Shown here: in pieces, positions 1-52,558 of the stretch
Layout of the letters: the number at the start of each line of letters is the position of its first letter
Position numbering within the stretch: position 1 is the first letter of the stretch
From: a virus
Lineage: Duplodnaviria > Caudoviricetes
IMG/VR virus record: IMGVR_UViG_3300020351_000002
Span: 1-52,558 of that record
DNA: 52,558 nucleotides
Reading direction: 5' to 3' (one strand)
The notes under the pieces: generated by a model
Database searches by the model: none
The model's input: the letters and a program-made list of their open reading frames with translations, nothing else
What the model was told of the DNA's origin: nothing
Program-made: the position numbers and the translations under genes

Positions 1-42
1 CCAAACTCCCCTGCATCCGTACCATTAGGACACCCCCACGGC

Positions 43-64
43 TTTCAACCTTTAAACGTTGAAA
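43..64. repeat. 22-bp palindromic repeat, copy 1 (TTTCAACCTTTAAACGTTGAAA)
   Basis: Read directly. A degenerate copy follows at 70-90 and overlaps the -35 box. Confidence 0.9.
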
Positions 65-84
65 CATTCTTTCAACTTTAAGAC

Positions 85-114
85 TTGACAGATAGAAATT
101 GCTCGGGATATAAA
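85..114 (+). promoter_or_regulatory. sigma70-type early promoter
   Basis: TTGACA (85-90), N18, TATAAA (109-114), upstream of an AAGGAG RBS and ATG 164. Confidence 0.7.
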
Positions 115-163
115 GGGTTTAACTTAAACAGGCCGAGGGGCCACCACAAAAGGAGCACAGGCA

Positions 164-1159
164 ATGGCACGTAAGAGTAAAAAGACTACCAGCAAGGCGC
201 GTACTTCATCGATTACCAGCAAGCCAAAGAATAAGACAAAGCAGATTAGGGCTACGGGCGTTCGCGGCGATGCTATCGCGAAGGGACAGGACCACGGGAC
301 GGCGATCACGGAGTTTCAGGCGATTGTGAACGGCGCTACCGCTGGCTTTCTATCTCAGGAAAGATTTGCGGACTCCGGACTGCGATCCATTGATATGAGC
401 TACGGCGCTGGATTGACTGGCAAGGGTACAGGCTTCAAGACCTTGACTACGAGGGAGGATAATCAGCCCTTGCACGTAGCAAGTTACACGATCTCCAGTG
501 TGCGCCATGATGACGGCAATTATCAGGCCACAGGAAGGCACCATTTGGCAGGGATCTGCTCAGACACTGGTAGCCCTACCGCGCAAGCAATCGCAGCCAG
601 TCTCCAGGCTTCAGTCTCAATGCGCTCTAGCATGAAGAGAGCCCGCGACCATGTTGCGAAGCTTGAGCGGCAAGGGAAGGTCAAGGCCACCAACAATGAA
701 GACCGTGAACAGGCTATCAGGGCGCGTGGTTCGTTCGTGCCTAACTCTGCTTTTGGCAAGGGTCTTATCCCTAGTTATGGGGCTGTCATGCTTGAACCAG
801 GACCAAAGCGCACCACAGGCAGCAACACCGTCTCCTATCCCCTGCCTACACTGAGCAAGGAGGGGCTCGAATACTTCGCAGACGCTATCAAGGCAGGTGA
901 CGCGATCATGCGACCTATTCAGCCCTGTTACGCGCCAAATAAAAAGCAAGCGCCAAAGACTGCTAGCAAGGCAATGCTTGCCCTGGGTCTGGACTGCGAA
1001 GGAGCGCGCCTTAGAGAGTTCCGCGCATCTATCGGCCTTGAAGGCAAGGGCTCAGCTACTAAGCACGCTCGACAGTGTCTAGCAGCGCTCGTAACGGCTG
1101 GACTGCTAGCACCCGACATGATCGGGGAAGTAGCAGCAGCTAGCGCGAAAGCCTCCTAG
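164..1159 (+). CDS. hypothetical basic protein, first early gene (331 aa)
   Basis: Long ORF with AAAGGAG RBS and K/R/S/T-rich N-terminus; no family recognised. Confidence 0.85.
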   Translation: MARKSKKTTSKARTSSITSKPKNKTKQIRATGVRGDAIAKGQDHGTAITEFQAIVNGATAGFLSQERFADSGLRSIDMSYGAGLTGKGTGFKTLTTREDNQPLHVASYTISSVRHDDGNYQATGRHHLAGICSDTGSPTAQAIAASLQASVSMRSSMKRARDHVAKLERQGKVKATNNEDREQAIRARGSFVPNSAFGKGLIPSYGAVMLEPGPKRTTGSNTVSYPLPTLSKEGLEYFADAIKAGDAIMRPIQPCYAPNKKQAPKTASKAMLALGLDCEGARLREFRASIGLEGKGSATKHARQCLAALVTAGLLAPDMIGEVAAASAKAS

Positions 1160-1160
1160 C

Positions 1161-1254
1161 AGGGGAGCGTCCTAGCAGGCTGCGCGCTCCTTGCGCGTGG
1201 CCTTGCTAGGTGCTGTTCAGTGCTCTGTCTTACAGGGTAGTGATTAGCACCTAG
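1161..1254 (+). promoter_or_regulatory. overlapping hairpins after gene 1 (terminator, attenuator or processing site)
   Basis: CCTAGCAGGC...GCCTTGCTAGG (1171-1210) and CTAGGTGCT...AGCACCTAG (1206-1254); no U-tract. Confidence 0.5.
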
Positions 1255-1266
1255 TCAATCGTCAAT

Positions 1267-1288
1267 CTTCAATCTTTAAAGGTTGAAA
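1267..1288. repeat. 22-bp palindromic repeat, copy 2 (CTTCAATCTTTAAAGGTTGAAA)
   Basis: Read directly; precedes RBS and ATG 1308. Confidence 0.95.
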
Positions 1289-1307
1289 CATTCAAAGGAG
1301 TGAAGAC

Positions 1308-1523
1308 ATGGAAGTAGCAATAAGCAACCTGAGCAGGGCAACGACTACCTATATAGCGTCCTGCGAGGAAGATTGCAGGGACAAGACGGACCTAGCCGTA
1401 TACCGGCTGTGCGTAGAGCATGACGACACCGTTGTGATGGGCCGATGTATCGGAACACCTATGCGAATCGTTGAAGACATGCGAGACACTGAGCGCAAGC
1501 GAATAGCCGAGATGGGGGGATGA
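1308..1523 (+). CDS. hypothetical protein
   Basis: AAAGGAG RBS; tightly packed with the next gene. Confidence 0.75.
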   Translation: MEVAISNLSRATTTYIASCEEDCRDKTDLAVYRLCVEHDDTVVMGRCIGTPMRIVEDMRDTERKRIAEMGG

Positions 1524-1524
1524 C

Positions 1525-1884
1525 ATGACCGAGGACAACGACAGATACATAGTCACCATATACGGAGACGGGGATTGCATTACGCGATTCGCTAAGTACG
1601 GCAGGCAAGGGCACATCGAAGCCATTGAGTCGGTGGATTGGGAGGTACATAACAAGCATGCAAGGCGTGCGACCGTAGAGCGAGAGCTACCAGGGGGCGA
1701 GCTAAAGATGGTCTACGAGCGGGAGCAGGACACCTATGAGGTGACCGGGGTAGACCGATCCGGCAGGCGATTTAAGCAAGCATATAAAAGCAAGTTTTTC
1801 GCTATGGGAGTCAACCTATGGCGAGGCAGCGTATGGCATGTGCGAGACGGGAAGCGAAAGCTGATCAAGCGAGTAACCAACTAA
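1525..1884 (+). CDS. hypothetical phage protein
   Basis: Coupled to the previous gene; stop lies 5 nt before repeat copy 3. Confidence 0.8.
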   Translation: MTEDNDRYIVTIYGDGDCITRFAKYGRQGHIEAIESVDWEVHNKHARRATVERELPGGELKMVYEREQDTYEVTGVDRSGRRFKQAYKSKFFAMGVNLWRGSVWHVRDGKRKLIKRVTN

Positions 1885-1889
1885 CAACC

Positions 1890-1911
1890 TTTCAACCTTT
1901 AAAAGTTGAAA
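1890..1911. repeat. 22-bp palindromic repeat, copy 3 (TTTCAACCTTTAAAAGTTGAAA)
   Basis: Read directly. Confidence 0.95.
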
Positions 1912-1929
1912 GCCAAAGGAGGAGAGAAA

Positions 1930-2172
1930 ATGGAAGGCTTACCAGTTTGGATCGTGGCCTATGGCGAAGCATATCAAGGGTACACGGTCGCCCCAGAAAT
2001 ACCTGCTCGCACTAGTTACATAGCGCAACAGATAGCAGCGCGAGAGTATGCAGAGGAAAGTCTTATATGGGGAGATGAAGTTATGACGCGGGAAGATCGC
2101 GAGGATGGATCGGTAATGTGGTCAAAGGGCTGTGATCGCGTCTACCTGCTTCCCTTGCGAGTGGAGATCTAA
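1930..2172 (+). CDS. hypothetical protein
   Basis: AAGGAGGAG RBS supports ATG 1930 rather than the TTG inside the repeat. Confidence 0.8.
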   Translation: MEGLPVWIVAYGEAYQGYTVAPEIPARTSYIAQQIAAREYAEESLIWGDEVMTREDREDGSVMWSKGCDRVYLLPLRVEI

Positions 2173-2174
2173 AG

Positions 2175-2196
2175 TTTCAACTTTTAAAAGTTGAAA
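2175..2196. repeat. 22-bp palindromic repeat, copy 4 (perfect: TTTCAACTTTTAAAAGTTGAAA)
   Basis: Perfect inverted repeat 2 nt after a stop codon. Confidence 0.95.
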
Positions 2197-2219
2197 GCTG
2201 GCAGGGAAGGGGAAATCCA

Positions 2220-2402
2220 ATGCCAATTTGGAATGAAGAGAGGCTAGATCCTGGCATCGATCTACGCCGCCAAAATGCGACGATTAGAGCACGGCTAAGC
2301 CGACAACGGATTACAGATCCACAGCCGATATGTGAAGCAAACGAGTCACCGCGAATCAACACGGTGATCGATTCTCAATCTTTAAAAGTTGAAAGGGAGT
2401 AG
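2220..2402 (+). CDS. short hypothetical protein or gene remnant reading through repeat copy 5
   Basis: GGAAGGGG RBS; the C-terminal SQSLKVERE is encoded by the repeat and the next RBS. Confidence 0.5.
   Translation: MPIWNEERLDPGIDLRRQNATIRARLSRQRITDPQPICEANESPRINTVIDSQSLKVERE
2373..2394. repeat. 22-bp palindromic repeat, copy 5 (TCTCAATCTTTAAAAGTTGAAA)
   Basis: Read directly. Confidence 0.95.
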
Positions 2403-2406
2403 AAAA

Positions 2407-2808
2407 ATGACACGCACGAAAAGGATAAAGGTCGTCAGAGATATGGCCCAGCGCATCCGATATGTCTGCGACACGCAAAGCATCTATCGTTTTCGCGACA
2501 TCGAAAGCACCATCAGGAAGCAAGAGCGCCAACACCGCAAGGGCTACGGGGCCAGTGGATACCGGGAGCCAGTCGCCGTCGCCGTCGATTACTTCATTGT
2601 TCGCTGCTTTGCCGACGCATTCCGGGTGGTGCGAGATACCGAAACGGCGCGGGATGTGCTGGATAATCTCGGTGTTCGTCTTGATTACCTGATGGCGATC
2701 TCCGTGGTCGCTCAATATGAAGCCGAGATCACCTCCTCTGTCCACGTTGGCGACCTAATGGAAGCCGCAGACACCCTCGACTATTCAGACGACATCGCGC
2801 GCAGATAG
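2407..2808 (+). CDS. hypothetical protein
   Basis: GGGAG RBS directly after the repeat; ATG 2407. Confidence 0.8.
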   Translation: MTRTKRIKVVRDMAQRIRYVCDTQSIYRFRDIESTIRKQERQHRKGYGASGYREPVAVAVDYFIVRCFADAFRVVRDTETARDVLDNLGVRLDYLMAISVVAQYEAEITSSVHVGDLMEAADTLDYSDDIARR

Positions 2809-2819
2809 CGGCGATGAAC

Positions 2820-2841
2820 TCTCAACCTTTAAAGATTGAAA
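2820..2841. repeat. 22-bp palindromic repeat, copy 6 (TCTCAACCTTTAAAGATTGAAA)
   Basis: Read directly. Confidence 0.95.
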
Positions 2842-2853
2842 AGGAGCAACGGC

Positions 2854-3081
2854 ATGACTGAAGCACAACTCACCTCAATTAAGAGGCTCGTCTCTACTTA
2901 CAACTCAACCTTAGAGCACACCAGTGTCCTGCATGACATAGACGGTACCGGGATTATGGGCCTACCACCTGGATGGATCCTTGTGAACGTGTGCCGAACC
3001 GAGGTTGGCAAGCAGCCACACCAATGCAATTCGATAATCGTACAGGCTGGCATCGCTCCCGATGGCAGCGTCTCAACCTAA
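2854..3081 (+). CDS. hypothetical protein
   Basis: AAGGAG RBS abutting the repeat; ATG 2854. Confidence 0.8.
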   Translation: MTEAQLTSIKRLVSTYNSTLEHTSVLHDIDGTGIMGLPPGWILVNVCRTEVGKQPHQCNSIIVQAGIAPDGSVST

Positions 3082-3088
3082 CAATAAT

Positions 3089-3102
3089 TCTCAACCTTTA
3101 AA
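3089..3102. repeat. left part of a split repeat copy (TCTCAACCTTTAAA)
   Basis: Right arm is absent here; a matching right arm GATTGAAA lies at 3474-3481. Confidence 0.8.
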
Positions 3103-3279
3103 AAGTCGGGCCTGTCAGTCTCTCACGAGGCGGGCGGCACGGTTCGTATATTCACGCCAAAGATGTCTAAGTTTGATGTCGTTGCCGGATGGAGCGACTG
3201 CAAGGGCGGGCGATTCGTTGTCAGGGAGACAACGAAGTCCGCGTAACTGCCCAGCGATGGGCAATGGAAGGAGAGAGAG

Positions 3280-3489
3280 ATGACCATTAGTCAAGTTGAT
3301 CGAAGCACTGTGAAGATGCTCCTTGATGAGGCGGAGGAGGCTCTGGGCCGAATCGCCATGAGGCACGGCATCGTCGTGTCTAGGAAGCACTGCACATACT
3401 CCAAGACCGAGGTCCCCGTGGCTTTCAAGTTCGTCATCCCTGAGAGGGCCGAGGACGGAACGGCTATCGACCCGATTGAAAAGGAGTGA
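3280..3489 (+). CDS. hypothetical phage protein, probably C-terminally truncated
   Basis: AGGAGAGAGAG RBS; last codons (IEKE*) come from the repeat right arm and the next RBS. Confidence 0.7.
   Translation: MTISQVDRSTVKMLLDEAEEALGRIAMRHGIVVSRKHCTYSKTEVPVAFKFVIPERAEDGTAIDPIEKE
3474..3481. repeat. right part of the split repeat copy (GATTGAAA)
   Basis: 3474-3500 matches 2834-2860 (copy 6 arm plus RBS/start) at 24/27 nt. Confidence 0.75.
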
Positions 3490-3493
3490 AGGC

Positions 3494-3784
3494 ATGACTG
3501 GATACGCATGGGTGATCACAAGGGACCGTATTGATGGCGGCATGGAAAATGGAACGGTCGGATCATGGAAAGCGGCGCTAAGTGCTGCCGAGATCCGTTC
3601 GAGCGAAGGCGGTGAGCGGTTCTCGATGTACGACGACGACGGGAACTGTTGCTACGAGGGGATCTTTGTAGGCGACGACGATGCCACCGGGTTCGAGCCT
3701 CTCAAAGACTTCGGGATACCGAACGCGGGGTGCACAGAAATACGCTACCGCAACCCGAACACCGGGAAGATGGAGCGTCTCTAA
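3494..3784 (+). CDS. hypothetical phage protein
   Basis: AAGGAG RBS, ATG 3494; YDDDG..YEG and GCTEIRY motifs typical of small phage early proteins. Confidence 0.8.
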   Translation: MTGYAWVITRDRIDGGMENGTVGSWKAALSAAEIRSSEGGERFSMYDDDGNCCYEGIFVGDDDATGFEPLKDFGIPNAGCTEIRYRNPNTGKMERL

Positions 3785-3785
3785 A

Positions 3786-3807
3786 ACTCAACCTTTAAAG
3801 ATTGAAA
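3786..3807. repeat. 22-bp palindromic repeat, copy 7 (ACTCAACCTTTAAAGATTGAAA)
   Basis: 1 nt after a stop codon. Confidence 0.95.
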
Positions 3808-3814
3808 AGAAGAC

Positions 3815-4129
3815 ATGAATAACGAACACAAGCCTAAGCCACGGCGCTCGCCGTGGAGAATCCATCGCCTTGAAAAAGGCTTTGAGATCTTTTGGAGAGA
3901 CGACGGCGATGGGGTCGAGTCTTACACTTACGTCGCAACAGCCCGCCAACACAGCAACGCCAGACGCATAGCCGCTGCGCCTGAAATGCTGGCTGTATTG
4001 GTGGCGGCGCGGGCAAGCATCTCCGACGCCCTGAGCCCAGACCCGTCGACAGACTGGAGAGACAGCCTAACCGACGCACTAGACGCAATTAACGCAACCA
4101 TTAACGACGCAACCAAGGAGGAAGCATGA
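3815..4129 (+). CDS. hypothetical phage protein (NARxIAAAPE-type motif)
   Basis: NARRIAAAPEMLAVL motif is common in phage early hypothetical proteins. Confidence 0.8.
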   Translation: MNNEHKPKPRRSPWRIHRLEKGFEIFWRDDGDGVESYTYVATARQHSNARRIAAAPEMLAVLVAARASISDALSPDPSTDWRDSLTDALDAINATINDATKEEA

Positions 4130-4623
4130 ACTTCGCAACATACCTACCCATACCACCAGACCTTCTAGAGCTTCCCAAAGCCACGGCGATTCGTGGCTGG
4201 ATAGGGCTAGACCACCGACTGCTAGATGGCACACGGATCAGACCGAGAATTAGGACAGCCGTGAACGCTATCGCATGGGCGCAGGCTGGGGGCACGGCCC
4301 CTATGGTTGTCCAGGAAGGCTACGTCACACGCAAGGAAGGCGAGACGACTCACACAGCAGAAGAGTTTGTGGAGCAATACCGTCGATCACGCGAAGAGAT
4401 AGACATTCTGATCTACGAGGTACGAACTGCCGCGGGAGCAAGTATAGGCATACCCGTAGCAAAGGACGCAGCCGACAGCGAAGAGGGCAGGATAGAGCTT
4501 GTCATGTCGATGATTGACAAAAACCTGCTCATTGAACTGGGATTAACGATCACTCTCCTCAGAGAGGAGCGCGGCCCGCGATACAGGGCAAAAAACTTTC
4601 AATCTTTAAAGGTTGAAAGCTAA
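4126..4623 (+). CDS. hypothetical protein reading through repeat copy 8
   Basis: ATGA overlap and AAGGAGG RBS; C-terminal FQSLKVES is encoded by the repeat. Confidence 0.75.
   Translation: MNFATYLPIPPDLLELPKATAIRGWIGLDHRLLDGTRIRPRIRTAVNAIAWAQAGGTAPMVVQEGYVTRKEGETTHTAEEFVEQYRRSREEIDILIYEVRTAAGASIGIPVAKDAADSEEGRIELVMSMIDKNLLIELGLTITLLREERGPRYRAKNFQSLKVES
4597..4618. repeat. 22-bp palindromic repeat, copy 8 (TTTCAATCTTTAAAGGTTGAAA)
   Basis: Read directly. Confidence 0.95.
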
Positions 4624-4644
4624 AAGCACCTTGCACATGTCAGG

Positions 4645-4673
4645 TTGACAGCCTGCAATCTATAGAGTAAGGT
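4645..4673 (+). promoter_or_regulatory. sigma70-type promoter
   Basis: TTGACA (4645-4650), N17, TAAGGT (4668-4673); the -35 lies in a small TGTCA-N3-TGACA dyad. Confidence 0.65.
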
Positions 4674-4702
4674 ATACACTCAACGTCAAGGAAGGGGTTC
4701 CA

Positions 4703-5542
4703 ATGACACCAATAACAAACAAGGGCGTTCGCTCTGTAATTGTCTGGCTCGGTTTTGATCCAGACAGTGACGATTTAATAGACAGCCTCCGATACACCAA
4801 GAGCGGAAGGCTCAGGCGGCTGTTTGGCAAGAACTTCAAGTGTGAGATGGGGGAATTGCAGGCTGTACTGACTGCGGTATTACACCTGTCGCCATGGAAA
4901 GAGGCTGGCTTCAATACCTGCGCCTTTGCTGGGGCATGTGCCGAGGTCTGCATCAAGACGACCGGACAGTGCGTGACAAACACGGCGCTTCGCTCTCGCA
5001 TCTGTAAGACGCTCTACTTCTTTCTATTCCGAGAGGAGTTTCTCGATCAGTTGCGGATGGAGATTCGCCAGCACATTTACATGGCGAAGATCAAGGGCAT
5101 GCGAGCAGCTATCAGGCTGAACGCTACGAGCGACATTCTATGGGAGCGCACGGGGATCATCGATGAGTTCCCAGAGGTGCAGTTTTACGACTACACGAAG
5201 ATCCCTTTAGAGAAGCGCAACCCACCACCTAACTACCACCTGACGTTCAGCCTAAGCGAGGACCCGAAGTCTATGGGTAGGGCCTTGTCGTATCTGGAGG
5301 CGGGACACAACGCCGCGATGGTAGTGCAGACGCTTGACGGGATGAAGAGGGGCGACGCCAAGAGGGCATCCCAAAGTCTTGTGGAGGCTGGCTCATGGAA
5401 CGGATACCCAACCTTCTCTGGTGATAACAACGACATCAGGTTTTGGGATCCACCGGGAAGCTGGATTGTCCTGTACGCCAAGGGACCGGCGACAAAGGAC
5501 ACCTCTGGGTTTGTTCAACGCCTACCAATTATCAACCTTTAA
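4703..5542 (+). CDS. GP88-like phage protein (Cys-cluster, radical-SAM-like)
   Basis: NTCAFAGACAEVC, RLNATSD, QFYDYTK and NYHLTFS motifs characteristic of the phage GP88 family. Confidence 0.8.
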   Translation: MTPITNKGVRSVIVWLGFDPDSDDLIDSLRYTKSGRLRRLFGKNFKCEMGELQAVLTAVLHLSPWKEAGFNTCAFAGACAEVCIKTTGQCVTNTALRSRICKTLYFFLFREEFLDQLRMEIRQHIYMAKIKGMRAAIRLNATSDILWERTGIIDEFPEVQFYDYTKIPLEKRNPPPNYHLTFSLSEDPKSMGRALSYLEAGHNAAMVVQTLDGMKRGDAKRASQSLVEAGSWNGYPTFSGDNNDIRFWDPPGSWIVLYAKGPATKDTSGFVQRLPIINL

Positions 5543-5551
5543 AGATTGAAA
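5530..5551. repeat. 22-bp palindromic repeat, copy 9 (TATCAACCTTTAAAGATTGAAA)
   Basis: Its central TAA is the stop codon of the GP88-like gene. Confidence 0.95.
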
Positions 5552-5566
5552 CCAGAAGGAGGAAGC

Positions 5567-5740
5567 ATGAGTGAAGACGAATACATTTACATAAGCGTAA
5601 AGCTCTACCTCAAGGCAGGGCAAACGATGGAGTCTGTCCAAGAGATCGTGCAGGAAATGGACTACTCGTTTGCTCACAAGGAGTTGGTTGAGCATGAAAT
5701 CATAGAGATAACGGACACATCCATAGAGGGGGAAGTATGA
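5567..5740 (+). CDS. hypothetical acidic protein
   Basis: AAGGAGG RBS, ATG 5567. Confidence 0.75.
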   Translation: MSEDEYIYISVKLYLKAGQTMESVQEIVQEMDYSFAHKELVEHEIIEITDTSIEGEV

Positions 5741-6015
5741 GCAACATAAGGAGAATGTTCGAACTTTCCACCGTGCATGTTCCGGGGCCCGATCCCGACT
5801 GGGGCGACCTGAAGGTCAAGGACCATGAGTATGGGTGGGTCGTCTGGGTCTACGACCCCGACGACAACCTGTCGCCTGAATGGATGAAGCCGATCATGAA
5901 GTTGGCCTACAGCAAGAACTGCGCCCTCATCTTGTTCGACTCTGACGCTGGCGAGTGGGAGGACACCGAACTGCACAGCCTAACGCAGTTCCAAGATCTC
6001 TGGGAGGAAGTATGA
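5737..6015 (+). CDS. hypothetical protein, DUF5983-like
   Basis: LSTVH, EYGWVVW and ILFDSDA motifs; ATGA overlap. Confidence 0.6.
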   Translation: MSNIRRMFELSTVHVPGPDPDWGDLKVKDHEYGWVVWVYDPDDNLSPEWMKPIMKLAYSKNCALILFDSDAGEWEDTELHSLTQFQDLWEEV

Positions 6016-6272
6016 GCAATCTATCCCCTGACTGGGGGAACTACTACGGCACCTGCATGGACTGCGGAGGGAGGTACCACGCTAGTGGTACGGAGCATTG
6101 CAACTGCGAAGAGTGTGAGAGATGTGAGGGAATCACAGCACCTGACGACCTGGACGAAGGGACCTGTCTTGGGTGCTGGGAAATGGGAGATGTGTGCTGC
6201 CCTGTCTGCAAGGAGTGGACGTTTAAAGAGCACCTTGAAGATGGGGCTTGCCCCGACTGTGTAACCCATTAA
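6012..6272 (+). CDS. Cys-rich putative zinc-binding protein
   Basis: Several CxxC pairs; GGAGG RBS; ATGA overlap. Confidence 0.75.
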   Translation: MSNLSPDWGNYYGTCMDCGGRYHASGTEHCNCEECERCEGITAPDDLDEGTCLGCWEMGDVCCPVCKEWTFKEHLEDGACPDCVTH

Positions 6273-6277
6273 CAGAC

Positions 6278-6299
6278 CTTCAACCTTTAGAGATTGAAG
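6278..6299. repeat. 22-bp palindromic repeat, copy 10 (CTTCAACCTTTAGAGATTGAAG)
   Basis: Slightly degenerate; 5 nt after a stop codon. Confidence 0.9.
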
Positions 6300-6320
6300 G
6301 CGTAGAAAGGAGAGGAAGGC

Positions 6321-6647
6321 ATGGCCGCTGTGGACAATGAATATATAAGCGCTCGAATTGCCGAGATAAGCGTCAGAGAGAAGGTCTCTGGCCTTAAAAA
6401 AACTATTGAAAGAGAAACCAAAAGAATAGAGGAGGCTGCACAGGTCGTTGATATGCAAATACAACAGCTATTAGAGGATATGAAGGGGGGCGACCCTTGT
6501 TCCGCTAACAGCTGGGGAGAGCCAGGTTTTAGGGCAATGCGTCAGGAACTAGACAGGCTTTATGGAAAAGTAAACTTTTACTCCGGGATGATGATGTCCC
6601 TAAGTCTGGTGAGCAACCACATAGACGTTCATTGGAAGGGGTTTTGA
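6321..6647 (+). CDS. hypothetical coiled-coil protein
   Basis: AAGGAGAGG RBS; helical heptad pattern. Confidence 0.8.
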   Translation: MAAVDNEYISARIAEISVREKVSGLKKTIERETKRIEEAAQVVDMQIQQLLEDMKGGDPCSANSWGEPGFRAMRQELDRLYGKVNFYSGMMMSLSLVSNHIDVHWKGF

Positions 6648-6648
6648 T

Positions 6649-6867
6649 ATGGGTCCAATATCAATGAGTCTAGTAACAGCAAAAAGGATTGAGACATTTC
6701 TAAGCTGGCACCTTGAGGCTGGTACTCCAGAGTTTATGAGGCCCGAAAAGGTTGATAGGGAGTCCGCAAAGAACCTTCTTATTACGATAAGAGAGGCTCT
6801 TAGGGAGCTGGATGAGAACGAGTCTCTGTGGATCGAGATTGGTGTTGGTCCAGAGGGGGCTGGGTAA
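6649..6867 (+). CDS. hypothetical protein
   Basis: Tightly packed in the operon. Confidence 0.7.
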   Translation: MGPISMSLVTAKRIETFLSWHLEAGTPEFMRPEKVDRESAKNLLITIREALRELDENESLWIEIGVGPEGAG

Positions 6868-7034
6868 TGGATTACTGCAACATTACCGAAGTTGAAGAGT
6901 GCGATCAGTGCGACCGAGCCAGCAGTGGCCGAGAGTATGGATTCAAGTGCGAAGCCAATCAGTGCGGGAACTGTGGCGACACCTACCGGGACTGCGAAGG
7001 CTCTTGCAACAACGGCTGCTCAGGGGCTTCCTAA
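6867..7034 (+). CDS. small Cys-rich protein
   Basis: TAATG stop/start coupling at 6865-6869; multiple Cys. Confidence 0.6.
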   Translation: MDYCNITEVEECDQCDRASSGREYGFKCEANQCGNCGDTYRDCEGSCNNGCSGAS

Positions 7035-7043
7035 ACAGAGAGG

Positions 7044-7253
7044 ATGGACAGCGGCATGACAGTTATAGAGCTGGCTGCGTACAGGAAAGCAAAGTACGGG
7101 GACACAGAGGAACGGGATGAGGGTGTGATCTACAAATGGACTTGTTGCGTATGCAAGTGCTTTGCCTACAAACTGCTTGAGGACATCCCAAAAAAGTGTC
7201 CCGTCTGCAGGAGTTATATAGACCAGATAGAGGTTTATGAAGGAGATGAGTGA
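7044..7253 (+). CDS. rubredoxin-like zinc-ribbon protein
   Basis: WTCCVC...KCPVC pattern. Confidence 0.65.
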   Translation: MDSGMTVIELAAYRKAKYGDTEERDEGVIYKWTCCVCKCFAYKLLEDIPKKCPVCRSYIDQIEVYEGDE

Positions 7254-7624
7254 TGCCAGGAAAACTACTGAAGACAGAAGAAGAAGAGGCTGCTTTCGTT
7301 AAGGACTACGAAAAGCTGGTGTCCGTCAAAGACCTTGCTAAGAAGTGGGGGTGTACTCGACAAACAGCGAGCGCATCACTTAAGAGGCTTGGTGTTAAGG
7401 TCCAAAGGCCGCGAGGGAAGGATGCCAATGGCCGAAACTGGAAGGGCGACTACCACCCAATGCTTGGCAAGTGGCCAGACTCTTTGGTCGCAAAGGACAT
7501 ATTGCTAAGGACTGGTAAGAAGGTTTCCAGAGCGGCTGTTTGTCAGGCTAGAAAGCGAAGAGGGATCAAGGCACTGTCAGAAGCACAGCATGAAGCCATG
7601 AAGGCCCGGATAGACGGGGGCTAG
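7250..7624 (+). CDS. putative double-HTH DNA-binding protein
   Basis: SVKDLAKKWGCTRQTASASLKRLG and LGKWPDSLVAK...VSRAAVCQARKRRGI HTH-like segments. Confidence 0.7.
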   Translation: MMPGKLLKTEEEEAAFVKDYEKLVSVKDLAKKWGCTRQTASASLKRLGVKVQRPRGKDANGRNWKGDYHPMLGKWPDSLVAKDILLRTGKKVSRAAVCQARKRRGIKALSEAQHEAMKARIDGG

Positions 7625-7641
7625 ACAGCGAGACCCTCTCA

Positions 7642-7914
7642 GGCTAGTTTCAACCTGTCGCCAAGACGAGGTCTTACCCAAGACCCTCATGGCCTCAAAG
7701 CAGCGTCCACCTGGGCCTTCTCCCCCCTTCCTCCGGGTGGGCGCTCTTTGAAGGCGATACCCCGCAAAGCAAAGCCCCCCATGGCTAAAACCAAGGAGGG
7801 CTTGCCGGTGCCTGCCAACAGTGTGGCGAACCACAAAGGTTCAAATGGCTGGAACCATGCAACAAAGCAGGGGACTCGCAAGAAAACCTGCTTGGTGCGT
7901 AGTAGAAACTAGCC
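7642..7914 (+). ncRNA. candidate structured ncRNA A (~273 nt), class unknown
   Basis: Perfect closing helix GGCTAGTTTC (7642-7651)/GAAACTAGCC (7905-7914) enclosing several hairpins; G-U pairs favour the + strand. Confidence 0.6.
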
Positions 7915-7921
7915 AAAAGCA

Positions 7922-7951
7922 TTGACGAGGGCAAGGTAGTGAGCGTAGCCT
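7922..7951 (+). promoter_or_regulatory. possible promoter between ncRNA A and B
   Basis: TTGACG, N18, TAGCCT. Confidence 0.35.
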
Positions 7952-7984
7952 CGCATCACTGCTCCACCAAAGAGCAGCCATAAT

Positions 7985-8263
7985 TTTCCGTCGTGTGGCC
8001 CCTGTTCAAAGGGCGAAACTGGCGGAGAAAGGACGCGCAAGAGGAGCCCTGCTCCGAGTTTGAACCCACCAGAACACAAGGTCTTATCAAGGCTTATGGC
8101 TTCGACAAAGAAGTCGCAAGGTCAACAGGTAACAACGCACCCCCGCCTGTTAAGTGCTCTGAGGGAAAGACCGCCTATCTAAAAGTGACCAGGATAGGAA
8201 TGGTTGAAACGCGCAGTCCAAAGGTGACCCAACCTAGCAAGGGTCACAGGATGGGGGTGCGTT
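7985..8263 (+). ncRNA. candidate pseudoknotted ncRNA B (~280 nt), class unknown
   Basis: Loop AACGCACCCCC (8134-8144) is perfectly complementary to GGGGGTGCGTT (8253-8263); many local stems. Confidence 0.55.
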
Positions 8264-8284
8264 TGGGGGGTAAGAGTTGGTCGT

Positions 8285-8313
8285 TTGACCTTTGAAACAG
8301 GTCTCTATATTAT
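8285..8313 (+). promoter_or_regulatory. sigma70-type promoter for the recombination module
   Basis: TTGACC (8285-8290), N17, TATTAT (8308-8313). Confidence 0.7.
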
Positions 8314-8427
8314 TGATTTTGTCAGTGTCTTACTGGCGTTGGGGCGTTAGTTATTTAAGGCGGGACAGTTGTTGTCCTGTCCGCAACCAATGATGGCGAT
8401 TGTCATCATTTTTTAGGAGAGAGAGAT

Positions 8428-9423
8428 ATGCCTGCTTATTTTGAAACTGGAATGTACGTTGGTGCCACCCCCTGGCACGGTCTTGGAACCTATGTTGGTG
8501 AAGAGGGTCTTAGGACGAAGGGTGCTTTAAAAAGAGGGGACCTCCTCTGGACTGTGAGCAAGCGGCCTTTGTTTACGGTACCGGAGGGCGGTGCCCTTGC
8601 GGCAGCGTCCATGCCGTCTGTCTGCCTGGAGGACTACCGGGCAATCATGCGGGACACCGACAACTCTGCATATGGGATTGTGAAGAAGGACTACACGCTC
8701 TTCCAGAACGAAGAGATGGGTGCCTTCGCAGACGATCTTATTGACGACGGCAGCCTGCGTATCCACACCGCTGGGTCGCTTAACGGTGGTCGTCAGGTGT
8801 GGTTGCTTGGCAAGGTTGGGTCTACCGAGATCATCCCCAAGGACAAGGTAGACCACTACCTCTTCTTGTATACGGGGCACGATGGGTCTACAGCCTTCCG
8901 CTGCATGTTCACAACGGTGCGTGTGGTTTGTGCAAACACGGCTGCTGTTGCACTGCGGAACTCTCGCGGGCAAAGCGTCAGCATTCGGCACACGAAGAAC
9001 ATGTCGCTTAAGTCTGGCGAGGCTGCTCGTGTCCTGGGCATTTCTCAGAAGGCATTTGCTGAGTCGGATGAGTTCATGCGAAAGCTTGCCGATGTTCCGA
9101 TGCCTCAGTCTGACTGGATTGATTTCTGCATGGAGCTATTCCCCACCCCGGTGGCAGACGAGGACGGCAATGTAAGCAAGCGTGCCATGTCTATCTCGGA
9201 GAACAACCGAAGCCAGCTGACGCGCCTGTTTGTTGGTGGTCGAGGTACTGAGATCCCAGGGGTTCGCGGAACTGGCTGGGCTGCATACAACGCACTAACT
9301 GAGTTCGCTGGCTATCACCGCACATCTCGCGGTGGCAAGGGCAAGCGCTTTGAGTCTCTGATGATGGGCTCTGGTGCGAAGTTCGTTCAGAACGGTACGA
9401 ACATCCTTCGCGGACTCGTTTAG
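8428..9423 (+). CDS. DUF932 family phage/plasmid-like protein (TIGR03299-like)
   Basis: PWHGLG, TAGSLNGGRQVW, HDGS, VRVVCANT, IRHT and GTGWAAYNALTE motifs. Confidence 0.9.
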   Translation: MPAYFETGMYVGATPWHGLGTYVGEEGLRTKGALKRGDLLWTVSKRPLFTVPEGGALAAASMPSVCLEDYRAIMRDTDNSAYGIVKKDYTLFQNEEMGAFADDLIDDGSLRIHTAGSLNGGRQVWLLGKVGSTEIIPKDKVDHYLFLYTGHDGSTAFRCMFTTVRVVCANTAAVALRNSRGQSVSIRHTKNMSLKSGEAARVLGISQKAFAESDEFMRKLADVPMPQSDWIDFCMELFPTPVADEDGNVSKRAMSISENNRSQLTRLFVGGRGTEIPGVRGTGWAAYNALTEFAGYHRTSRGGKGKRFESLMMGSGAKFVQNGTNILRGLV

Positions 9424-9424
9424 T

Positions 9425-9446
9425 TCTCAACTTTTAAAGGTTGAAA
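9425..9446. repeat. 22-bp palindromic repeat, copy 11 (TCTCAACTTTTAAAGGTTGAAA)
   Basis: 1 nt after the DUF932 stop and before the nuclease RBS. Confidence 0.95.
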
Positions 9447-9458
9447 AAGGGAGGGTTC

Positions 9459-10370
9459 ATGGAACTGCTAACGCAGACAGAGCTAGTCACGTTCAGCCGA
9501 TGTGAAGAGCGCCATAACATTCGCTACAACAGGCGGCTTACTCCCTTTGAGGAGCATCCAGCCTTGGCGATGGGAAGCGCTGTCCACGAAGGGCTTGAGC
9601 ATGGCTCAGTGAAAGCTGCGTTAGCGGTCATGGACGCCTCTGGAGACAGTGAATGGCCTGGATCGAGCGCGTCTGACAGGGTGCGCCGGTCCCAGGTCGC
9701 AGCCATGGTCGGAGGCGCTTTAGAGCGGTGGTCCTGCTGGCCTGACAAACACGAGGTTCAGTTTGAGATACCTCTCAGGCACCCGGACACAGACGTTCAT
9801 AGCGCAGAGCACAGGCTTAGCGGTGTGTTTGATGGTGTCTGGGAGGGGACCTACCCAGGGATGCCTGGAGAGTGGGTGTTGGGGGAGTGGAAGACTGCAT
9901 CCATTGTAAATAGGGACTATATCGCCCGTCTTGAGATCGACTTTCAGGTAACCACTTACTTGTACGCAGCGAGCGTCCTGTACCAGAGACCTGTTAGGAA
10001 GATGGTCTATCGGGTGATTAAAAAGCCAACGATTAGGCAGAAGAAGACAGAGAGTGCGAACGACTATGCAGAGCGCGTCCGCTTGGACTATCTGGAGAGA
10101 CCAGAGCACTACTTCTTTGATCAGGTAGTGACGCGAACAGATGCCCAGTTAATCGAGTGGAAGCGCCAAGCATGGGCCACGCACAGGAGAATACTTGAGA
10201 TTCAGAGAGGCGAGGCTGTGGCCATAAGGTCTACACAGTCCTGTCTGAGCAGAGGACGGTGCCCATACTTTGATCTTTGTACTGGTTCCGTCATAGAGAG
10301 CGCCTACCGGCGACTAAACACAAAGCACAGAGAGATTAAGAAGGAGAATAACAATGGGAATGATTCCTAA
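9459..10370 (+). CDS. PD-(D/E)XK exonuclease, AddB/Cas4-like (probable Fe-S cluster)
   Basis: FSRC, GSAVH, GVFDG, EWKT, QVTTY and C-terminal CxxxxxCPYFDLC; GGGAGG RBS. Confidence 0.85.
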   Translation: MELLTQTELVTFSRCEERHNIRYNRRLTPFEEHPALAMGSAVHEGLEHGSVKAALAVMDASGDSEWPGSSASDRVRRSQVAAMVGGALERWSCWPDKHEVQFEIPLRHPDTDVHSAEHRLSGVFDGVWEGTYPGMPGEWVLGEWKTASIVNRDYIARLEIDFQVTTYLYAASVLYQRPVRKMVYRVIKKPTIRQKKTESANDYAERVRLDYLERPEHYFFDQVVTRTDAQLIEWKRQAWATHRRILEIQRGEAVAIRSTQSCLSRGRCPYFDLCTGSVIESAYRRLNTKHREIKKENNNGNDS

Positions 10371-11088
10371 AGAGCCGACTCCGCCAAGCACTAGGATGGC
10401 GGATTATTCCTGGCTCTTCTACGGCAACGTAGGAGTTGGGAAGACAACATTGGCAAACCAGTTTCCTAGTCCAATATTTGTTGCAACGGAGCAGGGGACA
10501 ACGGCAATGCACGCTGCGTCTATTCCAGTGGGAAGCTGGGAAGACCTTAAGCTTGTGCTTGAGGCTCTCAGGACAGAGAAGCACGCTTACAAAACCGTCA
10601 TCCTTGACACCGTTGATGTGGCCTACGCGCTCTGTTCCACATATGTGTGCGAGGCAAACGGGTGGACCGATGTTTCCGATGGGGATTTTGGCCTGGGCTG
10701 GCGAGCGCTTGGGAGGGAGTGGACGAACATGATCGCCAAGTTAAGAACGCTGCCCATGTGTACGGTGTTTATCGGCCATGAGAAGTCTGAAGAAATTGTT
10801 GAACGAATTGGATCGAAGAACATGGCGACCGGGCGACAGAGGATTACTTCAGCGCTGCCCAGAAGCGCTAGGGCGACCTTGCACGCGGCCATGGACTTCA
10901 TTCTTCGCTGTGAGCTGACAGAGGATAACGAAAGGATCCTAAGGACTCAGCCAATCGAGAACAAGAGAGAGCGAATTGAGGTTAAGGCCCGTGGACACGA
11001 AGGGGCAATGCTTCCAGAGGTGGTGGAGATGAGCTTCACCTCTTTACAGGGGGCTTTTAAGAACAGCTTTGTTAAGGAGCAAAAATGA
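10354..11088 (+). CDS. AAA_24 / Sak4-like recombinase ATPase
   Basis: Walker A GNVGVGKT, Walker B VILDT, FIGHE; sits between a nuclease and an SSB. Confidence 0.85.
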   Translation: MGMIPKEPTPPSTRMADYSWLFYGNVGVGKTTLANQFPSPIFVATEQGTTAMHAASIPVGSWEDLKLVLEALRTEKHAYKTVILDTVDVAYALCSTYVCEANGWTDVSDGDFGLGWRALGREWTNMIAKLRTLPMCTVFIGHEKSEEIVERIGSKNMATGRQRITSALPRSARATLHAAMDFILRCELTEDNERILRTQPIENKRERIEVKARGHEGAMLPEVVEMSFTSLQGAFKNSFVKEQK

Positions 11089-11603
11089 CTACTGAAATCG
11101 AAGACATCTTCAACAACATCTCCCCCCCCGAAGAAGCTGATGGTGGGTCTAGAAAAAAGCGCCGAAAGGACGACGCGGATAAGATCCCAGACGGGGTCTA
11201 TCAAGCAAAGATTGTCGAGTTCTCAACCTTCCACAAAGACGACGATTACGGTAACCGGGACTACTTTACGGTCATGTGGTTTCAAGTAACGACTGGGCCA
11301 GCTGCGGGTGCAGAGGTTCAAAGCTTTTCATCCGTAGGCCCAAAGTCAGTACCGTTTATCAAGAGAGCCATTAAAAAGGTTACTGGTAAGGAGCCGTCCT
11401 GGTCTGATCTCTACGACAAGGAAATGGGATCGACTGGAAGCATTCAGTTCAAGCTTGTTGGAAAGCATGTTGAGATCCAGCAAAAGACCAATGGTAAGTA
11501 CGCGAACATCTACATAAACAAAGTCATCGACAGTTCGGGCGAACAAGGCTCAGCCTCGCCAGCAAACGACGACAGTGACAGGAATGTAGACGATTTATTC
11601 TAG
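11085..11603 (+). CDS. single-stranded DNA-binding protein (DUF669-like)
   Basis: IPDGVYQAKI motif, acidic C-terminal tail ending DDLF, position after the Sak4-like gene. Confidence 0.75.
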   Translation: MTTEIEDIFNNISPPEEADGGSRKKRRKDDADKIPDGVYQAKIVEFSTFHKDDDYGNRDYFTVMWFQVTTGPAAGAEVQSFSSVGPKSVPFIKRAIKKVTGKEPSWSDLYDKEMGSTGSIQFKLVGKHVEIQQKTNGKYANIYINKVIDSSGEQGSASPANDDSDRNVDDLF

Positions 11604-11607
11604 GAAT

Positions 11608-11846
11608 CAGCGCACGCTCCTTCCAAAGGCCCGTAGCTTCTGTGCGCTGTACCCACGACATGCCAAGTATGTCTTGAAGAAGTTCAGGTCTATGCCTGCC
11701 GGGGTCGAGCTAGGACTCGACAGGGTTAACGGACACCTGCTTAGAAGGTGGTCAAACCGGCATCTTCATTTCCGTAGAGGGGGTTGGGTATTTACTTCTT
11801 TCTACCAACTCCCTTGCAGTCACCCGCACAGGGAGGCACAGCGGGC
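11608..11846 (+). ncRNA. candidate structured intergenic RNA C / leader
   Basis: Consecutive stems: CAGCGCAC/GTGCGCTG, GACATGC/GTATGTC, GTCGAG/CTCGAC, CACCT/AGGTG, AGGGGGTTGG/CCAACTCCCT, CCCGC/GCGGG. Confidence 0.4.
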
Positions 11847-11890
11847 GGAAGCATCAGGTGCCTCAACTAACAACCAACCAGGAGAGAAAC

Positions 11891-12421
11891 ATGAAGACGG
11901 TTGACCCAAAGGATTACCGCTCCCTTTCAATGTGGGCGATTGATCTTGTTAGAAACAACCCATCGATGACAGCAGAGGGCTTTGATGACGAGTGTCAGAG
12001 GTGGGGAGTTGTTTGTGGCAGAGGTCCTTTTTACAAAGGCGTAAAGGCATACAGGGAAGAGCATGGGCTTGGAGCGCTTCCTCGCGGCGGGAAGCTGACT
12101 GGCAAGGCCCCGAAGCCAGCGAACTACCAGAGCGAAGGACAAGATGTCTTAGGCGGAACGACTAGAGGCCCAGAGAGGAGGCTTGTTAGGGGTGGGGCTG
12201 TTGCTGTTGAACAAAGTTCCAACGAGCTGGTCTCCAGGAAAGACAGGCTTATCCTTTCCGAGATCAATGAACACGCCGCCAGAATGATTGCCTGGATGAG
12301 GAAGTACAATGTAAGGGTTATCACCATGGAGTCGGAGAGCCAAGAGGTAACCCTCTCTAACGAGCCGTCCGTCAGTCGTCAGATTGTCCCCTCTCCACAC
12401 TTCACAGTCCAGAAGAAGTAG
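11891..12421 (+). CDS. hypothetical protein
   Basis: AGGAGAG RBS, ATG 11891. Confidence 0.8.
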   Translation: MKTVDPKDYRSLSMWAIDLVRNNPSMTAEGFDDECQRWGVVCGRGPFYKGVKAYREEHGLGALPRGGKLTGKAPKPANYQSEGQDVLGGTTRGPERRLVRGGAVAVEQSSNELVSRKDRLILSEINEHAARMIAWMRKYNVRVITMESESQEVTLSNEPSVSRQIVPSPHFTVQKK

Positions 12422-13003
12422 GTGGTCAAAGTGCAAAACGAAGGAGAGCTTCTTGCCAATCCAGGCCCCGTGGAGGCCGATGTCCACTGCGACAGAACCC
12501 TGGAAAGACCAAAAGGCCGGTCCTTGCGACAGGCAAGGGAGGACCTTATGGCTAACATCGACAAAGGGGTTGTGTGCCCCTGCTGTGGGCAGCTGGCCAA
12601 GGTCTACAAAAGAAAACTCAATAAGAAGATGGCCGAGTGGCTTGTCTGGCTTGTGGGTAAATACCTACACAGTACCGGGCACATACCCTCCAACTGGATA
12701 GACGTTAAAGAAAGCCGGGTTAGAGGAGGAGATTACGCGAAGCTAGCTCTTTGGGGTCTCGCGAAGAGGAAGCCCGTCGAAGAGGGGGCTAAGTCAAGAA
12801 CCTCTGGCCTATGGAAGCCAACCCCAATTGGAATCGACTTTGCCATTGGCAGAAGACGGGCCCCGTCACACCTGTTCGTCTTCAACAACTCTGTTGTGGG
12901 CGAGTCAGAAACCACCATCTCAATAAAAGAGGCTATGGGAGAGGGGTTTGACTATCAGGACGTTTACTACTGGAGCAGCGGGGAGGACATAAGAACGCCA
13001 TGA
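12422..13003 (+). CDS. hypothetical protein with CPCCG zinc knuckle, possible winged-helix DNA-binding protein
   Basis: CPCCGQ..KVYKR and SGLWKPT motifs; start uncertain. Confidence 0.75.
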   Translation: MVKVQNEGELLANPGPVEADVHCDRTLERPKGRSLRQAREDLMANIDKGVVCPCCGQLAKVYKRKLNKKMAEWLVWLVGKYLHSTGHIPSNWIDVKESRVRGGDYAKLALWGLAKRKPVEEGAKSRTSGLWKPTPIGIDFAIGRRRAPSHLFVFNNSVVGESETTISIKEAMGEGFDYQDVYYWSSGEDIRTP

Positions 13004-13209
13004 AGCATAAGCATAAATACGGCCCGTGGAAGCTCTACAAGCCGTGGGATAAGAGGAAAATGGGCGACAAGGAGTTTGTCGCCAGTCAGAGGATGCCGCC
13101 GTTTTGGTACCAGTCTTGTGAGTGCGGCTTTGAAAACTGGATAAGGAAAGAGTCTAAGCCCAAGGCGAGCTTCAAGTTCATGGCGCACTGGGGGTCAAGG
13201 TCTCTCTAG
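13000..13209 (+). CDS. small basic hypothetical protein
   Basis: ATGA overlap; last gene before the strand switch. Confidence 0.65.
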   Translation: MKHKHKYGPWKLYKPWDKRKMGDKEFVASQRMPPFWYQSCECGFENWIRKESKPKASFKFMAHWGSRSL

Positions 13210-13211
13210 AC

Positions 13212-13568
13212 CTATGAGATGAACAGGGTTGCGTCTACGTCTGCCCCTGGGTCTCCGGTATTGTCTGACGAAGTCGCGGCCTGAACCGTAAACGCAACGT
13301 CAAAGGTTGCCCCAATGTCTATGTAAACAACCATTGTGGTGGTGGCGGCAATCGGAATCATAATGTCTGCCGCGTTTGCGGTAAACGATCCAGAGTTCTC
13401 AAGGGCCATGTATCTAGTTGCCCCGGCACCATTTACCAACCGCATGGCGTAAAGACTTCCAGTGGTCCCAGTAACCCCGGTCAGACCAGCCAAAGGAACC
13501 TCTTCAACCTTCACAATTGTTGACTGAAAGTTTGTTGCGTAAGGGGTTACGTTAATTGAGGTGGCCAT
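13212..13568 (-). CDS. putative virion structural protein (paralog of 13577-13951)
   Basis: Beta-rich T/A/G composition; GSLYAM matches GTLYAV in the neighbour. Confidence 0.75.
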   Translation of the reverse strand: MATSINVTPYATNFQSTIVKVEEVPLAGLTGVTGTTGSLYAMRLVNGAGATRYMALENSGSFTANAADIMIPIAATTTMVVYIDIGATFDVAFTVQAATSSDNTGDPGADVDATLFIS

Positions 13569-13576
13569 GTCTGCTC

Positions 13577-13951
13577 CTAATCAAGGATTCTCATAGTAAC
13601 GGTTCCAGAGGGAGTGGCAGTGCCACCCTCTCCACCCTGCGTAACAGCTACGACAGTAATTCCTGCAGAAATCGTAATCCCAACGTCAAAGGTGTATTGA
13701 ATCTTCTTTGAACCTGGGCACATTAGGATCATGGTCGGAGTGGTTGTGCCAACAGTGACCGCCCCAGCAGTGTCGTACATCTTGAAGTAAGTGGTAGCGG
13801 TGTTGAGAGTGTTGTCCACCTCAACCGCATACAGGGTGCCCGCACCGGAAGAAGCAAGCTCCGCATCAGCAACCCCGTCCTTGAAGGGCTGCGTTACAAC
13901 GTGAACAGCGGTTCCTACCGCTGAAGGGATATTTGACTGAACTACGGCCAT
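13577..13951 (-). CDS. putative virion structural protein
   Basis: Beta-rich; YFKMYD..VTVGTTTP motif. Confidence 0.75.
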   Translation of the reverse strand: MAVVQSNIPSAVGTAVHVVTQPFKDGVADAELASSGAGTLYAVEVDNTLNTATTYFKMYDTAGAVTVGTTTPTMILMCPGSKKIQYTFDVGITISAGITVVAVTQGGEGGTATPSGTVTMRILD

Positions 13952-13953
13952 GT

Positions 13954-14487
13954 CTACCTCGTACCTATAAGCGCCGCCGCCAGGAAAACAGACATAACAC
14001 CAGCGCCGACACCAGCGCTAACGATACCGACTTCTACCTGACGACGGCGAGCCATTTGAAGAAGCTTTGCAATTTCTTCGCTCTCTTTTTGATGCCTCTC
14101 AGCTGCCCGCACAGAGTAATCGCGCCACAACCCAAGTTGTTTCCTTACCAGCGGATACCTGTCCCTCGCCTCCCTGGCAGTCACCCACCAGCCAGGAGCC
14201 AAAACAATGTGCCTGCACTTGCTCTTTCGATAGCGATCCACCGCAGGATGAGTGTCTTGGGGGAGAATAACTTCTACACCACCGTCAATATCGCCCCATG
14301 CCCCCTCGAACCATTTGCCCGTAGAAGGCTCCAGCGTGTATCTGGGGCAGTCGAAGTCCTCAAGGGTGGGGAAGGTAAGCTCAGGCGCTTCAATGGGCTG
14401 AGGAGCCGCCACAGGCTCTTTGCGGACATACTGCAAAGGAGAGCACCCGGCACAGAGCATGGACAAGAGGACAATGAGGCGGATCAC
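13954..14487 (-). CDS. lipoprotein, possible spanin component
   Basis: Signal peptide with lipobox-like LCAGC, C-terminal hydrophobic segment, in the lysis cluster. Confidence 0.6.
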   Translation of the reverse strand: MIRLIVLLSMLCAGCSPLQYVRKEPVAAPQPIEAPELTFPTLEDFDCPRYTLEPSTGKWFEGAWGDIDGGVEVILPQDTHPAVDRYRKSKCRHIVLAPGWWVTAREARDRYPLVRKQLGLWRDYSVRAAERHQKESEEIAKLLQMARRRQVEVGIVSAGVGAGVMSVFLAAALIGTR

Positions 14488-14840
14488 GACTTAAGCCTTT
14501 CTCTCTTTCGCATCTTCAGGCTTTCCTGCTCGCCGGAAGCTTCGCTGTGGATGGCCTTTTCTGCGGCAACCTCCACTTCAAGACTCTTCTCTGTTTCTTT
14601 GCGGTCTTCCTTGGCGGCAGTCCTGCCAGATTTAATCTCTTTAGTTGAACTGAATACCTTTGAGGCCCGGTCCCGCTCCTTCTGGGCTACCGCCATGGCA
14701 ACTATCGCAGCAAGGACAGCCGCAATGGCTCCGCCTGCCGCTGCCAGCTTTCCGCGTATCGCTGGAAACTTCACTGCGGCAACGCCAAGAGCAACCAAGG
14801 CTAGCGCTAAGACTGCAACCATGAGGCCCACTTCCATCAC
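14484..14840 (-). CDS. membrane protein with coiled coil, possible spanin component
   Basis: N-terminal hydrophobic helices followed by a charged helical tail. Confidence 0.6.
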   Translation of the reverse strand: MMEVGLMVAVLALALVALGVAAVKFPAIRGKLAAAGGAIAAVLAAIVAMAVAQKERDRASKVFSSTKEIKSGRTAAKEDRKETEKSLEVEVAAEKAIHSEASGEQESLKMRKRERLKS

Positions 14841-15223
14841 TTCTTTCCACTAACGGAAGCGCCGGAGATAATCTTTTTAAGCCGGTCGGGAAGGGCTTTT
14901 GAAACAGCGACATAAATACCTGGTGCCATGGAGCCTGCAATGCAGCCAAGGATAGGTCCCCAGCTAGTCTCAAACCAAGACGGCCATAGGGGCATGCAGC
15001 CCAGCGCGCCGCCGACAACAACACAAAGAGACCTGGTTAACCAGCGTAAAAAGTCTTCCTGGGCGCGAGAAAGCTTGCCGTCGTCGTCAATGTACTTCGC
15101 GATCATCCGAATCAGGGGCTTAACAACCTGCCCAATGACCGCGTATGTGGCAAGGGATATTCCGGCTGACCGAATCGCCAGTTCCATGTAGTCAGAGGTG
15201 GTCATCTTTTTCTCTCCAGCCAT
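14837..15223 (-). CDS. holin-like membrane protein
   Basis: About 3 hydrophobic segments and a basic C-terminus, near the endolysin. Confidence 0.55.
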   Translation of the reverse strand: MAGEKKMTTSDYMELAIRSAGISLATYAVIGQVVKPLIRMIAKYIDDDGKLSRAQEDFLRWLTRSLCVVVGGALGCMPLWPSWFETSWGPILGCIAGSMAPGIYVAVSKALPDRLKKIISGASVSGKK

Positions 15224-15630
15224 TCAATTCGTTGCTCAAGCAACCGAACATCTGCTTTTATTTCGCCAATCACCCTCATGTGATCCATGCTTGTTGGAGG
15301 AGTCTTCATGTCAGACTCTATTTCTGCGATGGTTTCGTTAAGCCGGTCAATGCGGTCTTTAACAACATCCAGATCTGACTCGGCAGCAAGAGCATCTAGA
15401 TCACTCTGTGCTTCCTGCAACGATCGAACGTCGCCTCGTAAGTCGTAATAAGCGCCAGCCAAAGCTAGTGCCTGGGTGAGTAGAAATACGCTTAGACCAA
15501 CCGCTGCCTTTAGGGGGATCTTTTGCTCGACAAGACCCCGCTCCTGAGAGCTGTCCAGGGCCTGCTCCACCGCATCCTTGACCGTCGCAATCGTCTTCGT
15601 AGTGCTCCACTTTGGATCGTTTTGATTCAC
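15202..15630 (-). CDS. membrane-anchored coiled-coil protein
   Basis: One TM segment then a heptad repeat. Confidence 0.7.
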   Translation of the reverse strand: MNQNDPKWSTTKTIATVKDAVEQALDSSQERGLVEQKIPLKAAVGLSVFLLTQALALAGAYYDLRGDVRSLQEAQSDLDALAAESDLDVVKDRIDRLNETIAEIESDMKTPPTSMDHMRVIGEIKADVRLLEQRIEWLERKR

Positions 15631-15785
15631 TCACCAGAGCCCTCCGCAGAGTCATCGTCGTCACTACTGTCATCGTCATCAACAACAACCGGCTGGACCT
15701 TAACGTCTTGCCAATGGATAAACGCCATAGAGGAAAGAACGGCGAGGATCCCAATAAGAGCTAACAACTCTTGCTTATCACGCAT
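15627..15785 (-). CDS. small membrane protein with acidic tail (52 aa, below the ORF-track cutoff)
   Basis: Hand translation MRDKQELLALIGILAVLSSMAFIHWQ...DDDDSSDDDDSAEGSGE; fills the gap and overlaps both neighbours. Confidence 0.6.
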   Translation of the reverse strand: MRDKQELLALIGILAVLSSMAFIHWQDVKVQPVVVDDDDSSDDDDSAEGSGE

Positions 15786-16185
15786 CGTCAATCACCAGCT
15801 CAAAATGGGGGGCGTCGAAGAAGCTTTCTGTGAATCGCATGTCGCCGTTCCAGTCAGCGCCAAGCCTCAGCTTGATGCCCATCTGATTGGCAATTCCCTT
15901 GATGTAGTAAGCGCAAGCGATGAATCGCTCCCGGTCCTGCCAGTCGATTGGATAAGGGGCAACATCAACGGCAAGGCTGGGCTTGTGGTTGTGCTTAGAC
16001 ATCTTGCCAGGAGAGCCGTCCAGCTTGCTCTTGCCCTGGCGAAACAACTCTGCCTGCCGCTCAACACTACGGTGCCCCTCCAACACCGTAATGTCGATGT
16101 GCTTAATAACCTCAAGCATCAACCTTCTAAGGTCTGAGTGGCAACCCTCAAGGCGGTCAAGCGATGTCTTGCTGAACCTGGGCAT
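15778..16185 (-). CDS. endolysin, peptidase M15 family (L-Ala-D-Glu peptidase-like)
   Basis: R..ERQAELF, SKH-x6-AVD and DAPHFEL zinc-ligand motifs. Confidence 0.9.
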   Translation of the reverse strand: MPRFSKTSLDRLEGCHSDLRRLMLEVIKHIDITVLEGHRSVERQAELFRQGKSKLDGSPGKMSKHNHKPSLAVDVAPYPIDWQDRERFIACAYYIKGIANQMGIKLRLGADWNGDMRFTESFFDAPHFELVIDDA

Positions 16186-16187
16186 TA

Positions 16188-16385
16188 CTACCTCGCAGGA
16201 ATAATCACTCGACCGTCAGGGTCGTGCTCATGTGTCGCGATGTTCTGCCCCATACAGTCAATCTTTGCCTCAATACCCTTAAGCATAAAAAACACCTTAC
16301 CCGCCCATGCAACGGCCCCGGCGAACCCGAAAAGTAACCCGGTCACAATTGGCCAAGCCTCTGAAAGGATATGGAGGAAGTTCAT
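16188..16385 (-). CDS. small membrane protein (holin/antiholin candidate)
   Basis: Single TM segment directly upstream of the endolysin. Confidence 0.6.
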   Translation of the reverse strand: MNFLHILSEAWPIVTGLLFGFAGAVAWAGKVFFMLKGIEAKIDCMGQNIATHEHDPDGRVIIPAR

Positions 16386-17521
16386 CAGGAAAGGGACCCA
16401 AACAGCTTAATGTTTTCAAACATCAGATTTTGCGAGTAAGTAGAGAAGCAGGCGTAGAGGTTGCCGTTGGTCGCGATGTCGATCTGGCTGGCGAAGGTGT
16501 GAACATCTGTCGAGCTTGACCAGTCGTCGTCGCTGTATTGCAATTTAACCGTGTTGCTGCTCCATGAAATACGCACCGAGCGATCAGCCGCGACCAGTGG
16601 CGCTGAGCCAAGGTTGCCGCCGCTGGAGTGAGAGAACACCGCGTCGGGACTGTTAACCCAATCGCCAGCAGCCAGAGATGTTCCGCCGTGATTGTAAAAG
16701 GCCCAGCGCTGGCAGTTGCGCGTGTCGTTGGCGTTCAGCAGATTGTCCAGCCCCGCAGCGGTGAAGTCGCTCTTGTAACAAAGTCCAGCCATTTGGAAGC
16801 CGCCAGTATCTGAGTTGGTGAACTCAAGATACCCGCTCGATCCGCTGGTGATCTCCTTGTCAATCCTGGCATAGCCACCATTACCTCCAGACCAACCATT
16901 CCATGCCAGCGTCTGATACAGCCCGGTCTTGCCGGAGACTGTACCGAACGCCATATGCGCGGTACCCGACGATCCGTCGTATGCGTAGATGTCGGCGAAG
17001 TCGCTAATGCTGGTTGGCGTGAACAGAAGCTCGGTGATTGTGGCCGTTGCGGTCAGCGTGCCGAGGTTGCTTCCCGTGTGACTGTAAGCCGTTATCGTCA
17101 TCGACTTAGCTGAGCCGTCAACATACTTCGGCTGAATCGCAACCTCGATACCCCGGCTGCCTGAAGAGAGAGTACCTTTAAACGCTATATATAGATAATC
17201 GCTATCGTTGGTTAGCGCGTCAAAGCTCTGCTGATTGTCGAGGTCTTCGCCTTCCACCTGAACAAGATCGAACGCAGCGGTGTCGCCCGTGCAGTGCAAG
17301 CGAACAAACCCAGCGGTGCCGGTGGCGTCCGCGTAGCTGATAATGAACGCATCAGGAGTGGTCGATCCGCCCCAGTTGCCCGTGCCGCTGGTCGCCCCAC
17401 CACCCTTCCAGGCAGGAGCGTCCACGGTGCCGATGTCAGAAGATGTCGGCAGGTAAACAGTGCTCTTCTTGAGGATAACCTCAGAGCTAGTGATAGAGGG
17501 ATGAGAACGCTTTACACCCAT
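16385..17521 (-). CDS. putative tail fiber / receptor-binding protein
   Basis: G/S/T-rich beta-type composition; location in the tail region. Confidence 0.65.
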   Translation of the reverse strand: MGVKRSHPSITSSEVILKKSTVYLPTSSDIGTVDAPAWKGGGATSGTGNWGGSTTPDAFIISYADATGTAGFVRLHCTGDTAAFDLVQVEGEDLDNQQSFDALTNDSDYLYIAFKGTLSSGSRGIEVAIQPKYVDGSAKSMTITAYSHTGSNLGTLTATATITELLFTPTSISDFADIYAYDGSSGTAHMAFGTVSGKTGLYQTLAWNGWSGGNGGYARIDKEITSGSSGYLEFTNSDTGGFQMAGLCYKSDFTAAGLDNLLNANDTRNCQRWAFYNHGGTSLAAGDWVNSPDAVFSHSSGGNLGSAPLVAADRSVRISWSSNTVKLQYSDDDWSSSTDVHTFASQIDIATNGNLYACFSTYSQNLMFENIKLFGSLS

Positions 17522-17524
17522 GTC

Positions 17525-17818
17525 TTACTCCGAACCAATTTCAGGACAATCAAACCAGCCGTCCCCCTCCAGAGACGACGCAGACACCAAGGCAACCCTC
17601 TCCTCCTCCGTAATGTAGGAAAAAGCGCTAGCCATCTTCTCAGTAGAAGGGTTCCATATGTCGCAAATAAGTAACGCCCACTCGCCCCTAGCGGGATGCT
17701 TAAGCGGTTGTGCGTACTTAACCGTAGCCGTTTCTGGACTTGGATAACCAAGCTTTGAAGAAAGCTCTGACTCCCTGCTGCTAGCGGCTTCCTCTGAGTC
17801 AAACAGTAAGTACATCAA
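17525..17818 (-). CDS. hypothetical protein (possible tail fiber-associated chaperone)
   Basis: Small acidic protein following a lectin-like fiber gene. Confidence 0.65.
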   Translation of the reverse strand: MMYLLFDSEEAASSRESELSSKLGYPSPETATVKYAQPLKHPARGEWALLICDIWNPSTEKMASAFSYITEEERVALVSASSLEGDGWFDCPEIGSE

Positions 17819-18618
17819 ATACCGTACCTATCCATGAGATAGCCCTCCAAGGCCCCGCGTTCTCCGTTCGCAAGAGCCCCGTTGAACACAAGCACCTCGG
17901 AAATCTTGCCATCCCAATACGCGGTAGAGGTTCCTGAGCCAGTTCCATGGCCAACCGCAAGGGTTGTCGCTTGAGACTGAACACTTCCAGCAGAAGAAAC
18001 GGTGGTCCCAGAAGCTCCGTTCACATGAATGGTCAGGTCACCGCCATCGTTGACCATGATCCAAACAAGAGAAGCTCCCTGGGCCCCAGCAGCAGCCGCC
18101 TTGGCCGTCTTATGGGCCGAGCCATTATAGAAGCCGCCGCCTGGACCGCCGCCAGCCTGTGAGAGCATGGTCTGGTTGAAGTACCCGCCGCCGCCACTAG
18201 GAGCGCCCAGCACCGCGCGGCCTGTGTTGTGAGCGGTTGATCCGCCCCAAGTCCAGCCACGACAAACAACCGCAGTTGTCCAACTGTTGGCAGAAGTGAC
18301 AGACCCAAAAAAGCTTGGCCCAGTCATCACATCGTCAGTGCCGTCAAAACTCAGTTCTGGGTACTCATTTAAACCATCCTCAACCCATGTTGGCTGAAGC
18401 GAAGCAGTGCCCTGGGTTAGGTTGTTCCCGTTCCCACTTTGGTCGGCCCAGCCAGAAACAGTGCTCCCATTAAGAGTAATGCCAACATCTGCCCTGCACC
18501 AAATCAGGCATGACGTAGCCATGAATCGGGGGTCAAACCCCTTTGGGGGGTGGCCTACCCTTGGCGTCCCGCTAGGATTTATCTGTCCCTGCGGAGGGGT
18601 TCTCCGAAAAACCGCCAT
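17815..18618 (-). CDS. LamG/concanavalin-like lectin-domain virion protein
   Basis: VSGWADQSGNGN, FDGTDD, GKISEVLVFNGAL and EGYLMDRYGI motifs. Confidence 0.8.
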   Translation of the reverse strand: MAVFRRTPPQGQINPSGTPRVGHPPKGFDPRFMATSCLIWCRADVGITLNGSTVSGWADQSGNGNNLTQGTASLQPTWVEDGLNEYPELSFDGTDDVMTGPSFFGSVTSANSWTTAVVCRGWTWGGSTAHNTGRAVLGAPSGGGGYFNQTMLSQAGGGPGGGFYNGSAHKTAKAAAAGAQGASLVWIMVNDGGDLTIHVNGASGTTVSSAGSVQSQATTLAVGHGTGSGTSTAYWDGKISEVLVFNGALANGERGALEGYLMDRYGI

Positions 18619-19037
18619 TAAACAATGGCCTTCACCAGCGGAGTGACGTTTACGTTGGGGTTTGTTACTCCAACCGGCTCAATCGTAATGAATGGCTGCT
18701 CAAAAAACGGATACTCGATTTCAAACATGTCGCTCTGTGTCTGAGGCACAGCGCTAAACACATACTGAGCTTCGTACAGCTCTTCGCCAAGGTCGGCTGA
18801 TGTCTGACTCGTCTGACTGTTCTTGTAAATACGAACAATAATGGTGTCAGCAGCCGAGCCGGTGTTGGCCAAGAGGACAACTCTGAATCCCACAATCGCG
18901 CCGCGAGCAAGCGGTTGCCCGTTAACCGTAAGCCCCTGGGTAGAGAGTGAGCCAGAAAGAGGAAACTGATTGCCAGCAGCCAGGCCTCCACTAGCGTCTA
19001 AGCTGATCCTGTCTGCCGGGGTATAGATGTCTGGCAT
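18618..19037 (-). CDS. putative virion protein
   Basis: AGGAG RBS supports ATG 19037 (MPDIYT...). Confidence 0.7.
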   Translation of the reverse strand: MPDIYTPADRISLDASGGLAAGNQFPLSGSLSTQGLTVNGQPLARGAIVGFRVVLLANTGSAADTIIVRIYKNSQTSQTSADLGEELYEAQYVFSAVPQTQSDMFEIEYPFFEQPFITIEPVGVTNPNVNVTPLVKAIV

Positions 19038-19114
19038 TAGCTTCTCCTGCCCCCCTCCAAGCTGTAGATCAGTGGCACAGCCGGGGGGCATATGGGTTTA
19101 TATTCGCAACCGTA

Positions 19115-19381
19115 TCACTCGTCTTCTTCTGCTTCAACAGCTGTTATAGGAACTGCTGGGCTGGAGAACTGAGGGTTAAGCCTTCTTATCTGTCTGACAG
19201 AACCTCTTACCCTGTTTTGGATGTAGTCCAAGCAGTACTGCTCTAGCTTCCAAGCCATGTAGTTTCTGTTCTGCTCAAAGTCTATTGTCTCTGGCTTCCA
19301 TCCCAAGGCAAAGGCACCAGCCCTCTCCAAAGCGGTGGCCTCCTGATCCGACATCCCAGCGTCTAAATGGCTAGCGGTCAT
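19115..19381 (-). CDS. orphan paralog of the C-terminus of the 2574-aa protein
   Basis: DAG..EATALERAGAFALGWKPETIDFEQNRNY aligns with DAG..RATWPEKAAAFGLGWKNTTIDMEAMQNY. Confidence 0.6.
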   Translation of the reverse strand: MTASHLDAGMSDQEATALERAGAFALGWKPETIDFEQNRNYMAWKLEQYCLDYIQNRVRGSVRQIRRLNPQFSSPAVPITAVEAEEDE

Positions 19382-19430
19382 TCGTTTTCTTACACTGCGA
19401 AATTATCACTCACGATTGCTCTAATCAAAC

Positions 19431-22400
19431 CTACTCGTTAAAGCCCTCTTGAAGCTCATCAAAGGCACGCCTTCGTTGCTCCGTCCAATTCGGCCTCATC
19501 TTGTTGTCTTTACTTATCACATCGTTAATCAGGCGTATCTCAGACTTCATTTCGTCAGCCAACTCGATGGCTGCGTAGTTCTGCATTGCCTCCATATCTA
19601 TGGTCGTGTTCTTCCAACCAAGGCCAAACGCTGCAGCTTTCTCAGGCCACGTAGCCCGCACGGTTGGGTCACCGGCATCCATAGCGTATGTGTTGAACGT
19701 GTCGGTGCTGATCTCGGAGTAGATCCTCATAGCCCGATTACCAGGAAACCTTTGGGCCAGGTAGAAAAGCACTGGGTTTTTAGACTTGTAAACCCCCCTT
19801 GTCAGCCCAGTCGGCACCCCGTTTTTCCAAATCGTCTTGTCAACCACTTCGTCTTCGGTGGGAACCCCCATTGCCCACTGATAAAGAGGTGGTGTGTCAA
19901 CAAGCTGCCTTACATTGGTAAGCTCTCTCCACCCCCTGTCGTAGTAAAAGCTTGTTCCTGCCACCCACTCCACAGCGGTGAGTGGCATCGGGTTAAGCCT
20001 CCCCGCAAGGCCAGCAATCGGAGCCGGAAGGGTCTTCGTCTTCTTGGAGAGAAGCTCAACCATCGGTTCCCAGGGAAGTCCAGAGAGAGCGACAAGCCTA
20101 GACTGGTGGTGTCTGGCAAGAATCCTGTACTTCCAAGGGTCTGGAAGGGAAGCGTATTCTCTTTCCGTAAACTGCTGCTTATACACCCCATCCACAAAGC
20201 TCATTATCGAATTGGCCGCCCTTGGGTTCCTCCTAAGCCAGTCGAGTTGGTACTTAAAGTTGCCAGCCTCCCAGGTGTAAAAGAAGAAGACCCTCCGCAA
20301 AACACGTTTTTCAAGTGGGGTTAGGTCGGAGTAGTCACGAAGGGATGCGTTGACACGGGAAAGGGCAACCGAAGCGTCGTCCCCCTTTTTCATGGCAGCA
20401 ACGCCAAGAGAGAGTCTTGCCTGGGCCTCAACAGAGGTGTTGAACATCCCCATCATCTTCAGGTAGTCAGGCATCGTCACGCCGCCAAGGACGGCACCGA
20501 TTGCAGCCCCAGGAGCGCCAGCAACAGACCCAACCGCCGCGCCAATTGCAGCACCAGAGGTCCTGTGGCCAATCGCAGATACTGTCCTGGGTAGGTCTGC
20601 ATGGGAATCCTTCATGGACATCCCTATGAACTTCTCCCACACAGACCCGCCAGCAACCTCCTTGGCTCCGTTCCACCTCTTCCCAAGGCCAACGCCAACA
20701 GCAGTTCCGGCAAACATTCCTGGCGCTGGGCCAAGCCCAAGAGCGGAGGTGATGGCTCCGCCAGCAAACGACCCCGCCGTTGCTGCACCGCTACGAATAA
20801 ACAAGTCTCTAGCGGTTGGGATGGCGTCAAGCGCTGCAAGGCCAGCCTGCTCGTTCATAAAGTCTGTCGAGAGGGGGGCCTCAAAGAAGCCCCGGTCTCG
20901 GAAGAACTGTCGCCACTCCCCCCTCGTCATCACCTTGTCGCCAATCTTCACAGGCACATCAAGGCCAAAGGCAGCGTCACCCTTTCTGAAAGACCCCCAG
21001 ATCATCGCAGCCTGCATCTGGGTAACCGGGTTCAGGGCAGCCCAGCCTAGCTCTTGAGAGGTGGAGACAACATTGGACAGCCAGTTCCTTCCGATGTGGG
21101 CAAAGGCGAGGATGGTTGACTGCGCCTTCATCCACGAGTGCACACCGTCGTAAAGGTCCCCAAACAAAGCCCTGACCCCTTGTTGGGCAACGGGGTCGTT
21201 GTTCCACCTAACATATTCTCCAACCGCCTTGGGGATGTACTTGTCTCGGCCCCTCAATGCGTGCAAGACGTCGTCATCGACAACAACACCCTCCTTCTCA
21301 AGGATGTCTTTGATCTCATCTACCGGCACACCATCAACCATGTTCTGACGAATGATGTCCTCATAGTCCCTTAGCTTTTGCGGGAGCCTCTTTCTAAGGA
21401 CCCCCTCTAGCTCGCTAACCTTGTCGAGTCGCTCAAAGCCAGCCTCATCAGCAGCGGTAGCGGAGCGGAACTCCCTGCCAGCCGGGAAAATATCAAGGAC
21501 GTCTTCGAGAAAGGCGACGTCGGACACAGTCTTGCTGCCCATGTCGTTGTACCTGGTCATAATCACAAACGGGTCTGTCTCGAAAAAGTTGTGTAGCTCG
21601 TTAAAGCCACCCTCTGCCATAACGTCGTCGACTATGTTCTCGTAGTTGACACCCTTCCTTTCAAAGAAGGTACGCATTGTGCTCGCGCTCTTACTCTTTT
21701 GCTTTGCAACCTGCTGCGCCTCCTTGCCAAACACCCCAGAGCTGGCCCGGTCCTTAACGACTGATTCAGCAAACTCCTTCCTGCTGGCCTTATTGATCTC
21801 CCGCATAAGGCCATCCAGCTTCCTTTCGTGCTTGAAGAACTCAGCAGATCCACCAAGGCGTTGACTTGCCCACAAAGGAACCTTGCTTCCCTGGAAGGCG
21901 GCGACCTTTGCTGCAGAGTATCTGTCCGCCATGTGCTTCACATAAGCGCCGATATTGACGCGAGACAGGAAGGCGTTTCTGTCCATCTCCGCGAAAAGGC
22001 CTGCAGCCTTGAGGTCGTCAAACCACTTGTCGAAGAATTGGCGCATGATGCTGGCTGCGCCTACGATCCTCTCAACCGAAGCGTCGTCACCCAGCACTCG
22101 AATCTGCTCGTCTATATTTGCAATAGACTTCTTCGCCTTCGTTGTCTTCTTGCCAGCAGCCTCCAGCCTATCAACAGAGGCAACAAGACGAGCCCTTTGA
22201 GCCTTGAGGTCGGTTACCAGGTTCTTCTTGCCAGCCTTCAGGTTATACAGGTCTGGGTTTTTAACCATTCTGGCGACACGGGCCTGCTCATCTGGGGTCA
22301 TATGGCCAATGGCCTTGGCTATCTCGGCCTTCTTTAGGGCCTCCAGTCTGTTCCAAAACTTGGCTGCAGACTCAGCCAAGGCGTTGACGCTTGAGTCAAT

Positions 22401-25400
22401 CGTTTGAGTGAGGGACTTCCTTTGTTGCTCCGGGGTTCGGAGATCGTAATCAAGATCGTCAAGGGTCTTAGAAAGGTTGGCTAGCTCTGCATCTATGTTG
22501 TCTAGCTTCTCATACAGACCCCTCCTTGTGATGGCCGGTCCTGGTAGGCCGCTCAGCGCAGACCGTGTCTTGGGAATGCTTAAGGCCTGTGCGAGGGGGG
22601 TTGTCCCGACAAGCTCAGACGCCCTGGCCTCGCGGGAAGACAGGGCGCTGTTTAGCTCCGTCTCCAGCTTCCTTCTCATAGCCCGCTTCTTCGCCTGGCT
22701 TGGCTCCCTGGAGATCGCTAGTCGCATTTCTGCCACGCGGGCGGATAGTGCTGGATCCGAAAGCTCCTTTAGAAGCCTGTTCACTTCTTTAGTTGGAAGA
22801 CTGGCAACCTCTGGCTTTGGCCCACGGAGGTTGGTGTTTAGAGCGTCAATTGCGCGGTCAAGTCTCCCCCTTTGGAGGTGGGTCATTTTCTCCATCGGGG
22901 CTATCGAGATTGTGGCAGCCGCTCTTCTGGCATCACCGCGAGCGCGGATGACGGTCGCTTCCCCTTCGATCAAAGCCTGGATGTCCAGCATCCTGTTCTT
23001 GTAAAGCTGTCTCGTTGCCTCAAGGGTGTGGCGGGCTTTGCTGCCAATTGGAACAACAAGATCTTTGTCCGCCACCGCCTTCTCGACCCTTGAGATTGCC
23101 CTTCGCAGGGACGCAAGAAAGCTTGAGGACCTTACCTTCGCGAGGTCAGCCTGGGCTGATCTGATGTTGCGCTGCGCCTTCTTAAACTGCGTCGACTTAA
23201 GTGGGTCTACCCCCTCATCAACTAGCCGCTGCCTAAGAAGTGCCAAATCATCGCTAGCAGCCCTAAGCTTGGACTGAGCCTCTCTTACTTTTCGGAGGCC
23301 CTTCTTCAGGTCTGCCCTGACCCTGCCAATCACCTCAATCGGGTAGTCAAGCAAGACATCAACAGGAACCCTCTTGCCAGCCTTTACAGCAGCCTGCACT
23401 TCGGCAAGGTGCATCTCAGGACTTAGGGTGCTGTCGTCCTTACGAACCTTCCACTGAGGAAGGTCTGTTGCTGCCGTCGTTCGCAGCTTCTCTGGAGCGC
23501 CGAGAGCGGCAGCCTCGTCTGGCCTGAACAGGCGCTCCTCAAACGTCCTTCCTGGGATTGACGGGAGGAACTCCTCTGCCTCTCTAAGAACATCTCCCAC
23601 AAAGCCAGAGATCGGCTGGCTGGGCGTAGGATCTCCAGACTTAAGAGCAAGCCTTTCCTCGATCAACGACAGGGCGCTTTGAATGCGCTGAATCTCTGGC
23701 TGAAACCCGTCAGCCATTCTGGCAACATCAAGCTCTGTGTCCACAGCGATCTTGCCGCCAACCTTTGCGTCATACGAAGCAGTGAACAGGGCAAGTCGAT
23801 CCTTGAGGAGCTTGAGGTTTTGCAGTCGCTCTATTGAGGTAGGAGAACCAGCCCTGACCGCAGCCCTCTGCGCCTCAAGAGACTTAATCTCGTCCGTTGA
23901 AGCCAGGTGGTCCAGAACCGTCCTCTCCAAAGAGTTCAACAGGTCTTTATCAATGACAGGAATGGCGGCAACAGGGCTGTCTGGTCGCGGGGTAGAAAGC
24001 TCGCGAAGAGTGCGAATTGCCTCAAGCACCCCCTCCGCATCTGCCTTCTCAAGCCTGAAGGACGTCGACACCTTTCCCGGCTCAGCCTCAGCAGCCCTGT
24101 ATGGGAGGGTTATCGTGTCCACAACCTTCTCAAGCTTCCTAAGAGAGACTGAGGCCATAAACTCAGCAAGGGCCTTGTCAGACTGCTTTACGCTGTCCCA
24201 CCCCATCTCAGCAAAATGAGAAAGAAAGCTAAGCTCTGTCGGGTCGTCTGTAATCTTTAGAATCTGAAGCTTTGCCTTCGGTAGCCGCTCCCTCAAGTGC
24301 GAAGCAACGCGAGCCCGGTTCCTGAAGGCGTCACCAACCAACCTCCATGTCGCTGGGTGTTCAAGGTGGGCCTTCGGAAGAACCTGTCGGTCCAACCCAT
24401 ACCTAGCGAGAAAGCCTGTCCCTTCTGCTAACTCGGTGTAAATCTGCGGCTTCGCACCAAACCCAACCCTTGGGGTAAACAGAAGTCCGCCCAATGCCCT
24501 TCTTACAGGATCCATCCACGGGACAGCCCTGGCCATGGCGTAGCCAAGGGTGAAGTAGAGGGGCTCAATGTTGTTAACCAAAGACTCTCCCCTGATAGCC
24601 CTGCTCGCCTTGAGAGAGTCCTTCGTGAAGCCCTTGGGGATAGGGGGGAGGATGTCGTCTATGGCCGCCCCAAAACTCTTTCCACCGCGCCCAGCAAGGT
24701 AGGCCTTAGAGGTGGCCCATTCCACAGCACGCTCAGTTAGGGATCGCCTCACGCCAGGGACGATGGATGTGTTTGGAGTGTGCAGAGCTTTTAACTCGGT
24801 TTTTGCACGAGCCACCAGGTCATCCCACTTCGGTTGGCCCTTCAAGCCCCTCTTCAAGAGCTTTTCAAGCACCCCATCCCCTGGGCGCATGGCAGCAACA
24901 CGAGCAGCCTCCCCAAGCTCTCCGTCCGTCGCCCACCTGTAGATGCGAGCCACATCTGGAGGCTTGGTTACATGCGTCACCTTGCCAGAATTATCAACAT
25001 CAACCCTGACCAGGACTTCCCCCTTCTCTTCGGCGGACTTGAGACCCTTGACCCACTCGCCCTCAAAGTAGTTCGCTGGAAGCTTTTCACCCTTAACCCC
25101 GGATTCAAGCCGAAGCTTGTTCACCTCATCCATGGGGATTCTTGTAAGCCTTGAAAGCTCCTCGACGGCAAAGTCTCCAAGAATCCTGACTTCCCCTTTA
25201 AGCGCAGTTGTGGTTGCCTTCAGGAAGTCCTTAACAGCAAGCAGCTTCGACTGTTCTTCAAGGAGTTTCCTGGAATTGCTGTGGCTAAAGATGAAGTTTT
25301 TTAGCTTTGACCTAACGGATGGTACCCCCGTTATCCCAGCACCCTTCTTTGGGGCAGCGCTAAGCAGAGTGTCGTTTGCTTCATCGAATGCGTTAAGCAG

Positions 25401-27155
25401 ACTGGACCGAAGCTCCCTTAGGCTATTGATCTGGGATCCGACCCTCTCTATCTCCTCTGGAATGGTCTCTCCAGAGATCCTGCTCGCCCTCGGCTTGTCG
25501 CCAATGGTGAGTTCATCAACCCTGGCGTGGTGCCTAGAGATCGCCTGATCGACTCGACTAATCTGTTTGTTTATGTCCGAAAGAGGGGCAACCGCATCTA
25601 CCCCGTGGGTTGCAGCCTGATGTGCTGTGATTTTCAACCTGGCCTGATCAGTAAGGCGCTTCGTATGGCGAGTCGCAACCTCAACGCCACGAGCGCTAAG
25701 GTCTAACCCGGTTCCCATTATCCTCGCAGCAGCACCTGCCTTAGGGACAGCCACAGCGCCCTTGCTTAGCGAACCGAGTGCGTTGATTGGGTCTAGCGAA
25801 ATGGCACCACCAAGAGCATAGGCGAGGTGGCCACCAACACTGCCCTCCTCAATGGCCTCCTGCTTAGCCCTCTCAAGCTCTTCGGCGGAAACGCCACCCC
25901 ACCACTTGTTAGCCTCAATAGCTGAACCACCAAGAAGGCCGGTAAGGCCGCCAATAAGGGCTCCCTGTGGGGTTTTTGTTAGGACCGCACCACCAAGCGC
26001 TCCCATACCAACGCCGGTAAGGATTGGGTGGTCATACATTTCGTACCCTGCAGCCGTTAGCTTTTCAGCAATGTCGTGCTCAACCTCTTCAGCGCCAGTG
26101 TCCATGCTTTCAAGCAAGCTCTTTGCATACGCCTGCTCAGAAACGCCTTCAGGGCGAACTCCTCCCGTTGTGGCTATATACAAGGCTGTGTTTGTTAGCT
26201 GCTTGGCGAAATCTTCAAGGGCACCCTTGTCTCCAGCATAGTTCTGCTGGAGCAGAGAGAGCGCCTCTGGAAGTGTTGGATTCTTAAACTTACCTGGGCT
26301 GGCTGCCTTTGCTATTTCCCACCGCCTCAGGTCCATCGCGGTGTTCGTTATGGCGGCAAGAGGCCTCCTTGTGTAGGCATCAAGTACGTCAAAAAACTTC
26401 CACCACCCTTCAGGCTTTGTGTACCCCTCCTTCGTGTACCCAAGCTTGCCAGCGAGTCTTGGGTTCCAGCGACGTATGAAGTCGCCAAGAACCTGGGCCT
26501 TCCTAATCGGATCCCGAGTGCTGTTGTACCGTATGTAGGTCATGTGCCAAAGCCTGGAGGCCTGATCCCGGCTCATCTTCTCTACTTCCTCTGGGTCTCC
26601 CTTCAGCTTGTCTCTAAGGGCTGGGGGTATGTGCTCCCCAATAGCAGCCGCTGGGCCTGTCAGGTCTCCCCTGGTAACAGCTTTGCCCACTGTGTCGAAG
26701 TCATGCCCAGCCAATATGGCCTCTGGCGGATCCTCTGGAAGAGTGTCTGGAACAGAGTAGATTGTTTGCTTTGCACCAGGACCATCAATAGAAATGGTTG
26801 GGCGACCAGAGACAATAAACCCTGGAATGTCCTCAAAAAAGACGTCGTCAGGAAGTCGCTCTGGTGGCATTTCAGCAACACCGTACTTGCCATAGCCAGA
26901 TAAAAGCTCTTCGCTGTACGGAGTGTCGAGTACGTCCTCAGGGACTACGTCTGGCTGCGCGTCTTCGAGCCTTTTTGCCCGCAACTCAGCCAAGAGTTGC
27001 TTGCTGCCAGGCAACAAACCATCTTCTTTAAGCCCAACGTCAACCTTGTTTACGGAGGAAGTGGTGGGCACAGGTGTGGGGGTTACGTCCGGGGCACTAG
27101 CAGCCCTGCTTGCCCGCAACTCAGAGAGAAGGTCATCGACGGTCCCGGCAGGCAT
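19431..27155 (-). CDS. giant internal virion / DNA-ejection protein (2574 aa, large polyvalent protein-like)
   Basis: Size, position after the smaller ejection-type genes, helical A/K/L/R-rich regions, glycine-zipper segments, and DYSDLTPLEK..FFFYTW motif. Confidence 0.8.
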   Translation of the reverse strand: MPAGTVDDLLSELRASRAASAPDVTPTPVPTTSSVNKVDVGLKEDGLLPGSKQLLAELRAKRLEDAQPDVVPEDVLDTPYSEELLSGYGKYGVAEMPPERLPDDVFFEDIPGFIVSGRPTISIDGPGAKQTIYSVPDTLPEDPPEAILAGHDFDTVGKAVTRGDLTGPAAAIGEHIPPALRDKLKGDPEEVEKMSRDQASRLWHMTYIRYNSTRDPIRKAQVLGDFIRRWNPRLAGKLGYTKEGYTKPEGWWKFFDVLDAYTRRPLAAITNTAMDLRRWEIAKAASPGKFKNPTLPEALSLLQQNYAGDKGALEDFAKQLTNTALYIATTGGVRPEGVSEQAYAKSLLESMDTGAEEVEHDIAEKLTAAGYEMYDHPILTGVGMGALGGAVLTKTPQGALIGGLTGLLGGSAIEANKWWGGVSAEELERAKQEAIEEGSVGGHLAYALGGAISLDPINALGSLSKGAVAVPKAGAAARIMGTGLDLSARGVEVATRHTKRLTDQARLKITAHQAATHGVDAVAPLSDINKQISRVDQAISRHHARVDELTIGDKPRASRISGETIPEEIERVGSQINSLRELRSSLLNAFDEANDTLLSAAPKKGAGITGVPSVRSKLKNFIFSHSNSRKLLEEQSKLLAVKDFLKATTTALKGEVRILGDFAVEELSRLTRIPMDEVNKLRLESGVKGEKLPANYFEGEWVKGLKSAEEKGEVLVRVDVDNSGKVTHVTKPPDVARIYRWATDGELGEAARVAAMRPGDGVLEKLLKRGLKGQPKWDDLVARAKTELKALHTPNTSIVPGVRRSLTERAVEWATSKAYLAGRGGKSFGAAIDDILPPIPKGFTKDSLKASRAIRGESLVNNIEPLYFTLGYAMARAVPWMDPVRRALGGLLFTPRVGFGAKPQIYTELAEGTGFLARYGLDRQVLPKAHLEHPATWRLVGDAFRNRARVASHLRERLPKAKLQILKITDDPTELSFLSHFAEMGWDSVKQSDKALAEFMASVSLRKLEKVVDTITLPYRAAEAEPGKVSTSFRLEKADAEGVLEAIRTLRELSTPRPDSPVAAIPVIDKDLLNSLERTVLDHLASTDEIKSLEAQRAAVRAGSPTSIERLQNLKLLKDRLALFTASYDAKVGGKIAVDTELDVARMADGFQPEIQRIQSALSLIEERLALKSGDPTPSQPISGFVGDVLREAEEFLPSIPGRTFEERLFRPDEAAALGAPEKLRTTAATDLPQWKVRKDDSTLSPEMHLAEVQAAVKAGKRVPVDVLLDYPIEVIGRVRADLKKGLRKVREAQSKLRAASDDLALLRQRLVDEGVDPLKSTQFKKAQRNIRSAQADLAKVRSSSFLASLRRAISRVEKAVADKDLVVPIGSKARHTLEATRQLYKNRMLDIQALIEGEATVIRARGDARRAAATISIAPMEKMTHLQRGRLDRAIDALNTNLRGPKPEVASLPTKEVNRLLKELSDPALSARVAEMRLAISREPSQAKKRAMRRKLETELNSALSSREARASELVGTTPLAQALSIPKTRSALSGLPGPAITRRGLYEKLDNIDAELANLSKTLDDLDYDLRTPEQQRKSLTQTIDSSVNALAESAAKFWNRLEALKKAEIAKAIGHMTPDEQARVARMVKNPDLYNLKAGKKNLVTDLKAQRARLVASVDRLEAAGKKTTKAKKSIANIDEQIRVLGDDASVERIVGAASIMRQFFDKWFDDLKAAGLFAEMDRNAFLSRVNIGAYVKHMADRYSAAKVAAFQGSKVPLWASQRLGGSAEFFKHERKLDGLMREINKASRKEFAESVVKDRASSGVFGKEAQQVAKQKSKSASTMRTFFERKGVNYENIVDDVMAEGGFNELHNFFETDPFVIMTRYNDMGSKTVSDVAFLEDVLDIFPAGREFRSATAADEAGFERLDKVSELEGVLRKRLPQKLRDYEDIIRQNMVDGVPVDEIKDILEKEGVVVDDDVLHALRGRDKYIPKAVGEYVRWNNDPVAQQGVRALFGDLYDGVHSWMKAQSTILAFAHIGRNWLSNVVSTSQELGWAALNPVTQMQAAMIWGSFRKGDAAFGLDVPVKIGDKVMTRGEWRQFFRDRGFFEAPLSTDFMNEQAGLAALDAIPTARDLFIRSGAATAGSFAGGAITSALGLGPAPGMFAGTAVGVGLGKRWNGAKEVAGGSVWEKFIGMSMKDSHADLPRTVSAIGHRTSGAAIGAAVGSVAGAPGAAIGAVLGGVTMPDYLKMMGMFNTSVEAQARLSLGVAAMKKGDDASVALSRVNASLRDYSDLTPLEKRVLRRVFFFYTWEAGNFKYQLDWLRRNPRAANSIMSFVDGVYKQQFTEREYASLPDPWKYRILARHHQSRLVALSGLPWEPMVELLSKKTKTLPAPIAGLAGRLNPMPLTAVEWVAGTSFYYDRGWRELTNVRQLVDTPPLYQWAMGVPTEDEVVDKTIWKNGVPTGLTRGVYKSKNPVLFYLAQRFPGNRAMRIYSEISTDTFNTYAMDAGDPTVRATWPEKAAAFGLGWKNTTIDMEAMQNYAAIELADEMKSEIRLINDVISKDNKMRPNWTEQRRRAFDELQEGFNE

Positions 27156-27158
27156 GGG

Positions 27159-29708
27159 CTACTCCGCAGCCAGGACTCTTGCCGCTTCCTGGAGTTCCTT
27201 GACGGTAAATGTGCGCTTGGATCCAGGGCTCTCAAAAACCTTCTTAGACGGAATCCACCTAAGTTTAAGCTGGCCTACCACAGCCTGTTCACTTGGAGAA
27301 AGGGTTGGGGCATTCGTGCCAGCGCCATTGACCCCAATTACACTGTTGCCGCGTTCTGTCCACAGAGCCCTCCTCGCCGCAGCCTCGTTGTACTGGCTCC
27401 TAAGCGAGTTCAAAAGTGCTTGAGCCTTCTGGTGCCTGGCCTCTGTCCCAGGCAGGAGATAATCGCCAGCATTCACTTCCCTCAAACTTGGCAGAACCCA
27501 GAGGTCTTCTGTGGGGTCGACTCTACTTGTCAGTTCAGACCCCTCCTCGCTCTTGGCAAGGGCGGTGCCAAGGCCGCCCTGCATCTCACCAGCCGTTATG
27601 CTCTTCTGAATGTTAAGGGCCTGGGCGCGGAGGGTCTCCATGTCGGTGTTCGCCTCTTGTGCCAGAGAGAACAGTTGGTTTGCCTTCATGTTGCCAAAGC
27701 CAGGGCCACCCGATTCAGACCCCTCCTTGCTCCTGCGCTCTTTCTCCCTAGCGATAAACCGATCCCGCTCCTTCTCGCCCATGCTGACGTACTTCGCAAG
27801 GAGCTTTTGAGCATCCTCTGGGTAGTCCACCCATAGGGTGCCAAGGCTGTCAGAGGCGAAGTCGAGGAACTCTGGGTCAGCCTCCCTAATGCTCCCAGCT
27901 AGAAGACCCCTGGTCATTGACGAAAAGCGTCGTTGCTGAGCGAGCGCCTGGGCACTCGCTGCGTCCTGAGCATCCTTAACCCTACCCCTGGTGATCTCAG
28001 TGCGCTTTGCAGAAACGCCACCAGCAAAGTCCTGGTAGTCGGAGACAAGCTTGTTGAGCCTTCGGATCTCAGACGGATACGGTTCCCGCCCAATCATCTG
28101 GGCAATCAAGTCTGTGCCACCAGGTCGACCACTCCTAGCCATGTCCACGGCATACGAAACAGTCTGAATTGACGGCATAAAGGTAGACGGCTTTCCGAAC
28201 TCCTCAAACGGGTTCTTCAATGAATACCCAGCCTTGCTCCTCTGCAACTTCCTGATAGAGCGCCTAAGGTCTCCCGCCTTAACCTGCGACTTGCCAAGCC
28301 TCTCATTAAGCTCTGCCAGCGCTCCAGTTCCAGCCTGACCGCCAGTGTCGTCAACCGGACCACCCTTGCTAAGTATGGGCGTGGCAGACTCAGGGAGCCA
28401 GTAGGTGACCTCGCCCTTGTTCACGCCAGAGCCCTTAACCTGCTTCTTCCCACCAAGGGCAACAATCTCGTCCTCAGAAAACCCCTTAAGGTCATCGGCT
28501 CGCCACAGCCTAGTGCGGCCAGCGATACCAGCGTCCTCTGGGGCAGTCCTTGGGTCCTTCGATACGGGACCACCTGTTGCGGGATCGTACACAGCAGCCT
28601 GCTCGTTAAACGGCGTCGAAGACACCCCAGGAATGACATCACTACCAAGCGGACCAGTGCGAAGCTGACCGTCTTCACTCCAATAGGGTCTCCCTGGCCC
28701 TGCGGCGAGCTTAGAATAAGCCGCACGATCCTGCTGAAGGGCCTGCCACTCTGGCTCGCTAATATCCTTCGGCCTGCCAGGAGCAAGGGCTCGACGGCGC
28801 TTAAACTCCTCTATTGCCCGCATCAACTTTGAGTTCGGGTCTCCACTACTCGAATAAGCAGTGGACTCTGGGTCAAATCCTGGCTTGGTGAGAGCACCCA
28901 GTGCATAAACTAACTGCGAAGGATCAACACCTCGCTCTCTAGCGAACTGGTCTATCTCCTCTGCGGTCACATCGCCAAGCCAAGCTCCCTGGGGTCGAGG
29001 CTCTGCTTCTGGAAGGCGAGCCAGCCTCGCCCGAGAAAGCTCGTCCCCTATGGGTCTTTGGCGGCTAGCGATGCTCTTAGGATCAGCGGGCAGCCTGTCT
29101 ATGCCCGGAGGAGAACCCTGAAGCAACTCCGCTATATTGGACAGGCGCTGCTTTGTTAGAGCCTCCTTGTTTCGCTGCTCCTCGGCAGCAACTATTGCGT
29201 CACCAACCAAAGCACGAGGCGCTGGCGTCGGGGCAAGGGCTGCCCTCTGATCTCGCAACTGATCGTGAAGCCTGAACTGTTCAGCCTGCTCCTTGGCGAG
29301 CAGCCTCCTGGTAGCATCAATCTCCTCGCTCTCGGCAACAACAGCCTTAGCAGCCTCGTCTTCCAATGCGCGAATAGCATCAAGGTTGGTTGCTGGATCA
29401 ACCGAAAACCCCTGGCCACCAGAAGAGCGGCGACGACCACTACGGGCACCGCCAGCCCCATAAAGGCCGCTTCCATCAACACCACCAAACGCCGCCGCAA
29501 GATAGTTCGCAGCCTTTTCTGCGTCAGCCTTCTCTATGGCAGCCTTCTGCATGTCAAGCTGCTCATCCCTAAGGCGAATGCCTTGAAGCATTGCGGCCCT
29601 TCGGATGTTCCTATCTCTGCCCTCTGCAAAAGCACCAAGGGCGGAGGCCTCCCCCATCAACCTCAGGGCAGACTCATAATCACCAGCACCAGGAAGAATT
29701 ACAGCCAT
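27159..29708 (-). CDS. internal virion / ejection protein (849 aa)
   Basis: A/G/R-rich helical ORF in the podovirus ejection-protein position. Confidence 0.7.
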   Translation of the reverse strand: MAVILPGAGDYESALRLMGEASALGAFAEGRDRNIRRAAMLQGIRLRDEQLDMQKAAIEKADAEKAANYLAAAFGGVDGSGLYGAGGARSGRRRSSGGQGFSVDPATNLDAIRALEDEAAKAVVAESEEIDATRRLLAKEQAEQFRLHDQLRDQRAALAPTPAPRALVGDAIVAAEEQRNKEALTKQRLSNIAELLQGSPPGIDRLPADPKSIASRQRPIGDELSRARLARLPEAEPRPQGAWLGDVTAEEIDQFARERGVDPSQLVYALGALTKPGFDPESTAYSSSGDPNSKLMRAIEEFKRRRALAPGRPKDISEPEWQALQQDRAAYSKLAAGPGRPYWSEDGQLRTGPLGSDVIPGVSSTPFNEQAAVYDPATGGPVSKDPRTAPEDAGIAGRTRLWRADDLKGFSEDEIVALGGKKQVKGSGVNKGEVTYWLPESATPILSKGGPVDDTGGQAGTGALAELNERLGKSQVKAGDLRRSIRKLQRSKAGYSLKNPFEEFGKPSTFMPSIQTVSYAVDMARSGRPGGTDLIAQMIGREPYPSEIRRLNKLVSDYQDFAGGVSAKRTEITRGRVKDAQDAASAQALAQQRRFSSMTRGLLAGSIREADPEFLDFASDSLGTLWVDYPEDAQKLLAKYVSMGEKERDRFIAREKERRSKEGSESGGPGFGNMKANQLFSLAQEANTDMETLRAQALNIQKSITAGEMQGGLGTALAKSEEGSELTSRVDPTEDLWVLPSLREVNAGDYLLPGTEARHQKAQALLNSLRSQYNEAAARRALWTERGNSVIGVNGAGTNAPTLSPSEQAVVGQLKLRWIPSKKVFESPGSKRTFTVKELQEAARVLAAE

Positions 29709-29710
29709 TT

Positions 29711-30418
29711 TTATCCGCCAAAAATATCTTCTTCTTCATCGAAGAGGTTGAATCGCCGCCTTTTAGCGCCCCCAAAAGCACCGCCAGGTCTCAATTCAAA
29801 GCCCTTGTAGCTGGTCGGAGAGGAGAGCATAGATTTGTACGTCGATGGGGTTGCCATGGCCTTGGCACCGGCAAGCCCAATATCCGAAAGAGCTTTCTTG
29901 TCAGCCGCAGTCATGGCGGTGTCCCCAATAGCCTTCCCAACCCCAGAACCAAGGCCACCAACCAGCATGCCAGCCCCCGTCAGGGGCTGTAACCCTGTAA
30001 TGGTCCCAGCGGCACTCAGCATTGTTCCAAACGCGCCAGCCAGGGTAGATAGGGCGTCGGCGGCCTCGGTCTTTTTCCTGGCCTTGTCTTCAATTGGCTT
30101 CATCTGCTCTCGCTGCCACGCATCAACAAGAAGCTGCTTACCGGGCCCCTCAAGGGCTTGTATGGCTTGTCTGTCTATATTGGCAGACCGCTCCTCAAGG
30201 CCCCTTGCAGCGCCAGCCGTCAGAGCACCCTCAATGTCCCCCTTGGTAGAACCACCGGACGGGTCCATCCTACTCATAAAGCGGTCAGCCTCAAGTTTGC
30301 TAGCCGCCTTCGAGGCGTCAGAAACACGACCCTTCTTTCTCTCGGCGCGCTCAATAATGCCTGTATCACGCCTTCTCAGAAGACGAGCAAGATCCCTCTC
30401 TGAACTAGATATAGCCAC
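29711..30418 (-). CDS. internal virion / pilot-like protein
   Basis: Gly/Ala-rich hydrophobic segment typical of ejection proteins. Confidence 0.65.
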   Translation of the reverse strand: MAISSSERDLARLLRRRDTGIIERAERKKGRVSDASKAASKLEADRFMSRMDPSGGSTKGDIEGALTAGAARGLEERSANIDRQAIQALEGPGKQLLVDAWQREQMKPIEDKARKKTEAADALSTLAGAFGTMLSAAGTITGLQPLTGAGMLVGGLGSGVGKAIGDTAMTAADKKALSDIGLAGAKAMATPSTYKSMLSSPTSYKGFELRPGGAFGGAKRRRFNLFDEEEDIFGG

Positions 30419-30429
30419 GAGAACCTCCT

Positions 30430-31146
30430 CTATGAAATGTCGCTCTTAAGGGTGTCTCCATAGCTAAACTGCCTGCTAAGGGGGGCCCCCGCATAAATTG
30501 GACGGTCTGAAGAAAAGTCATAATCAAGCCAATGCCGATTACTCACATCAAGCTCTGGGGCTGGGACGCCAATGCCTGCACCAAGGTCCACTGGGCTCCC
30601 CAGGCTTACATCGGAAAGAGTGTCTAGGTAAGACATTTGTCTTCCCATCTGACTGCCAAGCTCGCGGCCCCTTGCTCGAAGGCCTTCCTGATGCTTCTTA
30701 GCCGCCTCTGCCAAACCAGTTGCAGCCTCAGTCCCTATCCCAAAGGCGGTTCCAAGCTCTCTGGCGATTGCCTGCTTGGCCTTCGCCTGGGCGAGCTTTG
30801 TTGCTTCCTCCGCCCTAGACGCATCCCTAAACCTCTTTAGGGCAGCCTCACCCATCTCTCTGCGCTGAGCTATATCAGCCCTTTGAGCAGCCTCAGCAGC
30901 GCCAGAAGCAAGTCTTCCCTGAAGCTCTCCAAACCTTCGAACATCCGCGCCCCGAAGACCTGTTTGGGAAACAGGAAGCCTCTGCCTGGAGGCGCGAGAA
31001 AGCGGAGCCCTTTCGGAGGCAAGCATTGCTGCCCTGCGCCTAGCAAACTCAGGGGTGTAAAACTCAATAGGAAGTGGGTTAACCAGATCTTCCGCCTCTG
31101 AGGCTAATAGCTGAGCGATGCTCATGTCTGACGGGTTGATTGCCAT
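30430..31146 (-). CDS. internal virion protein
   Basis: A/R-rich helical ORF with an RBS. Confidence 0.65.
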   Translation of the reverse strand: MAINPSDMSIAQLLASEAEDLVNPLPIEFYTPEFARRRAAMLASERAPLSRASRQRLPVSQTGLRGADVRRFGELQGRLASGAAEAAQRADIAQRREMGEAALKRFRDASRAEEATKLAQAKAKQAIARELGTAFGIGTEAATGLAEAAKKHQEGLRARGRELGSQMGRQMSYLDTLSDVSLGSPVDLGAGIGVPAPELDVSNRHWLDYDFSSDRPIYAGAPLSRQFSYGDTLKSDIS

Positions 31147-31155
31147 TGTCCTACC

Positions 31156-32025
31156 TTAAATCACAAACGCTCTTGCGGAAATGTACCTGCTTGTGCTCTT
31201 TGCATGAACAAGAAACAGCCTGTTGTTGTGGTCGGTGTTGGAAAGTACCTTGTTCGCAAACGCTCCTCCGCCCCCAGAGGTTGTGTCAGCAGCCACAATT
31301 GATGAGCGCATCTTTAGAAAAACGTCATACGCGGCACCGTTTGTATCCACCCCAGAAAGAGTGGTTTCTCCGTTTAGATGAATCGTCATCCCGCGACGAC
31401 GGGCATTGGTTCCCTCGAAGTACTGAACGTCCTCGCTCCCATAGGCCTGGGCGGGAGGAGCAAGGGCTGCGGCATTGTGGGCCTCAAGACGGACCCTCTT
31501 CCTTAGTGAAGAAACAAGAGATGGAAAGCTTCCCGGCTGACAAACATAAAGTTCAAAATTGGCCTCAAGGTCAATAGACCTCAGTCCAAAATAGGTCGCC
31601 GTCGCTGGAGAAGTGACGATGTCATAATTGTAGTTTGAGATCTTAATGGCGTCGAACTGAACAGTGGTGTCAATCTTTACAAGGGCGTCTCTGTTAATCG
31701 TCATACGAAGGCAACAACCATCAACCGTATACTCGTTCTCATACTCCCCAAGGCTGTAAAGAGTTGGCTTCGAAGACCCCCCTCTTCCCATAACAACAAA
31801 CGTGGCTGGCTCGTCCTCTATCAACTGCTCTTGGACAAACGGAACCGTAAGGGCGTCGTGGTGAACACTTCTGTTGGTGATAAAGCGTTTGTCAGAAACG
31901 TCCCAGTTCGTGTCGTCAATATTGTTCATGGAAACGGCAAGGGCATCGAACTCATCACTAACAACAGAAGCGGTGAGGGGCTGGCCGTTCGCGATTAGTG
32001 GGCTGGGGCCGTTGTACCTGGACAT
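31156..32025 (-). CDS. tail / fiber-related structural protein
   Basis: N-terminal LTASVVSDEFDAL..NID motif shared with the two adjacent genes. Confidence 0.7.
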   Translation of the reverse strand: MSRYNGPSPLIANGQPLTASVVSDEFDALAVSMNNIDDTNWDVSDKRFITNRSVHHDALTVPFVQEQLIEDEPATFVVMGRGGSSKPTLYSLGEYENEYTVDGCCLRMTINRDALVKIDTTVQFDAIKISNYNYDIVTSPATATYFGLRSIDLEANFELYVCQPGSFPSLVSSLRKRVRLEAHNAAALAPPAQAYGSEDVQYFEGTNARRRGMTIHLNGETTLSGVDTNGAAYDVFLKMRSSIVAADTTSGGGGAFANKVLSNTDHNNRLFLVHAKSTSRYISARAFVI

Positions 32026-32687
32026 TATCGCACCACATACAAGGAGTGGATCAGGCCACCGACCTTAGGAGCGCCGCCACCAATGGTTCCATCGTAAAAC
32101 TCTTGAAGCTTGAAGGTGATGTACGTCGCGCCCCCTGGGGATACTGCCCCGAACAAAACCATTGTCGCCTCCTCTGGAGGGGCGGATGTAGATCCGGCCT
32201 GGGCCTTGCGCTCTGTCTCCATTCCTGGGATCTCCTCCCAGCCAGAGGTTAGGTCTGTCTTGTACAGAAGCTTGAAGTTGTAGTTGATGTCTACAGTGGC
32301 GGCGGTCCAGACAGAGGGGCTCATGGCAGTGTCATCCCTAAAGGAAATCTCTGCCCAGACAAACACGGGCAGGGCATGCTCTCCACTGTAGTGGTTAACA
32401 AGTTGCTGCGGAGGAGTCTCTGCCCCGGCAACGTCTGAGTAAGGAGCAGCGCTCATCGCAACATTTCCAAAAGACGCAGCCCGCGTATCCTTCAGCCTAG
32501 CTATTCCAGCAGACCAACCATGCGCCCCAATAGACCTGTTTGTGAAATGACGAGTTGTTAAGGCTGCGCCCTCAAAGGCCTCGTCAGGAATAGAATTACA
32601 CCTATCCCCAATCGCAGAGAAGTTTTCAGAGACCTCTGTCGCGGAAAGGGTGTCTGAAGAAGATATACGATGCTTTAGGCCAGCCAT
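32025..32687 (-). CDS. tail / fiber-related structural protein
   Basis: N-terminal LSATEVSENFSAI motif; TAATG coupling. Confidence 0.7.
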   Translation of the reverse strand: MAGLKHRISSSDTLSATEVSENFSAIGDRCNSIPDEAFEGAALTTRHFTNRSIGAHGWSAGIARLKDTRAASFGNVAMSAAPYSDVAGAETPPQQLVNHYSGEHALPVFVWAEISFRDDTAMSPSVWTAATVDINYNFKLLYKTDLTSGWEEIPGMETERKAQAGSTSAPPEEATMVLFGAVSPGGATYITFKLQEFYDGTIGGGAPKVGGLIHSLYVVR

Positions 32688-33373
32688 TATCTACAAAACC
32701 CAAACATACAAATAGAAGTGTTTTTAATCCTTGCCCCAGAATCTACCTGGCCAGACCTATCCCTGACCTGAATGCGAATAGTATGCGACCCAGCACTTAG
32801 CTGCTTTCTGACATCAACGTAAAAGGGGAGATCTGCGTCCTGAACCCGACTAGAAACGGTCTCCTTGATGCCCATCGAAGAGCCATTGTTGTGAAGCCGT
32901 ACATCAAACATTCTTGTGGCAGCGCTAAATGACGACCCCGAACGATATATCTGGCCAGTCCCAATTACAGTTATTTCTGTAGCCACATTAAGACTAAACG
33001 ACAAAGACAGGTCTTCGTAGTTATTACTGGCAGAGACGAACTCCCAGAAATAACCCTCTGGCCTTAACTCAGTAGAGCCAGAAGACTGGGACGATGGAGG
33101 GGCCAGTTCGTGGTAGTAACCACTTACCTGAGAGACGAGGTGCATCCTGCCAACACCAAGTCCTCCGTGGGACGGCGTTCCCAACACGCTTGTGGAAACA
33201 GTGTTGTCGTTGACAGGACTAGCAATTCTTTGCCAACTAACTGAGTCGTCAGAAACATTGTTTTGATCGATGTCGTTGTAAACCACGCCCATGGCGCGGT
33301 TAAACTCGCGCATCATTGCGTCGGCATCAGCCGTAACGCTCATCGCAGGGGGCTCTTTCGGCACATACTTCAT
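32687..33373 (-). CDS. tail / fiber-related structural protein
   Basis: ADAMMREFN..NDIDQNN N-terminus; LSAGSHTIRIQ beta-sandwich C-terminus. Confidence 0.7.
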   Translation of the reverse strand: MKYVPKEPPAMSVTADADAMMREFNRAMGVVYNDIDQNNVSDDSVSWQRIASPVNDNTVSTSVLGTPSHGGLGVGRMHLVSQVSGYYHELAPPSSQSSGSTELRPEGYFWEFVSASNNYEDLSLSFSLNVATEITVIGTGQIYRSGSSFSAATRMFDVRLHNNGSSMGIKETVSSRVQDADLPFYVDVRKQLSAGSHTIRIQVRDRSGQVDSGARIKNTSICMFGFCR

Positions 33374-33573
33374 GGCCCAACCTCCGCCTCTATCGCCATT
33401 GCTGCCCTGCGAACAGCGACAGGGTTGTCCAAGCTCTTAAGCCTTGGAGCGCCGATCTTACCCAAAGTAATGTTCGCGGCCCTCAGAAGGTCTTGTCGAG
33501 CAAGAAGCCCAGGAACCCCAACATCAAGCTCTTCAACGGCTACGGCAAGCCTGTCAATAATGCGGTCAATCAC
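33370..33573 (-). CDS. small hypothetical protein
   Basis: GTG start overlapping the upstream stop fills the gap; the longer ORF-track start overlaps the nozzle gene. Confidence 0.5.
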   Translation of the reverse strand: MIDRIIDRLAVAVEELDVGVPGLLARQDLLRAANITLGKIGAPRLKSLDNPVAVRRAAMAIEAEVGP

Positions 33574-35845
33574 GGGGGGCCGTCCCCTCTGCCCTCTCCC
33601 CGTAATCATCGCCAACAAGCTGCCAGCCAACAAGCCTAAATGGAGAAGGCGCGTCCTCGTCAAAGGTTCCCGCAGCCTTAGACGCCCCACCACCAATAAG
33701 CGTTTTATTGTTTAAAACACCGGCCCTAAATGTAAAGCGAATGGCCTTCGCATTAATGTCCTGAGCACCGCCTCCAGAGCCCACCTCTGCAAGATCTACG
33801 AACTTACTAACAAGCCTTCTTTCATCCCACAGCCCCGTGCCCCAAGTCCCACTACCCCAGTAGGTTGTGTCTTCATCTTTAAGCATCAGAACCGTAGAAC
33901 CTGCTGCAACACGGTTGTCCCAGTCGGTGTACCAATCAACTGTTAGCTGGATGTTGCCAGTCTGAACAAAGTACAAAAGGAGCTTGTAAAAACGCTTGTC
34001 GCTGTGGGGGTTGTCCAATTCGATCCACTCTGTGGAAAAGCTGCCGAGAAACCCCCTACCGTCTCTCGTATATGCCGTATCCCACATCAAAAGATCTGGC
34101 TCCCCCCAGTTGTTAACAGAACCAACGATAACCTCATCCTTAAGCATCGTTGCCGCTGTTACCTTCCGGTCTTTGATGACCGTAAACGCACCAGTGTCTG
34201 CATGGATTGCCCACACCTGGTTGTTTTCAACCCCTGGGTTCCCATTAACCGAGATGTAAACACGATTGTTCTGCCTGTCCGCGAACACGGTAGCCGCGTC
34301 CCTAGTGTGCTTGGGAAGCAACTGGACAGCGTCGTCAAGAGCAGAAGAAATCCTCTTGAAGCTAGAGCCGTCAAACAAATGAAAGCCAACGTCAGACATA
34401 AAGTATGTGTTGTTGTCAAAGCTGACCACGGTACGGTCACTAACCGCACCAAAAGTGGACTGAAGAGGAGTGAGCACAGGATCCTCAGCCTTGTCGTGGG
34501 TCAAGAGGTAAGCGCTTCTACGCTTAAAAACTATCGCATAGTCTTGAGCCACACCCCAGGCGGTAATCTCGTCCCCATCAGCCGTGTTTACCTCAATGAA
34601 GTTCGACACAGAAACCGCTTCCGGGAAGTTAACCTTTGAATACTTAAGAACAGACCCGCCTCCCAAATAGTACACCCTGCCCCTAAACGGGAACGCCCAC
34701 CTCGCTGGCGGAGGGGGGTTGTTCTCACCAGCAACAGGGGCTAGATGAACAGCGCTTTCCCCAATCTTTCTAACGTCGAAGTGAGACGTAGCCGCAGGAC
34801 CAAGCTTCCTGGGAAGAGCGGTTGGGGGAGCAGAACCCTCAGACCGATACAAAGACCTATACGCAATGTCTACCTGCTTAGGAGCGCTTCCAAGCCCCAA
34901 GAAGGAAACAAGCCTTCTAGCTTTAAGCTGAACGTCTCTAAAGGTCCCGTAAATCCTGTTCGAATTGACCACAAGGCCTTCATCCCGCGCCGCACGCGCC
35001 GCCTCTGGAGAGACCATTCCCTCTTCATGTGTTGGATCAATACCAACCCCAAGAAGCTCTGTGAGAATCAATTCATTAGAGACCGGGGACAGGTTGGACT
35101 CTTGTCCGTATTGATTGGTGTAGGTCTGATAGTAGGTGATCTTCCTGACAGCCGCGTCTACATCATTAAACGAATGATCTTCCCAGAAATCCCCATTAAG
35201 GGTTGGCTTAAGACTCTCTATCGTGCCGCCATTGTCTATCGGCCCACCATTGTCCCCATTACCAAGAACCAAAACAGCTGTAACCGGAGAGGGTGCCTCC
35301 CTAATGCCTACTGGAGAGGTAATCCTGCCATCCCACTTAACCGGCTCCATGCCCTCAACAAGAATGATCACAAACGGACCAACATCTACAAAGCGAGGGT
35401 AGTACCTTGGCTGAGGATCCCCATAGGCCACTTGATAAGAGTGAACAACACGAATCTTGTTGTGCTCAAGAACGGCAATGTTGATCTCTCCAGGAGAGTT
35501 CCCTGGGGCCGCAATGCCTGGGGCCGGGGTGTAGTAGGCAATCATCAACTCAGTGGTTCCCGCCGAGTTGAAAGTGCCAAGGGTAAGGATTCTACTATCC
35601 TTGCCATCAGCCACCCCAGGAAGGGGAGACAAAACCTTTGCAAACGGGCTCCTCCTAAGCCCATTCTTGTTTGGCTCCCACAAAACAAAGCGACTCATGC
35701 CGCCAATCTTCACAACCTCTCCCCGCAACGAGAAGACAACCCCATCTATGTCTGTTGCAGACCCCTTGGACTGCCAGATACGAGTGTCTATCCCCTTTAC
35801 GTTAGAGGGCTGGAAAGACTTAACCTTGCCGCGAGACCTAGACAT
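33566..35845 (-). CDS. tail nozzle / DNA stabilization protein (P22 gp10 / T7 gp12-like)
   Basis: Beta-propeller-type repeats (FRGRVY, IVFKR, YFMSDVGFHLFDG, KRFYKL); directly follows the adaptor gene. Confidence 0.75.
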   Translation of the reverse strand: MSRSRGKVKSFQPSNVKGIDTRIWQSKGSATDIDGVVFSLRGEVVKIGGMSRFVLWEPNKNGLRRSPFAKVLSPLPGVADGKDSRILTLGTFNSAGTTELMIAYYTPAPGIAAPGNSPGEINIAVLEHNKIRVVHSYQVAYGDPQPRYYPRFVDVGPFVIILVEGMEPVKWDGRITSPVGIREAPSPVTAVLVLGNGDNGGPIDNGGTIESLKPTLNGDFWEDHSFNDVDAAVRKITYYQTYTNQYGQESNLSPVSNELILTELLGVGIDPTHEEGMVSPEAARAARDEGLVVNSNRIYGTFRDVQLKARRLVSFLGLGSAPKQVDIAYRSLYRSEGSAPPTALPRKLGPAATSHFDVRKIGESAVHLAPVAGENNPPPPARWAFPFRGRVYYLGGGSVLKYSKVNFPEAVSVSNFIEVNTADGDEITAWGVAQDYAIVFKRRSAYLLTHDKAEDPVLTPLQSTFGAVSDRTVVSFDNNTYFMSDVGFHLFDGSSFKRISSALDDAVQLLPKHTRDAATVFADRQNNRVYISVNGNPGVENNQVWAIHADTGAFTVIKDRKVTAATMLKDEVIVGSVNNWGEPDLLMWDTAYTRDGRGFLGSFSTEWIELDNPHSDKRFYKLLLYFVQTGNIQLTVDWYTDWDNRVAAGSTVLMLKDEDTTYWGSGTWGTGLWDERRLVSKFVDLAEVGSGGGAQDINAKAIRFTFRAGVLNNKTLIGGGASKAAGTFDEDAPSPFRLVGWQLVGDDYGERAEGTAPRD

Positions 35846-35848
35846 TGG

Positions 35849-37084
35849 CTAACTCCCCAGAGCGCCGTACCACCAGGTCCTTTTGCCGCGAAGTCTTCTT
35901 GAACCTCTTCCAATAAGCACCCTGTCTTGAAAGCTCAGGCTGTCCGAAGAAATCATTCTTTGAATGCCAGCCTCAAACTTGGCTGTGGCCGAAGAAGCCC
36001 TTCTCTGCTCGTCTTCAGCTGTCAGCATGAGGGCCTCTGCCCCATCCAAGAGGACGCTGGAGAAGGTTGCGTCAAATAACGGCCTATCGTTGTCGTCGTC
36101 TAGAGAAGACGCCTCCATCTGATAAACCATCTGAATCTGATAGTGGGAGTTTGGTGCTGGGTAAAGGGTGAGGAACATTGAAGACCCACTGCTAGGCCCG
36201 CGAGCGCCAAGATATTCATCAGGCTCTGTGTCGGTTACAGCCATTGGAGTTGAGATGGACTCGCTCTGCATGTCGGAAAGCAGAAACGGGATCGACCCAC
36301 CAGCGGTGCTCCTGTAAAGGCGAAGGAGAAGGTCCTTCCTTGCGGAAATTGCGGGAAGGGTAACTCCGTCATGGGTTGAAGACAGGGTCACCGATGTGGA
36401 GTCACTAAGGGCAGATTCAGCGCCTGTCTGCTTGTCAACAAAGGTATACCAATACTTGTACACAGACCCAGGGGTAAGTCCTGCAACCCCAACAGATGCT
36501 GGGGTTAAGGTGCCAATTGGGGTGCGCGGCCTAAAAATAGGCTCCTTTTCCATCGCTGAATACTTTGTTGGCTGCCCAAAGGTACCCTTATCTCTGTGGT
36601 TCATCGAGGCGGGCTTGATAGCCTCAAGACTGTTGGGGAAAGAGTTTGTTCCGGTGAAAAGGACCGCCTCTACCACTGTCTGAGCGCCAAGGGGGAGAGC
36701 TATTTCATCGTAAACAATGGTGCCGGTTAGACCGGCGGCAGTTGTTCCGATGAATGGGCGATCAAGAACGCCATTCGTGCCCGTCGAATCCAGGTCTACA
36801 ACCCGGTAGAAAGACCCACCCACAACAATGCGCTTGCCAAGAACGGTTGCTGGGGGAGACGCGGCCTTCCACTCAATAGCCCTGCTCCCGCTAGACAGCG
36901 TAATACCGGACGTAGAGACAGACGCATAGGTGTTGGCCGTAAACTCTCTCCTAAGCCAACCCCACTTTCGCCTAGAGCATATGTCTAGATACGACTGGTT
37001 GATGCGCCTGTTTAGCTTTGCGTCGCTGGCGGAATAGTCCTCCCGCCGCTCTTGGAGAGCCGTTCTGAGTTCCTTGAGGTTCAC
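35849..37084 (-). CDS. head-to-tail adaptor protein with inserted domains
   Basis: MNLKELR..INQSYLDICSRRKWGWL N-terminus, LYPAP and LDDDNDRP C-terminal motifs. Confidence 0.75.
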   Translation of the reverse strand: MNLKELRTALQERREDYSASDAKLNRRINQSYLDICSRRKWGWLRREFTANTYASVSTSGITLSSGSRAIEWKAASPPATVLGKRIVVGGSFYRVVDLDSTGTNGVLDRPFIGTTAAGLTGTIVYDEIALPLGAQTVVEAVLFTGTNSFPNSLEAIKPASMNHRDKGTFGQPTKYSAMEKEPIFRPRTPIGTLTPASVGVAGLTPGSVYKYWYTFVDKQTGAESALSDSTSVTLSSTHDGVTLPAISARKDLLLRLYRSTAGGSIPFLLSDMQSESISTPMAVTDTEPDEYLGARGPSSGSSMFLTLYPAPNSHYQIQMVYQMEASSLDDDNDRPLFDATFSSVLLDGAEALMLTAEDEQRRASSATAKFEAGIQRMISSDSLSFQDRVLIGRGSRRLRGKRTWWYGALGS

Positions 37085-37121
37085 GAACGACCCTCCAAAG
37101 AGTAGGTGGGCGGGGGACTAA

Positions 37122-37559
37122 CTATGCCTTGCGGCGAAGCCGGAGGAGAACCATCCCTGACGGGAAAGCGGCTGACGCCGCAGCCTCCGAGAGATCGAGG
37201 ACGAGGACATCGCCCGCATTCACCACCTGATTCTGGTCAATGCCCAATGCGGTGCTTGTGAAAGCGGCAATGCCTCCAGAAGAAACGCTAGAGCTGTTCA
37301 GAGTTGGGGTTCCCGCGCCTGTTGCGTTAGCAATGTCCATGTCCCAGGTCGCTCCAGCGGCGGCGGTGGTATCAAAAACAATCGCGGCGCTCTCAATATA
37401 AACATCTGCGTCCATCGGGGTGTAGATGGCAATCGTCGCGCTGTCGTCGCCGCCTGAATTGGCGATTGACTCAAAGCGACAAACGACATCTTCCATAACC
37501 GAATAGCCGTAGGGAGCGTACTCCTTTGCTACTCGACTAACGTGTGTGGCTACAGCCAT
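37122..37559 (-). CDS. putative capsid decoration / virion protein
   Basis: Beta-rich small protein downstream of the MCP; AGGAG RBS. Confidence 0.7.
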   Translation of the reverse strand: MAVATHVSRVAKEYAPYGYSVMEDVVCRFESIANSGGDDSATIAIYTPMDADVYIESAAIVFDTTAAAGATWDMDIANATGAGTPTLNSSSVSSGGIAAFTSTALGIDQNQVVNAGDVLVLDLSEAAASAAFPSGMVLLRLRRKA

Positions 37560-37574
37560 TTCAATTCTCCTAGC

Positions 37575-37610
37575 TGTGTAAAGCGAGGGGCCGAAGCCCC
37601 CCGCTACACA
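37575..37610 (-). promoter_or_regulatory. stable UUCG-tetraloop hairpin (mRNA stabiliser or terminator)
   Basis: GGGGC-TTCG-GCCCC with extended stem on the - strand; no U-tract. Confidence 0.55.
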
Positions 37611-37619
37611 CGTTAGTGG

Positions 37620-38138
37620 TTAGGGAAGCCCATTAAACCAGCAACGAATACGCTGGCGCGTGTTTGTTGCCGGGTTAGGGGTGGTAACACTAGCTCCCAA
37701 AATGACAGCATGAGCGCGACTCATCTGCTGAAGGCCAGCTGCGCCAGCCGTAGAGCCAGGCGCAGCCGATGCAGCGATTGTACAACGAGCACCAAGCGTC
37801 CCAGCATTCGTCACGTTGGACACTTCGTCCCGCGAGTAAGTAACTCCGCCACCAGTATTTACGTCAAGAGAGACATCCGTAACACCAAGGATGCGGATAA
37901 TCATCTCCTCGTCGTCAGGGATCTCGTGCCCACTAGGAGCCTGCACGACGCCCATCGGCGCGTACTGACCGATTGTAGAGGCCTGCACATCAGGAATGAC
38001 TGCGTTAAACCCATCAGCCGCATCTGCATTAAGCAATGCAACCTGAACAACGTCGCCGTGCTGAAGGGAAAGCCCCGTGGTGTTCTTAACACCGATGTCC
38101 AGCGTAAGAGCTGAACCACCAAACATAAATCCAGACAT
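37620..38138 (-). CDS. putative capsid cement / decoration protein
   Basis: Immediately downstream of the MCP; GAGGAG RBS. Confidence 0.7.
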   Translation of the reverse strand: MSGFMFGGSALTLDIGVKNTTGLSLQHGDVVQVALLNADAADGFNAVIPDVQASTIGQYAPMGVVQAPSGHEIPDDEEMIIRILGVTDVSLDVNTGGGVTYSRDEVSNVTNAGTLGARCTIAASAAPGSTAGAAGLQQMSRAHAVILGASVTTPNPATNTRQRIRCWFNGLP

Positions 38139-38159
38139 TTCAGTATCTCCTCTCTCAGC

Positions 38160-39254
38160 TTAAAAGACGGGGGTGCCGCCAGCGAAGTTAACGAGACCCT
38201 GTCGCTGAAGCGAAGAGCACACAAACATGCTGGTGAAATAAGTATGACTGATGATCACATCGCTGTTGGGCGGCGTAAGGAAGTCAGTCTGGCGGAAATC
38301 GTCCGAAGACAGGATGGCAAGCTGCAGGCCAATGCCCGTTCCCTTGCCCTTAACCAGCGGGTTCTTTCCTGGAACATCCCAGTACTCAGGCTTCAGGTTG
38401 AAGTCGGTGACTCCGCGTCGGCCAGAGGTGGTCAGGAAGTAGGTCTTGCCGCTTCCAGAAAGCTCGTCGTCAGGAACAACCGGAGTGCCATTGAAGAGCA
38501 GGTTCTCGAAGCCCTGGTTCCACATTGCCACATCGCGCTCTTCCTGGTTAGGAGCAACCAGTCGCTTGAAGAAGCGATACACGGTGGGGTCAGTCAGGAT
38601 GATGTCAGGATGGGTGCCCTTCTTGGAGCAGTCCATGTAGACCTCTTCCCAAACATCCAAGCCATCAGTGCCAAAGGCAGTGATCTGCCCAAACCGATTC
38701 TGCCAAACAGCCGGGTAAGAAGACTTTTCGATCCCACCAACTGGTCCCGTCTGTGTGCCAAAGTTGGCTGCGTCAAGCATCGAGTCAAGGCCGTTAAGCT
38801 CAAGCGTATTAGCGGATGTTGCTGACTCCGCACCACCATCTGCGTACATCTGGCGGGCAAGGTCGTTGACCATGCTGATCTTGGCAATCGCCATCTTCGA
38901 CTGAAGAAGGTTCACAATCTGATACTTGCCACGATTCTGTGCAAGCTCAGTGTTGTCGATCACCATCGAGGCACGCTGCTTGTACCATGTCGGGTAACGA
39001 GCCTTGTCGGGACCCTCCTCAGGAGTGGTCGCAAACGTGGCATACGTGCCGATGGCACCCACGTTTGAAGACTCTGAGAGAACGATGGGAACACGACACT
39101 CGGTGCCGCCTTCATAGATAACTGAGCCCTGGCGATACATGTGCCAGAGGAGGGGGTTAGATTGGATGATCTCCATCGCCACCGTAGACCGCTCAGCGGC
39201 TGCGGTGGTCGAATAGACTCGATCAAATGCAATATTTGCTGTGACAGCAGGCAT
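38160..39254 (-). CDS. major capsid protein (HK97-fold)
   Basis: 364 aa after the scaffold; NPLL, GG..RVPI, PDIIL and GFENLLFNGTPVV motifs typical of P22-coat-like MCPs. Confidence 0.9.
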   Translation of the reverse strand: MPAVTANIAFDRVYSTTAAAERSTVAMEIIQSNPLLWHMYRQGSVIYEGGTECRVPIVLSESSNVGAIGTYATFATTPEEGPDKARYPTWYKQRASMVIDNTELAQNRGKYQIVNLLQSKMAIAKISMVNDLARQMYADGGAESATSANTLELNGLDSMLDAANFGTQTGPVGGIEKSSYPAVWQNRFGQITAFGTDGLDVWEEVYMDCSKKGTHPDIILTDPTVYRFFKRLVAPNQEERDVAMWNQGFENLLFNGTPVVPDDELSGSGKTYFLTTSGRRGVTDFNLKPEYWDVPGKNPLVKGKGTGIGLQLAILSSDDFRQTDFLTPPNSDVIISHTYFTSMFVCSSLQRQGLVNFAGGTPVF

Positions 39255-39269
39255 TTTCTATTCCTTAAG

Positions 39270-40076
39270 CTAGAAGCCGTCTGGGTTCATGCCAGCTTCC
39301 TTGAGGGCTCTGGTAGCAGCCTCCAACATGCTTTCTTTGCGATGTTGAACAACCGTACCACTCCTCGCAGAAACAGGCGCGGCCTGTCTACGCTTCTTAG
39401 TTTTTTGCTTCGTGACAACCGCCTTCAACTCTGCCTGTGCAACACGGGCAGCTAGACGAATGGCGGCACTTGGGTTGGCTTGCGCCAACTCGCTGAGCTG
39501 TGGGTCGTTGTCGATGACCTGTCCAGCAAGTGGGGCAAGTTTTTGGTGATCAAGACCAGGGTTTTCTGCCGCAAAAGATCGATAGGCAGAAGTAACCCTC
39601 TCTCGATGTGCAACTGGTTGCATCTCTTCGGCAAGCCTGCCTACTCCAGTTGATTCCAAGGCCTTTTTAACCTCCTGTTGAACGTAGTAAGAAATAACGT
39701 CCTCAGGGCTTGCTCCATTCGCCATGTCAGGCGGGGGATCCTCGACCTGCTCAGGCTTAGGTGGGTCCTCCTGACCAGCCCTAGACATCAAGGCTGCATT
39801 TGCAGCATCGATAGAATCGAAGTATTTCTTTTCAAGATCAGACAGGCGCTGCATTCGTTTAGTGAATGCCCCCTGCATGCTCTTGTAGGTAGACTTCAAC
39901 TCCTCCGGGAGTTCTTCAGGGTTTCCATTCCAAAAGGCATCTTCATCGTGGCTATCAGACTCGCTTGCAAGTTGCTCGTCGTCACCACCAACATCGGCTA
40001 CCTCTTCTCCGGTTTCTTCAGAGTTGTCCTCGTATGGGATCTCTTCGGAATTATCGGCGGGCGTCTCTGCTGTCAT
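39270..40076 (-). CDS. capsid scaffolding protein
   Basis: Acidic N-terminus, LPEELK..YKSMQGAFTKR motif, directly upstream of the MCP; GGAGG RBS. Confidence 0.8.
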   Translation of the reverse strand: MTAETPADNSEEIPYEDNSEETGEEVADVGGDDEQLASESDSHDEDAFWNGNPEELPEELKSTYKSMQGAFTKRMQRLSDLEKKYFDSIDAANAALMSRAGQEDPPKPEQVEDPPPDMANGASPEDVISYYVQQEVKKALESTGVGRLAEEMQPVAHRERVTSAYRSFAAENPGLDHQKLAPLAGQVIDNDPQLSELAQANPSAAIRLAARVAQAELKAVVTKQKTKKRRQAAPVSARSGTVVQHRKESMLEAATRALKEAGMNPDGF

Positions 40077-40150
40077 GGCTCCTCCAAACGCTTAAATGCG
40101 TGTGGATATTAGGAGTTCAACTACTAACTTTTGTCAAGTACCATCGAACA

Positions 40151-42121
40151 ATGTCAGACGAAAACATCACAATCGAATTGTCTAAAGAAGAAACCTCTGA
40201 GTGGTCCCGCCGCATCATGGAGTCTGAAAAGCTCCTTGAGGACAACCACCTGCCATATTGGAGAGCCATTCAAAGGTCGTATTCTGCGGAAACGGATGAG
40301 GAAGTCCTTGGTGCTGGAGGGCTCGAATATGAAGACGAGCAAAGGATCCAATTCAACTTCCTGTTGTCCAACGCAAACACAATCATACCTGGAGTCATAT
40401 CGGCTAACCCGCATATCTATGTGAAGCCAAGAAGGCCGGGTGACAAAGAGTCTGCCAGGATTGCAGAAAGCGCTCTCAACTACATTTGGAGGGAGATTGG
40501 GGGCAACAAAACCACCAGGTCTGTTGTTCTAGACACCCTTTTGTTTGGGCTTGGGGTGGCCAAGATTGGATACGATTCAAGTGACTCGTTTTATATTGAA
40601 GAAGATTATGACTCTGGCCCTGAAAAAGACGAGCCGGGAGATGAAGATCCGCTTACCGGGGTTCAAAGACGACAGCTACGAAGGCTCCTTGCGGCTGAAG
40701 AGCTTGTGCTTGACGAGGGGCCACAAGACAACCCAACGGTGACAAGGGTTGCGCCGTGGGACCTAATCATCCCCCCCGGATACGCAGATCTAAAACAGTG
40801 TCCCTGGGTCTGCGAACGAATGGTTGTTCGACTTGATGACCTCAAAAGAGACGAGAGGTTCTCTCTGCCACCAGACATTGAAGCAGATTCTTGGCTTAGC
40901 GAGGCCGTTCCACAGTCACTAAGCGGAGAAACCCCATCTAACAACATAGAACACCCCGAAATGCCTCCTGACTACATCGTCCTTTACGAGATTCGTTATT
41001 GGAGGCAAACAGACAACGGCCTGCGCCGATATGTGATGTGGATGACCAGGGCTTCTGGACTTGGCACAGAGTCACCAACCATCGTTCGCCACATACAAGA
41101 CCCGCTAGAAATGCGTGGATACCCATACGAGGTGATGCGCTTTGTCGATGTTCCGAACAACTTCTACAGCACAAGGGTTTCTGACCTTGCGGCAATTAAA
41201 GACATCTCTGACCGACTCAACGACGAGTGGGCCTACATCCTTAGGCACCACCGGCTGTCTTCAAGGAGGAAGTTTGTTACAGCCCCTGGAGCCCTAGAAA
41301 GCGGTCAGCTTGCTGGCCTTCTTGAGTCTGACGAGGACATGGACGTTGCTGAGTTACCGGCCAGTGTCGCCCGCATCCAAGACGCAATCATGCTGCTCCC
41401 AGAGGCCCCTCCACCCAGCACAACCCCGATGGTCATCCAGGGACTGGCCAAGCTCATGTACGAAATATCTGGAATTGATGTGTTCCAGCGAGGAGGCTCT
41501 AGTCGAAAGGGGACCACCGCCACTGAGGTGGCCATTGCATCAGCGGCTACTCGCGGTCGAGTTGGCATGCGCCTAGAGGCCACAGAGAACTTTGTTTCCT
41601 CAATCTCCAGAAAGATCCTGGCGATCATTCGTCAATACTGGGACGAGATCAGGTACATGAGGATTGATGGAGAAAACGGAGACGACGAGTTCATATCCTT
41701 CACCTCCTCCGACATCCAGGGCTTTTACGATGTAACCGTGCAAGCCGGATCTACCGTTCCCACAGACCCTGCAGAAGAACAACGAGCCTTTATGGGCCTA
41801 CTACAAACCATTCAGGGGGTGTCAGCAACACTGGCCCCTCTCGTGCAGGCAGGAGCGATGCCTCCAGACTCAATCCAGAACTTTATGGACAAGGCCTTTA
41901 CCGTGTGGAGACAGGACAAGCGTGCCCTTGCTGGACCGCTATCTCAGCTGCAAGGGGCAGCAATGGGAGCAGCGTCACCGCAAAGCGCTCCACAGGAGCC
42001 GCAAGAACAAGGGGTACAGGACATCGGAATGGGGGCAGACGGTCAGGCCCTGGCAGGGACTGGCCCCAGGGAGGTTGCACCCGGTAGCCCAGACGCCATA
42101 ATCAACAGATTCCAAACTTAA
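40151..42121 (+). CDS. portal protein
   Basis: About 656 aa from ATG 40151; GLGVAKIG, RVAPWD, YEISG..QRG and TATEV motifs; Q/A/G-rich tail. Confidence 0.9.
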   Translation: MSDENITIELSKEETSEWSRRIMESEKLLEDNHLPYWRAIQRSYSAETDEEVLGAGGLEYEDEQRIQFNFLLSNANTIIPGVISANPHIYVKPRRPGDKESARIAESALNYIWREIGGNKTTRSVVLDTLLFGLGVAKIGYDSSDSFYIEEDYDSGPEKDEPGDEDPLTGVQRRQLRRLLAAEELVLDEGPQDNPTVTRVAPWDLIIPPGYADLKQCPWVCERMVVRLDDLKRDERFSLPPDIEADSWLSEAVPQSLSGETPSNNIEHPEMPPDYIVLYEIRYWRQTDNGLRRYVMWMTRASGLGTESPTIVRHIQDPLEMRGYPYEVMRFVDVPNNFYSTRVSDLAAIKDISDRLNDEWAYILRHHRLSSRRKFVTAPGALESGQLAGLLESDEDMDVAELPASVARIQDAIMLLPEAPPPSTTPMVIQGLAKLMYEISGIDVFQRGGSSRKGTTATEVAIASAATRGRVGMRLEATENFVSSISRKILAIIRQYWDEIRYMRIDGENGDDEFISFTSSDIQGFYDVTVQAGSTVPTDPAEEQRAFMGLLQTIQGVSATLAPLVQAGAMPPDSIQNFMDKAFTVWRQDKRALAGPLSQLQGAAMGAASPQSAPQEPQEQGVQDIGMGADGQALAGTGPREVAPGSPDAIINRFQT

Positions 42122-42131
42122 GGGAGATGAG

Positions 42132-42671
42132 ATGAGAATCTACAACATGCGGTGCACCCACGATCTCTGCGGAAGGGCCTTTGACTGGCACACGAAGTGG
42201 GGCTTGTATGAGGCCAGCAAAAGAGACAACTTCAAGGATGTCCGCTGTTGGCACTGCGGTCGCCTTGGAGCTACCAGAGCCTGGAATCACGCTGTTCCAG
42301 ACCTGACGGTAAAAGGAACCTGGGGGAAGAACGCCAGCCCTGAGCTTCGTGGAAAAGACTACTACGGGAAGGGCGAGTACCAGTCCCAGGTGGCCTTGTC
42401 TGGATCAAAGGTTGTTGACAGTGGTCAAGACCGTGGGGTGCGAACACCAGTAGACCAGACCAGAGAGTCGGTAAGAGACGCTGCTAGAGAAAAGATCACA
42501 AGCCTTCTTATCGAGCGCGGAGAGATGCGCCTGAAGGACATTGTCAAAGAAAGCGGACTTAAGGATCACATCGTTCACGACGTTATCTACAAAGACCCAG
42601 GCAGAATCCACAAGGTTGGAAGAGGAACCTACGGCCTTACTGGCGTCTCCTCCCAGACAAGCGCCTCTTGA
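42132..42671 (+). CDS. FmdB-like zinc-ribbon protein with C-terminal winged HTH
   Basis: MRIYNMRC...C, CWHCG; GEMRLKDIV...KVGRGTYGL wHTH-like end. Confidence 0.7.
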   Translation: MRIYNMRCTHDLCGRAFDWHTKWGLYEASKRDNFKDVRCWHCGRLGATRAWNHAVPDLTVKGTWGKNASPELRGKDYYGKGEYQSQVALSGSKVVDSGQDRGVRTPVDQTRESVRDAAREKITSLLIERGEMRLKDIVKESGLKDHIVHDVIYKDPGRIHKVGRGTYGLTGVSSQTSAS

Positions 42672-44574
42672 GCCTCGCTGCACTAGACTCGTAGTCGCTC
42701 CAGTCATCCTCACTCCACTGACGATGATCCATGGCCTTGCCCATGTCGATTTGGGTTGAGTTGATCCTGGTCATCCCGCCTGGGGTGTAATGAGAAACCG
42801 CAGTGGCAATCATTGCGGCAATACAAGCATCATCATTCTTGCCAGGGGGAGCCCCCATCTTGGCCTGAAGAGAGTCTATGCCGTCCTTGCTATAAAGAAC
42901 GGTCCTTGTGTAGGCCTCCATCTCATCAAGGACCTGCTTTGACCTAATCTTGACATAATCCTCCTTGAGGGCCCTCTGCATAAGGCCAACCATTGCCGGT
43001 TTCGTCTTCCTTGTCGTGTCCCAACCAAGCATCACCGTAGGACCACCAATGGCGTCTGTTGTTACGCGCCTATAAAGATTCCAGTATCGAGACCTTTCCA
43101 ACAAAGCAATGAGGCCAGCGCCCAACCCGGTAACCTCTGGTGCCAAAATAGCGTTGTTGTAATACATAGCCACTAGCAGGCAAATGGGTGCCAGCTCATC
43201 CAGCTCTATCTTTCCCCGCCACTCAGCAACCTGCTCCAGGGTGGCCAGGTCACAGACATAAATGTGGTCCCAGTCCCTACTCCCAGCGCCCTTACTAACA
43301 TCTGCGCCAACAACATACTTGTCTCCAGAAACAGGCTTTTTCCAAATAGACATTCTTCCCTGGCCCGGAGACACTTCAACAACCTCTGGCTTGTAAGTGG
43401 AATAAATGCGCTCTCTACCACTTGGGTAGTTGGATACATCTTCAATCTCGTACCAACCGTGTTCTGGAGCAACATTCCCATCCGGCTTAACCGCCCCGGC
43501 AAACGGCAGGCATAGCTCGCACCAACACCCATGCTTTGTCTTTTGCCTCTGCATGGCGTTCTTCTCGAAAACGGGAGACCCGGAGGCGCTAAAAGCCTCT
43601 TCATCCGTACTTGGATATTCCTGGTGAAACCTTTCTACAGAGCCACCACACTTTGTCGAAATGGTTGCCCTTCTCCAGGAAAGGTTCTCAAGGGTTATCC
43701 ACTCGCCAAACTTCTCAAGAAGAGTCCTCTCTTCCCCGTCTAAGGAAGCGACAAACTCATCCTCTGCAACAAGAAGAGGCTTTGAATAACCCTCAACCAA
43801 AAACCAAGGGGTGAAATATGCATACCAATCAGAATCAGCATCTCCTGGGTACTTATTCTTCAACTCCATCCATGGATAAGGCTCGTCCTGCCAAACCTTT
43901 GCGCTCAAATACATCGTATGGTGGAAGTCGCCAGACCCATTGCAAGTAGACTCTGAATAAGCAAATGTTCCTGGGCCATCAGGCATTGATTGCAGCGTTG
44001 CCAGGAAATACCGCTCTGGCTGCTTGTAGAAGGCGACCTCTGAGAAGTGCGCTAGCCGAGCGGTTGTTCCACGAGCGTCCTCTGCGCTCTTTGCTGTCAT
44101 CACCGTAAGCCTGCTTCTAAGCCCAGCCGGTCCAGCCGGGGCCCTGAAGTCTAGCTCAGCCCTGTTGTTGTACTTAGTTAGGGGCTGAAGGCGCTCTGGC
44201 AGATTGTCATAAAACAGTTTGGCCTTTGTAAAGATGCTGTGAACAGAATGGTCTGCATGTGCAGCTATGAGGGCTACCTCGTCTCTCTTCGTGATGCACC
44301 TATGGAACATCCAGCCCTGAATATGTGTGCTACAGCCAGCCTGTCTTGCCTTGGCCTCCCAAACTCTGATGGGGACGTTAGCTTCCTCCATCTCATCAAG
44401 CATCTTCTGTCGAAGTAGCTGGCTTGTATTCAGTTCAAACGGAAGAAGCTCGCCGCTCTTAGTCTGTATGAAGAGGTGCTCCCCGGCAAAGGAAGTAAAG
44501 TCATCGTAGGAGCCTGAAGTCAGATCAATCTCTGCGACCTCTGCAAATGTTTGCTGCTGTTGTCTTCTTGCCAT
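42637..44574 (-). CDS. terL: terminase large subunit
   Basis: KARQAGCST (Walker A-like), AHFSEVAF (Walker B), EST coupling motif, nuclease VVGADV and DDAC. Confidence 0.92.
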   Translation of the reverse strand: MARRQQQQTFAEVAEIDLTSGSYDDFTSFAGEHLFIQTKSGELLPFELNTSQLLRQKMLDEMEEANVPIRVWEAKARQAGCSTHIQGWMFHRCITKRDEVALIAAHADHSVHSIFTKAKLFYDNLPERLQPLTKYNNRAELDFRAPAGPAGLRSRLTVMTAKSAEDARGTTARLAHFSEVAFYKQPERYFLATLQSMPDGPGTFAYSESTCNGSGDFHHTMYLSAKVWQDEPYPWMELKNKYPGDADSDWYAYFTPWFLVEGYSKPLLVAEDEFVASLDGEERTLLEKFGEWITLENLSWRRATISTKCGGSVERFHQEYPSTDEEAFSASGSPVFEKNAMQRQKTKHGCWCELCLPFAGAVKPDGNVAPEHGWYEIEDVSNYPSGRERIYSTYKPEVVEVSPGQGRMSIWKKPVSGDKYVVGADVSKGAGSRDWDHIYVCDLATLEQVAEWRGKIELDELAPICLLVAMYYNNAILAPEVTGLGAGLIALLERSRYWNLYRRVTTDAIGGPTVMLGWDTTRKTKPAMVGLMQRALKEDYVKIRSKQVLDEMEAYTRTVLYSKDGIDSLQAKMGAPPGKNDDACIAAMIATAVSHYTPGGMTRINSTQIDMGKAMDHRQWSEDDWSDYESSAARLKRRLSGRRRQ

Positions 44575-45163
44575 TCTTTCTTGCCTCCATCCTCCACCTT
44601 GGAAGGTCTCCCTTAAGCATTTTTATACTTTTCTCGTGAATCATTCTGCAGTGGTAACGGGTGCCTGCCTTCTTCCCCATGTAGACAGAGTATGCGCCGT
44701 CCACCTCCCTGACCCGATCAAAAAACTTGTGCGCCTGTATCCTGCCGACACCCATCATCTTCGCCGCAGGGCGACAGCCGTGGTACCCCTCTGCTGTGGC
44801 TAGCTTGAACGCCTTGTTTGGATCGGACTCACCGAAGAAGACCTTTGCCCCAGGTGGAATAGGTGGGCCAATTGTGTAGATCCCATCCGCAGCAAGCCAT
44901 CTGTAAAGCCTGTCTTGTCGGTGGTACCGCTGCCGAAGCTCCCACTCATAGCGCTCGTAGTCGTTAGCGAACTCCGGTATCTGTCTCGGAGCGGCGATAG
45001 CGCTTCTTTTTGTTGTATCGCTTGACTGCTTCGATGTGCTTTTTCCGGCCCTCTTCGGTCTTTTGCCATTTAGAAGCCGATTCAGCGCAGCATCTTTTGC
45101 ACCAGGAGTTGAGGCCATCACGCCTGCGCCTAGCAATGCCGAACTCTTCAAGCCCATGGACAT
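44525..45163 (-). CDS. hypothetical protein upstream of TerL (possible small terminase / DNA-binding); start uncertain
   Basis: Only ORF filling 44575-44963; HTH-like AAKMMGVGR; overlaps both neighbours. Confidence 0.5.
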   Translation of the reverse strand: MSMGLKSSALLGAGVMASTPGAKDAALNRLLNGKRPKRAGKSTSKQSSDTTKRSAIAAPRQIPEFANDYERYEWELRQRYHRQDRLYRWLAADGIYTIGPPIPPGAKVFFGESDPNKAFKLATAEGYHGCRPAAKMMGVGRIQAHKFFDRVREVDGAYSVYMGKKAGTRYHCRMIHEKSIKMLKGDLPRWRMEARKNGKKTTAANICRGRRD

Positions 45164-45371
45164 GATCCCTTCCAAGGCGCTTGCACCTTGAACAAGACTT
45201 GCTCGTAATGCCTGGGTCTACGAACGGCGCACGAAGAGAGTCTTTTTTTGACAAGATGGAAACACATTCTTTACACCTTGCCTTTCTTCCATCTGAAGCC
45301 CTCTTGTCTTTATGGAAAAGGACTAGGGGAAGTACTTTTCGGCACCGAGTACAGGCCTTTCTAGAGGCCAC
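44964..45371 (-). CDS. tandem zinc-finger protein (resembles N-terminal domains of endonuclease VII/HNH proteins)
   Basis: Two K.C..C...F...DG....CK.C repeats; no nuclease domain seen. Confidence 0.75.
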   Translation of the reverse strand: MASRKACTRCRKVLPLVLFHKDKRASDGRKARCKECVSILSKKDSLRAPFVDPGITSKSCSRCKRLGRDHVHGLEEFGIARRRRDGLNSWCKRCCAESASKWQKTEEGRKKHIEAVKRYNKKKRYRRSETDTGVR

Positions 45372-45679
45372 TACTTCTTCCTATACAAGCCGTCTGGACA
45401 AACCCTAAGCAAGCTTTTTTGATGCCGAGTAAGCCTATACCATTGACCCTGAGTAACACCTGGCTCTGGGGTGGCAGGGGCCTCCTCCTTAAGGTCCTCC
45501 AAGACCTGGTCTTCGGCATTGGTTTTGAGTTCGTCAATCGCGCTGCCAATCGCAGAGATCAAAGAGCTTCTATGCTTGCCATCGATTTCGGCCTTAAGCA
45601 CTGCCTCAAGCCCACTAAGGTCAAGCTCAGACAATCGAGACCTTGCCGCCTTTACAGTAAGTTCACTAGGATTAAACAT
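45371..45679 (-). CDS. hypothetical protein
   Basis: GGAG RBS supports ATG 45679; AEIDGKHRSSLI motif common in phage proteins. Confidence 0.7.
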   Translation of the reverse strand: MFNPSELTVKAARSRLSELDLSGLEAVLKAEIDGKHRSSLISAIGSAIDELKTNAEDQVLEDLKEEAPATPEPGVTQGQWYRLTRHQKSLLRVCPDGLYRKK

Positions 45680-45740
45680 TATGAATCTCCAATGGTTCTT
45701 CCGACACAGTAAACCAACCCAATAGGGGGAGCAAACACAG

Positions 45741-45890
45741 ATGCCCGTCAAGAAGTGTAAGAGCAGCAGAAGGTCTGGACGAAAATATGGTTCTAGCGGT
45801 AAGTGCTATACGGGATCAGGGGCAAAGAAGAAGGCCTCGCGACAAGGCCGAGCTATCAAGGCGTCTCAATCGAAAAGAAAGAAATACTGA
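45741..45890 (+). CDS. small very basic protein (49 aa, below the ORF-track cutoff)
   Basis: Hand translation MPVKKCKSSRRSGRKYGSSGKCYTGSGAKKKASRQGRAIKASQSKRKKY; GGGGAG RBS; TGATG coupling. Confidence 0.75.
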   Translation: MPVKKCKSSRRSGRKYGSSGKCYTGSGAKKKASRQGRAIKASQSKRKKY

Positions 45891-46141
45891 TGAAAGACAA
45901 GAAGCACCTATCTGATGTTGTTGAGAGAGCCATGAAGGATGAGTCCCATGGCCCCTCTCCTTGGGCTCAGCAGAGCGGGGTAAAGATTGTGATCAACCTG
46001 GGTGGACCCCCTCCCATGCGACACCACGCACCCATGAAGCACAACCCTAAAAAGCTTGAACACAAGAAGCCCATGAAGATGAAGAAGCGTAAGCCCGGTG
46101 TCTCTGGGCCTATGGAGAGCGCCCTTAAGGAGATGTACTAG
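45890..46141 (+). CDS. basic K/M/H-rich hypothetical protein
   Basis: Coupled start at 45890. Confidence 0.7.
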   Translation: MKDKKHLSDVVERAMKDESHGPSPWAQQSGVKIVINLGGPPPMRHHAPMKHNPKKLEHKKPMKMKKRKPGVSGPMESALKEMY

Positions 46142-46143
46142 CC

Positions 46144-47061
46144 ATGCCCGGTGGGTACGACGTAACTTCTAGAATGCCCTCTGGAATGGTTGGGGAGGCA
46201 CTTCGTCGCCTTGGCAACGCAATGCCCTCCATGGGGAGGAGTGAAGTCGTTCCACCAGAGGGAGCTACTCTTCTTGAGCCGAGAGAGGATGACATCTCTG
46301 GGATACTTTTAGAGGCGGCTAAGCAGGGGGCACTGGGAAGCTCTTTAGCTCAAACAGCGGTTAACGCTCCTCGCCTTGTCCCCTTAAGGGCGGAAGAGCG
46401 GGCGGCGACCAGCCTGGCAGACGCCTGGAGAGAAGGAATACGAAGCGGCACCCTGCTTCCAAGCGAAGCCGCGCCCAGCCCCTATGACTACGGCCCCCCT
46501 AGCCCAGAGTTTCTAGAGAGGGCTGCTTATAGAAGGAGAATGGGTGAGAACTTCTCGGATGCGGCTCGAATCCAAAGAGGCTTTGGCGAAGCAATGTCCT
46601 CTCCAGTCAGTCCAGAGTGGAACTATATCGTTTCCGATGGGTACCGAACGCCCAGCGCAAGTCAGGCTGTCAGGGAGGTTCTGTGGGACGAAACCATCGG
46701 AGAGGGCCGCAGAGCGCGGGGGCTAGAAAGGGGCAAGGCTCTTCTAGAAAAGGCTAGGGCGGTAATGGCTCAAGAGGGTGCGGCAAAGGCTGCTATGAAG
46801 GCTGGGATCAAGGGACTTGGTCGCGGAGCTATCGTAGGTGCTGCACAGGGGGCGGCTGTGGCTCCTGCGGCAGCGTACCTTGGGCACGAGGCAGGCAGGC
46901 CAAGGTCTGGCGGCTACTTCACCCCACCAGAGGGGATAAGGGAGCGCTATCAAGACATACTGTCTACGGACGAGGCCGATCTTATCTCTGAAGCCATAGA
47001 GCGCCGAAAGATGAGAGAGCGGGCACTCCTTGAGGCTGATGCCATCGGGATGGCCGAATAG
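46144..47061 (+). CDS. hypothetical protein with Gly/Ala zipper (possible virion protein)
   Basis: AAGGAG RBS; GLGRGAIVGAAQGAAVA segment. Confidence 0.75.
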   Translation: MPGGYDVTSRMPSGMVGEALRRLGNAMPSMGRSEVVPPEGATLLEPREDDISGILLEAAKQGALGSSLAQTAVNAPRLVPLRAEERAATSLADAWREGIRSGTLLPSEAAPSPYDYGPPSPEFLERAAYRRRMGENFSDAARIQRGFGEAMSSPVSPEWNYIVSDGYRTPSASQAVREVLWDETIGEGRRARGLERGKALLEKARAVMAQEGAAKAAMKAGIKGLGRGAIVGAAQGAAVAPAAAYLGHEAGRPRSGGYFTPPEGIRERYQDILSTDEADLISEAIERRKMRERALLEADAIGMAE

Positions 47062-47076
47062 CTAGCCCGTGTATCT

Positions 47077-47745
47077 GTGAGTGCGTGCGAGGTAAAAAGC
47101 GGAAACTACGCAATCCTGCTTGAGGGCAGCAATGTCCGCGTAGACCAAAAGACTCACTCAATAAAAGACTGTCTTATAGACACCGGGTCGGTGATAAGGA
47201 TCTACAGCAGGACGCCAACTGAGCAGGAAGCAGACCTCCTAGACCCAGGTAGGCCTGCGCCAGTGGAGACAAAAGAGATGCCAGAAGAAACCAAAGAGCT
47301 TGTAGAGACCGAGGAACCTCCAGCTGAGGAGGAAGTTTCAGAGCAAATCCTCGTCCCAAGCGAAATCGAGCAGGCGGTCGTAACAGCAAATGAATTGAGC
47401 GGTGACTACGGACCCATCCTGGCTGTGGTCATGGCTGGCATCGCTGTCATGGGCGGAAAGAAGGCCTGGAGCTTCTACAGCCAGAAGGCAGAGCAGCGGC
47501 ACGAGATGGAAATGAAGAAGCTGGAGATGGAGCAGAAATCCAGCAACAGCGACGGGCAGTCTCCACCGGCATGTCAGGCGGTTCACGCCAAGCTAGAGGC
47601 AGAGGTCTCAGCAATGCAGAAGAAGGTGGGGCTTATGGAGAAGAGGCTTCTCGTCATGGATGACTTCGACCCAGAGGACCTTGAGCGCAAGGTGAAGAAG
47701 CTCACCAAGTCTGTGAAGTCGATTAGGGAAGAGTTGGAAGAGTGA
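47077..47745 (+). CDS. membrane-anchored coiled-coil protein; start uncertain
   Basis: Central TM ILAVVMAGIAVMGG followed by a coiled coil. Confidence 0.7.
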   Translation: MSACEVKSGNYAILLEGSNVRVDQKTHSIKDCLIDTGSVIRIYSRTPTEQEADLLDPGRPAPVETKEMPEETKELVETEEPPAEEEVSEQILVPSEIEQAVVTANELSGDYGPILAVVMAGIAVMGGKKAWSFYSQKAEQRHEMEMKKLEMEQKSSNSDGQSPPACQAVHAKLEAEVSAMQKKVGLMEKRLLVMDDFDPEDLERKVKKLTKSVKSIREELEE

Positions 47746-48098
47746 GGCCCCTGGCCCTAGCCGCCCTACTCCTTGTCTTTGCTGAGCCTGTTCGCGCCGA
47801 ATGCGTAATACCGCCCGGTCCCCCGTGCCTTCCATTTGACGACCCTCGCTGGGAGGACCCGTCTTGCACGGTCTCTGTCGGCTCTTGCTGGTACGTCCTT
47901 ACCGAGACCGTTAACGAGCCTCTGATAACAAGGGCAACAGTGAGAATAACCCCTATTTGCGGCGATCCAGAGTCTGGCCCAGCCCTAAGAGAGGCTGCTT
48001 TTAAGGTCTTGTCTGGCCTAGACGCTTATGAGATCGAAGTTTCAATGACTACAGAGTATTGCTCTGATACCGGCTACGCTGACATAAAGATCGGCTAA
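47742..48098 (+). CDS. putative secreted Cys-containing protein
   Basis: Signal peptide MRPLALAALLLVFAEPVRA; six Cys; GTGA overlap. Confidence 0.65.
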   Translation: MRPLALAALLLVFAEPVRAECVIPPGPPCLPFDDPRWEDPSCTVSVGSCWYVLTETVNEPLITRATVRITPICGDPESGPALREAAFKVLSGLDAYEIEVSMTTEYCSDTGYADIKIG

Positions 48099-48595
48099 CT
48101 AAGGGTTCTTCTCGCATACTCAGCAATAAGCACCGCATCTGCCAGCCCATCGTGCGGCGTCGTTCTTTTCCCAGGGGTTAAGTCCATATCGGGGAAGAGA
48201 CACCTTACAAGCTCAACGGCATCCACCTTGCCCTGATCCCTCTCTTTTGCAGACCGCTTTGGGAGAGATAGAGAGCGCTTCCACTGCTGAGGAGTTGGAA
48301 CTACATACCTAATCCCAAGGGCAACCAATAAGGCGTCTAACCTCCCCCAATTAACCCCACAAGTAAGTGTGGATGTTGCTGACTGCCCTGGCCTTGTAGA
48401 GGCCCTCTCTAGGGCCGCGCAGGCCCCAGGGCTTTTTACCTCTAGTAGCCATGAGAGTATGCAAGAGGTGTCTAGCGGACCTTTTGACCCGTTAGTCCTT
48501 GGCATAATCATTTGACCAATCACAGAGCCTGTGTGGTCAATCGCCACAAGTCCCCCAGAAAGTCCTGGGTCAATGCCTATGAACACGCTCATCAA
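48095..48595 (-). CDS. ruvC: RuvC-like Holliday junction resolvase
   Basis: IGIDPG, ALE, TPQQWK and DGLADAVLIA motifs. Confidence 0.88.
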   Translation of the reverse strand: MMSVFIGIDPGLSGGLVAIDHTGSVIGQMIMPRTNGSKGPLDTSCILSWLLEVKSPGACAALERASTRPGQSATSTLTCGVNWGRLDALLVALGIRYVVPTPQQWKRSLSLPKRSAKERDQGKVDAVELVRCLFPDMDLTPGKRTTPHDGLADAVLIAEYARRTLS

Positions 48596-48993
48596 AACAC
48601 CTCCAACCTAAACGGATAGCCCATAACCCTTTCATGCTCTTTGAGGAAGTAGGTCGATGAGGACCTAAGCCTCTCCTCTTTAGAAAGAGATGTGTAAAGC
48701 CTTTCGAACAAGGGGGTGTTTAGGTCTTCTGTGGAAAGCCCCGCTTCTGAAGCCCTTTTCCCCCACTTTGAAAACAGGTCCATCCACCCCCTGTGTGCGG
48801 CACGAATGGAAAGCCATGCCGAAACAAGCTTCACCCCACCGCCTTTCCCTTTCCTGGCCTGAAGCCTGGCACTCGCGTAAAGCCTATCCGCCCACATAGA
48901 CCACTCTTCTTCGGACAGCGTGTATGCCTCAGACCTTCTTGGTGCCCCTCTTCTGTATGAAAGGATCGCGATAAGATCGTCCCTTGTGTCCAT
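48592..48993 (-). CDS. hypothetical protein
   Basis: Coupled on both sides. Confidence 0.7.
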   Translation of the reverse strand: MDTRDDLIAILSYRRGAPRRSEAYTLSEEEWSMWADRLYASARLQARKGKGGGVKLVSAWLSIRAAHRGWMDLFSKWGKRASEAGLSTEDLNTPLFERLYTSLSKEERLRSSSTYFLKEHERVMGYPFRLEVF

Positions 48994-50273
48994 TACCTAG
49001 CCCCTTCAAACCAGCCTCGCCCAGGCTCCCATTTACACATAGCTGTTCCCATGGGGCCATTTCTCTGGGCCCTGACAATCACCTCTGCGTCGGATGCAGG
49101 GTCGTGGTCTTCATTGTAAACAACGTGCCTATAGACAAAGACCACCGCATCGGCGTCTTGCTCAATCTGTCCTGAGTCTCTCAGGTCAGAGAGTATTGGC
49201 CGCTTGTTCTCCCTGAACTCGCAGCTTCTGTTTAGCTGAGCGACCACGAATATAGGTATATCAAGCTCCATGGAGAGCCTCTTAAAGGCGCTGGATGCTT
49301 CTGCCACTTGTCGCTCTCTGCTTGTAGACTGGGGCAGCTTGAGCAGCTGGAGGTAGTCAACGGCTGCAGCGCATATGCCGAGCCTCTTCTTTTGCACACG
49401 AATAGACATTAGTGCAGCGCCAAGACTCTTTGGCTTGTCATCGAAATAGGTCTGTACCCCCTCCCACTTGCTCAGGATGTCTCCAGAGACCCTGCTTACA
49501 TCCTCTGCCGTGTTTCCCAGTCGAGCATCTGAGGATGCTATTCGCTCTCCTATCTGCATCTCGTTCATTTCTGCAGAGACGAACAGGGTTGGCTTCTCCT
49601 GAAGCCTTGAGATGCTGCTGAGCAGGGAGATCATCAAATGGGTCTTCCCCATTTTCGGCCTACCACCCACAACAATCATCTGCCCAGGGCGTATCTGAAG
49701 GATTCTGTCCAGAGACGGCATTCCGGTTTGCACTAGCGTGTTGCTTCGCAGACCTAGTCTCTGTGCCTCAAGGTCTTCCAGGTAATCCTTGGTTATGTCA
49801 TGCGCTGTTCTCGGCTCAGAGCGGCCCTCAGGAGTCCATGTTGTGGCACTAGATATGGAAGACGACAGCTTGAGTATTTCCGAAAACGGAAGCCTGTCCT
49901 CCTCACAGGCGAGGATGTTTCTACAGCTATCAACAATGTACTGTCTCCTGGCCTCCTGGATAACAGAGGAGACATAGGTTTCTATGTTGTTCCTATTGGC
50001 GTTCGCCGCGTCTACGGTCTTGATGTAATACTCAAGATCTTCCCACAGGCTAAACGGCTTGGAGGAGCCAACATTTCCCTCCATTCGATCATAGATAGTG
50101 GCCCTGTCGGGGCCGATCCCAGCCTTCCTCTCTCTTACAAACAAAGCCCATGTGATTCTGTTGTGTGGGTCTGCAAAATGATCCTTCTTAAGTCCCAGGC
50201 TTTCCGCCTCATCAACGCAAACAGGGTGCCTAAGACAGACCGAAAGAATCGCCCTCTCTGACTCACGAATCAT
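48993..50273 (-). CDS. dnaB: DnaB-like replicative helicase
   Basis: GRPKMGKT, SAEM, VDYLQL, AQLNR and SDLRDSGQIEQDAD motifs; start set at ATG 50273. Confidence 0.95.
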   Translation of the reverse strand: MIRESERAILSVCLRHPVCVDEAESLGLKKDHFADPHNRITWALFVRERKAGIGPDRATIYDRMEGNVGSSKPFSLWEDLEYYIKTVDAANANRNNIETYVSSVIQEARRQYIVDSCRNILACEEDRLPFSEILKLSSSISSATTWTPEGRSEPRTAHDITKDYLEDLEAQRLGLRSNTLVQTGMPSLDRILQIRPGQMIVVGGRPKMGKTHLMISLLSSISRLQEKPTLFVSAEMNEMQIGERIASSDARLGNTAEDVSRVSGDILSKWEGVQTYFDDKPKSLGAALMSIRVQKKRLGICAAAVDYLQLLKLPQSTSRERQVAEASSAFKRLSMELDIPIFVVAQLNRSCEFRENKRPILSDLRDSGQIEQDADAVVFVYRHVVYNEDHDPASDAEVIVRAQRNGPMGTAMCKWEPGRGWFEGAR

Positions 50274-50793
50274 CACTGCCCCCCCTTTGAACAAGAGAGA
50301 CGGACGGCGAACCGTTGTGCCAGGGGTAAAAGGTGACAATCGCCGCCCCCTTTGGACAGGGGCCTGTGTGACCGTCGTCACGAATAAAGTGCAGCCTTCC
50401 CGTGATCAACTGAACCGAACCAGCCTTCCACACCCAGTCTCGCCACCACCTCGTATCCGTAGACGCAGGAAGTAAGCAACAAACAACAAGACGGTGCTTC
50501 CTAGACTGCTCGTAAGCCCTCCTAACAAACTTGCCCACATCCTTGCCCCAAGGCGGATTCATCCACACAGCCATGTTAGGCAGGTAACCGTCCATAAAAT
50601 CGGTCCACTCAACAGAAAGGGCGTCGTCATCCTCCCCTATCCACATATCAACCTTGGCGTTGCGCCCACTGGCACAAACATCAAGTTGAAATGCAAACCT
50701 CATGTCAAGATCGTCAAAAAGCCACTCAGGAGTAGACCACTCAACACTTCTACTGCTGAACAACTGCTGCTTGTTCCAAGGAGACGGGCTCAT
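50263..50793 (-). CDS. phage N6-adenine DNA methyltransferase (Dam-like phage family)
   Basis: WSTP, LDVCAS, WMNPPW, LLPASTDTRWW and GRLHF motifs. Confidence 0.88.
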   Translation of the reverse strand: MSPSPWNKQQLFSSRSVEWSTPEWLFDDLDMRFAFQLDVCASGRNAKVDMWIGEDDDALSVEWTDFMDGYLPNMAVWMNPPWGKDVGKFVRRAYEQSRKHRLVVCCLLPASTDTRWWRDWVWKAGSVQLITGRLHFIRDDGHTGPCPKGAAIVTFYPWHNGSPSVSLVQRGGSDDS

Positions 50794-51242
50794 GGTGCCT
50801 CCCCGCGAACCTTGATCACCTCTTCAGCGGAAGAAGGAGGCATCACACCGAAATACTGGCAAAAGGAAGATATAGAGTCCTTCGTTAAACCACCCCGCCT
50901 CGCACACCACCTGTCCAACAGGTAGTCAGGACTCTTGTTGTTCTTACGCAACCACCGAGCAGCCTCCAAAAGAACTACCTGACCACCACCGCTATCAAAG
51001 CTCTCCTGAGAACGAGACCACCAGTTCCTCAGAAAAGCACGAATGTCCTTCTTCGACCTAGAGGGACGCTCCGCCTCCCACAACAAAGCCTTGCGAGCCT
51101 CGTTAACCAGATTCACATCAGGAAAAGCAAGCACCGCCTTGCTACACCAACCCATCAAACTATCGGTCTTCCCAAGACGACCAGGAAAGGCCTCTATTAA
51201 AAAATCATGCAGCTCCGTATCCCTGAACACAAACGCCTCCAC
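50790..51242 (-). CDS. hypothetical protein, possible replication initiator C-terminal-like domain
   Basis: AFPDVN..KKDIRAFLRNW resembles phage replisome-organiser C-termini; upstream of MTase and DnaB. Confidence 0.55.
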   Translation of the reverse strand: MEAFVFRDTELHDFLIEAFPGRLGKTDSLMGWCSKAVLAFPDVNLVNEARKALLWEAERPSRSKKDIRAFLRNWWSRSQESFDSGGGQVVLLEAARWLRKNNKSPDYLLDRWCARRGGLTKDSISSFCQYFGVMPPSSAEEVIKVRGEAP

Positions 51243-51423
51243 ACACCCAAAAGGGCAACAGAAATAACAACAGCGTCATTGACGCCCCTACAAACACCCG
51301 CCGTCAAGCCACCCAGCCCCAGCCTCCCCAGGGAGCTACCCTGAGGAGGACTGTTGAGGGGCGTTGGCTCTAGAGGAGAGCGAACTGAAAAAATCCTAAT
51401 CCAGTCCCGCCATCACAGTCAAG

Positions 51424-51723
51424 CTACAATTCGTCACTTTCTACAAACACAGGAGTACCCTCCCCAAGCCAGCTCCCAGAGATGTTGAAGTAAAACCAGT
51501 CCTGAGCGTCCTCAGCCCCACAACCCAACCACTCCATGATGGCCGCAACACAAAGGCCCGACTCGTACACCGCAACCTCAACCCCACCAACACGGTCCCA
51601 ATGGTCCGCAGGAGTCCGCGTCGTGCCCACCACGGCCTTATCGAAGTGCTCGCGGGGCTCCACAAGCAAAGCCTCGTCAGAAAGCCTCTCCGCCCACTCT
51701 GGGGACTCCAAAACATCTCCCAT
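51424..51723 (-). CDS. conserved phage hypothetical protein
   Basis: AGGAGG RBS; FDKAVVG..AVY..FNISGSWLGEGTPVF motif. Confidence 0.8.
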   Translation of the reverse strand: MGDVLESPEWAERLSDEALLVEPREHFDKAVVGTTRTPADHWDRVGGVEVAVYESGLCVAAIMEWLGCGAEDAQDWFYFNISGSWLGEGTPVFVESDEL

Positions 51724-51743
51724 ATTCACCTCCTATAACCCGG

Positions 51744-51772
51744 TTGACAGATCTTAAATACACAGCTACCCT
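51744..51772 (+). promoter_or_regulatory. promoter pointing into the repeat tract
   Basis: TTGACA (51744-51749), N17, TACCCT (51767-51772). Confidence 0.5.
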
Positions 51773-51799
51773 ATCCGTAGGTAAGCAGGAAGGGATTAA

Positions 51800-51990
51800 C
51801 TAAGTATACTTAGTACTCTAGGTACCTACTAGACATAGAACATAGAAACAACGTTTCTACTAACTAGGTACTTAGTTACCTAGTTATCTAGATACTTAGT
51901 TACCTAGGTACCTAGTTACCTAGTTACTTAGGCATAGAACAAAGAAACAAAGTTTCTTCTACTTAGCCTACTAGCCTACTAGCCTACTAG
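51800..51990. repeat. AT-rich iteron-like tandem repeat tract (candidate replication origin)
   Basis: 8 x TAGNTAYY (51865-51928) between two 32-bp direct repeats (51830-51861, 51929-51960; 28/32), then 3 x TAGCCTAC. Confidence 0.75.
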
Positions 51991-52193
51991 GCCTCAGCTG
52001 TACCCTCTTCTCCAACCAGGCAGACATAGTCCAGGGCTTCTGCCTCTACCACCCCGTCCAGGACACCCTCCGGGTCCCGCCTAACCGCGTCTATGAGCCT
52101 ATTAAAAGCATCCTCGGCGTCATTCCCAAACATAACCGCCGTCAAAATAAACCTATATCCCTTGATGCCCTTTTCTGAACCCCTCATCTGCAT
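51987..52193 (-). CDS. hypothetical protein
   Basis: GGAGG RBS supports ATG 52193. Confidence 0.65.
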   Translation of the reverse strand: MQMRGSEKGIKGYRFILTAVMFGNDAEDAFNRLIDAVRRDPEGVLDGVVEAEALDYVCLVGEEGTAEA

Positions 52194-52365
52194 AAGCCTC
52201 CACCAGGAAATCCCTTTCCCTTCGGAGTCTACAGATTTCAGCGTCACGCTCATCAAGAAGGTCAAACAGCGCGGGGATAAGGCCTAGTGCTTCCAGGGGA
52301 GCCTTGCCCTCCCAGCGCCTCATCAGTTCATCTCTAAACGACCTGAGTCCAAGCTTCAAAGACAT
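52153..52365 (-). CDS. hypothetical protein
   Basis: GGAGG RBS supports ATG 52365. Confidence 0.6.
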   Translation of the reverse strand: MSLKLGLRSFRDELMRRWEGKAPLEALGLIPALFDLLDERDAEICRLRRERDFLVEAYADEGFRKGHQGI

Positions 52366-52558
52366 AGATAACCTCCATGCCTTGGCAGCATAACACATGA
52401 CATAATCAATGCTAGCCAAACCCGCTAGCGCGCTGTCTTATGTGAAGGGCGTACATGGCCTGTATGTTGAGAGACATGCGTAGTTGATATAAATATATAT
52501 AGCTCCTCGAAGGGGGGGTGGGGGGTGGGTTAGGCGTTCGCACACCCCCATTTCAACG

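Follow-up and report, generated by a model that had tools for sequence, protein, structure and literature searches.

A repeated 22-bp dyad as a probable connector of exchangeable early-gene cassettes in an uncultured marine phage

An uncultured marine phage carries small early genes separated by a repeated 22-letter palindrome. We regard it as probable that, in a hyperplastic early region, this 22-bp dyad serves as the standard link between cassettes, which are exchanged by recombination between short repeats. Comparison with variant strains shows that entire cassettes have been deleted, inserted, replaced or re-ordered among natural relatives at the dyads and at Shine-Dalgarno (SD)/start boxes. 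The window analysed is the whole IMG/VR virus record of 52,558 bp (52.6 kb), estimated to be 97% complete.

Six plus-strand sites match the dyad consensus exactly (1890, 2175, 2373, 2820, 4597 and 9425). With up to three mismatches there are 11, all within the first 9.4 kb, the inexact ones lying at 43, 1267, 3786 and 5530 (one mismatch each) and at 6278 (three). The count of 11 intact copies given in the initial annotation therefore stands if 1-3 mismatches are allowed, and fails as a count of exact matches. Dinucleotide shuffles gave 0 matches in 100 in exact and three-mismatch searches alike. The search of the full 52,558-bp record with ≤3 mismatches returned no site past 9446, as had been claimed, and the dyads are confined to 18% of the genome. 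Three further forms accompany the 11 copies: one is split, one is a half copy (71-82), and one, truncated, closes the record on its right side (52551-52558). The features are listed below, all on the plus strand.

43-64, +: dyad copy 1, one mismatch (consensus search); upstream of promoter P1, with no SD after it
71-82, +: left half-copy of the dyad, abutting the -35 element of P1 (sequence reading)
85-114, +: P1, sigma-70-type promoter (TTGACA, 17-18 nt, ATATAA/TATAAA), before g1 at 164-1159 (sequence reading)
1267-1288, +: dyad copy 2, followed by an SD and ATG (1308); left end of the g2-g3 cassette
1890-1911, +: dyad copy 3, 5 nt past the g3 stop; g4 ATG at 1930
2175-2196, +: dyad copy 4, a perfect palindrome; site of an extra 159-aa gene in relative L195
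2373-2394, +: dyad copy 5, inside the 3'-terminal part of g5 (stop 2400-2402) and bounding the g6 cassette on the left
2820-2841, +: dyad copy 6, bounding the g6 cassette on the right
3089-3102, +: split copy, left 14 nt
3103-3473, +: foreign insert of 371 nt inside the dyad, holding the truncated gene fragment g8 (3280-3489)
3474-3481, +: split copy, right 8 nt (GATTGAAA), then an SD and the g9 ATG (3494)
3786-3807, +: dyad copy 7, 1 nt past the g9 stop; g10 ATG at 3815
4115-4133, +: SD/start box, the second connector type; joint end 4119
4597-4618, +: dyad copy 8, coding the last residues of g11, then P2
4647-4675, +: P2, sigma-70-type promoter, before a GP88-family gene (4703-5542)
5530-5551, +: dyad copy 9; the GP88-family gene terminates at its central TAA
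5556-5574, +: SD/start box; joint end 5557
5726-5744, +: SD/start box; joint ends 5731 and 5742
6001-6019, +: SD/start box ahead of g15; joint end 6003
6278-6299, +: dyad copy 10, three mismatches; a homology block with relative L100 stops at 6274
7253-7624, +: g20, candidate DNA binder (Pfam, HTH_23, below cut-off)
8285-8313, +: P3, sigma-70-type promoter, before the DUF932 gene (rule-based search)
9425-9446, +: dyad copy 11, between DUF932 (8428-9423) and a PD-(D/E)XK nuclease gene
9459-11088, +: PD-(D/E)XK exonuclease (9459-10370) and AAA_24 / Sak4-type ATPase (10354-11088) (Pfam)
52551-52558, +: truncated dyad copy, right end of the record

The early region is laid out in units which run from stop codon through dyad, SD and start codon into 1-3 small genes; the small genes within one unit are translationally coupled to each other. 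As first described, six copies begin 1-11 nt after a stop codon: the stops end at 1884, 2172, 2808, 3784, 6272 and 9423, at distances of 5, 2, 11, 1, 5 and 1 nt. In nine cases (1267, 1890, 2175, 2373, 2820, 3786, 5530, 6278 and 9425) an SD comes next, with an ATG 7-23 nt past the copy, and the remaining two copies (43 and 4597) lie upstream of sigma-70-type promoters (TTGACA at 85 and 4647). All units point one way behind the host-type promoters P1 and P2, and the cassettes are promoterless. A rule-based search gave no promoter-like match at any dyad, and its one terminator-like match at a dyad is on the minus strand (1912-1889). The same rules missed P1, which was recognised by reading the sequence. 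Pfam searches of 80 ORFs found no RNA polymerase gene. The second connector is a 19-nt SD/start box, free of the dyad, with four occurrences against 0.05 expected.

Relatives were found through the neighbouring DUF932 and AAA_24 genes. In tblastn searches, g1-g19 gave 14 matches in total among 22 related loci, and the same loci share 50-97% amino acid identity in DUF932, the nuclease and AAA_24; on this comparison the early region is hyperplastic. The relatives carry their own dyad versions, again ahead of SDs and in a single orientation. L100 has 11 copies of CTCAACAC(A/T)TAAACGTTGAG, all 11 in the same orientation, and L105 has seven canonical copies of TAAC(C/T)C(T/C)TAGAAGTTAAAA plus variants. 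L101 has two canonical copies of the L105 version, and the L234 lineage only 3-4 dyad copies. Related phages have lineage-specific dyads with the same placement and the same exchange behaviour.

Gene order is not constant among the relatives. L195 lacks g2-g3 and runs g1, dyad, g4, dyad, a new 159-aa gene, dyad, g5, the extra one-gene cassette being flanked by two identical dyad copies. In L193, g13-g14 are replaced by three other genes between dyad 5530 and the g15 box, and in L162 the stretch from g4 to part of g10 is replaced, beginning directly past dyad 1890. L100 is re-ordered, its g15 homologue preceding its g11 homologue, and homology blocks stop at the dyad, their ends lying at 1874 in our record (2445 in L100) and at 6274 (3316 in L100). 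Between L101 and L105, which share 92-98% nucleotide identity, indels or replacements end 13 and 17 nt past two dyads, a third ends directly at a dyad and others end at SD boxes. Some arrangements are kept: the dyad with P2 recurs in L100 and L162, the box at 6001-6019 begins a block common to L100 and L193, and the dyad at the DUF932/nuclease junction is present in L099, L126 and L100 as well.

Variant strains of the phage itself provide a finer view. Their contigs, from four runs of four other marine studies, gave a list of 11 joints; all the runs are Logan contigs, which are blind to rare forms and circles. Six of the 11 joints have both ends in a dyad or SD/start box. Joint 1295->1920, found in three runs, removes the cassette between copies 1267 and 1890, and the g2-g3 cassette is accordingly missing from these strains. 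Joint 2388->2836 is in register: the 447 nt it omits equal the distance from copy 2373 to copy 2820 (shorter side 243-255 nt). Joint 3102->3474, with a shorter side of only 25 nt, yields an unsplit dyad in related strains; in the window, the initial annotation had already recognised the split copy. Joints 4119->5731, 5557->6003 and 5742->6003 fall within the four SD/start boxes. One joint has a single connector end (1923->3955), and four lie outside any connector (3995->4103, 6866->6937, 8574->8651 and 9539->9876). For several joints the intervening sequence carries the flag ‘between: not known’, and these could be replacements instead of deletions. The initial annotation proposed that accessory genes are gained, lost and shuffled at the dyads, and direct comparison supports this, relatives lacking or replacing whole cassettes there.

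In-register recombination over short homology is the mechanism that fits these data best. It would act between short repeats, dyads and boxes alike, during co-infection or replication, and its catalyst would probably be the phage PD-(D/E)XK exonuclease with the Sak4-type annealing ATPase, judging from the known activities of these families, rather than a site-specific recombinase. The crossover point varies: it lies after dyad position 16 in joint 2388->2836, after position 14 in 3102->3474, and in the SD, 8-13 nt past the dyad, in 1295->1920. Besides the joints lacking a connector at one or both ends, other points weigh against this explanation. Dyads sit at gene boundaries, where viable indels must break anyway, and relative to such boundaries the enrichment at dyads is modest, because about half of them carry a dyad. 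Furthermore, the 371-nt insert, which matches part of the unrelated viral contigs L252-L254 along its length, lies mid-dyad and shares no dyad homology with its source; homologous exchange between copies cannot explain it. It is a hint that the dyad might, in addition, break readily or be cleaved.

Motif-flanked cassette exchange is already known from T4-like phages, and the dyad-based exchange proposed here is much alike. The promoter-early stem-loop (PeSL) cassettes of T4-type phages, in the descriptions by Arbiol et al. 2010 (PMC2839356) and Comeau et al. 2014 (PMC4122927) that we drew on, likewise place short repeated motifs of regulatory type around small non-essential ORFs in a hyperplastic region. 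There too, the motifs mark the breakpoints of indels and replacements that distinguish close relatives, recombination between repeats is given as the cause of exchange, and mini-circles have been shown. However, a PeSL combines a strong sigma-70-like promoter with a stem-loop terminator and the dyad holds neither; the dyad cassettes depend on P1 and P2. The present phage differs further: it is a marine phage of 52.6 kb whose portal and adaptor are of SU10 type, not a T4-like myovirus, and it has the SD/start box as an additional connector. Functionally, dyad exchange would follow the PeSL principle with a different, promoter-less element.

What the dyad does from day to day is a separate question. 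Each lineage has its own version of about 20 nt with a dyad-symmetric core (AAC...TA...GTT), which points to recognition by a lineage-specific factor. Positions A5, A6, T11, A12, T17, T18 and A20 are invariant in 35 dyads. Uncompensated arm mismatches, noted at the outset in the window, recur across 32 distinct dyads from three lineages: pair 7-16 is C-G in 22, U-G in four and unpaired in six, and pair 8-15 is unpaired in 16 of the 32. Pair 4-19 is never unpaired (C-G 23, U-A 9); pair 2-21 is U-A in 10 and C-G in eight. Predicted RNA hairpin energies range from -1.2 to -7.3 kcal/mol for the window dyads, from -3.9 to -12.8 kcal/mol in L100, and from -1.3 to -1.6 kcal/mol for canonical L105 copies. 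On these alignments and predictions, the conserved property of the dyad is its sequence and not hairpin stability. Our leading, tentative candidate for the everyday role is a protein site on double-stranded DNA, of operator or roadblock type. A protein-bound hairpin on early mRNA beside the ribosome site is somewhat less plausible. That the dyad needs no factor, being a mere linker which closes two or three frames (TAA/TAG and TGA/TAA triplets), is improbable, and some other role is more improbable still.

The operator or stoperator network that the initial annotation named as the alternative could coexist with a junction role. A stronger form of this reading, which we consider possible and rather doubtful, makes the dyads mainly double-stranded sites for a phage-encoded regulator that blocks host RNA polymerase at intergenic positions, shutting off or tuning early transcription, with cassette exchange as a by-product of site repetition. 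In its favour, half-sites vary independently with the same variants, the mismatches at 7-16 and 8-15 are uncompensated, and C-A and U-G are both present, so that neither strand is favoured for RNA pairing. The positions invariant across lineages are dyad-symmetric, and canonical L105 copies are too weak for a stable RNA hairpin. Copy 43, the half-copy at the P1 -35 element and copy 4597 adjoin two early promoters, and an inverted copy upstream of DUF932 is kept in L105, L101, L102 and L104. The candidate binder, g20, is the only Pfam-recognisable DNA-binding protein in the genome, and its predicted structure consists of two three-helix units tethered by a linker. Nevertheless, its Pfam match is below cut-off, no fold match of it reaches significance (best E 0.25), and it has homologues in L228, L230 and L236, whose examined parts lack the dyad. 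The distances from dyad centre to promoter differ (about -67, -75 and -57), the asymmetric centre is fixed, with all 11 L100 copies in one orientation, and the L234 lineage manages with merely 3-4 copies. There is also no sign of lysogeny: an integrase is missing, and 185,579 species genomes contained no related prophage.

Mycobacteriophages offer two parallels. Cluster A stoperators, as presented in passages of PMC9283540 and PMC3203893, are also many short, lineage-specific intergenic sites oriented with transcription. They are 13-bp asymmetric sites spread over a whole temperate genome and bound by the immunity repressor, whereas the present sites are dyads in 18% of a genome with no sign of lysogeny and no known repressor. 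The SAS/ESAS repeats of Cluster K (Pope et al. 2011, PMC3203893) occur, by the account given there, only in the non-structural half, in one orientation, just upstream of starts of often unrelated genes. ESAS are imperfect inverted repeats with mismatches against RNA pairing and a consensus that differs by subcluster; like subcluster-specific stoperators, they thereby parallel the per-lineage dyads and agree with an operator network. Their function is unknown, and the authors favour a DNA-binding protein. SAS, however, includes the ribosome site and lies 3-7 bp from the start, whereas the dyad stands 7-23 nt ahead of the start and leaves the SD outside; in ESAS, 17-bp arms enclose a spacer of 4-13 bp; the phages and hosts are unrelated to ours; and the passages on SAS/ESAS describe no gene-exchange role.

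Less likely again is an RNA element, namely a small mRNA hairpin with a recognised loop (conserved U-A-R-A) between a stop and the next ribosome site; a phage or host protein would bind or cut it and so set mRNA stability, processing or cassette translation. Consistent with this, nine of the 11 copies lie 7-23 nt ahead of a start codon on the coding strand, and in lineages with an asymmetric centre every copy points with transcription. The stem covaries between lineages (pairs 4-19 and 2-21) while loop positions T11, A12 and A14 are constant, and L100 copies fold at the energies given above. L105 has a second, unrelated AT-rich hairpin family in the same place before SDs, and in variant L105 and L100 copies changes at the centre lengthen the stem, with G-U pairs on the plus strand. 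However, in four of the 11 window copies the closing pair is C-A and the predicted folding energy reaches just -1.2 to -2.4 kcal/mol, and in canonical L105 copies the stem is AU-rich and 4-5 bp long. Mismatches of the C-A and U-G kinds occur at similar frequency, which means no strand bias. The covariation is between lineages, is possibly one event, and would look the same for a dimer site. Copy 43 precedes P1, Rfam gave no match, and the stems are too short for RNase III.

The initial annotation called the array integron-like, with no recognisable integrase. The likeness extends to architecture: promoterless one-orientation cassettes stand behind a promoter, each closed by an imperfect palindrome, and cassette content varies among close relatives, as in integrons in the relevant sections of PMC3053210. 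It does not extend to mechanism. A dedicated site-specific system, or ‘phage integron’, in which the dyad would be a minimal att-type site (duplex or folded single strand) cleaved and religated by an unrecognised phage protein or a host recombinase of integron or Xer type, is very improbable. The window arms do fit the ends of the attC consensus (RYYYAAC ... GTTRRRY, same source) at 6/7 positions per arm and L100 copy 4061 fits in full, but this is an after-the-fact match among many possible comparisons. The 8+6+8 bp layout resembles arms flanking a central region, joint 2388->2836 could have arisen by exchange between positions 16 and 17 (G|TT), the foreign fragment sits at the centre-right of one dyad with no dyad bases lost, and the one-way array stands behind P1 and P2. 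Against this, Pfam found no integrase, tyrosine or serine recombinase, transposase or HUH enzyme in the 80 ORFs, and the phage has no attI. The dyad has 22 bp against 57-141 bp for attC, with a single arm pair and no extrahelical bases. Crossovers vary, joint 1295->1920 crossing in the SD and the insert's left junction following position 14, and three joints lie in dyad-free boxes. The integron mechanism is unsupported for these reasons.

Intergenic repeats of 21 nt also occur 18 times in the T1-like phage TLS, with function unknown (PMC11447400). In the parts of that paper devoted to them, they are direct rather than palindromic, lie about 76 nt from start codons and are genome-wide, with no link to gene exchange described. 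They resemble the dyads in being intergenic, in following the direction of transcription upstream of starts, and in belonging to a phage without its own RNA polymerase.

The repeated 22-bp palindrome of the early region (the dyad, its copies named by their start positions) was searched for across the whole record. Six copies match the consensus exactly and 11 are recovered when up to three mismatches are allowed (0 of 100 shuffles in both searches). All 11 sites lie within 43-9446, as the initial annotation had stated, and the split copy that it proposed is real (3089-3102 plus 3474-3481). Its spacings also hold: six copies begin 1-11 nt 3' of a stop codon, and a Shine-Dalgarno (SD) sequence and ATG come within 7-23 nt after nine copies. 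Two partial copies were found in addition, a half copy at 71-82 that abuts the -35 hexamer of the predicted promoter P1 (85) and a truncated copy at the extreme right end of the record. Copies 43 and 4597 lie 20-30 nt 5' of the -35 hexamers of P1 and P2 (4647), respectively, both good sigma-70-type promoters.

The 11 dyads are distributed among about 20 small ORFs. The sites are intergenic and keep a single orientation relative to transcription, which can be read only in the related loci L100 and L105 because the window copies are near-palindromes. In three cases the copy extends into the 3' end of the preceding gene, and the stop codon of the GP88-family gene is the central TAA of copy 5530. 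Genes inside one interval overlap through ATGA-type stop/start junctions, while the dyad separates the intervals.

A host promoter or intrinsic terminator within the dyad was rejected, as neither was found in the promoter/terminator scan: none of the five promoter-like sites in 1-14000 falls at a dyad, and a single terminator-like match overlaps one, on the minus strand (1912-1889). Reading of the sequence likewise found no -10 hexamer 16-18 nt past TTGAAA and no T-run 3' of the dyad. T7-type promoters were rejected because Pfam detects no single-subunit RNA polymerase. N4-like hairpin promoters for a virion RNA polymerase were rejected because the 2574-aa ORF of the phage has no Pfam match above cut-off, matches no PHROG or PDB sequence and yields no tblastn hit among 50,697 deposited phages; they are also disfavoured by the canonical L105 stems, which comprise 4-5 AU-rich pairs and an 8-nt loop. 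RNase III sites were dismissed, the stems being too short for what is generally known of the enzyme, and none of the generally known consensus sequences of IHF, Fis, CtrA and dif sites fitted the dyad.

The proposal that dyads are junctions for gene gain, loss and shuffling was tested by aligning relatives. Logan contigs from four marine DNA runs, belonging to four studies, were compared with window 1-11000. In the following list, a joint gives the two window positions brought together in variant strains, a connector is either a dyad or a 19-nt SD/start box, and g1-g20 are the small early genes in map order.

Joints in variant strains relative to the window
2388 to 2836: skips 447 nt, exactly the distance between copies 2373 and 2820 and in register; removes g6; two studies, shorter side 243-255 nt
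1295 to 1920: removes g2-g3 (copies 1267 to 1890); three runs; crossover in the common SD just past the dyad
3102 to 3474: restores the unsplit dyad
4119 to 5731, 5557 to 6003 and 5742 to 6003: ends within the 19-nt SD/start box
1923 to 3955: one end beside a dyad
3995 to 4103, 6866 to 6937, 8574 to 8651 and 9539 to 9876: outside any connector

Both ends lie in a connector in six of the 11 joints. The window contains four SD/start boxes, where 0.05 would be expected, exactly at the ends of the box joints. Every listed joint skips window sequence, as seen in assembled contigs only, which drop rare forms.

Related loci agree with this picture. L195 has the order g1, dyad, g4, dyad, a new 159-aa gene, dyad, g5, without g2-g3. 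In L193, the stretch from dyad 5530 to the g15 box holds three other genes instead of g13-g14, and in L162 the replacement of g4 to part of g10 begins right 3' of dyad 1890. L100 differs from the window in the place of the g15 homologue relative to the g11 homologue, and the homology blocks between the two end at a dyad. L101 and L105, which are 92-98% identical, differ by indels and replacements that end 13 nt or 17 nt past a dyad or directly at one, with others at SD boxes.

Breakpoint enrichment at connectors is very large when measured against all bases, because connectors span about 5% of the region, and modest against gene boundaries, because dyads sit where viable breakpoints must fall anyway. 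The weight-bearing evidence is the in-register dyad-to-dyad joints, together with the insertion flanked by two identical copies. Taken together, the alignments support a role for the dyads as junctions for early-gene gain, loss and shuffling.

Two further elements were noted in these comparisons. A conserved coding motif, NARL(I/M)AAAPE, occurs in otherwise different small early genes (window 3955-3995, L162 ~470-510, L193 1174-1214), and the replacement breakpoint at 3955 falls within a gene, at this motif. A 39-nt intergenic element at 11724-11762, about 90% identical to the otherwise unrelated viral contigs L252-L254, ends long homology blocks with L099 and L100 and is thus a possible mosaic boundary signal.

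Relatives were recruited via the DUF932 and AAA_24 proteins encoded downstream. The early region is hyperplastic and has almost no genes in common with the early regions of relatives: tblastn of g1-g19 against 22 related loci gave 14 matches in total, and the replication/recombination module there is 50-97% identical. L100 (DUF932 75% identity) carries 11 copies of CTCAACAC(A/T)TAAACGTTGAG, all oriented with transcription and 10 of them directly 5' of an SD, and L105 and L101 carry the version TAAC(C/T)C(T/C)TAGAAGTTAAAA. The L234 lineage has 3-4 copies only, and nine further relatives have none in the parts examined. A motif scan of IMG/VR returned 14 loci with the motif at a single place each, L099 excepted. 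Scanning of metagenome contigs gave at least 118 stretches; among the matches listed, the true relatives by BLAST against the window are L126, L162, L193 and L195, and two further loci show similarity only over 27 nt around one dyad.

L105 also has a second hairpin family, AT-rich and unrelated to the dyad, at the same kind of place, directly 5' of SDs. It consists of TTATTTATT, 4-6 nt and AATAAATAA.

Second hairpin family in relatives
L105 1432, 2426, 2719, 4469 and 6072: hairpin copies, that at 4469 fused to a canonical dyad
L101 1033: hairpin copy

An alignment of 35 dyads shows invariant A5, A6, T11, A12, T17, T18 and A20. Pair 4-19 changes between lineages from C-G (23) to U-A (9) and is unpaired in none, and pairs 7-16 and 8-15 are frequently unpaired without compensation, which bears out the uncompensated arm mismatches described initially. 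Predicted RNA hairpin energies reach down to -12.8 kcal/mol in L100 and up to -1.3 kcal/mol in canonical L105 copies, and range from -1.2 to -7.3 kcal/mol in the window. Energies and alignment together indicate that what is conserved within each lineage is a sequence of about 20 nt with a dyad-symmetric core, and not a stable hairpin.

As to the everyday role of the dyad, it may be a duplex-DNA site for a dimeric or bipartite protein. Consistent with this are its symmetric variability without covariation, the lack of strand bias in C-A versus U-G mismatches, the weak hairpins of two lineages, the copies adjoining P1 and P2, and the inverted copy that the L105 group keeps 5' of DUF932. An RNA hairpin with a recognised loop is also a candidate, in keeping with the constant orientation, the placement against the ribosome site, the conserved loop positions with a stem that covaries between lineages, and the presence in L105 of the second hairpin family at the equivalent place. 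The dyad may, finally, be a factor-free linker that closes upstream reading frames after swaps: stop codons arise in two frames from the invariant triplets T11-A12-R13 and T18-R19-A20, and in the L105 version the third frame is closed as well, so that, on this reading of the alignment, any upstream frame would end after a swap.

If a protein does bind the duplex, g20 (7253-7624) is a candidate dyad binder or repressor. It is the sole recognisable DNA-binding protein (Pfam HTH_23, 23.0 bits against a cut-off of 24.6), and its model (pLDDT 75.2) comprises two three-helix units on a linker. Foldseek searches of the g20 and g11 models against the PDB gave nothing at E <= 0.001; the best weak rows for g20 are the bipartite HTH domains of Tc3, Mos1 and Pax (E 0.25-1.2). 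However, g20 homologues occur in L228, L230 and L236, where the parts examined contain no dyads. The N-terminal domain of g11 (4126-4623; model pLDDT 75.7) is conserved in all dyad-rich lineages (window, L162, L100, L101 and L105). Its C-terminus is variable; in the window and L100 the dyad itself encodes it, at differing distances from the domain. The small proteins of g15, g18 and g19 are zinc-ribbon-like.

The initial annotation had called the region an integron-like array with no recognisable integrase. The cassette architecture stands, but the size, the site structure, the missing integrase (Pfam) and the variable crossovers speak against an integron proper. According to passages of PMC3053210, attC sites measure 57-141 bp and have two pairs of binding sites and extrahelical bases in a folded bottom strand. 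The array architecture resembles that of integrons, and the arms show a post-hoc resemblance to attC ends, but the dyad is 22 bp long with a single inverted pair, and the phage has no integron integrase (Pfam, 80 ORFs). Nor did Pfam find a tyrosine or serine recombinase, transposase or RNA polymerase at E <= 0.01-0.05 in the 80 ORFs of the whole record, many of which match no family at all. An integron-type mechanism for cassette exchange is thus not supported.

Crossover points vary, lying past dyad position 16, in the SD behind the dyad, or past position 14, and dyad-free SD/start boxes recombine too. Homology-guided exchange between any short standard sequences would fit this pattern, with the exonuclease and Sak4-type ATPase of the phage as candidate machinery for exchange between repeats. 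In other phages, such a pairing forms a single-strand-annealing module.

The split dyad holds a 371-nt insert that shows homology from end to end with a stretch of unrelated viral contigs, with 87-89% identity over 3245-3475; the gene runs on in those contigs, and g8 is therefore a truncated foreign fragment. The insert is joined via 2-nt microhomologies only, no dyad bases are lost, and it does not fit homology-guided exchange. Its site could be due to chance, since a fair share of the limited intergenic sequence is made up of dyads, or it could hint at a dyad prone to breakage or cutting.

We regard it as quite improbable that the dyad is itself an active recombination site. On that reading it would be a minimal site of attC-like or hairpin type with arms of the RYYYAAC/GTTRRRY kind, an unrecognised phage early protein or a host integron/Xer-type enzyme would nick or cut it, and abundant marine phages would have an integrase-less 'integron'. 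The window arms YYYYAAC/GTTRRRR agree with the attC ends RYYYAAC/GTTRRRY at six of seven positions per arm (about 9 of 10 bits), and L100 copy 4061 fits them fully, both being post-hoc comparisons. A fixed crossover between G and TT is compatible with one of the three dyad-associated joints (2388 to 2836); 1295 to 1920 crosses in the SD, and 3102 to 3474 concerns an insert with its left junction past position 14. If true, such an 'integron' would serve early host-takeover genes and would also capture homology-free foreign DNA, for example the 371-nt fragment in one copy.

The closest known system is the PeSL of T4-type phages. As described in passages of PMC2839356 and PMC4122927, a PeSL combines a strong sigma-70-like early promoter with a terminating stem-loop; PeSLs occur in hyperplastic regions on either side of small ORFs that are non-essential; exchange yields indels and replacements, and between adjacent motifs it gives mini-circles. 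Dyads, too, flank small early ORFs in a hyperplastic region, and indels and replacements of close relatives break at dyads or other connectors (six of 11 joints). The dyad, however, has neither the promoter nor the terminator that define a PeSL, and so works in a PeSL-like way, yet is no PeSL. The start-associated sequence (SAS) of Cluster K mycobacteriophages is, in passages of PMC3203893, a 13-bp asymmetric repeat that includes the ribosome site and is separated from the start by 3-7 bp, with 17-bp imperfect inverted repeats (ESAS) just upstream. By contrast, the dyad leaves out the SD, stands 7-23 nt 5' of the start and differs in arms and spacing, and those passages describe no link to gene exchange. 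SAS/ESAS are closest for placement and for the case against RNA pairing, as an analogy and not as membership. Stoperators resemble the dyads in being intergenic and in one orientation relative to transcription, but a temperate life style with immunity is not indicated for this phage (Pfam; 185,579-species scan).

Phage early regions hold most of the unknown genes of phages, including host-takeover and anti-defence genes, and to our knowledge early-gene turnover has been documented in detail for few phage groups only. The dyad offers a simple, searchable and lineage-specific tag of exchange units in a recurrent marine phage group. It could be used to collect the pool of accessory early genes present in viromes, as attC is for integrons, and allows a test of whether phages with a common tag form gene-exchange communities. 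The PeSL principle also extends beyond T4-like myoviruses to an element with no promoter or terminator, and any standardised junction sequence would then seem capable of acting as a shuffling point.

The record is of the linear class in IMG/VR, with a completeness estimate of 97%. It encodes an SU10-type portal and adaptor, a major head protein, large terminase, DnaB-type helicase and Dam-type methylase (Pfam, PHROGs), and 3' of the dyad region a DUF932 gene is followed by a PD-(D/E)XK nuclease and an AAA_24 (Sak4-type) ATPase (Pfam); these two and a neighbouring 172-aa protein are encoded within 9459-11603. The 2574-aa ORF (19431-27155, minus strand) lies in the structural block and presumably encodes a giant virion or ejection protein. 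Window 1-10000 has no nucleotide near match among 50,697 deposited phage genomes, and the closest cultured terminase, that of Roseobacter phage CRP-7, has 28% identity. No prophage relative emerged when 185,579 species, represented by one genome each, were scanned (sole match 25% identity), although absence from that collection is no proof. Searches of the window found no tRNA, no Rfam family at gathering score and, by Pfam, no integrase or partition genes. Window DNA was found again in marine metagenomes from at least seven studies.

Between the last early gene and promoter P3 (8285) lie about 660 nt poor in ORFs (7625-8284), with 79-87% nucleotide identity to L099 and L126 and no Rfam match, which may be a non-coding RNA or structured regulatory region. 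Near the early-region start, arrays of CTAG-containing 8-9-mers occupy 51806-51995, as TACCTAGT-type tandem repeats and then three copies of AGCCTACTAG. CTAG arrays are also present at L100 9290-9410, L105 194-283 and L229 1328-1424, and related arrays lie 5' of a P3-type promoter, in L100 as well as in other relatives. A role as iterons or as a regulator array is possible. Directly 5' of the truncated right-end dyad, a G-run of the form G7 T G6 T G3 (52507-52530, plus strand) could form a G-quadruplex.

Follow-up and report, generated by a model that had tools for sequence, protein, structure and literature searches.

Organisation of the locus

Two small early genes of a viral genome are separated by a palindrome whose two halves lie some 370 bp apart, with the remnants of two further genes, here called A and B, between them (Table 1). 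The window, which is the whole stretch of DNA that was analysed, comprises an entire IMG/VR virus record of 52,558 bp, about 97% complete by estimate.

Table 1. Features of the split palindrome and its surroundings, with positions in the window.
Feature	Position	Strand	Description
Palindrome copy 6	2820..2841	+	TCTCAACC-TTTAAA-GATTGAAA; intact reference for the joined halves
Upstream cassette gene	2854..3081	+	75 aa, no family; left flank (3' end of the gene) common to the relatives with an empty site
Left half of split palindrome	3089..3102	+	Runs through the TTTAAA core; BLAST matches of L027 and L029 stop exactly at 3102
Insert, putatively foreign	3103..3473	+	371 bp; 369-371 bp depending on how the shared GA at 3474-3475 is assigned
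Gene A remnant	3103..3246	+	47 codons and stop (3244-3246); alignment with the L004 protein (71 aa) starts at residue 21 of the latter
Native A-B spacer	3247..3279	+	Contains gene B's own ribosome-binding site, GGAAGGAG
Chimeric ORF B'	3280..3489	+	69 aa; residues 1-65 (3280-3474) from a protein of a ~137-aa family
Right arm of split palindrome	3474..3481	+	GATTGAAA; shares GA (3474-3475) with the donor as a 2-nt microhomology
Ribosome-binding site and spacer of downstream gene	3482..3493	+	Same, up to ...GGAGTGAA, as the sequence that follows the intact site in relatives
Downstream cassette gene	3494..3784	+	96 aa, phrog_12268

The genome encodes a portal protein of the SU10/P22 type, an SU10-type adaptor, a major head protein and a large terminase, together with a DnaB-type helicase and a Dam-type methyltransferase. 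A PD-(D/E)XK exonuclease (9441-10370) adjoins an AAA_24/Sak4-like annealing protein (10354-11088). BLASTN of positions 2000-6000 against GenBank phages gave no match, the portal had a single hit with only 21.7% identity, and the sequencing runs that contain the early region are marine or seawater metagenomes. The source is an uncultured marine phage, podovirus-like and with no close cultured relative. Neither an integrase, nor an HUH, HNH or other site-specific enzyme, was found among 66 ORFs (12 + 54) scanned with Pfam, and a PHROGs scan of 16 + 10 ORFs of the window gave no integrase or recombinase family, many ORFs having no family at all. An Rfam scan of positions 1-10000 was likewise negative. 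The small genes of the early region, which we refer to as cassette genes, are mostly without family assignment in Pfam and PHROGs. A search of IMG/VR found no relatives of the gene at 2854-3081, and for the gene at 3494-3784 it gave one spurious match of 11 residues.

An earlier note, made from the sequence alone, had placed the left part of the split copy (TCTCAACCTTTAAA) at 3089-3102 and an isolated right arm (GATTGAAA) at 3474-3481, and both the strings and their coordinates are exact. When joined, the halves are identical to copy 6 at 22 of 22 positions, and the resemblance extends downstream, 3474-3500 matching 2834-2860 at 24 of 27 nucleotides; elsewhere in the window, on both strands, this 27-mer had no match of at least 19 of 27. 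It is because of this downstream flank, and not of the 8-mer by itself, that the right half is significant; the bare 8-mer RRTTGAAA, weak alone, has three further occurrences on the + strand outside the copies. On the + strand the left 12-mer TCAAYYTTTAAA is found at 11 places, ten of them within full copies; the one at 3091 alone has no right arm. Among the 46 intact copies in the window and in seven loci of relatives there was no further half-copy.

The palindrome as linker of an early-gene cassette array

The motif TCAAYY-TTTAAA-RRTTGA (18 nt, up to two mismatches allowed) matched the window 11 times, as against no match in 100 shuffles. All 11 copies lie within 45-9444, each just upstream of the ribosome-binding site and ATG of an early gene, and the palindromic unit is 18-22 bp long. 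The 46 intact copies show little or no variation in the outer arms TCAA/TTGA and in the TTTAAA core. Half-sites are paired non-randomly, perfect symmetry being present in only one of 36 distinct contexts where 10.8 would be expected.

Folded as hairpins, nine copies gave energies from -1.2 to -10 kcal/mol, with no T-run; four of the nine (2370, 2817, 3783 and 5527) did not exceed shuffles in stability (z between -0.76 and +0.94), and copies of the type to which the split one belongs, which form the commonest class, have energies of -1.2 to -2.4 kcal/mol, like those of shuffles. A role in RNA structure was considered and rejected, in that the variable positions give C.A mismatches on either strand, and on neither consistently. 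A promoter consensus scan of positions 1-10000 returned two promoter-like sites (8285 and 8807), neither of them at a palindrome, and by eye TTGACA-type hexamers are found only behind the copies at 45 and 4599. The most economical reading is that the palindrome is a putative double-stranded protein-binding site with two unlike half-sites.

A 20-nt form of the motif was found in IMG/VR at 14 loci with one site each (six of them with the palindrome read twice, in overlap) and never in an array, and the motif together with a ribosome-binding site occurred neither in IMG/VR nor in prokaryote genomes, giving no clue to a prophage or a host. Metagenome contigs, scanned for the motif together with AAAAGGAG, yielded seven loci, all of them in relatives that bear palindrome arrays. 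These loci hold the same and other small genes in differing orders between the same linkers; the 3' end of the gene at 2220, for example, is followed by four different genes across six sites. Internal BLAST matches ended within 30 nt of a palindrome in 21 of 37 cases, as against 14% expected, a count that comes from related contigs and not from independent events and is to be read as a trend, not a probability. The remaining 16 ends cluster at a few gene boundaries that have no palindrome. Arm variants and spacer tend to change together among the relatives, which fits homologous crossovers anywhere in a linker of ~20-40 bp and not at one fixed point. The palindrome and ribosome-binding site together form the linker of early-gene cassettes, and the differences between relatives are most simply explained if cassettes are exchanged homologously across these ~20-40-bp linkers.

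The insert carries the remnants of two genes

Where the earlier note saw an insert of about 370 bp with a truncated gene, there is a two-gene fragment of 371 bp, truncated at both ends: what is left of gene A begins at about codon 21 of 71, and gene B breaks off after codon 65 of 137. The remnant of gene A has neither a start codon nor a ribosome-binding site, an in-frame TAA lies upstream at 3085-3087, and the alignment with its homologue has 15 invariant columns and 44% identity. The stretch 3103-3279 had been described as a structured leader, a description that does not hold, the segment folding no better than shuffles (z = -1.44) and containing the 5'-truncated remnant of gene A.

B' does end, as had been noted, in sequence of the repeat arm and the next ribosome-binding site: its last four codons, IEKE, and its stop lie in the palindrome arm and the Shine-Dalgarno region. 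Homologues of B extend beyond DGTAIDP, with all four related contigs encoding a protein of ~137 aa that continues past the junction. A library-wide search with the full-length protein gave 3620 representatives at E<=1e-3; the best 150 of these 3620 are all 120-264 aa long, most of them matching across approximately residues 1-133, and none is a natural short form that ends at this position. Of seven near-invariant columns in the alignment of B, five fall in the half that is lost from the window. An AlphaFold2 model of gene B (pLDDT 93.9) predicts two subdomains, and the break would lie where the helix that opens the second begins.

What gene B encodes is suggested by few comparisons. It had no hit in a local copy of Pfam, even when 41 family members were included, a profile search of the PDB gave a best E value of 0.11, and Foldseek against the PDB gave nothing at E<=0.001, with weak small-barrel matches to the C-terminal part (PsaE, for instance) at E 0.15-0.9. 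Eight of the 41 family members matched phrog_497 ('HicB-like') weakly. In an Atlas feature search the scores were 0.91-0.94 for clusters with Y4mA_C in 58-93% of their members, and we take as a lead only that gene B may belong to a Y4mA-like family (Pfam 38.1 PF27403/PF27402), a name that comes solely from the Atlas search.

The insert is present once, a query with 2800-3850 matching only itself apart from the palindromes, and it encodes no transposase or nuclease.

Relatives of the insert belong to a different phage lineage

Homologues of B were found in three IMG/VR contigs (L004-L006), with 86-87% protein identity to the 69-aa ORF, and a fourth contig of this donor type, L030, was found through gene A. 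In all four the A-B pair is intact and the same sequence runs on past the position of the right junction. When positions 1-20000 of the window were compared with L004-L006, the best DNA match ran from 3245 or 3260 to 3475 at 88-89% identity, stopping exactly at the right junction; other matches were to the GP88 gene (65%) and to 3883-4129 (75-82%). Positions 20001-52558 had no match in the four donor-type contigs, and these contigs contain no palindrome, even with one mismatch allowed. Taken together, these comparisons support the view that the insert is foreign DNA, probably from another phage lineage. The nearest contigs of the donor type are 88-89% identical in B but only ~44% (protein) in A.

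Relatives carry the unbroken site

The earlier note had suggested that relatives with an empty, rejoined site be sought, and three contigs were found that have the left flank followed by an intact palindrome. One of these, L029, is 99.86% identical to window positions 928-3102 over 2175 bp, the match ending exactly at 3102; a second, L027, is 93% identical over 2820-3102 and ends at the same base. The 60 nt of the left flank are identical at 60 positions in L027 and at 59 in L029. In both, this flank is followed by the intact palindrome TCAACC-TTTAAA-GATTGA and then by the spacer AAAGGAGTGAA, as at 3474-3490 of the window, and only beyond this do the sequences diverge. The third is record 14 of run X17 (depth 34), from a different study and year, which matches 2931-3102 with one difference and continues with 17 letters equal to 3474-3490; the depth in X17 is zero over 3132-3436, with flanks at ~34. 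As the 17 letters on the right fall below the 31-letter rule that we used for bridging, this record is supporting and not decisive alone. L029 is short, ending 102 nt past the site, and repeats of 22-25 nt could in principle cause assemblies to be mis-joined.

The gene behind the intact site differs from relative to relative. In L029 it is a paralogue of the gene at 1308 (89% identical to the window's copy), in L027 it is an unrelated gene of 131 aa, and in X17 the homologue of the gene at 3494 (96% identical) has in front of it an intact palindrome of another variant, with another spacer. The exact order of gene 2854, intact palindrome and gene 3494 was not found in the relatives; nor did any relative have A-B flanked by complete motifs, the arrangement that would be expected had two full copies decayed independently.

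The arrangement in the window is itself confirmed by other assemblies. The left junction is bridged by record 6 of X13 (3069-3295), and the right junction by record 10 of X15 (3364-3577) and record 4 of X12 (3320-3528), in each case with no differences. Eleven runs from three studies, one of which may be the source sample, hold at least 95% of the sampled words of 2400-4200, a stretch of which the insert makes up about one fifth. Coverage is missing from X12 over 3085-3319 and has gaps in X13 and X15; gaps in contigs were counted as no evidence. A loose end of X12 at 3807, examined as a possible rearrangement, is due to cross-matching between identical palindrome copies.

Anatomy of the junctions

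At the left junction the target sequence ...TTTAAA meets the donor sequence AAGTCGGG... with no homology, giving a blunt joint. At the right junction the donor sequence ...GACCCGA meets the target arm GATTGAAA, the 2 nt GA being common to both. No base of the target has been lost or gained and there is no duplication. With no direct repeat that would allow a precise excision, the polarity of the change is insertion into an intact site and not loss from the relatives. The edges of the insert carry a short inverted pair, TCGGG at 3106-3110 and CCCGA at 3471-3475, which had been thought possibly due to chance; GACCCGA is present in all four donor-type contigs and AAGTCGGG in two of the four, so that the pair is native donor-type coding sequence and incidental.

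The rebuilt spacer is 41 nt long (3082-3102 plus 3474-3493). An insertion that spared the upstream stop codon and the downstream Shine-Dalgarno sequence would have ~30 viable positions, 21 of them inside the 22-nt palindrome. As the palindrome thus fills ~70% of the viable positions, a random viable insertion would usually split the motif.

Three specific routes to the break were examined and set aside. A DraI-type enzyme recognises and cuts at TTT^AAA, leaving blunt ends, and does not fit a junction displaced from the dyad by 3 nt to the right. A crossover at the AAGGAG hexamer that donor and target have in common would delete TTGAAA, yet TTGAAA is present. Breakage at a hairpin or cruciform, as by SbcCD-type enzymes, which act at the edge of a hairpin loop, fits the position at the loop/stem edge, but this type of copy forms no stable hairpin.

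Comparison with known systems

The closest parallel to the array is found in the promoter-early stem-loops (PeSLs) of T4-type phages (Arbiol et al. 2010, PMC2839356; Comeau et al. 2014, PMC4122927), for which those accounts propose homologous recombination between units with no dedicated recombinase. As PeSLs are described there, both are short, conserved units between genes and end with the Shine-Dalgarno sequence and start codon of a small early gene without assigned function, both are concentrated in a hyperplastic region (here all copies lie within 1-9444), and in both the gain, loss and replacement of genes between relatives are bounded by the units, as seen here in seven loci. On the same descriptions the differences are equally clear. 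The palindrome is a 22-bp, imperfect, AT-centred sequence that has no sigma-70 promoter (-35/-10) and no G+C-rich terminator hairpin, and does not form the stable stem-loop that characterises a PeSL; its carrier is a podovirus-like marine phage with an SU10-type portal and not a T4-type myovirus; and the split copy is a non-homologous joint with DNA that has no unit, which PeSL exchange as there proposed does not yield.

Integron arrays consist mostly of promoterless small genes, each bounded by an imperfect palindromic attC site, and the sites are ~57-141 bp long, with paired core sites and extrahelical bases and an IntI-type tyrosine recombinase adjacent. The array resembles these in that cassette content and order differ between relatives. 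It departs from them in that no IntI-type tyrosine recombinase was found in the scanned ORFs, the palindromic site is 18-22 bp and not 57-141 bp in length, and the insert is no cassette, having no site of its own and being truncated at both ends.

Start-associated repeats are also known from the Cluster K mycobacteriophages (Pope et al. 2011, PMC3203893), in which the asymmetric SAS, 13 bp long, includes the Shine-Dalgarno core and the ESAS has arms of 17 bp and a 4-13-bp spacer. That account, in what it says of the SAS and ESAS, describes neither a role in cassette shuffling nor a split copy (PMC3203893). Like the palindrome, as far as that description goes, they are lineage-specific repeats a few bases upstream of the start codons of non-structural genes, overlapping or adjoining the ribosome-binding site. 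The ESAS is likewise an imperfect inverted repeat whose mismatches tell against RNA pairing and for which a protein-binding site is favoured, and the same argument applies to the palindrome.

The encoded exonuclease and Sak4-like (AAA_24) protein recall the relaxed recombination by phage annealing proteins (on Sak4, PMC5928155 and PMC5499656). We infer that the exonuclease/Sak4-like module has a part in linker exchange. In the split copy itself the joint is novel, has 0-2 nt of homology, lies inside donor genes and leaves truncated remnants, as is seen in illegitimate recombination, which is a source of phage mosaic joints. It differs from the usual scars of that process, which are inferred from mosaics at gene boundaries, in that the donor type, the empty site and the product have all been observed, and in that the junk in the split copy has not yet been purged.

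Origin of the split copy

We consider that the split palindrome is probably (with a probability of roughly 0.8) the scar of a recent illegitimate joining, by capture or by replacement, of foreign DNA at a PeSL-like array linker. A fragment of ~371 bp from a different phage lineage, consisting of the last 47 codons of A, the spacer and the first 65 of the ~137 codons of B, would have been joined into an intact 22-bp intergenic palindrome between TTTAAA and GATTGAAA. The products are a start-less pseudogene A' and a chimeric B' of 69 aa that stops inside the next gene's Shine-Dalgarno region, and the ribosome-binding site of the downstream gene is intact. The fragment may have been captured in the repair of a double-strand break, or it may have come in through a template switch in a co-infected cell. 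Either one copy would have been hit in a simple insertion, or the cassettes between two copies broken at the same phase would have been replaced; since the intact site is followed by a different gene in each relative, replacement is as possible as simple insertion. The claim of the earlier note that foreign DNA entered just to the right of the TTTAAA core is thus supported by the truncations, the donor-type genes, the empty site and the junctions.

That note also took the split as evidence that the sites are cut or recombined. One break at the site is indeed proven, but the split does not demonstrate targeted cutting. A phage or host enzyme might cleave the palindrome at TTTAAA|RR, with the split copy the mis-repair of a programmed break used in shuffling. 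A defined cut could be hinted at by the absence of any base loss or duplication in the target and by the blunt left junction, a perfectly conservative target being an unusual outcome of random end joining; and the motif is strongly constrained, with half-sites combined non-randomly (one symmetric context in 36, as against 10.8 expected), and coincides with cassette boundaries. However, only one copy among 47 (the 46 intact ones and this) is split, no site-specific enzyme was found in the 66 ORFs with Pfam or PHROGs (many of them having no family), and hairpins formed by copies of this type (-1.2 to -2.4 kcal/mol) are no stabler than shuffles. The joint change of arm variants and spacer fits crossovers anywhere in the linker, and ~21 of the 30 viable positions in the 41-nt spacer lie in the palindrome in any case. 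We therefore regard such cutting as unlikely. A bolder form of it, in which the palindromes are integron-like recombination sites, an unrecognised phage protein binds the asymmetric pairs of half-sites and breaks them at TTTAAA|RR, and a stray fragment from a co-infecting phage was ligated into the programmed break, seems to us more doubtful still.

Other origins for the arrangement are much less probable. Cassettes in the array are normally flanked by palindromes, and a complete A-B cassette might once have lain between two of them and decayed through two deletions, one removing the right arm and the start of A and the other the end of B and the next left arm; that the donor-type lineage has a few other early genes in common with the window would agree with this. 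The two deletions would have to end at complementary phases of the palindrome, however, rebuilding 22 of 22 positions of a copy, whereas none of the four A-B contigs has a palindrome, none of the seven palindrome-bearing loci of relatives has A or B, and a strain 99.86% identical up to the junction has a single intact site. We judge independent decay highly improbable. The entry of the 371-bp segment into a repeated palindromic target, with neighbouring genes undisturbed and a 5-nt inverted pair near its ends, might recall a miniature transposon or a homing cassette that targets the palindrome, but both ends lie inside the ORFs of a two-gene unit that occurs complete elsewhere, the inverted pair belongs to the native coding sequence of the donor, and with no target-site duplication, a single copy in the genome and no encoded transposase or nuclease a mobile element is scarcely credible. 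The chance that the insert was mis-joined at a repeat during assembly is close to negligible: palindrome repeats of 22-25 nt can confuse assemblers, but contigs from other runs and studies cross both junctions with no differences, and 11 runs hold at least 95% of the sampled words of 2400-4200.

Significance

Phage genomes are mosaics, and the standard account attributes this to rare non-homologous joining followed by selection, an account for which the evidence comes mostly from old joints, observed long afterwards. The split copy offers a clean instance from nature of foreign DNA captured illegitimately at a PeSL-like array linker. Three states are visible in natural marine populations, namely the donor-type two-gene unit, the unbroken target and the product, and the product keeps both truncated remnants and base-exact junctions. 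The chemistry of the junctions can be read directly as a blunt joint and one with 2 nt of microhomology, with no loss from the target, and the loss of a single linker copy evidently does not kill the phage. A linker made of a palindrome and a ribosome-binding site, with neither promoter nor hairpin, does the job of PeSLs in an unrelated lineage of uncultured phages, which lends weight to the idea that the early regions of phages generally contain cassette linkers.

Imperfect symmetry of the palindrome

Perfect symmetry is rare in the palindrome TCAAYY-TTTAAA-RRTTGA. Across the window copies from 45 to 9444 and the palindrome arrays of relatives (metagenome loci L023-L029), only one of 36 distinct contexts, or two of 46 copies, is perfectly symmetric, compared with 10.8 symmetric contexts expected after shuffling of the variable dinucleotides in the right arm. 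The imperfection of the palindrome is systematic. The most frequent forms among the 46 copies are CC/GA (17 copies) and TC/GG (10 copies), and pairs of like half-sites (ACC with ACC, or ATC with ATC) never occur in this set. As CC/GA is the reverse complement of TC/GG, the two represent one asymmetric site in two orientations.

Surroundings of the palindrome copies

The sequence TCTCAACCT is present twice at the split palindrome, at window positions 3071-3079 and 3089-3097 with a spacing of 18 bp. A near-copy of the palindrome left arm lies within the final codons of gene 2854-3081, the cassette upstream of the split copy, and is also kept in the two empty-site relatives, L027 and L029. In L029, a nearly identical strain, gene 1308 has two paralogs (positions 342 and 2164, counted on the reverse complement of that contig), the second being 89% identical and placed immediately behind the intact palindrome. 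A contig from metagenome run X17 (depth 39), from a relative with 90-96% identity, skips 89 bases at window 4007-4097, either within gene 3815-4129 or at its end.

Promoter-like hexamers of the TTGACA type were seen by eye only after the palindrome copies at 45 and 4599 (window 84-113 and 4643-4675), the latter being kept in five relatives; neither is in the list from a consensus promoter scan. The remaining cassettes appear promoter-less.

Gene B and large proteins without a family

Gene B, truncated in the insert of the split palindrome, is intact on the donor-type contig L004. It belongs to a large family of mostly viral proteins of ~130 residues (3620 representatives), for which the Pfam version searched gave no match and an Atlas search named Y4mA_N/Y4mA_C. 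The AlphaFold2 model (pLDDT 93.9) has two subdomains, and the C-terminal part of the protein gave only weak matches to small barrels. Elsewhere in the window, a 2574-aa ORF and the 849-aa ORF adjoining it matched neither Pfam nor PHROG.

Coordinates of gene B and of the 2574-aa ORF without a family match
Feature	Sequence	Position	Strand
Gene B, full length	L004	3001-3414	
2574-aa ORF	window	19431-27155	-

Genome ends

A single contig from a relative (L026, 1224-1626) contains both the terminal 82 bases of the window (52477-52558, 95% identical) and its initial 87 bases (1-87, 84% identical), separated by a gap of ~234 bp. With both ends lying on this one contig, the record is a nearly complete genome whose opening point is a short way upstream of palindrome copy 1.

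Follow-up and report, generated by a model that had tools for sequence, protein, structure and literature searches.

The window analysed here, a 52,558-nt stretch of DNA, belongs to an uncultured marine podovirus-like phage and contains in its early region a gap without a credible ORF (7625-8427), as the sequence-only reading had noticed. A conserved element begins in this gap, 12 nt past the stop codon of a small HTH gene, and ends shortly upstream of the promoter of a DUF932-exonuclease-Sak4 operon; the neighbouring genes all lie on the + strand. The 124-aa HTH protein has a weak Pfam match (HTH_23, 6.8e-5, under the cut-off) and a weak PHROG match, and homologs of 122 and 117 aa are found upstream of the element in contigs L002 and L003. 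Nucleotide identity to L002 is 72% for the HTH gene, 71% for the RNA and 90-92% for DUF932. Scanned for promoters, 6800-8800 yielded one site only, which lies at 8285-8313 on the + strand; the - strand had none. This site is conserved in the homologs and in L003.

7250-7624, + strand: HTH gene, 124 aa, directly upstream of the RNA and co-inherited with it
7636-8263, + strand: entire conserved structured RNA element (alignment with five homologous contigs, consensus fold, z-scores)
8285-8427, + strand: sigma-70-like promoter (8285-8313) and structured DUF932 leader, outside the RNA

Five metagenomic or viral contigs match this region at 70-75% identity across the entire ORF-free gap. When they are aligned with the window, the conserved block extends over about 7636-8263, not over the 7642-7914 originally proposed; conservation runs on for 350 nt beyond 7914, and co-varying long-range helices reach ~8263. 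The 273 bases first flagged thus appear to be the front part, the 5' two-fifths, of a larger folded + strand RNA of ~625 nt. In its predicted architecture, three hairpins make up a 5' module, and a 3' body of ~500 nt follows that holds at least 12 co-varying helices.

Because the five contigs fall into two near-identical groups, the comparison covers three lineages only, the window counted in (window, L131 and L129), and since no more than these three are independent, every covariation count rests on few events. A fourth lineage, L003, is another phage in which the 5' module (H1-H3) occurs alone. In a search of five related virus records, the element matched only that of L003, and there at the H3 hairpin alone. 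A related phage that is 97% complete lacks the element, which is therefore accessory. Three DNA runs yielded only three variant positions (7850, 7937 and 8058), too few for covariation at the population level. One RNA run of the same sample gave 0 contigs, which counts neither for nor against expression.

Folding of the region exceeds chance. On the + strand, 7642-7914 has an MFE of -120.3, compared with -90.1±5.2 for 200 shuffles (z -5.85, no shuffle as good), and its z on the - strand is -3.73; for the entire element (7636-8263) z is -5.45 on the + and -1.63 on the - strand. Covariation is present as well. The + strand consensus fold has 170 pairs, of which 24 carry compensatory changes, against 7.4±2.0 in 500 shuffles (0/500 reach 24), and six slid controls give 1-5. 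Paired cells make up 97.3% in this consensus structure, which was derived from the same alignment that was used for scoring. Compensatory changes are seen in helices up to 220 nt apart. Across the alignment, 96 G-U cells stand against 8 A-C cells, and this strong asymmetry, together with the strand-specific fold z, indicates that the RNA lies on the + strand.

Nothing in the homolog comparison resembles a coding signature. Mismatches are spread over the codon positions as 55/64/60, without codon periodicity; indels of 4, 5, 1, 1, 2, 1 and 1 nt break the frame, and no ORF is common to the homologs across the element. In the window, 95 open codons follow the HTH stop in frame; coding, or read-through of that stop codon, was rejected, given the lack of a codon signal and the frame-breaking indels. 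A group I or II intron was rejected too. No flanking exons of an interrupted gene are found at the element, and both neighbouring genes are intact: the upstream 124-aa ORF is full length against its 122-aa and 117-aa homologs, and the DUF932 gene is complete, with a promoter of its own.

A scan of the entire window against Rfam 15 at gathering thresholds gave 0 matches, with GOLLD, ROOL, RNase P, tmRNA, group I and II introns and riboswitches among the families covered, and the proposal of a structured + strand non-coding RNA of unrecognised class has held up. At E<=10, the window, L131 and L129 regions gave 5, 6 and 8 matches, all far under gathering scores, and none was common to the three. 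The only weak match to recur, in two of the three sequences scanned, was that of the C/U-rich H3 loop to 6C RNA (L131 22.4 bits, L129 19.5 bits, no match in the window), with scores far under the gathering score of 47. The likeness involves one hairpin only, not the two C-rich-loop hairpins of 6C, and 6C is an actinobacterial small RNA, from another organism and context. Parts of the element seemed to resemble conserved motifs of RNase P and tmRNA; this candidate was dropped, with no covariance-model or ARAGORN match. Over the entire 52,558-bp record, ARAGORN predicted 0 genes for tRNA or tmRNA.

Wider searches gave little. A blastn search with 7600-8430 found no match in 50,697 phage records, and three motif patterns gave 0, 0 and 1 chance matches in 185,579 species genomes. 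The 124-aa HTH protein, used as a query for related loci, led to 30 pattern matches with 0 confirmed. Pattern scans produced nothing beyond chance matches: a 15-mer marked at least 115 stretches, and BLAST of ~120 loci in all matched only L038, which is the same contig as L002. Three candidate relatives (L126, L132 and L133) turned out to be unrelated sequences. Judged by these comparisons, the ~625-nt RNA appears to be a new family that no described family fits, carried by a few uncultured marine phages. To our knowledge, such large and elaborately folded non-coding RNAs are rare in bacteria and phages, mostly without an assigned function, and the element contributes a candidate class from uncultured marine phages. 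The elements of the predicted fold are as follows.

7640-7657, + strand: H1 hairpin (CAGGCU / AGUUUC loop / AACCUG); its 5' half doubles as the 5' arm of the closing helix proposed earlier
7642-7651 and 7905-7914, + strand: closing-helix arms in the window, GGCTAGTTTC and GAAACTAGCC (sequence check; arm pair I1 of the repeat search)
7668-7688, + strand: H2 hairpin, GAGGTCTT (7668-7675) with AAGACCCTC (7680-7688), in the same place in all lineages
7692-7754, + strand: H3, 22-bp hairpin with a pyrimidine-rich loop (alignment)
7769-7805, + strand: H6 hairpin, GCAAAGCCC (7769-7777) with GGGCTTGC (7798-7805), the same fold in three lineages
7823-7834, + strand: GUGG-CGAA-CCAC hairpin, superseding GAACC (7828-7832) with GGTTC (7838-7842)
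7857-7900, + strand: hp10, long hairpin holding AAGCAGG (7865-7871) and CCTGCTT (7887-7893); its loop carries R2a
7899-7937, + strand: joining region, nearly invariant, holding the 3' closing arm (7905-7914)
7938-7960, + strand: core hairpin AGUGAGCG/CGCAUCACU, read by hand from the alignment
7959-7977, + strand: hairpin CUGCUC/GAGCAG, 2/6 pairs compensatory, 100% paired
7983-8030, + strand: Helix 14 hairpin, whose 9-nt loop carries X2 (alignment)
8070-8161, + strand: domain C, three-hairpin junction closed by helix 8070-8077/8154-8161
8169-8205, + strand: domain D hairpin GACCG..CUAUCUA / AGGAUAG..UGGUU, 2 compensatory pairs
8224-8247, + strand: hairpin GUGACCC/GGGUCAC, with a G-C to A-U change in homologs
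8253-8261, + strand: GGGGGUGCG, complementary to the loop segment CGCACCCCC at 8136-8144

All complementary segments listed in the sequence-only reading are present in the window, and most of its inner hairpins (the long one, GAGG/CCUC, GCCC/GGGC and AAGCAGG) are kept in the homologs as structures with changed sequences. The exception is GAACC/GGTTC: GGTTC is part of a segment in covariation with 8058-8066, and the partner of CCAC is GUGG, in a 4-bp hairpin. This hairpin at 7823-7834 reads GUGG/CCAC in the window and GCAG/CUGC in the homologs, with 2/4 pairs compensatory and 100% paired. In H6, a G-C to A-U compensatory change occurs at the base of the GCCC/GGGC stem, and hp10 forms a 10-12 bp hairpin in every lineage from largely different sequence. 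Helix 14 has 14 pairs, two compensatory and four one-sided (98.8% paired). Within domain C, for which separate folds of the three lineages are identical, 4/8 pairs of the closing helix are compensatory, and the inner hairpins contribute 2, 2 and 1. In the core hairpin at 7938-7960, changes seem to be confined to the 3' arm, where all of them would keep pairs or give G-U.

Beyond these local hairpins, the body contains six short segments that can form alternative long-range pairings.

7838-7846, + strand: X1, first Y-complementary copy, pairing with 8058-8066
7872-7879, + strand: R2a, in the hp10 loop, forming an 8-9 bp duplex with Z in each lineage
8004-8010, + strand: X2, second Y-complementary copy, in the Helix 14 loop
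8031-8038, + strand: R2b, second Z-complementary copy, a direct repeat of 7872-7883
8058-8066, + strand: Y, single partner of X1 and X2, occurring once in the element
8211-8219, + strand: Z, single partner of R2a and R2b (duplex energies)

The segments form two tandem modules, X1+R2a and X2+R2b, each complementary to Y and Z, the single partner segments on either side of a stable three-hairpin core. Since Y and Z are single, they are able to pair with only one module at a time. X1:Y comprises nine pairs (3/9 compensatory) and X2:Y seven (4/7 compensatory), and both are 100% paired, X1:Y in three lineages; for the X1:Y duplex 0/2000 shuffles are as good in each lineage. R2a:Z and R2b:Z form duplexes of 8-10 bp in each lineage, with 0-29/2000 shuffles as good, except for the weak R2b:Z of L129 (-10.1 kcal/mol, 174/2000).

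All six segments change in concert between lineages. X1 and X2 have a common core of GUUCAAA and AUUCUAA in the window and L131; in L129 GUCCUG is common to them and they differ beyond it. Energies range from -5.0 to -13.0 kcal/mol in cognate X:Y duplexes and from -0.5 to -6.7 in non-cognate ones, and in all three lineages the cognate duplex is clearly stabler than the cross-lineage one, in silico. For R2:Z, cognate duplexes lie at -10.1 to -15.9 kcal/mol and those of the window with other lineages at -2.9 to -9.9; R2:Z is the same in the two close lineages and sets only the window apart from both. The two near-identical lineages show 52 differences in 636 columns, and in an unbiased ranking the five most divergent 9-column windows between them are Y, R2b, X2, X1 and R2a. 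The enrichment of differences in triad columns (Fisher, 15/54 vs 37/582 columns) is circular, because these columns were chosen for co-varying, and is unusable as evidence. These positions, the fastest-changing between near-identical relatives and still mutually complementary, offer a handle for experiments.

The best overall explanation, to which we give a probability of about 55%, is that the element is a large phage RNA of a new kind into which a switch or a system for self-recognition is built. The RNA would be made as an untranslated 3' continuation of the early transcript. It would work by RNA-RNA pairings that exclude one another, in one of two ways: in cis, as a switch between two states, or as a device for lineage-specific self-recognition that acts on transcripts of a co-infecting relative. 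The likely output would be control over early transcription or over RNA ahead of the recombination operon. Taken on its own, this account of a 3'-continuation transcript that works by mutually exclusive pairing, whether as switch or as self-recognition, is a tentative one. Equally tentative is the more specific proposal of an RNA-only self-recognition system, in which two tandem targets and one two-part effector would be combined within the ornate ~625-nt RNA, and the pairing code would be under diversifying selection, each lineage recognising its own transcripts only. Were this so, the element would determine RNA heteroimmunity or incompatibility in a marine podovirus that seems to be lytic, and its size and architecture would be unprecedented for an antisense immunity RNA, as far as these are known. 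Immunity or incompatibility based on RNA, a feature of a few temperate coliphages and plasmids, would then be found in abundant marine viruses as well.

Some observations sit uneasily with one form or the other. A 625-nt ornate RNA far exceeds what a switch of this sort needs, and an independent promoter stands between the RNA and the operon to be controlled. An immunity role has no support from lifestyle: of the 64 or more ORFs that reach 70 aa, 43 were scanned, and none of these matched an integrase, repressor or partition family.

The closest functional parallels are the immunity RNAs of temperate elements. Pairing of the P4 CI RNA with seqA/seqC stops expression of the downstream replication genes (PMC4825925), and the c4 antisense RNA of P1/P7 controls the antirepressor Ant (PMC8201110). 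In both systems a long untranslated phage transcript carries two same-sense copies of a sequence along with one segment complementary to each of them; here X1/X2 face Y and R2a/R2b face Z in the same two-to-one arrangement. The pairing segments of the element also show lineage-specific compensatory differences, in silico. Citron and Schuster (1990) are said to have described the two-block design and P1/P7 heteroimmunity by compensatory changes. The differences are considerable. The P4 CI and c4 effectors are small processed RNAs of temperate elements, whereas the segments here are embedded in a 625-nt fold; the order here is target, target, effector, and the parts in P1 and P4 follow another order; the 43 scanned ORFs hold no lysogeny genes, and a separate promoter precedes the downstream operon.

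Among the alternatives the strongest, although we regard it as rather unlikely, is an ornate stand-alone RNA of the GOLLD/ROOL kind: a fixed 3D particle, possibly a homo-oligomer, ribozyme or RNP scaffold, whose repeated complementary segments would be tertiary or intermolecular contacts and not a regulatory switch. Like GOLLD and ROOL, the element is several hundred nucleotides long, phage-encoded and accessory (the 97%-complete relative lacks it) and without a known biochemical function; it has many co-varying helices, three-way junctions and long invariant, seemingly unpaired stretches. Its 3' closing arm reads CUAG in one lineage and UUAA in another; both are palindromes, like those of symmetric kissing loops, although this is a single event. 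In GOLLD, ROOL and OLE, covariation that was first taken as tertiary proved to represent intermolecular bridges (bioRxiv 10.1101/2024.12.08.627333), and here, too, covariation hints at contacts that a simple nested fold does not contain. However, Y and Z are each present once and face two X and two R2 copies, so that half of the copies would be unpaired. The triad segments also evolve at a much higher rate than the other helices, and contacts of a purely architectural kind seldom do so. The element matches no GOLLD or ROOL model in Rfam and has a different fold. In phages and prophages, tRNA genes are frequent neighbours of GOLLD and ROOL, and none lie near the element. We know of no two-copies-versus-one-partner arrangement described for either RNA.

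That 7642-7914 is an independent RNA of ~273 nt, closed by the 10-bp helix GGCUAGUUUC/GAAACUAGCC, is improbable. The helix is perfect in the window, as first described, and belongs to its MFE fold whether the 273 nt or the full element is folded; the homologs still pair 9/10 positions, two of them as G-U. Across the alignment, seven of the ten pairs are invariant, two have one-sided changes (to G-U), one is broken in 5/6 sequences and none is compensatory. Forcing the helix in homologs costs ~20 kcal/mol relative to their MFE, and their 5' arm instead forms a local 10-bp hairpin, H1, which is found in the five homologs and of which the window keeps 5/6 core pairs, with a C-A mismatch. In L003, which lacks the 3' closing arm altogether, H1 is retained through a compensatory change from G-C to A-U. 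Conservation 350 nt beyond 7914 also contradicts a closed unit, and helix 7838-7846/8058-8066 crosses the closing helix. Of the other hairpins of the 5' module, H2 differs in its inner stems among lineages (GGGCC/GGCCC in L003). H3, which includes the long-hairpin arms noticed earlier (7695-7714 and 7733-7751), is paired at 98.5% of cells; one of its changes is compensatory and two are one-sided. It is kept in L003 with further compensatory changes, and its U-G pair, conserved in 6/6 sequences, marks the + strand.

Similarly improbable is a replication pre-primer or origin like ColE1 RNA II, in which alternative folds would decide on a persistent hybrid of a G-rich 3' end with DNA. ColE1 RNA II is a folded transcript of ~550 nt in which alternative pairings decide function and fast-evolving complementary segments set specificity, and the element shares its size, the alternative pairings and the fast-evolving complementary segments; G-runs at the 3' end (8253-8272) fit, as do the position upstream of recombination genes and the iteron-like repeats that L003 has at the same place. 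Against this, no antisense promoter was found on the - strand in the 6800-8800 scan, GC skew shows no origin feature at the element, and the DnaB helicase gene maps to the opposite end. A near-complete relative does without the element, which therefore cannot be the group's essential origin.

Least credible of all is the view that there is no RNA but a DNA-level element (protein sites or ssDNA structure), a decayed gene or a gene in another code, for which the sequence conservation at the base of the H3 stem, as at a protein site, the 22-bp palindromic motif common in the early region, with a half-site at 7648, and the 95 open codons past the HTH stop could be cited, and against which stand the compensatory changes over up to 220 nt, the G-U to A-C ratio (96 vs 8), the strand-specific fold signal (z -5.45 vs -1.63), the frame-breaking indels without codon periodicity and the loss of the half-site in homologs that keep the motif elsewhere.

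Several smaller observations concern individual segments. The element holds long invariant stretches that are apparently unpaired; one of them, 7899-7937, is a long run of invariant columns without consistent pairing across all lineages. A consensus-fold helix that would involve part of it (7900-7911/7946-7957) was rejected, with 5/11 pairs broken in the window. Also dismissed was a pairing between the C-rich loop of H3 and the ribosome site of DUF932, which is purine-rich; it was seen by eye only, spans 5-6 bp and is not kept in L003. The 9-bp complementarity of 8253-8261 with 8136-8144, a candidate pairing, is invariant and thus gives no covariation signal; one pair is broken in L002. The 22-bp palindromic DNA motif is common in the early region, and homologs keep it elsewhere; the half-site TTTCAACC noticed at 7648-7655 is present in the window, and the homologs read TTTCAGCC there. 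A further half-site, GGTTGAAA at 8202, shows a G-to-A change in homologs because it forms part of a compensatory pair in the domain D hairpin. A 9-bp pairing of 7647-7655 with GGTTGAAAC at 8201-8209, possible in the window, was discarded, as the homolog G-to-A change is compensated within hairpin 8169-8205 instead.

The gap without a credible ORF reported by the sequence-only reading (7625-8427) is real, and it is the sole large ORF-poor gap within the early plus-strand gene block of this record (52,558 bp, completeness rating 97%). Its surroundings are as follows.

7250-7624, plus strand: helix-turn-helix (HTH) ORF, 124 aa, upstream of the gap
8285-8313, plus strand: sigma-70-like promoter (TTGACC, 17-nt spacer), conserved, about 20 nt past the 3′ end of the element described below
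within 8285-8427, plus strand: leader of the DUF932 gene, about 115 nt with hairpins, 3′ of the promoter
8428-9423, plus strand: DUF932 gene, downstream of the gap, followed by a PD-(D/E)XK exonuclease and then a Sak4-like protein

The alignments show that the gap holds a conserved RNA-like element on the plus strand, about 625 nt long, structured and multi-domain, that belongs to no known family. Conservation extends from about 7636-7640, with invariant and variable blocks alternating, as far as about 8263; beyond that, similarity to the window is lost. The 273-nt unit first proposed (7642-7914) was given a 3′ limit that lies inside the most conserved part; that this unit is the actual molecule is improbable. 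The class went unrecognised in that reading, and indeed the window as a whole has no hit to any Rfam family at gathering thresholds; when the region was scanned permissively, in the window and in two homologs, only scattered noise came up. A narrow search of open-access text, which is not proof of absence in print, found no prior description of such an element. The predicted architecture comprises the following features.

7640-7657, plus strand: hairpin H1 (5′ module)
7668-7688, plus strand: hairpin H2 (5′ module)
7692-7754, plus strand: hairpin H3, 22 bp, pyrimidine-rich loop (5′ module)
7769-7805, plus strand: hairpin H6
7823-7834, plus strand: small GUGG/CCAC hairpin
7857-7900, plus strand: long hairpin with repeat R2a in its loop
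7899-7937, plus strand: nearly invariant joiner
7938-7960 and 7959-7977, plus strand: two hairpins
7983-8030, plus strand: helix 14, with segment X2 in its loop
8043-8055, plus strand: GGAGC/GCUCC hairpin
8070-8077/8154-8161, plus strand: closing helix of a three-hairpin junction, 4 of 8 closing pairs compensatory
8169-8205 and 8224-8247, plus strand: two hairpins
8253-8261, plus strand: terminal G-run segment, complementary to the loop at 8136-8144 (candidate pairing, invariant)

A DUF932 protein search returned eight viral loci, among which L002 carries the whole gap at 72% identity and L003, from a more distant phage, the long hairpin region only; the other six have no gap and no similarity to it. 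The conserved base of the long hairpin, used as query in one metagenome scan, gave six stretches, namely four new homologs (L127, L128, L129 and L131), the contig of L003 again and one chance match. More motif scans of viral and species-genome collections found no further genuine relatives. The family as known here consists of the window and five contigs (three full length, two cut by contig ends) that form two near-identical groups, A (L131, L128, L127) and B (L129, L002); identity is 92% between A and B and about 71% between either group and the window. The comparative basis is three lineages, with L003 in addition for the first 130 nt of the element. Contigs from three other marine DNA runs over 7560-8460 hold only three variant positions (7850, 7937 and 8058), each also variable between lineages. 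Just past the RNA 3′ end (about 2272-2345), L002 shows a tandem duplication of about 36 nt, and its terminal G-run segment carries a single U-to-G change; L129, otherwise near-identical, lacks both.

The predicted fold of the flagged 273 nt is significant, with z −5.85 on the plus and −3.73 on the minus strand (200 dinucleotide shuffles); for the whole element the values are −5.45 (matched by 0 of 20 shuffles) and −1.63 (by 1 of 20). The RNAalifold consensus for the plus strand contains 170 pairs, with standard pairs in 97.3% of 961 cells, although it was derived from the alignment on which it was scored and is biased in its own favour. More robust measures are the count of doubly changed pairs, 24 versus 7.4±2.0 in column shuffles (0 of 500 reach 24), and six controls in which the partner is displaced by 1-3 columns, which give 1-5. 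Covariation is thus seen in 24 of 170 pairs across three lineages. The predicted pairs include 96 G-U/U-G cells versus 8 A-C/C-A cells, an asymmetry expected only if the plus strand is what folds; a purely DNA-level element has small odds. The raw energy of the alignment fold is lower for the minus strand (−182 versus −165 kcal/mol), which is attributed to the G+U-rich composition, and the minus-strand fold uses 181 G-U cells. A coding signature is excluded: mismatches by codon position number 55/64/60, the indels are of 4, 5, 1, 1, 2, 1 and 1 nt, and no ORF within the element is common to the lineages.

All complementary segments listed for the 273-nt unit were found in place or 1-2 bases off. 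Its perfect 10-bp closing helix (7642-7651/7905-7914) is likewise present, and part of the window's minimum free energy structure, but it has no compensatory pairs and is broken in five of six sequences: seven pairs are invariant, two change on one side to G-U, and one is a C-A mismatch in those five. Forced onto the homologs, this helix carries a penalty of about 20 kcal/mol; there the 5′ arm folds locally into the 10-bp hairpin H1. In L003, H1 shows a G-C to A-U change and the 3′ closing arm is absent. Moreover, the well-supported helix 7838-7846/8058-8066 crosses the closing helix. The latter may be specific to the window, or one of several alternative pairings; judged by these comparisons, it is not what defines the molecule.

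The alignments also show a double arrangement in which two copies face a single partner. When helices paired in all sequences were searched for systematically, 8004-8010 with 8059-8065 came first (7 bp, 4 compensatory) and 7838-7843 with 8061-8066 second. Segments X1 (7838-7846) and X2 (8004-8010) therefore have one common partner, Y (8058-8066). X1 is in a single-stranded stretch, X2 in the helix 14 loop, and each is complementary to Y. Their common sequence is GUUCAAA in the window and AUUCUAA in group A, and Y is altered accordingly; the two copies in group B do not agree completely (GUCCU-G for X1 and GUCCUGG for X2). Similarly, the direct repeats R2a (7872-7879) and R2b (8031-8038, just 3′ of helix 14) each form an 8-10 bp duplex with a single downstream segment, Z (8211-8219). 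The R2 and Z sequences of the window are wholly unlike those of groups A and B, and the window's Z can pair with R2a if one base is bulged, or with R2b if a different one is.

Compared with 2000 partner shuffles, 0-37 were as good as or better than the actual duplex energies in 11 of 12 combinations; R2b:Z of L129 is a weak exception (174 of 2000). Cognate X:Y duplexes reach −5.0 to −13.0 versus −0.5 to −6.7 kcal/mol across lineages, while R2:Z sets the window apart from both groups without separating A and B. Of 636 columns, 52 differ between A and B, and the five most divergent non-overlapping 9-column windows are Y, R2b, X2, X1 and R2a. Because at least three segments change together at several positions, and faster than the rest of the molecule, this is unlike drift in an ordinary helix and suggests that the pairing code itself is under selection. 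Since one Y and one Z serve two modules, the X1/X2 and R2a/R2b pairings are mutually exclusive; forced X1:Y and forced X2:Y lie only 3-6 kcal/mol apart in predicted energy in every lineage.

The element may be transcribed as a 3′ continuation of the early operon, as it lies on the strand of its neighbouring genes and starts 12 nt past a stop codon, and no promoter was found for it; a scan of 6800-8800 on both strands gave 8285-8313 as the sole promoter-like site. Its core, flanked by Y and Z, would pair exclusively with one module or the other and work through that choice. A regulatory or self-recognition role like that of P4 CI or P1 c4 is a tentative reading, with a probability of roughly 0.3. 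The two-block design of c4 and its role in heteroimmunity were reportedly described by Citron and Schuster in 1990. The nearest known logic is that of phage P4 CI RNA, which pairs with two complementary sequences, upstream and downstream of itself, on an untranslated transcript and thereby halts replication-gene expression (PMC4825925). The c4 antisense RNA of P1/P7, whose existence and role are covered in PMC8201110, is the other near relative in logic. Weak points of the regulatory reading are the three lineages only, the independent promoter that separates the RNA from the operon downstream, and the lack of lysogeny genes (no integrase, repressor or partition families) among 43 ORFs compared with PHROGs and/or Pfam. 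Alternatively, and nearly as likely, the element could be a GOLLD/ROOL-like architectural or assembling RNA, in which X/Y and R2/Z would be tertiary or intermolecular contacts; such contacts are reported for GOLLD/ROOL RNAs in bioRxiv 10.1101/2024.12.08.627333. An RNA II-like pre-primer is improbable.

The module is a mosaic. Set against groups A and B, the window's DUF932 gene has 90-92% nucleotide identity (four-fold sites 80-88%), and the adjacent RNA and HTH gene are only 71% and 72% identical to those of L002, L129 and L131 (HTH four-fold sites 22/39); this difference suggests recombination near the promoter. The HTH gene of L003 is homologous at 43% identity. L003 keeps H1, H2 and H3 with further compensatory changes, and iteron-like repeats replace the 500-nt body: a short-repeat array at 3665-3830 (TAGCCTAC and CTACTAG types) lies ahead of the same promoter, where the RNA body would be, and looks like iterons or operators. 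The HTH gene and the 5′ module travel together, the body being an add-on. In the DUF932 leader the last hairpin (8390-8409), which L003 keeps with compensatory changes, looks terminator- or attenuator-like: a U-run comes after it, immediately ahead of the ribosome site of DUF932. The element is accessory, as a related phage record (52,763 bp, 97% complete) has no copy. Relatives without the RNA (L004 3287-3868, L007 487-1110, L008 3253-3879), that is, the 52,763-bp record and two others, have a strongly acidic ORF directly upstream of DUF932 (193-208 aa, 44-47 D+E versus 7-10 K+R), whose composition recalls DNA-mimic anti-restriction proteins.

As to the phage itself, portal and adaptor resemble those of SU10/P22-type podoviruses, and the large terminase is at most 28% identical to cultured-phage counterparts. 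No tRNA or tmRNA genes were found, and a 2,574-aa ORF and the next, 849-aa ORF (19431-27155, minus strand) have no PHROG match at E≤0.001.

The early region also carries a 22-bp palindrome, TYTCAAY-N-TTTAAA-N-RTTGARA, in 10 copies versus 0 expected by chance, all within the first 9.5 kb and at gene boundaries.

Palindrome copies: 43-64, 1267-1288, 1890-1911, 2175-2196, 2373-2394, 2820-2841, 3786-3807, 4597-4618, 5530-5551 and 9425-9446

A half-site had been noted at 7648, overlapping the 5′ arm of the closing helix; neither it nor the one at 8202 belongs to this palindrome. The same motif occurs in the homologous contigs, and the phage of L003 has its own variant in four copies; the motif resembles an early-region operator or processing site. 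The copy at 9425-9446 overlaps the TTG (9441) listed as the exonuclease ORF start. A few bases past this TTG there is a purine-rich ribosome site and then an ATG, which is probably the true start.

Follow-up and report, generated by a model that had tools for sequence, protein, structure and literature searches.

A conserved structured RNA in the early region of an uncultured marine phage, possibly the 3′ domain of a larger two-domain RNA

Introduction

Bacterial and phage RNAs that exceed 500 nt and possess complex conserved folds are very few, and each of them has pointed to unusual biochemistry. The ROOL RNA is exceeded in length and complexity only by rRNAs, GOLLD and group II introns (Weinberg et al. 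2017, PMC5737381), and both ROOL and GOLLD are often located near tRNAs (PMC5737381). GOLLD, ROOL and OLE are reported to form RNA-only homo-oligomers (PMC12286853). Smaller phage RNA structures have been catalogued as well. The catalogue of Fremin et al. 2023 describes motifs of 29–151 nt, each required to occur in at least three distinct IMG/VR regions (PMC10690425), and the motifs of Aca1 and Aca2, HTH regulators able to bind RNA structures of the operon to which they belong, are described as short 5′-UTR hairpins upstream of the operon (PMC13551039).

The candidate RNA considered here, ~630 nt in length, would share several features with ROOL and GOLLD: a length above 500 nt, several multi-stem junctions, pseudoknot-type contacts, carriage by phages, and neighbouring genes that give no clue to a cis-regulatory role. 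It differs from both in matching neither covariance model, even at E-values up to 10, in belonging to a genome record that lacks tRNA genes, and in its occurrence, as seen here, at no more than four loci, all in one marine phage clade. The motifs of Fremin et al. are likewise intergenic phage RNAs and were found by covariation in the IMG/VR collection from which the window was taken; however, the RNA described here is ~630 nt long and was found in only two IMG/VR records. Like the Aca1 and Aca2 systems, it combines, within the early region of a phage, a small helix-turn-helix (HTH) gene with a neighbouring conserved RNA structure, but here the RNA, of ~630 nt, follows the HTH gene on its 3′ side, and the Pfam match of the HTH protein is weak. 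We found no literature description of this RNA or of any RNA beside DUF932 genes, and a fragment of it may be present in the PMC10690425 catalogue. We place it, as a new family unrelated to the others, among the known large structured phage RNAs without an assigned function. One more unrelated example, this time from uncultured marine phages, would enlarge the small set of such long and complex RNAs.

Genomic Context

The window, by which we mean the whole stretch of DNA analysed, is the IMG/VR virus record IMGVR_UViG_3300020351_000002 of 52,558 nt, estimated by CheckV to be 97% complete. Its genes encode an SU10/P22-like portal and adaptor, a DnaB helicase and a Dam methylase, and we describe the phage as uncultured, marine and podovirus-like. 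The structural arm also contains a 2574-aa ORF (19431–27155, minus strand). Positions 164–13003 form a rightward run of small early genes, in which a gap of ~800 nt between genes (7625–8427), devoid of a long conserved ORF, contains the RNA region.

The gene upstream of the gap (7250–7624, plus strand) encodes an HTH protein of 124 aa with a weak match to Pfam HTH_23, and its stop codon lies 16 nt 5′ of the conserved RNA block. In three related loci (L002, L011 and L003), an HTH homolog immediately precedes the RNA or what is left of its 5′ part. The downstream gene (8428–9423, plus strand) encodes a DUF932/TIGR03299 phage/plasmid-like protein, assigned by domain match, and is followed by genes for a PD-(D/E)XK nuclease and then an AAA_24 ATPase.

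The DUF932 gene possesses its own expression signals. A promoter predicted earlier at 8285 was recovered by our scan as a sigma-70-like site, TTGACC-N17-TATTAT (8285–8313, plus strand), located 3′ of the RNA; its TTGAC and TATATT elements are kept in L011, L012 and L002, and also in L003, which lacks the 3′ domain of the RNA. A conserved mRNA leader (8360–8414, plus strand) comprises hairpins at 8360–8384 and 8390–8409 followed by a U run, and directly precedes the Shine-Dalgarno sequence (8415–8419) and the ATG at 8428; it is conserved in L011, L012, L002 and L003. Since the U run shrinks from six to four to three residues in the window, L011 and L003, respectively, we read the hairpin 8390–8409 as one for translation or stability and not as a canonical terminator.

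A riboswitch or 5′ leader of the DUF932 gene was considered and rejected: the conserved promoter 8285–8313 lies between the RNA and the gene, and promoter and leader persist together in L003 without the 3′ domain.

DNA divergence between the window and L011 reaches ~24–30% in the HTH gene and the RNA and only ~9% in the DUF932 gene, which suggests a mosaic join near the DUF932 promoter. In four other loci, L004, L005, L007 and L008, a distant HTH homolog (28% identity; e.g., L008:5041–5388) is situated downstream of DUF932 and not upstream; these loci lack the RNA, and the HTH/DUF932 module is rearranged.

Homologous Loci and Distribution

Retrieval with the DUF932 protein yielded eight viral loci, one carrying the RNA (L002), one with a 5′ remnant (L003) and six with nothing similar. 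In L002 the gap region is present over its full length, at 72% identity. In L003, all that remains of the RNA is its first ~140 nt, accompanied by the DUF932 promoter and leader, and the six remaining loci have a short gap with no similarity to the RNA. A metagenome DNA-pattern scan added two further loci, L011 and L012, the latter truncated at its 5′ end and beginning at window position 7742. The three homologous loci that carry the RNA (L002, L011 and L012) are 70–72% identical to the window, and this identity is patchy, with invariant blocks alternating with variable ones.

Within the 3′ domain (7986–8263, hereafter domain B), L002 and L011 are distinguished by a single substitution and by a tandem duplication of 36 nt present in L002, and L012 differs from L011 at 19 positions. 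As L002 and L011 are near-identical, the alignment comprises only three effective lineages (the window; L011 with L002; L012), all from marine metagenomes, and all covariation counts given below rest on these three. The duplication in L002 (L002:2262–2300) begins at the 3′ strand of the candidate pseudoknot described below and includes a T-to-G change. Either an assembly artefact or true variation could account for it.

Further searches did not extend this set. The RNA region was unmatched in a blastn search against phage GenBank records, and the best DUF932 protein match in those records is only 33% identical, so that the phage has no cultured relative there. A search with the HTH alignment found two loci, both on contigs already known; DNA-pattern scans of viral contigs returned known contigs only, plus six chance matches without nhmmer support; and a pattern scan of prokaryote genomes gave 20 matches, none of which (0/20) was related according to nhmmer. 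Among the whole records of five related phages, one matched, over 65 nt only. The element is absent from the related phage G004, whose record is 97% complete and whose DUF932 protein is 51% identical; it is therefore dispensable for this phage type.

Coding Potential of the Region

In the window, the region overlaps ORF 7993–8295, 100 codons long and starting with GTG, which the original prediction had named as the competing interpretation should it be conserved as a protein. It is not: the homologs contain stops, and codon periodicity is lacking. L002, L011 and L012 each have several stops in all three forward frames across the aligned stretch, and +1 and −1 indels break the window frame. Counted by codon position, the differences that separate the window from L011 number 27/32/37, with no third-position excess, compared with 19/16/55 in the DUF932 gene and 29/17/45 in the HTH gene. 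The predicted 100-aa product belongs to no Pfam family. A decayed remnant of a protein gene would fare no better, as decay would not yield the 16 doubly compensated base pairs described in the next section. We consider the chance that the ORF is, or was, a protein gene to be negligible.

Secondary Structure of Domain B

All of the stems that had been proposed for the window are present there on sequence inspection: TTCCGTC/GGCGGAG, GGACGCGC/GCGCAGTCC, GGAGC/GCTCC, GGCTTC/GAAGTC, CCTATCT/GGATAGG, GTGACCC/GGGTCAC and GGTCTT/AAGACC, as well as the hairpin AACAGGT (8124–8130)/GCCTGTT (8145–8151) with its loop at 8131–8144. Taken alone, the window sequence folds only modestly better than its shuffles (z of −2.34 on the plus strand, with 3 of 200 shuffles as good; z of −1.27 on the minus strand), and the case consequently depends on the homologs. 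In these, eight of the proposed stems are upheld by compensatory or wobble changes or by invariance, and one, GGTCTT/AAGACC, is unsupported.

Applied to the four sequences, RNAalifold gave 83 pairs, and in 17 of these both bases had changed in a compensatory manner. Our curated model of 7986–8263 contains 82 pairs, arranged in ten nested helices and one loop–tail helix; 97.9% of its 326 cells are paired, and 16 pairs are changed on both sides. When the 3′ partners were slid by 1–3 columns as a control, 38–47% of the cells paired and 0–3 pairs were compensated. For four of five measures, including pairing, compensation and covariation score, none of 500 shuffles reached the observed value. The window and L011 differ at 44 places in paired columns, and 37 of these differences leave both sequences paired. 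Column-shuffled alignments gave z-scores for domain B of −7.2 on the plus strand and −4.5 on the minus strand, with 0/60 shuffles as low on either strand. G-U pairs occupy 45 of the 326 cells, and the same pairs read on the minus strand are 84.7% paired compared with 97.9% on the plus strand; the G-U cells therefore assign the RNA to the plus strand. The conserved and strongly structured non-coding RNA that had been predicted here is thus borne out by the consensus fold, the slid controls, the column shuffles and the strand bias of G-U pairs, and we are highly confident that the region is a conserved structured RNA on the plus strand.

In the comparative model, domain B consists of a 5′ stem-loop (P1), followed by a core closed by the long-range helices 8028–8029/8262–8263 and 8031–8038/8211–8219. 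The core holds a junction of P3, P4 and P8, a second junction of P5, P6 and P7 inside P4, and a 3′ hairpin, P10. Both junctions are backed by covariation.

P1 (7986–8027, plus strand, as are all helices of the model) has the form TTCCGTCG.../...TGGCGGAG with an inner GCCC/GGGC stem; its 15 pairs include two compensated and two changed on one side, and 98.3% of the cells are paired. The adjoining closing helix comprises only two pairs (8028–8029 with 8262–8263), both of them changed on both sides, from AA:UU in the window to GG:CC in the homologs. P2, which encloses the core, joins GGACGCGC (8031–8038) to GCGCAGTCC (8211–8219) by nine pairs. L011 and L012 differ in it by four transitions in one strand (8031–8038), all of which keep the pairing (G:U/A:U, U:G/C:G); in the window, P2 adopts a shifted register with one bulge.

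Inside P2, the hairpin P3 (8043–8055, GGAGC-NCU-GCUCC) has five invariant pairs and a first loop base that is C, A or G. P4 (8066–8077 with 8154–8165; 10 pairs, four compensated) encloses the next three hairpins. P5 is a local hairpin, AGGTCTT-ATC-AAGGCTT (8079–8095; 8079–8085 with 8089–8095), with seven pairs, two compensated and 100% of cells paired. It replaces the long-range GGTCTT/AAGACC helix, one pair of which is C-A in the homologs as judged by eye. P6 (8098–8115, GGCTTC/GAAGTC) has six pairs, two of them compensated (U:A to C:G), and P7 (8124–8151, AACAGGT/GCCTGTT) has seven, with one compensated (A:U to G:C) and one changed on one side. The 14-nt loop of P7 (8131–8144) presents CGCACCCCC and is invariant apart from one base.

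The remaining helices lie on the 3′ side. P8 (8169–8205) pairs GACCG (8169–8173) with TGGTT (8201–8205) by five pairs, one compensated, and encloses P9, a hairpin of CCTATCT (8175–8181) and GGATAGG (8191–8197) with seven pairs, one compensated. P10 (8224–8247, GTGACCC/GGGTCAC) carries an invariant loop with CCTAGCAA and is the local minimum-energy fold in all four sequences; its basal pair changes from G:C to A:U. MAFFT shifts the 5′ arm of P10 by one column, which is a misalignment. Many unpaired bases in the junctions and loops are also invariant, for example, GTCGCAAGG, GAGGGAAAGAC, GTTGAAAC and CCTAGCAAGG.

Candidate Loop–Tail Pseudoknot

The feature that had drawn attention to this region is the complementarity between the loop of P7 and the 3′ tail of domain B (8253–8263). 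The loop segment AACGCACCCCC (8134–8144) is indeed exactly complementary to GGGGGTGCGTT (8253–8263) over 11 bp in the window, where it forms the longest perfect helix in 7985–8275; dinucleotide shuffles contained a perfect helix of 11 bp in 3 of 300 cases and of 9 bp in 34 of 300. The homologs keep the inner part of this pairing and lose the rest. The nine pairs between CGCACCCCC (8136–8144) and GGGGGTGCG (8253–8261) are retained, with no covariation among them, whereas the outer two are lost: the tail of the homologs reads ...GCGCC while the loop keeps AA. The two terminal tail bases, TT in the window (8262–8263), covary instead with 8028–8029, their partners in the closing helix.

The candidate helix is complete (9/9 bp) in L011 and L012 and has eight of nine pairs in L002, with an A-G mismatch; eight pairs never vary. 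Neither strand varies among the window, L011 and L012. The calculated duplex energy is −22.4 kcal/mol for the window, −20.3 kcal/mol for L011 and L012, and −15.5 kcal/mol for L002. This helix had been predicted to cross two others, of which GGACGCGC/GCGCAGTCC is supported and GGTCTT/AAGACC is not; in our model it crosses P2 and P4, both supported. RNAalifold offers a competing partner for the G run of the tail, namely the C run in the 5′ arm of P10.

As no pair in the loop–tail helix covaries, the alignment is compatible with a pseudoknot rather than proving it, and on these sequence comparisons we judge its existence somewhat more probable than its absence. If formed, the invariant P7 loop would pair with the invariant G-rich 3′ tail over 9 bp, and the resulting helix would stack end-to-end on the 2-bp closing helix, locking the fold. 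A compact domain of ~280 nt with such a clear and testable candidate pseudoknot would suit structure work.

5′ Domain, Linker and Possible Transcript Unity

A second conserved block, domain A (7640–7955, plus strand), precedes domain B and is conserved in L002 and L011, and in L012 from 7742 on. It contains a long hairpin (7694–7754) with a pyrimidine-rich loop and further hairpins at ~7769–7805 and 7823–7834. The consensus fold of domain A has 12 of 101 pairs compensated, with many of its long-range pairs broken in the window, and a column-shuffle z-score of −5.9. In the long hairpin, a C:G/U:G/U:A series runs through the window, L011 and L003, and three smaller hairpins have two compensated pairs each. 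The invariant block 7640–7663 is complementary to the invariant block 7929–7950; this would-be closing helix shows no covariation.

The latter block overlaps a promoter proposed at 7922–7951, which our scan does not find. Because its spacer is invariant in the four sequences apart from one base, the conservation of 7922–7951 suggests that something other than a promoter, or additional to one, constrains this block.

The two domains are separated by a linker hairpin, CTGCTC/GAGCAG, followed by a U-rich run (7959–7977, plus strand), which the scan reported as terminator-like and in which two of six pairs are compensated. We rejected it as an intrinsic terminator: its counterpart in L011, L012 and L002 has a weak stem (UUACUC/GAGUAA) and a broken U run, and a single transcript is therefore favoured. 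The suggestion that domain B forms one RNA with domain A is hence plausible, both halves being conserved in the same loci and the linker hairpin being too weak for a terminator; we think it probable that the two share a transcript.

Direct contacts between the domains are less clear, since in the window the long-range helices, both those inside A and those joining A to B, are poorly preserved. The pairing of GTTTCAACC (7647–7655) with GGTTGAAAC (8202–8210) was discarded as unsupported because 8202 covaries with 8172 in P8 instead, and the other A–B helices proposed by RNAalifold have 2–5 broken pairs each. An internal duplication giving rise to A and B was also rejected, the local alignment score being reached by 19 of 300 shuffles.

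The window scan revealed no convincing promoter or terminator bounding the RNA, and the RNA may thus never exist apart from a polycistronic mRNA. By eye, we noted a sequence not flagged by the scan, TAGACA-N17-TAGTTT (7622–7650), which overlaps the HTH stop codon. In the general form TAGACA-N17-TAGKTT it recurs in L011 and L003, with both hexamers and the 17-nt spacing intact and a spacer of differing sequence. It may be a weak promoter of the RNA and, if so, would place the start near 7657.

Comparison with Known RNA Families

The original prediction could not assign this RNA to a known family, and our searches agree: an Rfam 15 search of the whole window gave no matches at gathering scores. 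The unmatched families include GOLLD, ROOL, OLE, HEARO, raiA and group I/II introns, as well as RNase P, tmRNA, 6S and self-cleaving ribozymes. With the threshold relaxed to E-values up to 10, there were five chance-level matches in 7500–8500 of the window, eight in L011 and three in L003, and no family recurred at the homologous place in these three sequences. One of these, a "6C RNA" match on the long hairpin of domain A in L011, was dismissed as chance-level (E-value of 6.1). ARAGORN predicted neither tRNA nor tmRNA genes for the 52.5-kb record.

A self-splicing intron was rejected as well, as both flanking genes are complete and no intron model matched. The DUF932 protein aligns from residue 1–9 in all eight related loci, and the HTH protein aligns over residues 1–116.

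Possible Role of the RNA

The reading we lean towards, by a modest preference, is that 7986–8263 is the 3′ domain of an uncatalogued, two-domain folded RNA of ~630 nt that has its own role and is not a DUF932 leader. Such an RNA would span 7640–8263 on the plus strand of the early rightward arm, between the HTH gene and the DUF932 promoter. It would be made early in infection, either by read-through from the upstream early genes or from the weak promoter at the HTH stop codon, and would work through its three-dimensional fold. As has been proposed for other large phage RNAs, it might serve as a scaffold, bind a protein partner, or be self-assembling or catalytic. Whether it acts in trans is, in our estimate, evenly balanced. 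A stronger claim, that it represents a new class of large "ornate" two-domain phage RNA of ~630 nt with a pseudoknot-locked 3′ domain and sophisticated biochemistry, made early in marine phage infection, we regard as unlikely; its biochemistry could then involve catalysis, capture of a ligand or protein, or RNA-only self-assembly of the ROOL/GOLLD kind. A further large RNA from uncultured marine phages would show that early regions of environmental phages still hide large RNA genes out of reach of catalogues of motifs of up to 151 nt (PMC10690425).

Two alternatives have to be weighed against an RNA with its own role. The region could be a cis-acting intercistronic element of the early polycistronic mRNA and never a separate RNA, in which case it might stabilize or process the upstream message, block exonucleases or Rho, or modify RNA polymerase or ribosomes for the downstream genes. 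This would fit the start of the RNA 16 nt after the HTH stop codon with no scan-level promoter upstream, as well as the failure of the scan to find a terminator after domain B. It would also fit L003, where only the first ~140 nt are kept directly behind the HTH gene, as expected for a 3′-end element, and the DUF932 leader hairpin and U run, which read-through transcripts would meet. However, ~630 nt with two multi-helix junction domains and many invariant unpaired bases go far beyond what known stabilizers and antiterminators require. Among these elements, put of HK022 is ~70 nt long and EAR is ~120 nt. DUF932, moreover, has its own promoter. We consider a purely cis-acting element doubtful, and, were it real, it would be an unusually elaborate intercistronic regulator.

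The second alternative links the region to a replication origin, either as a structured primer RNA or as a DNA element with operator or iteron sites or single-strand initiation hairpins. Primers of the ColE1 RNA II type are structured transcripts, a few hundred nt long, that contain a G-rich segment and adjoin replication functions; the likeness of the RNA described here is by position only, as no origin, antisense partner or RNA–DNA hybrid site was identified. The region stands at the head of a recombination/replication module (DUF932, PD-(D/E)XK nuclease, AAA_24 ATPase), its 3′ end is G-rich, and TAGCC-like motifs recur by eye in the conserved blocks of the window. L003 bears five to six GTAGCCTAC-like direct and inverted repeats at the same place. 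The window itself, however, has no iterons or tandem repeats and no AT-rich unwinding stretch (its GC content here, 0.53, is like that of the rest of the genome), and GC skew shows no feature at this site. The strand-specific G-U pairs and wobble intermediates, moreover, indicate selection on RNA and not on duplex DNA, with which a primer RNA would be compatible. An origin-linked function appears very unlikely to us.

The repeats in L003 (L003:3690–3820) replace most of the RNA and include a 16-nt inverted pair; judged by their sequence, these GTAGCCTAC-like repeats look like operator or iteron sites.

In addition, conserved C runs occur in or near loops at 7727–7732, 7776–7781 and 8140–8144, and the loop of the long hairpin of domain A contains CCUCC. 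Such C runs could pair with purine-rich ribosome-binding sites.
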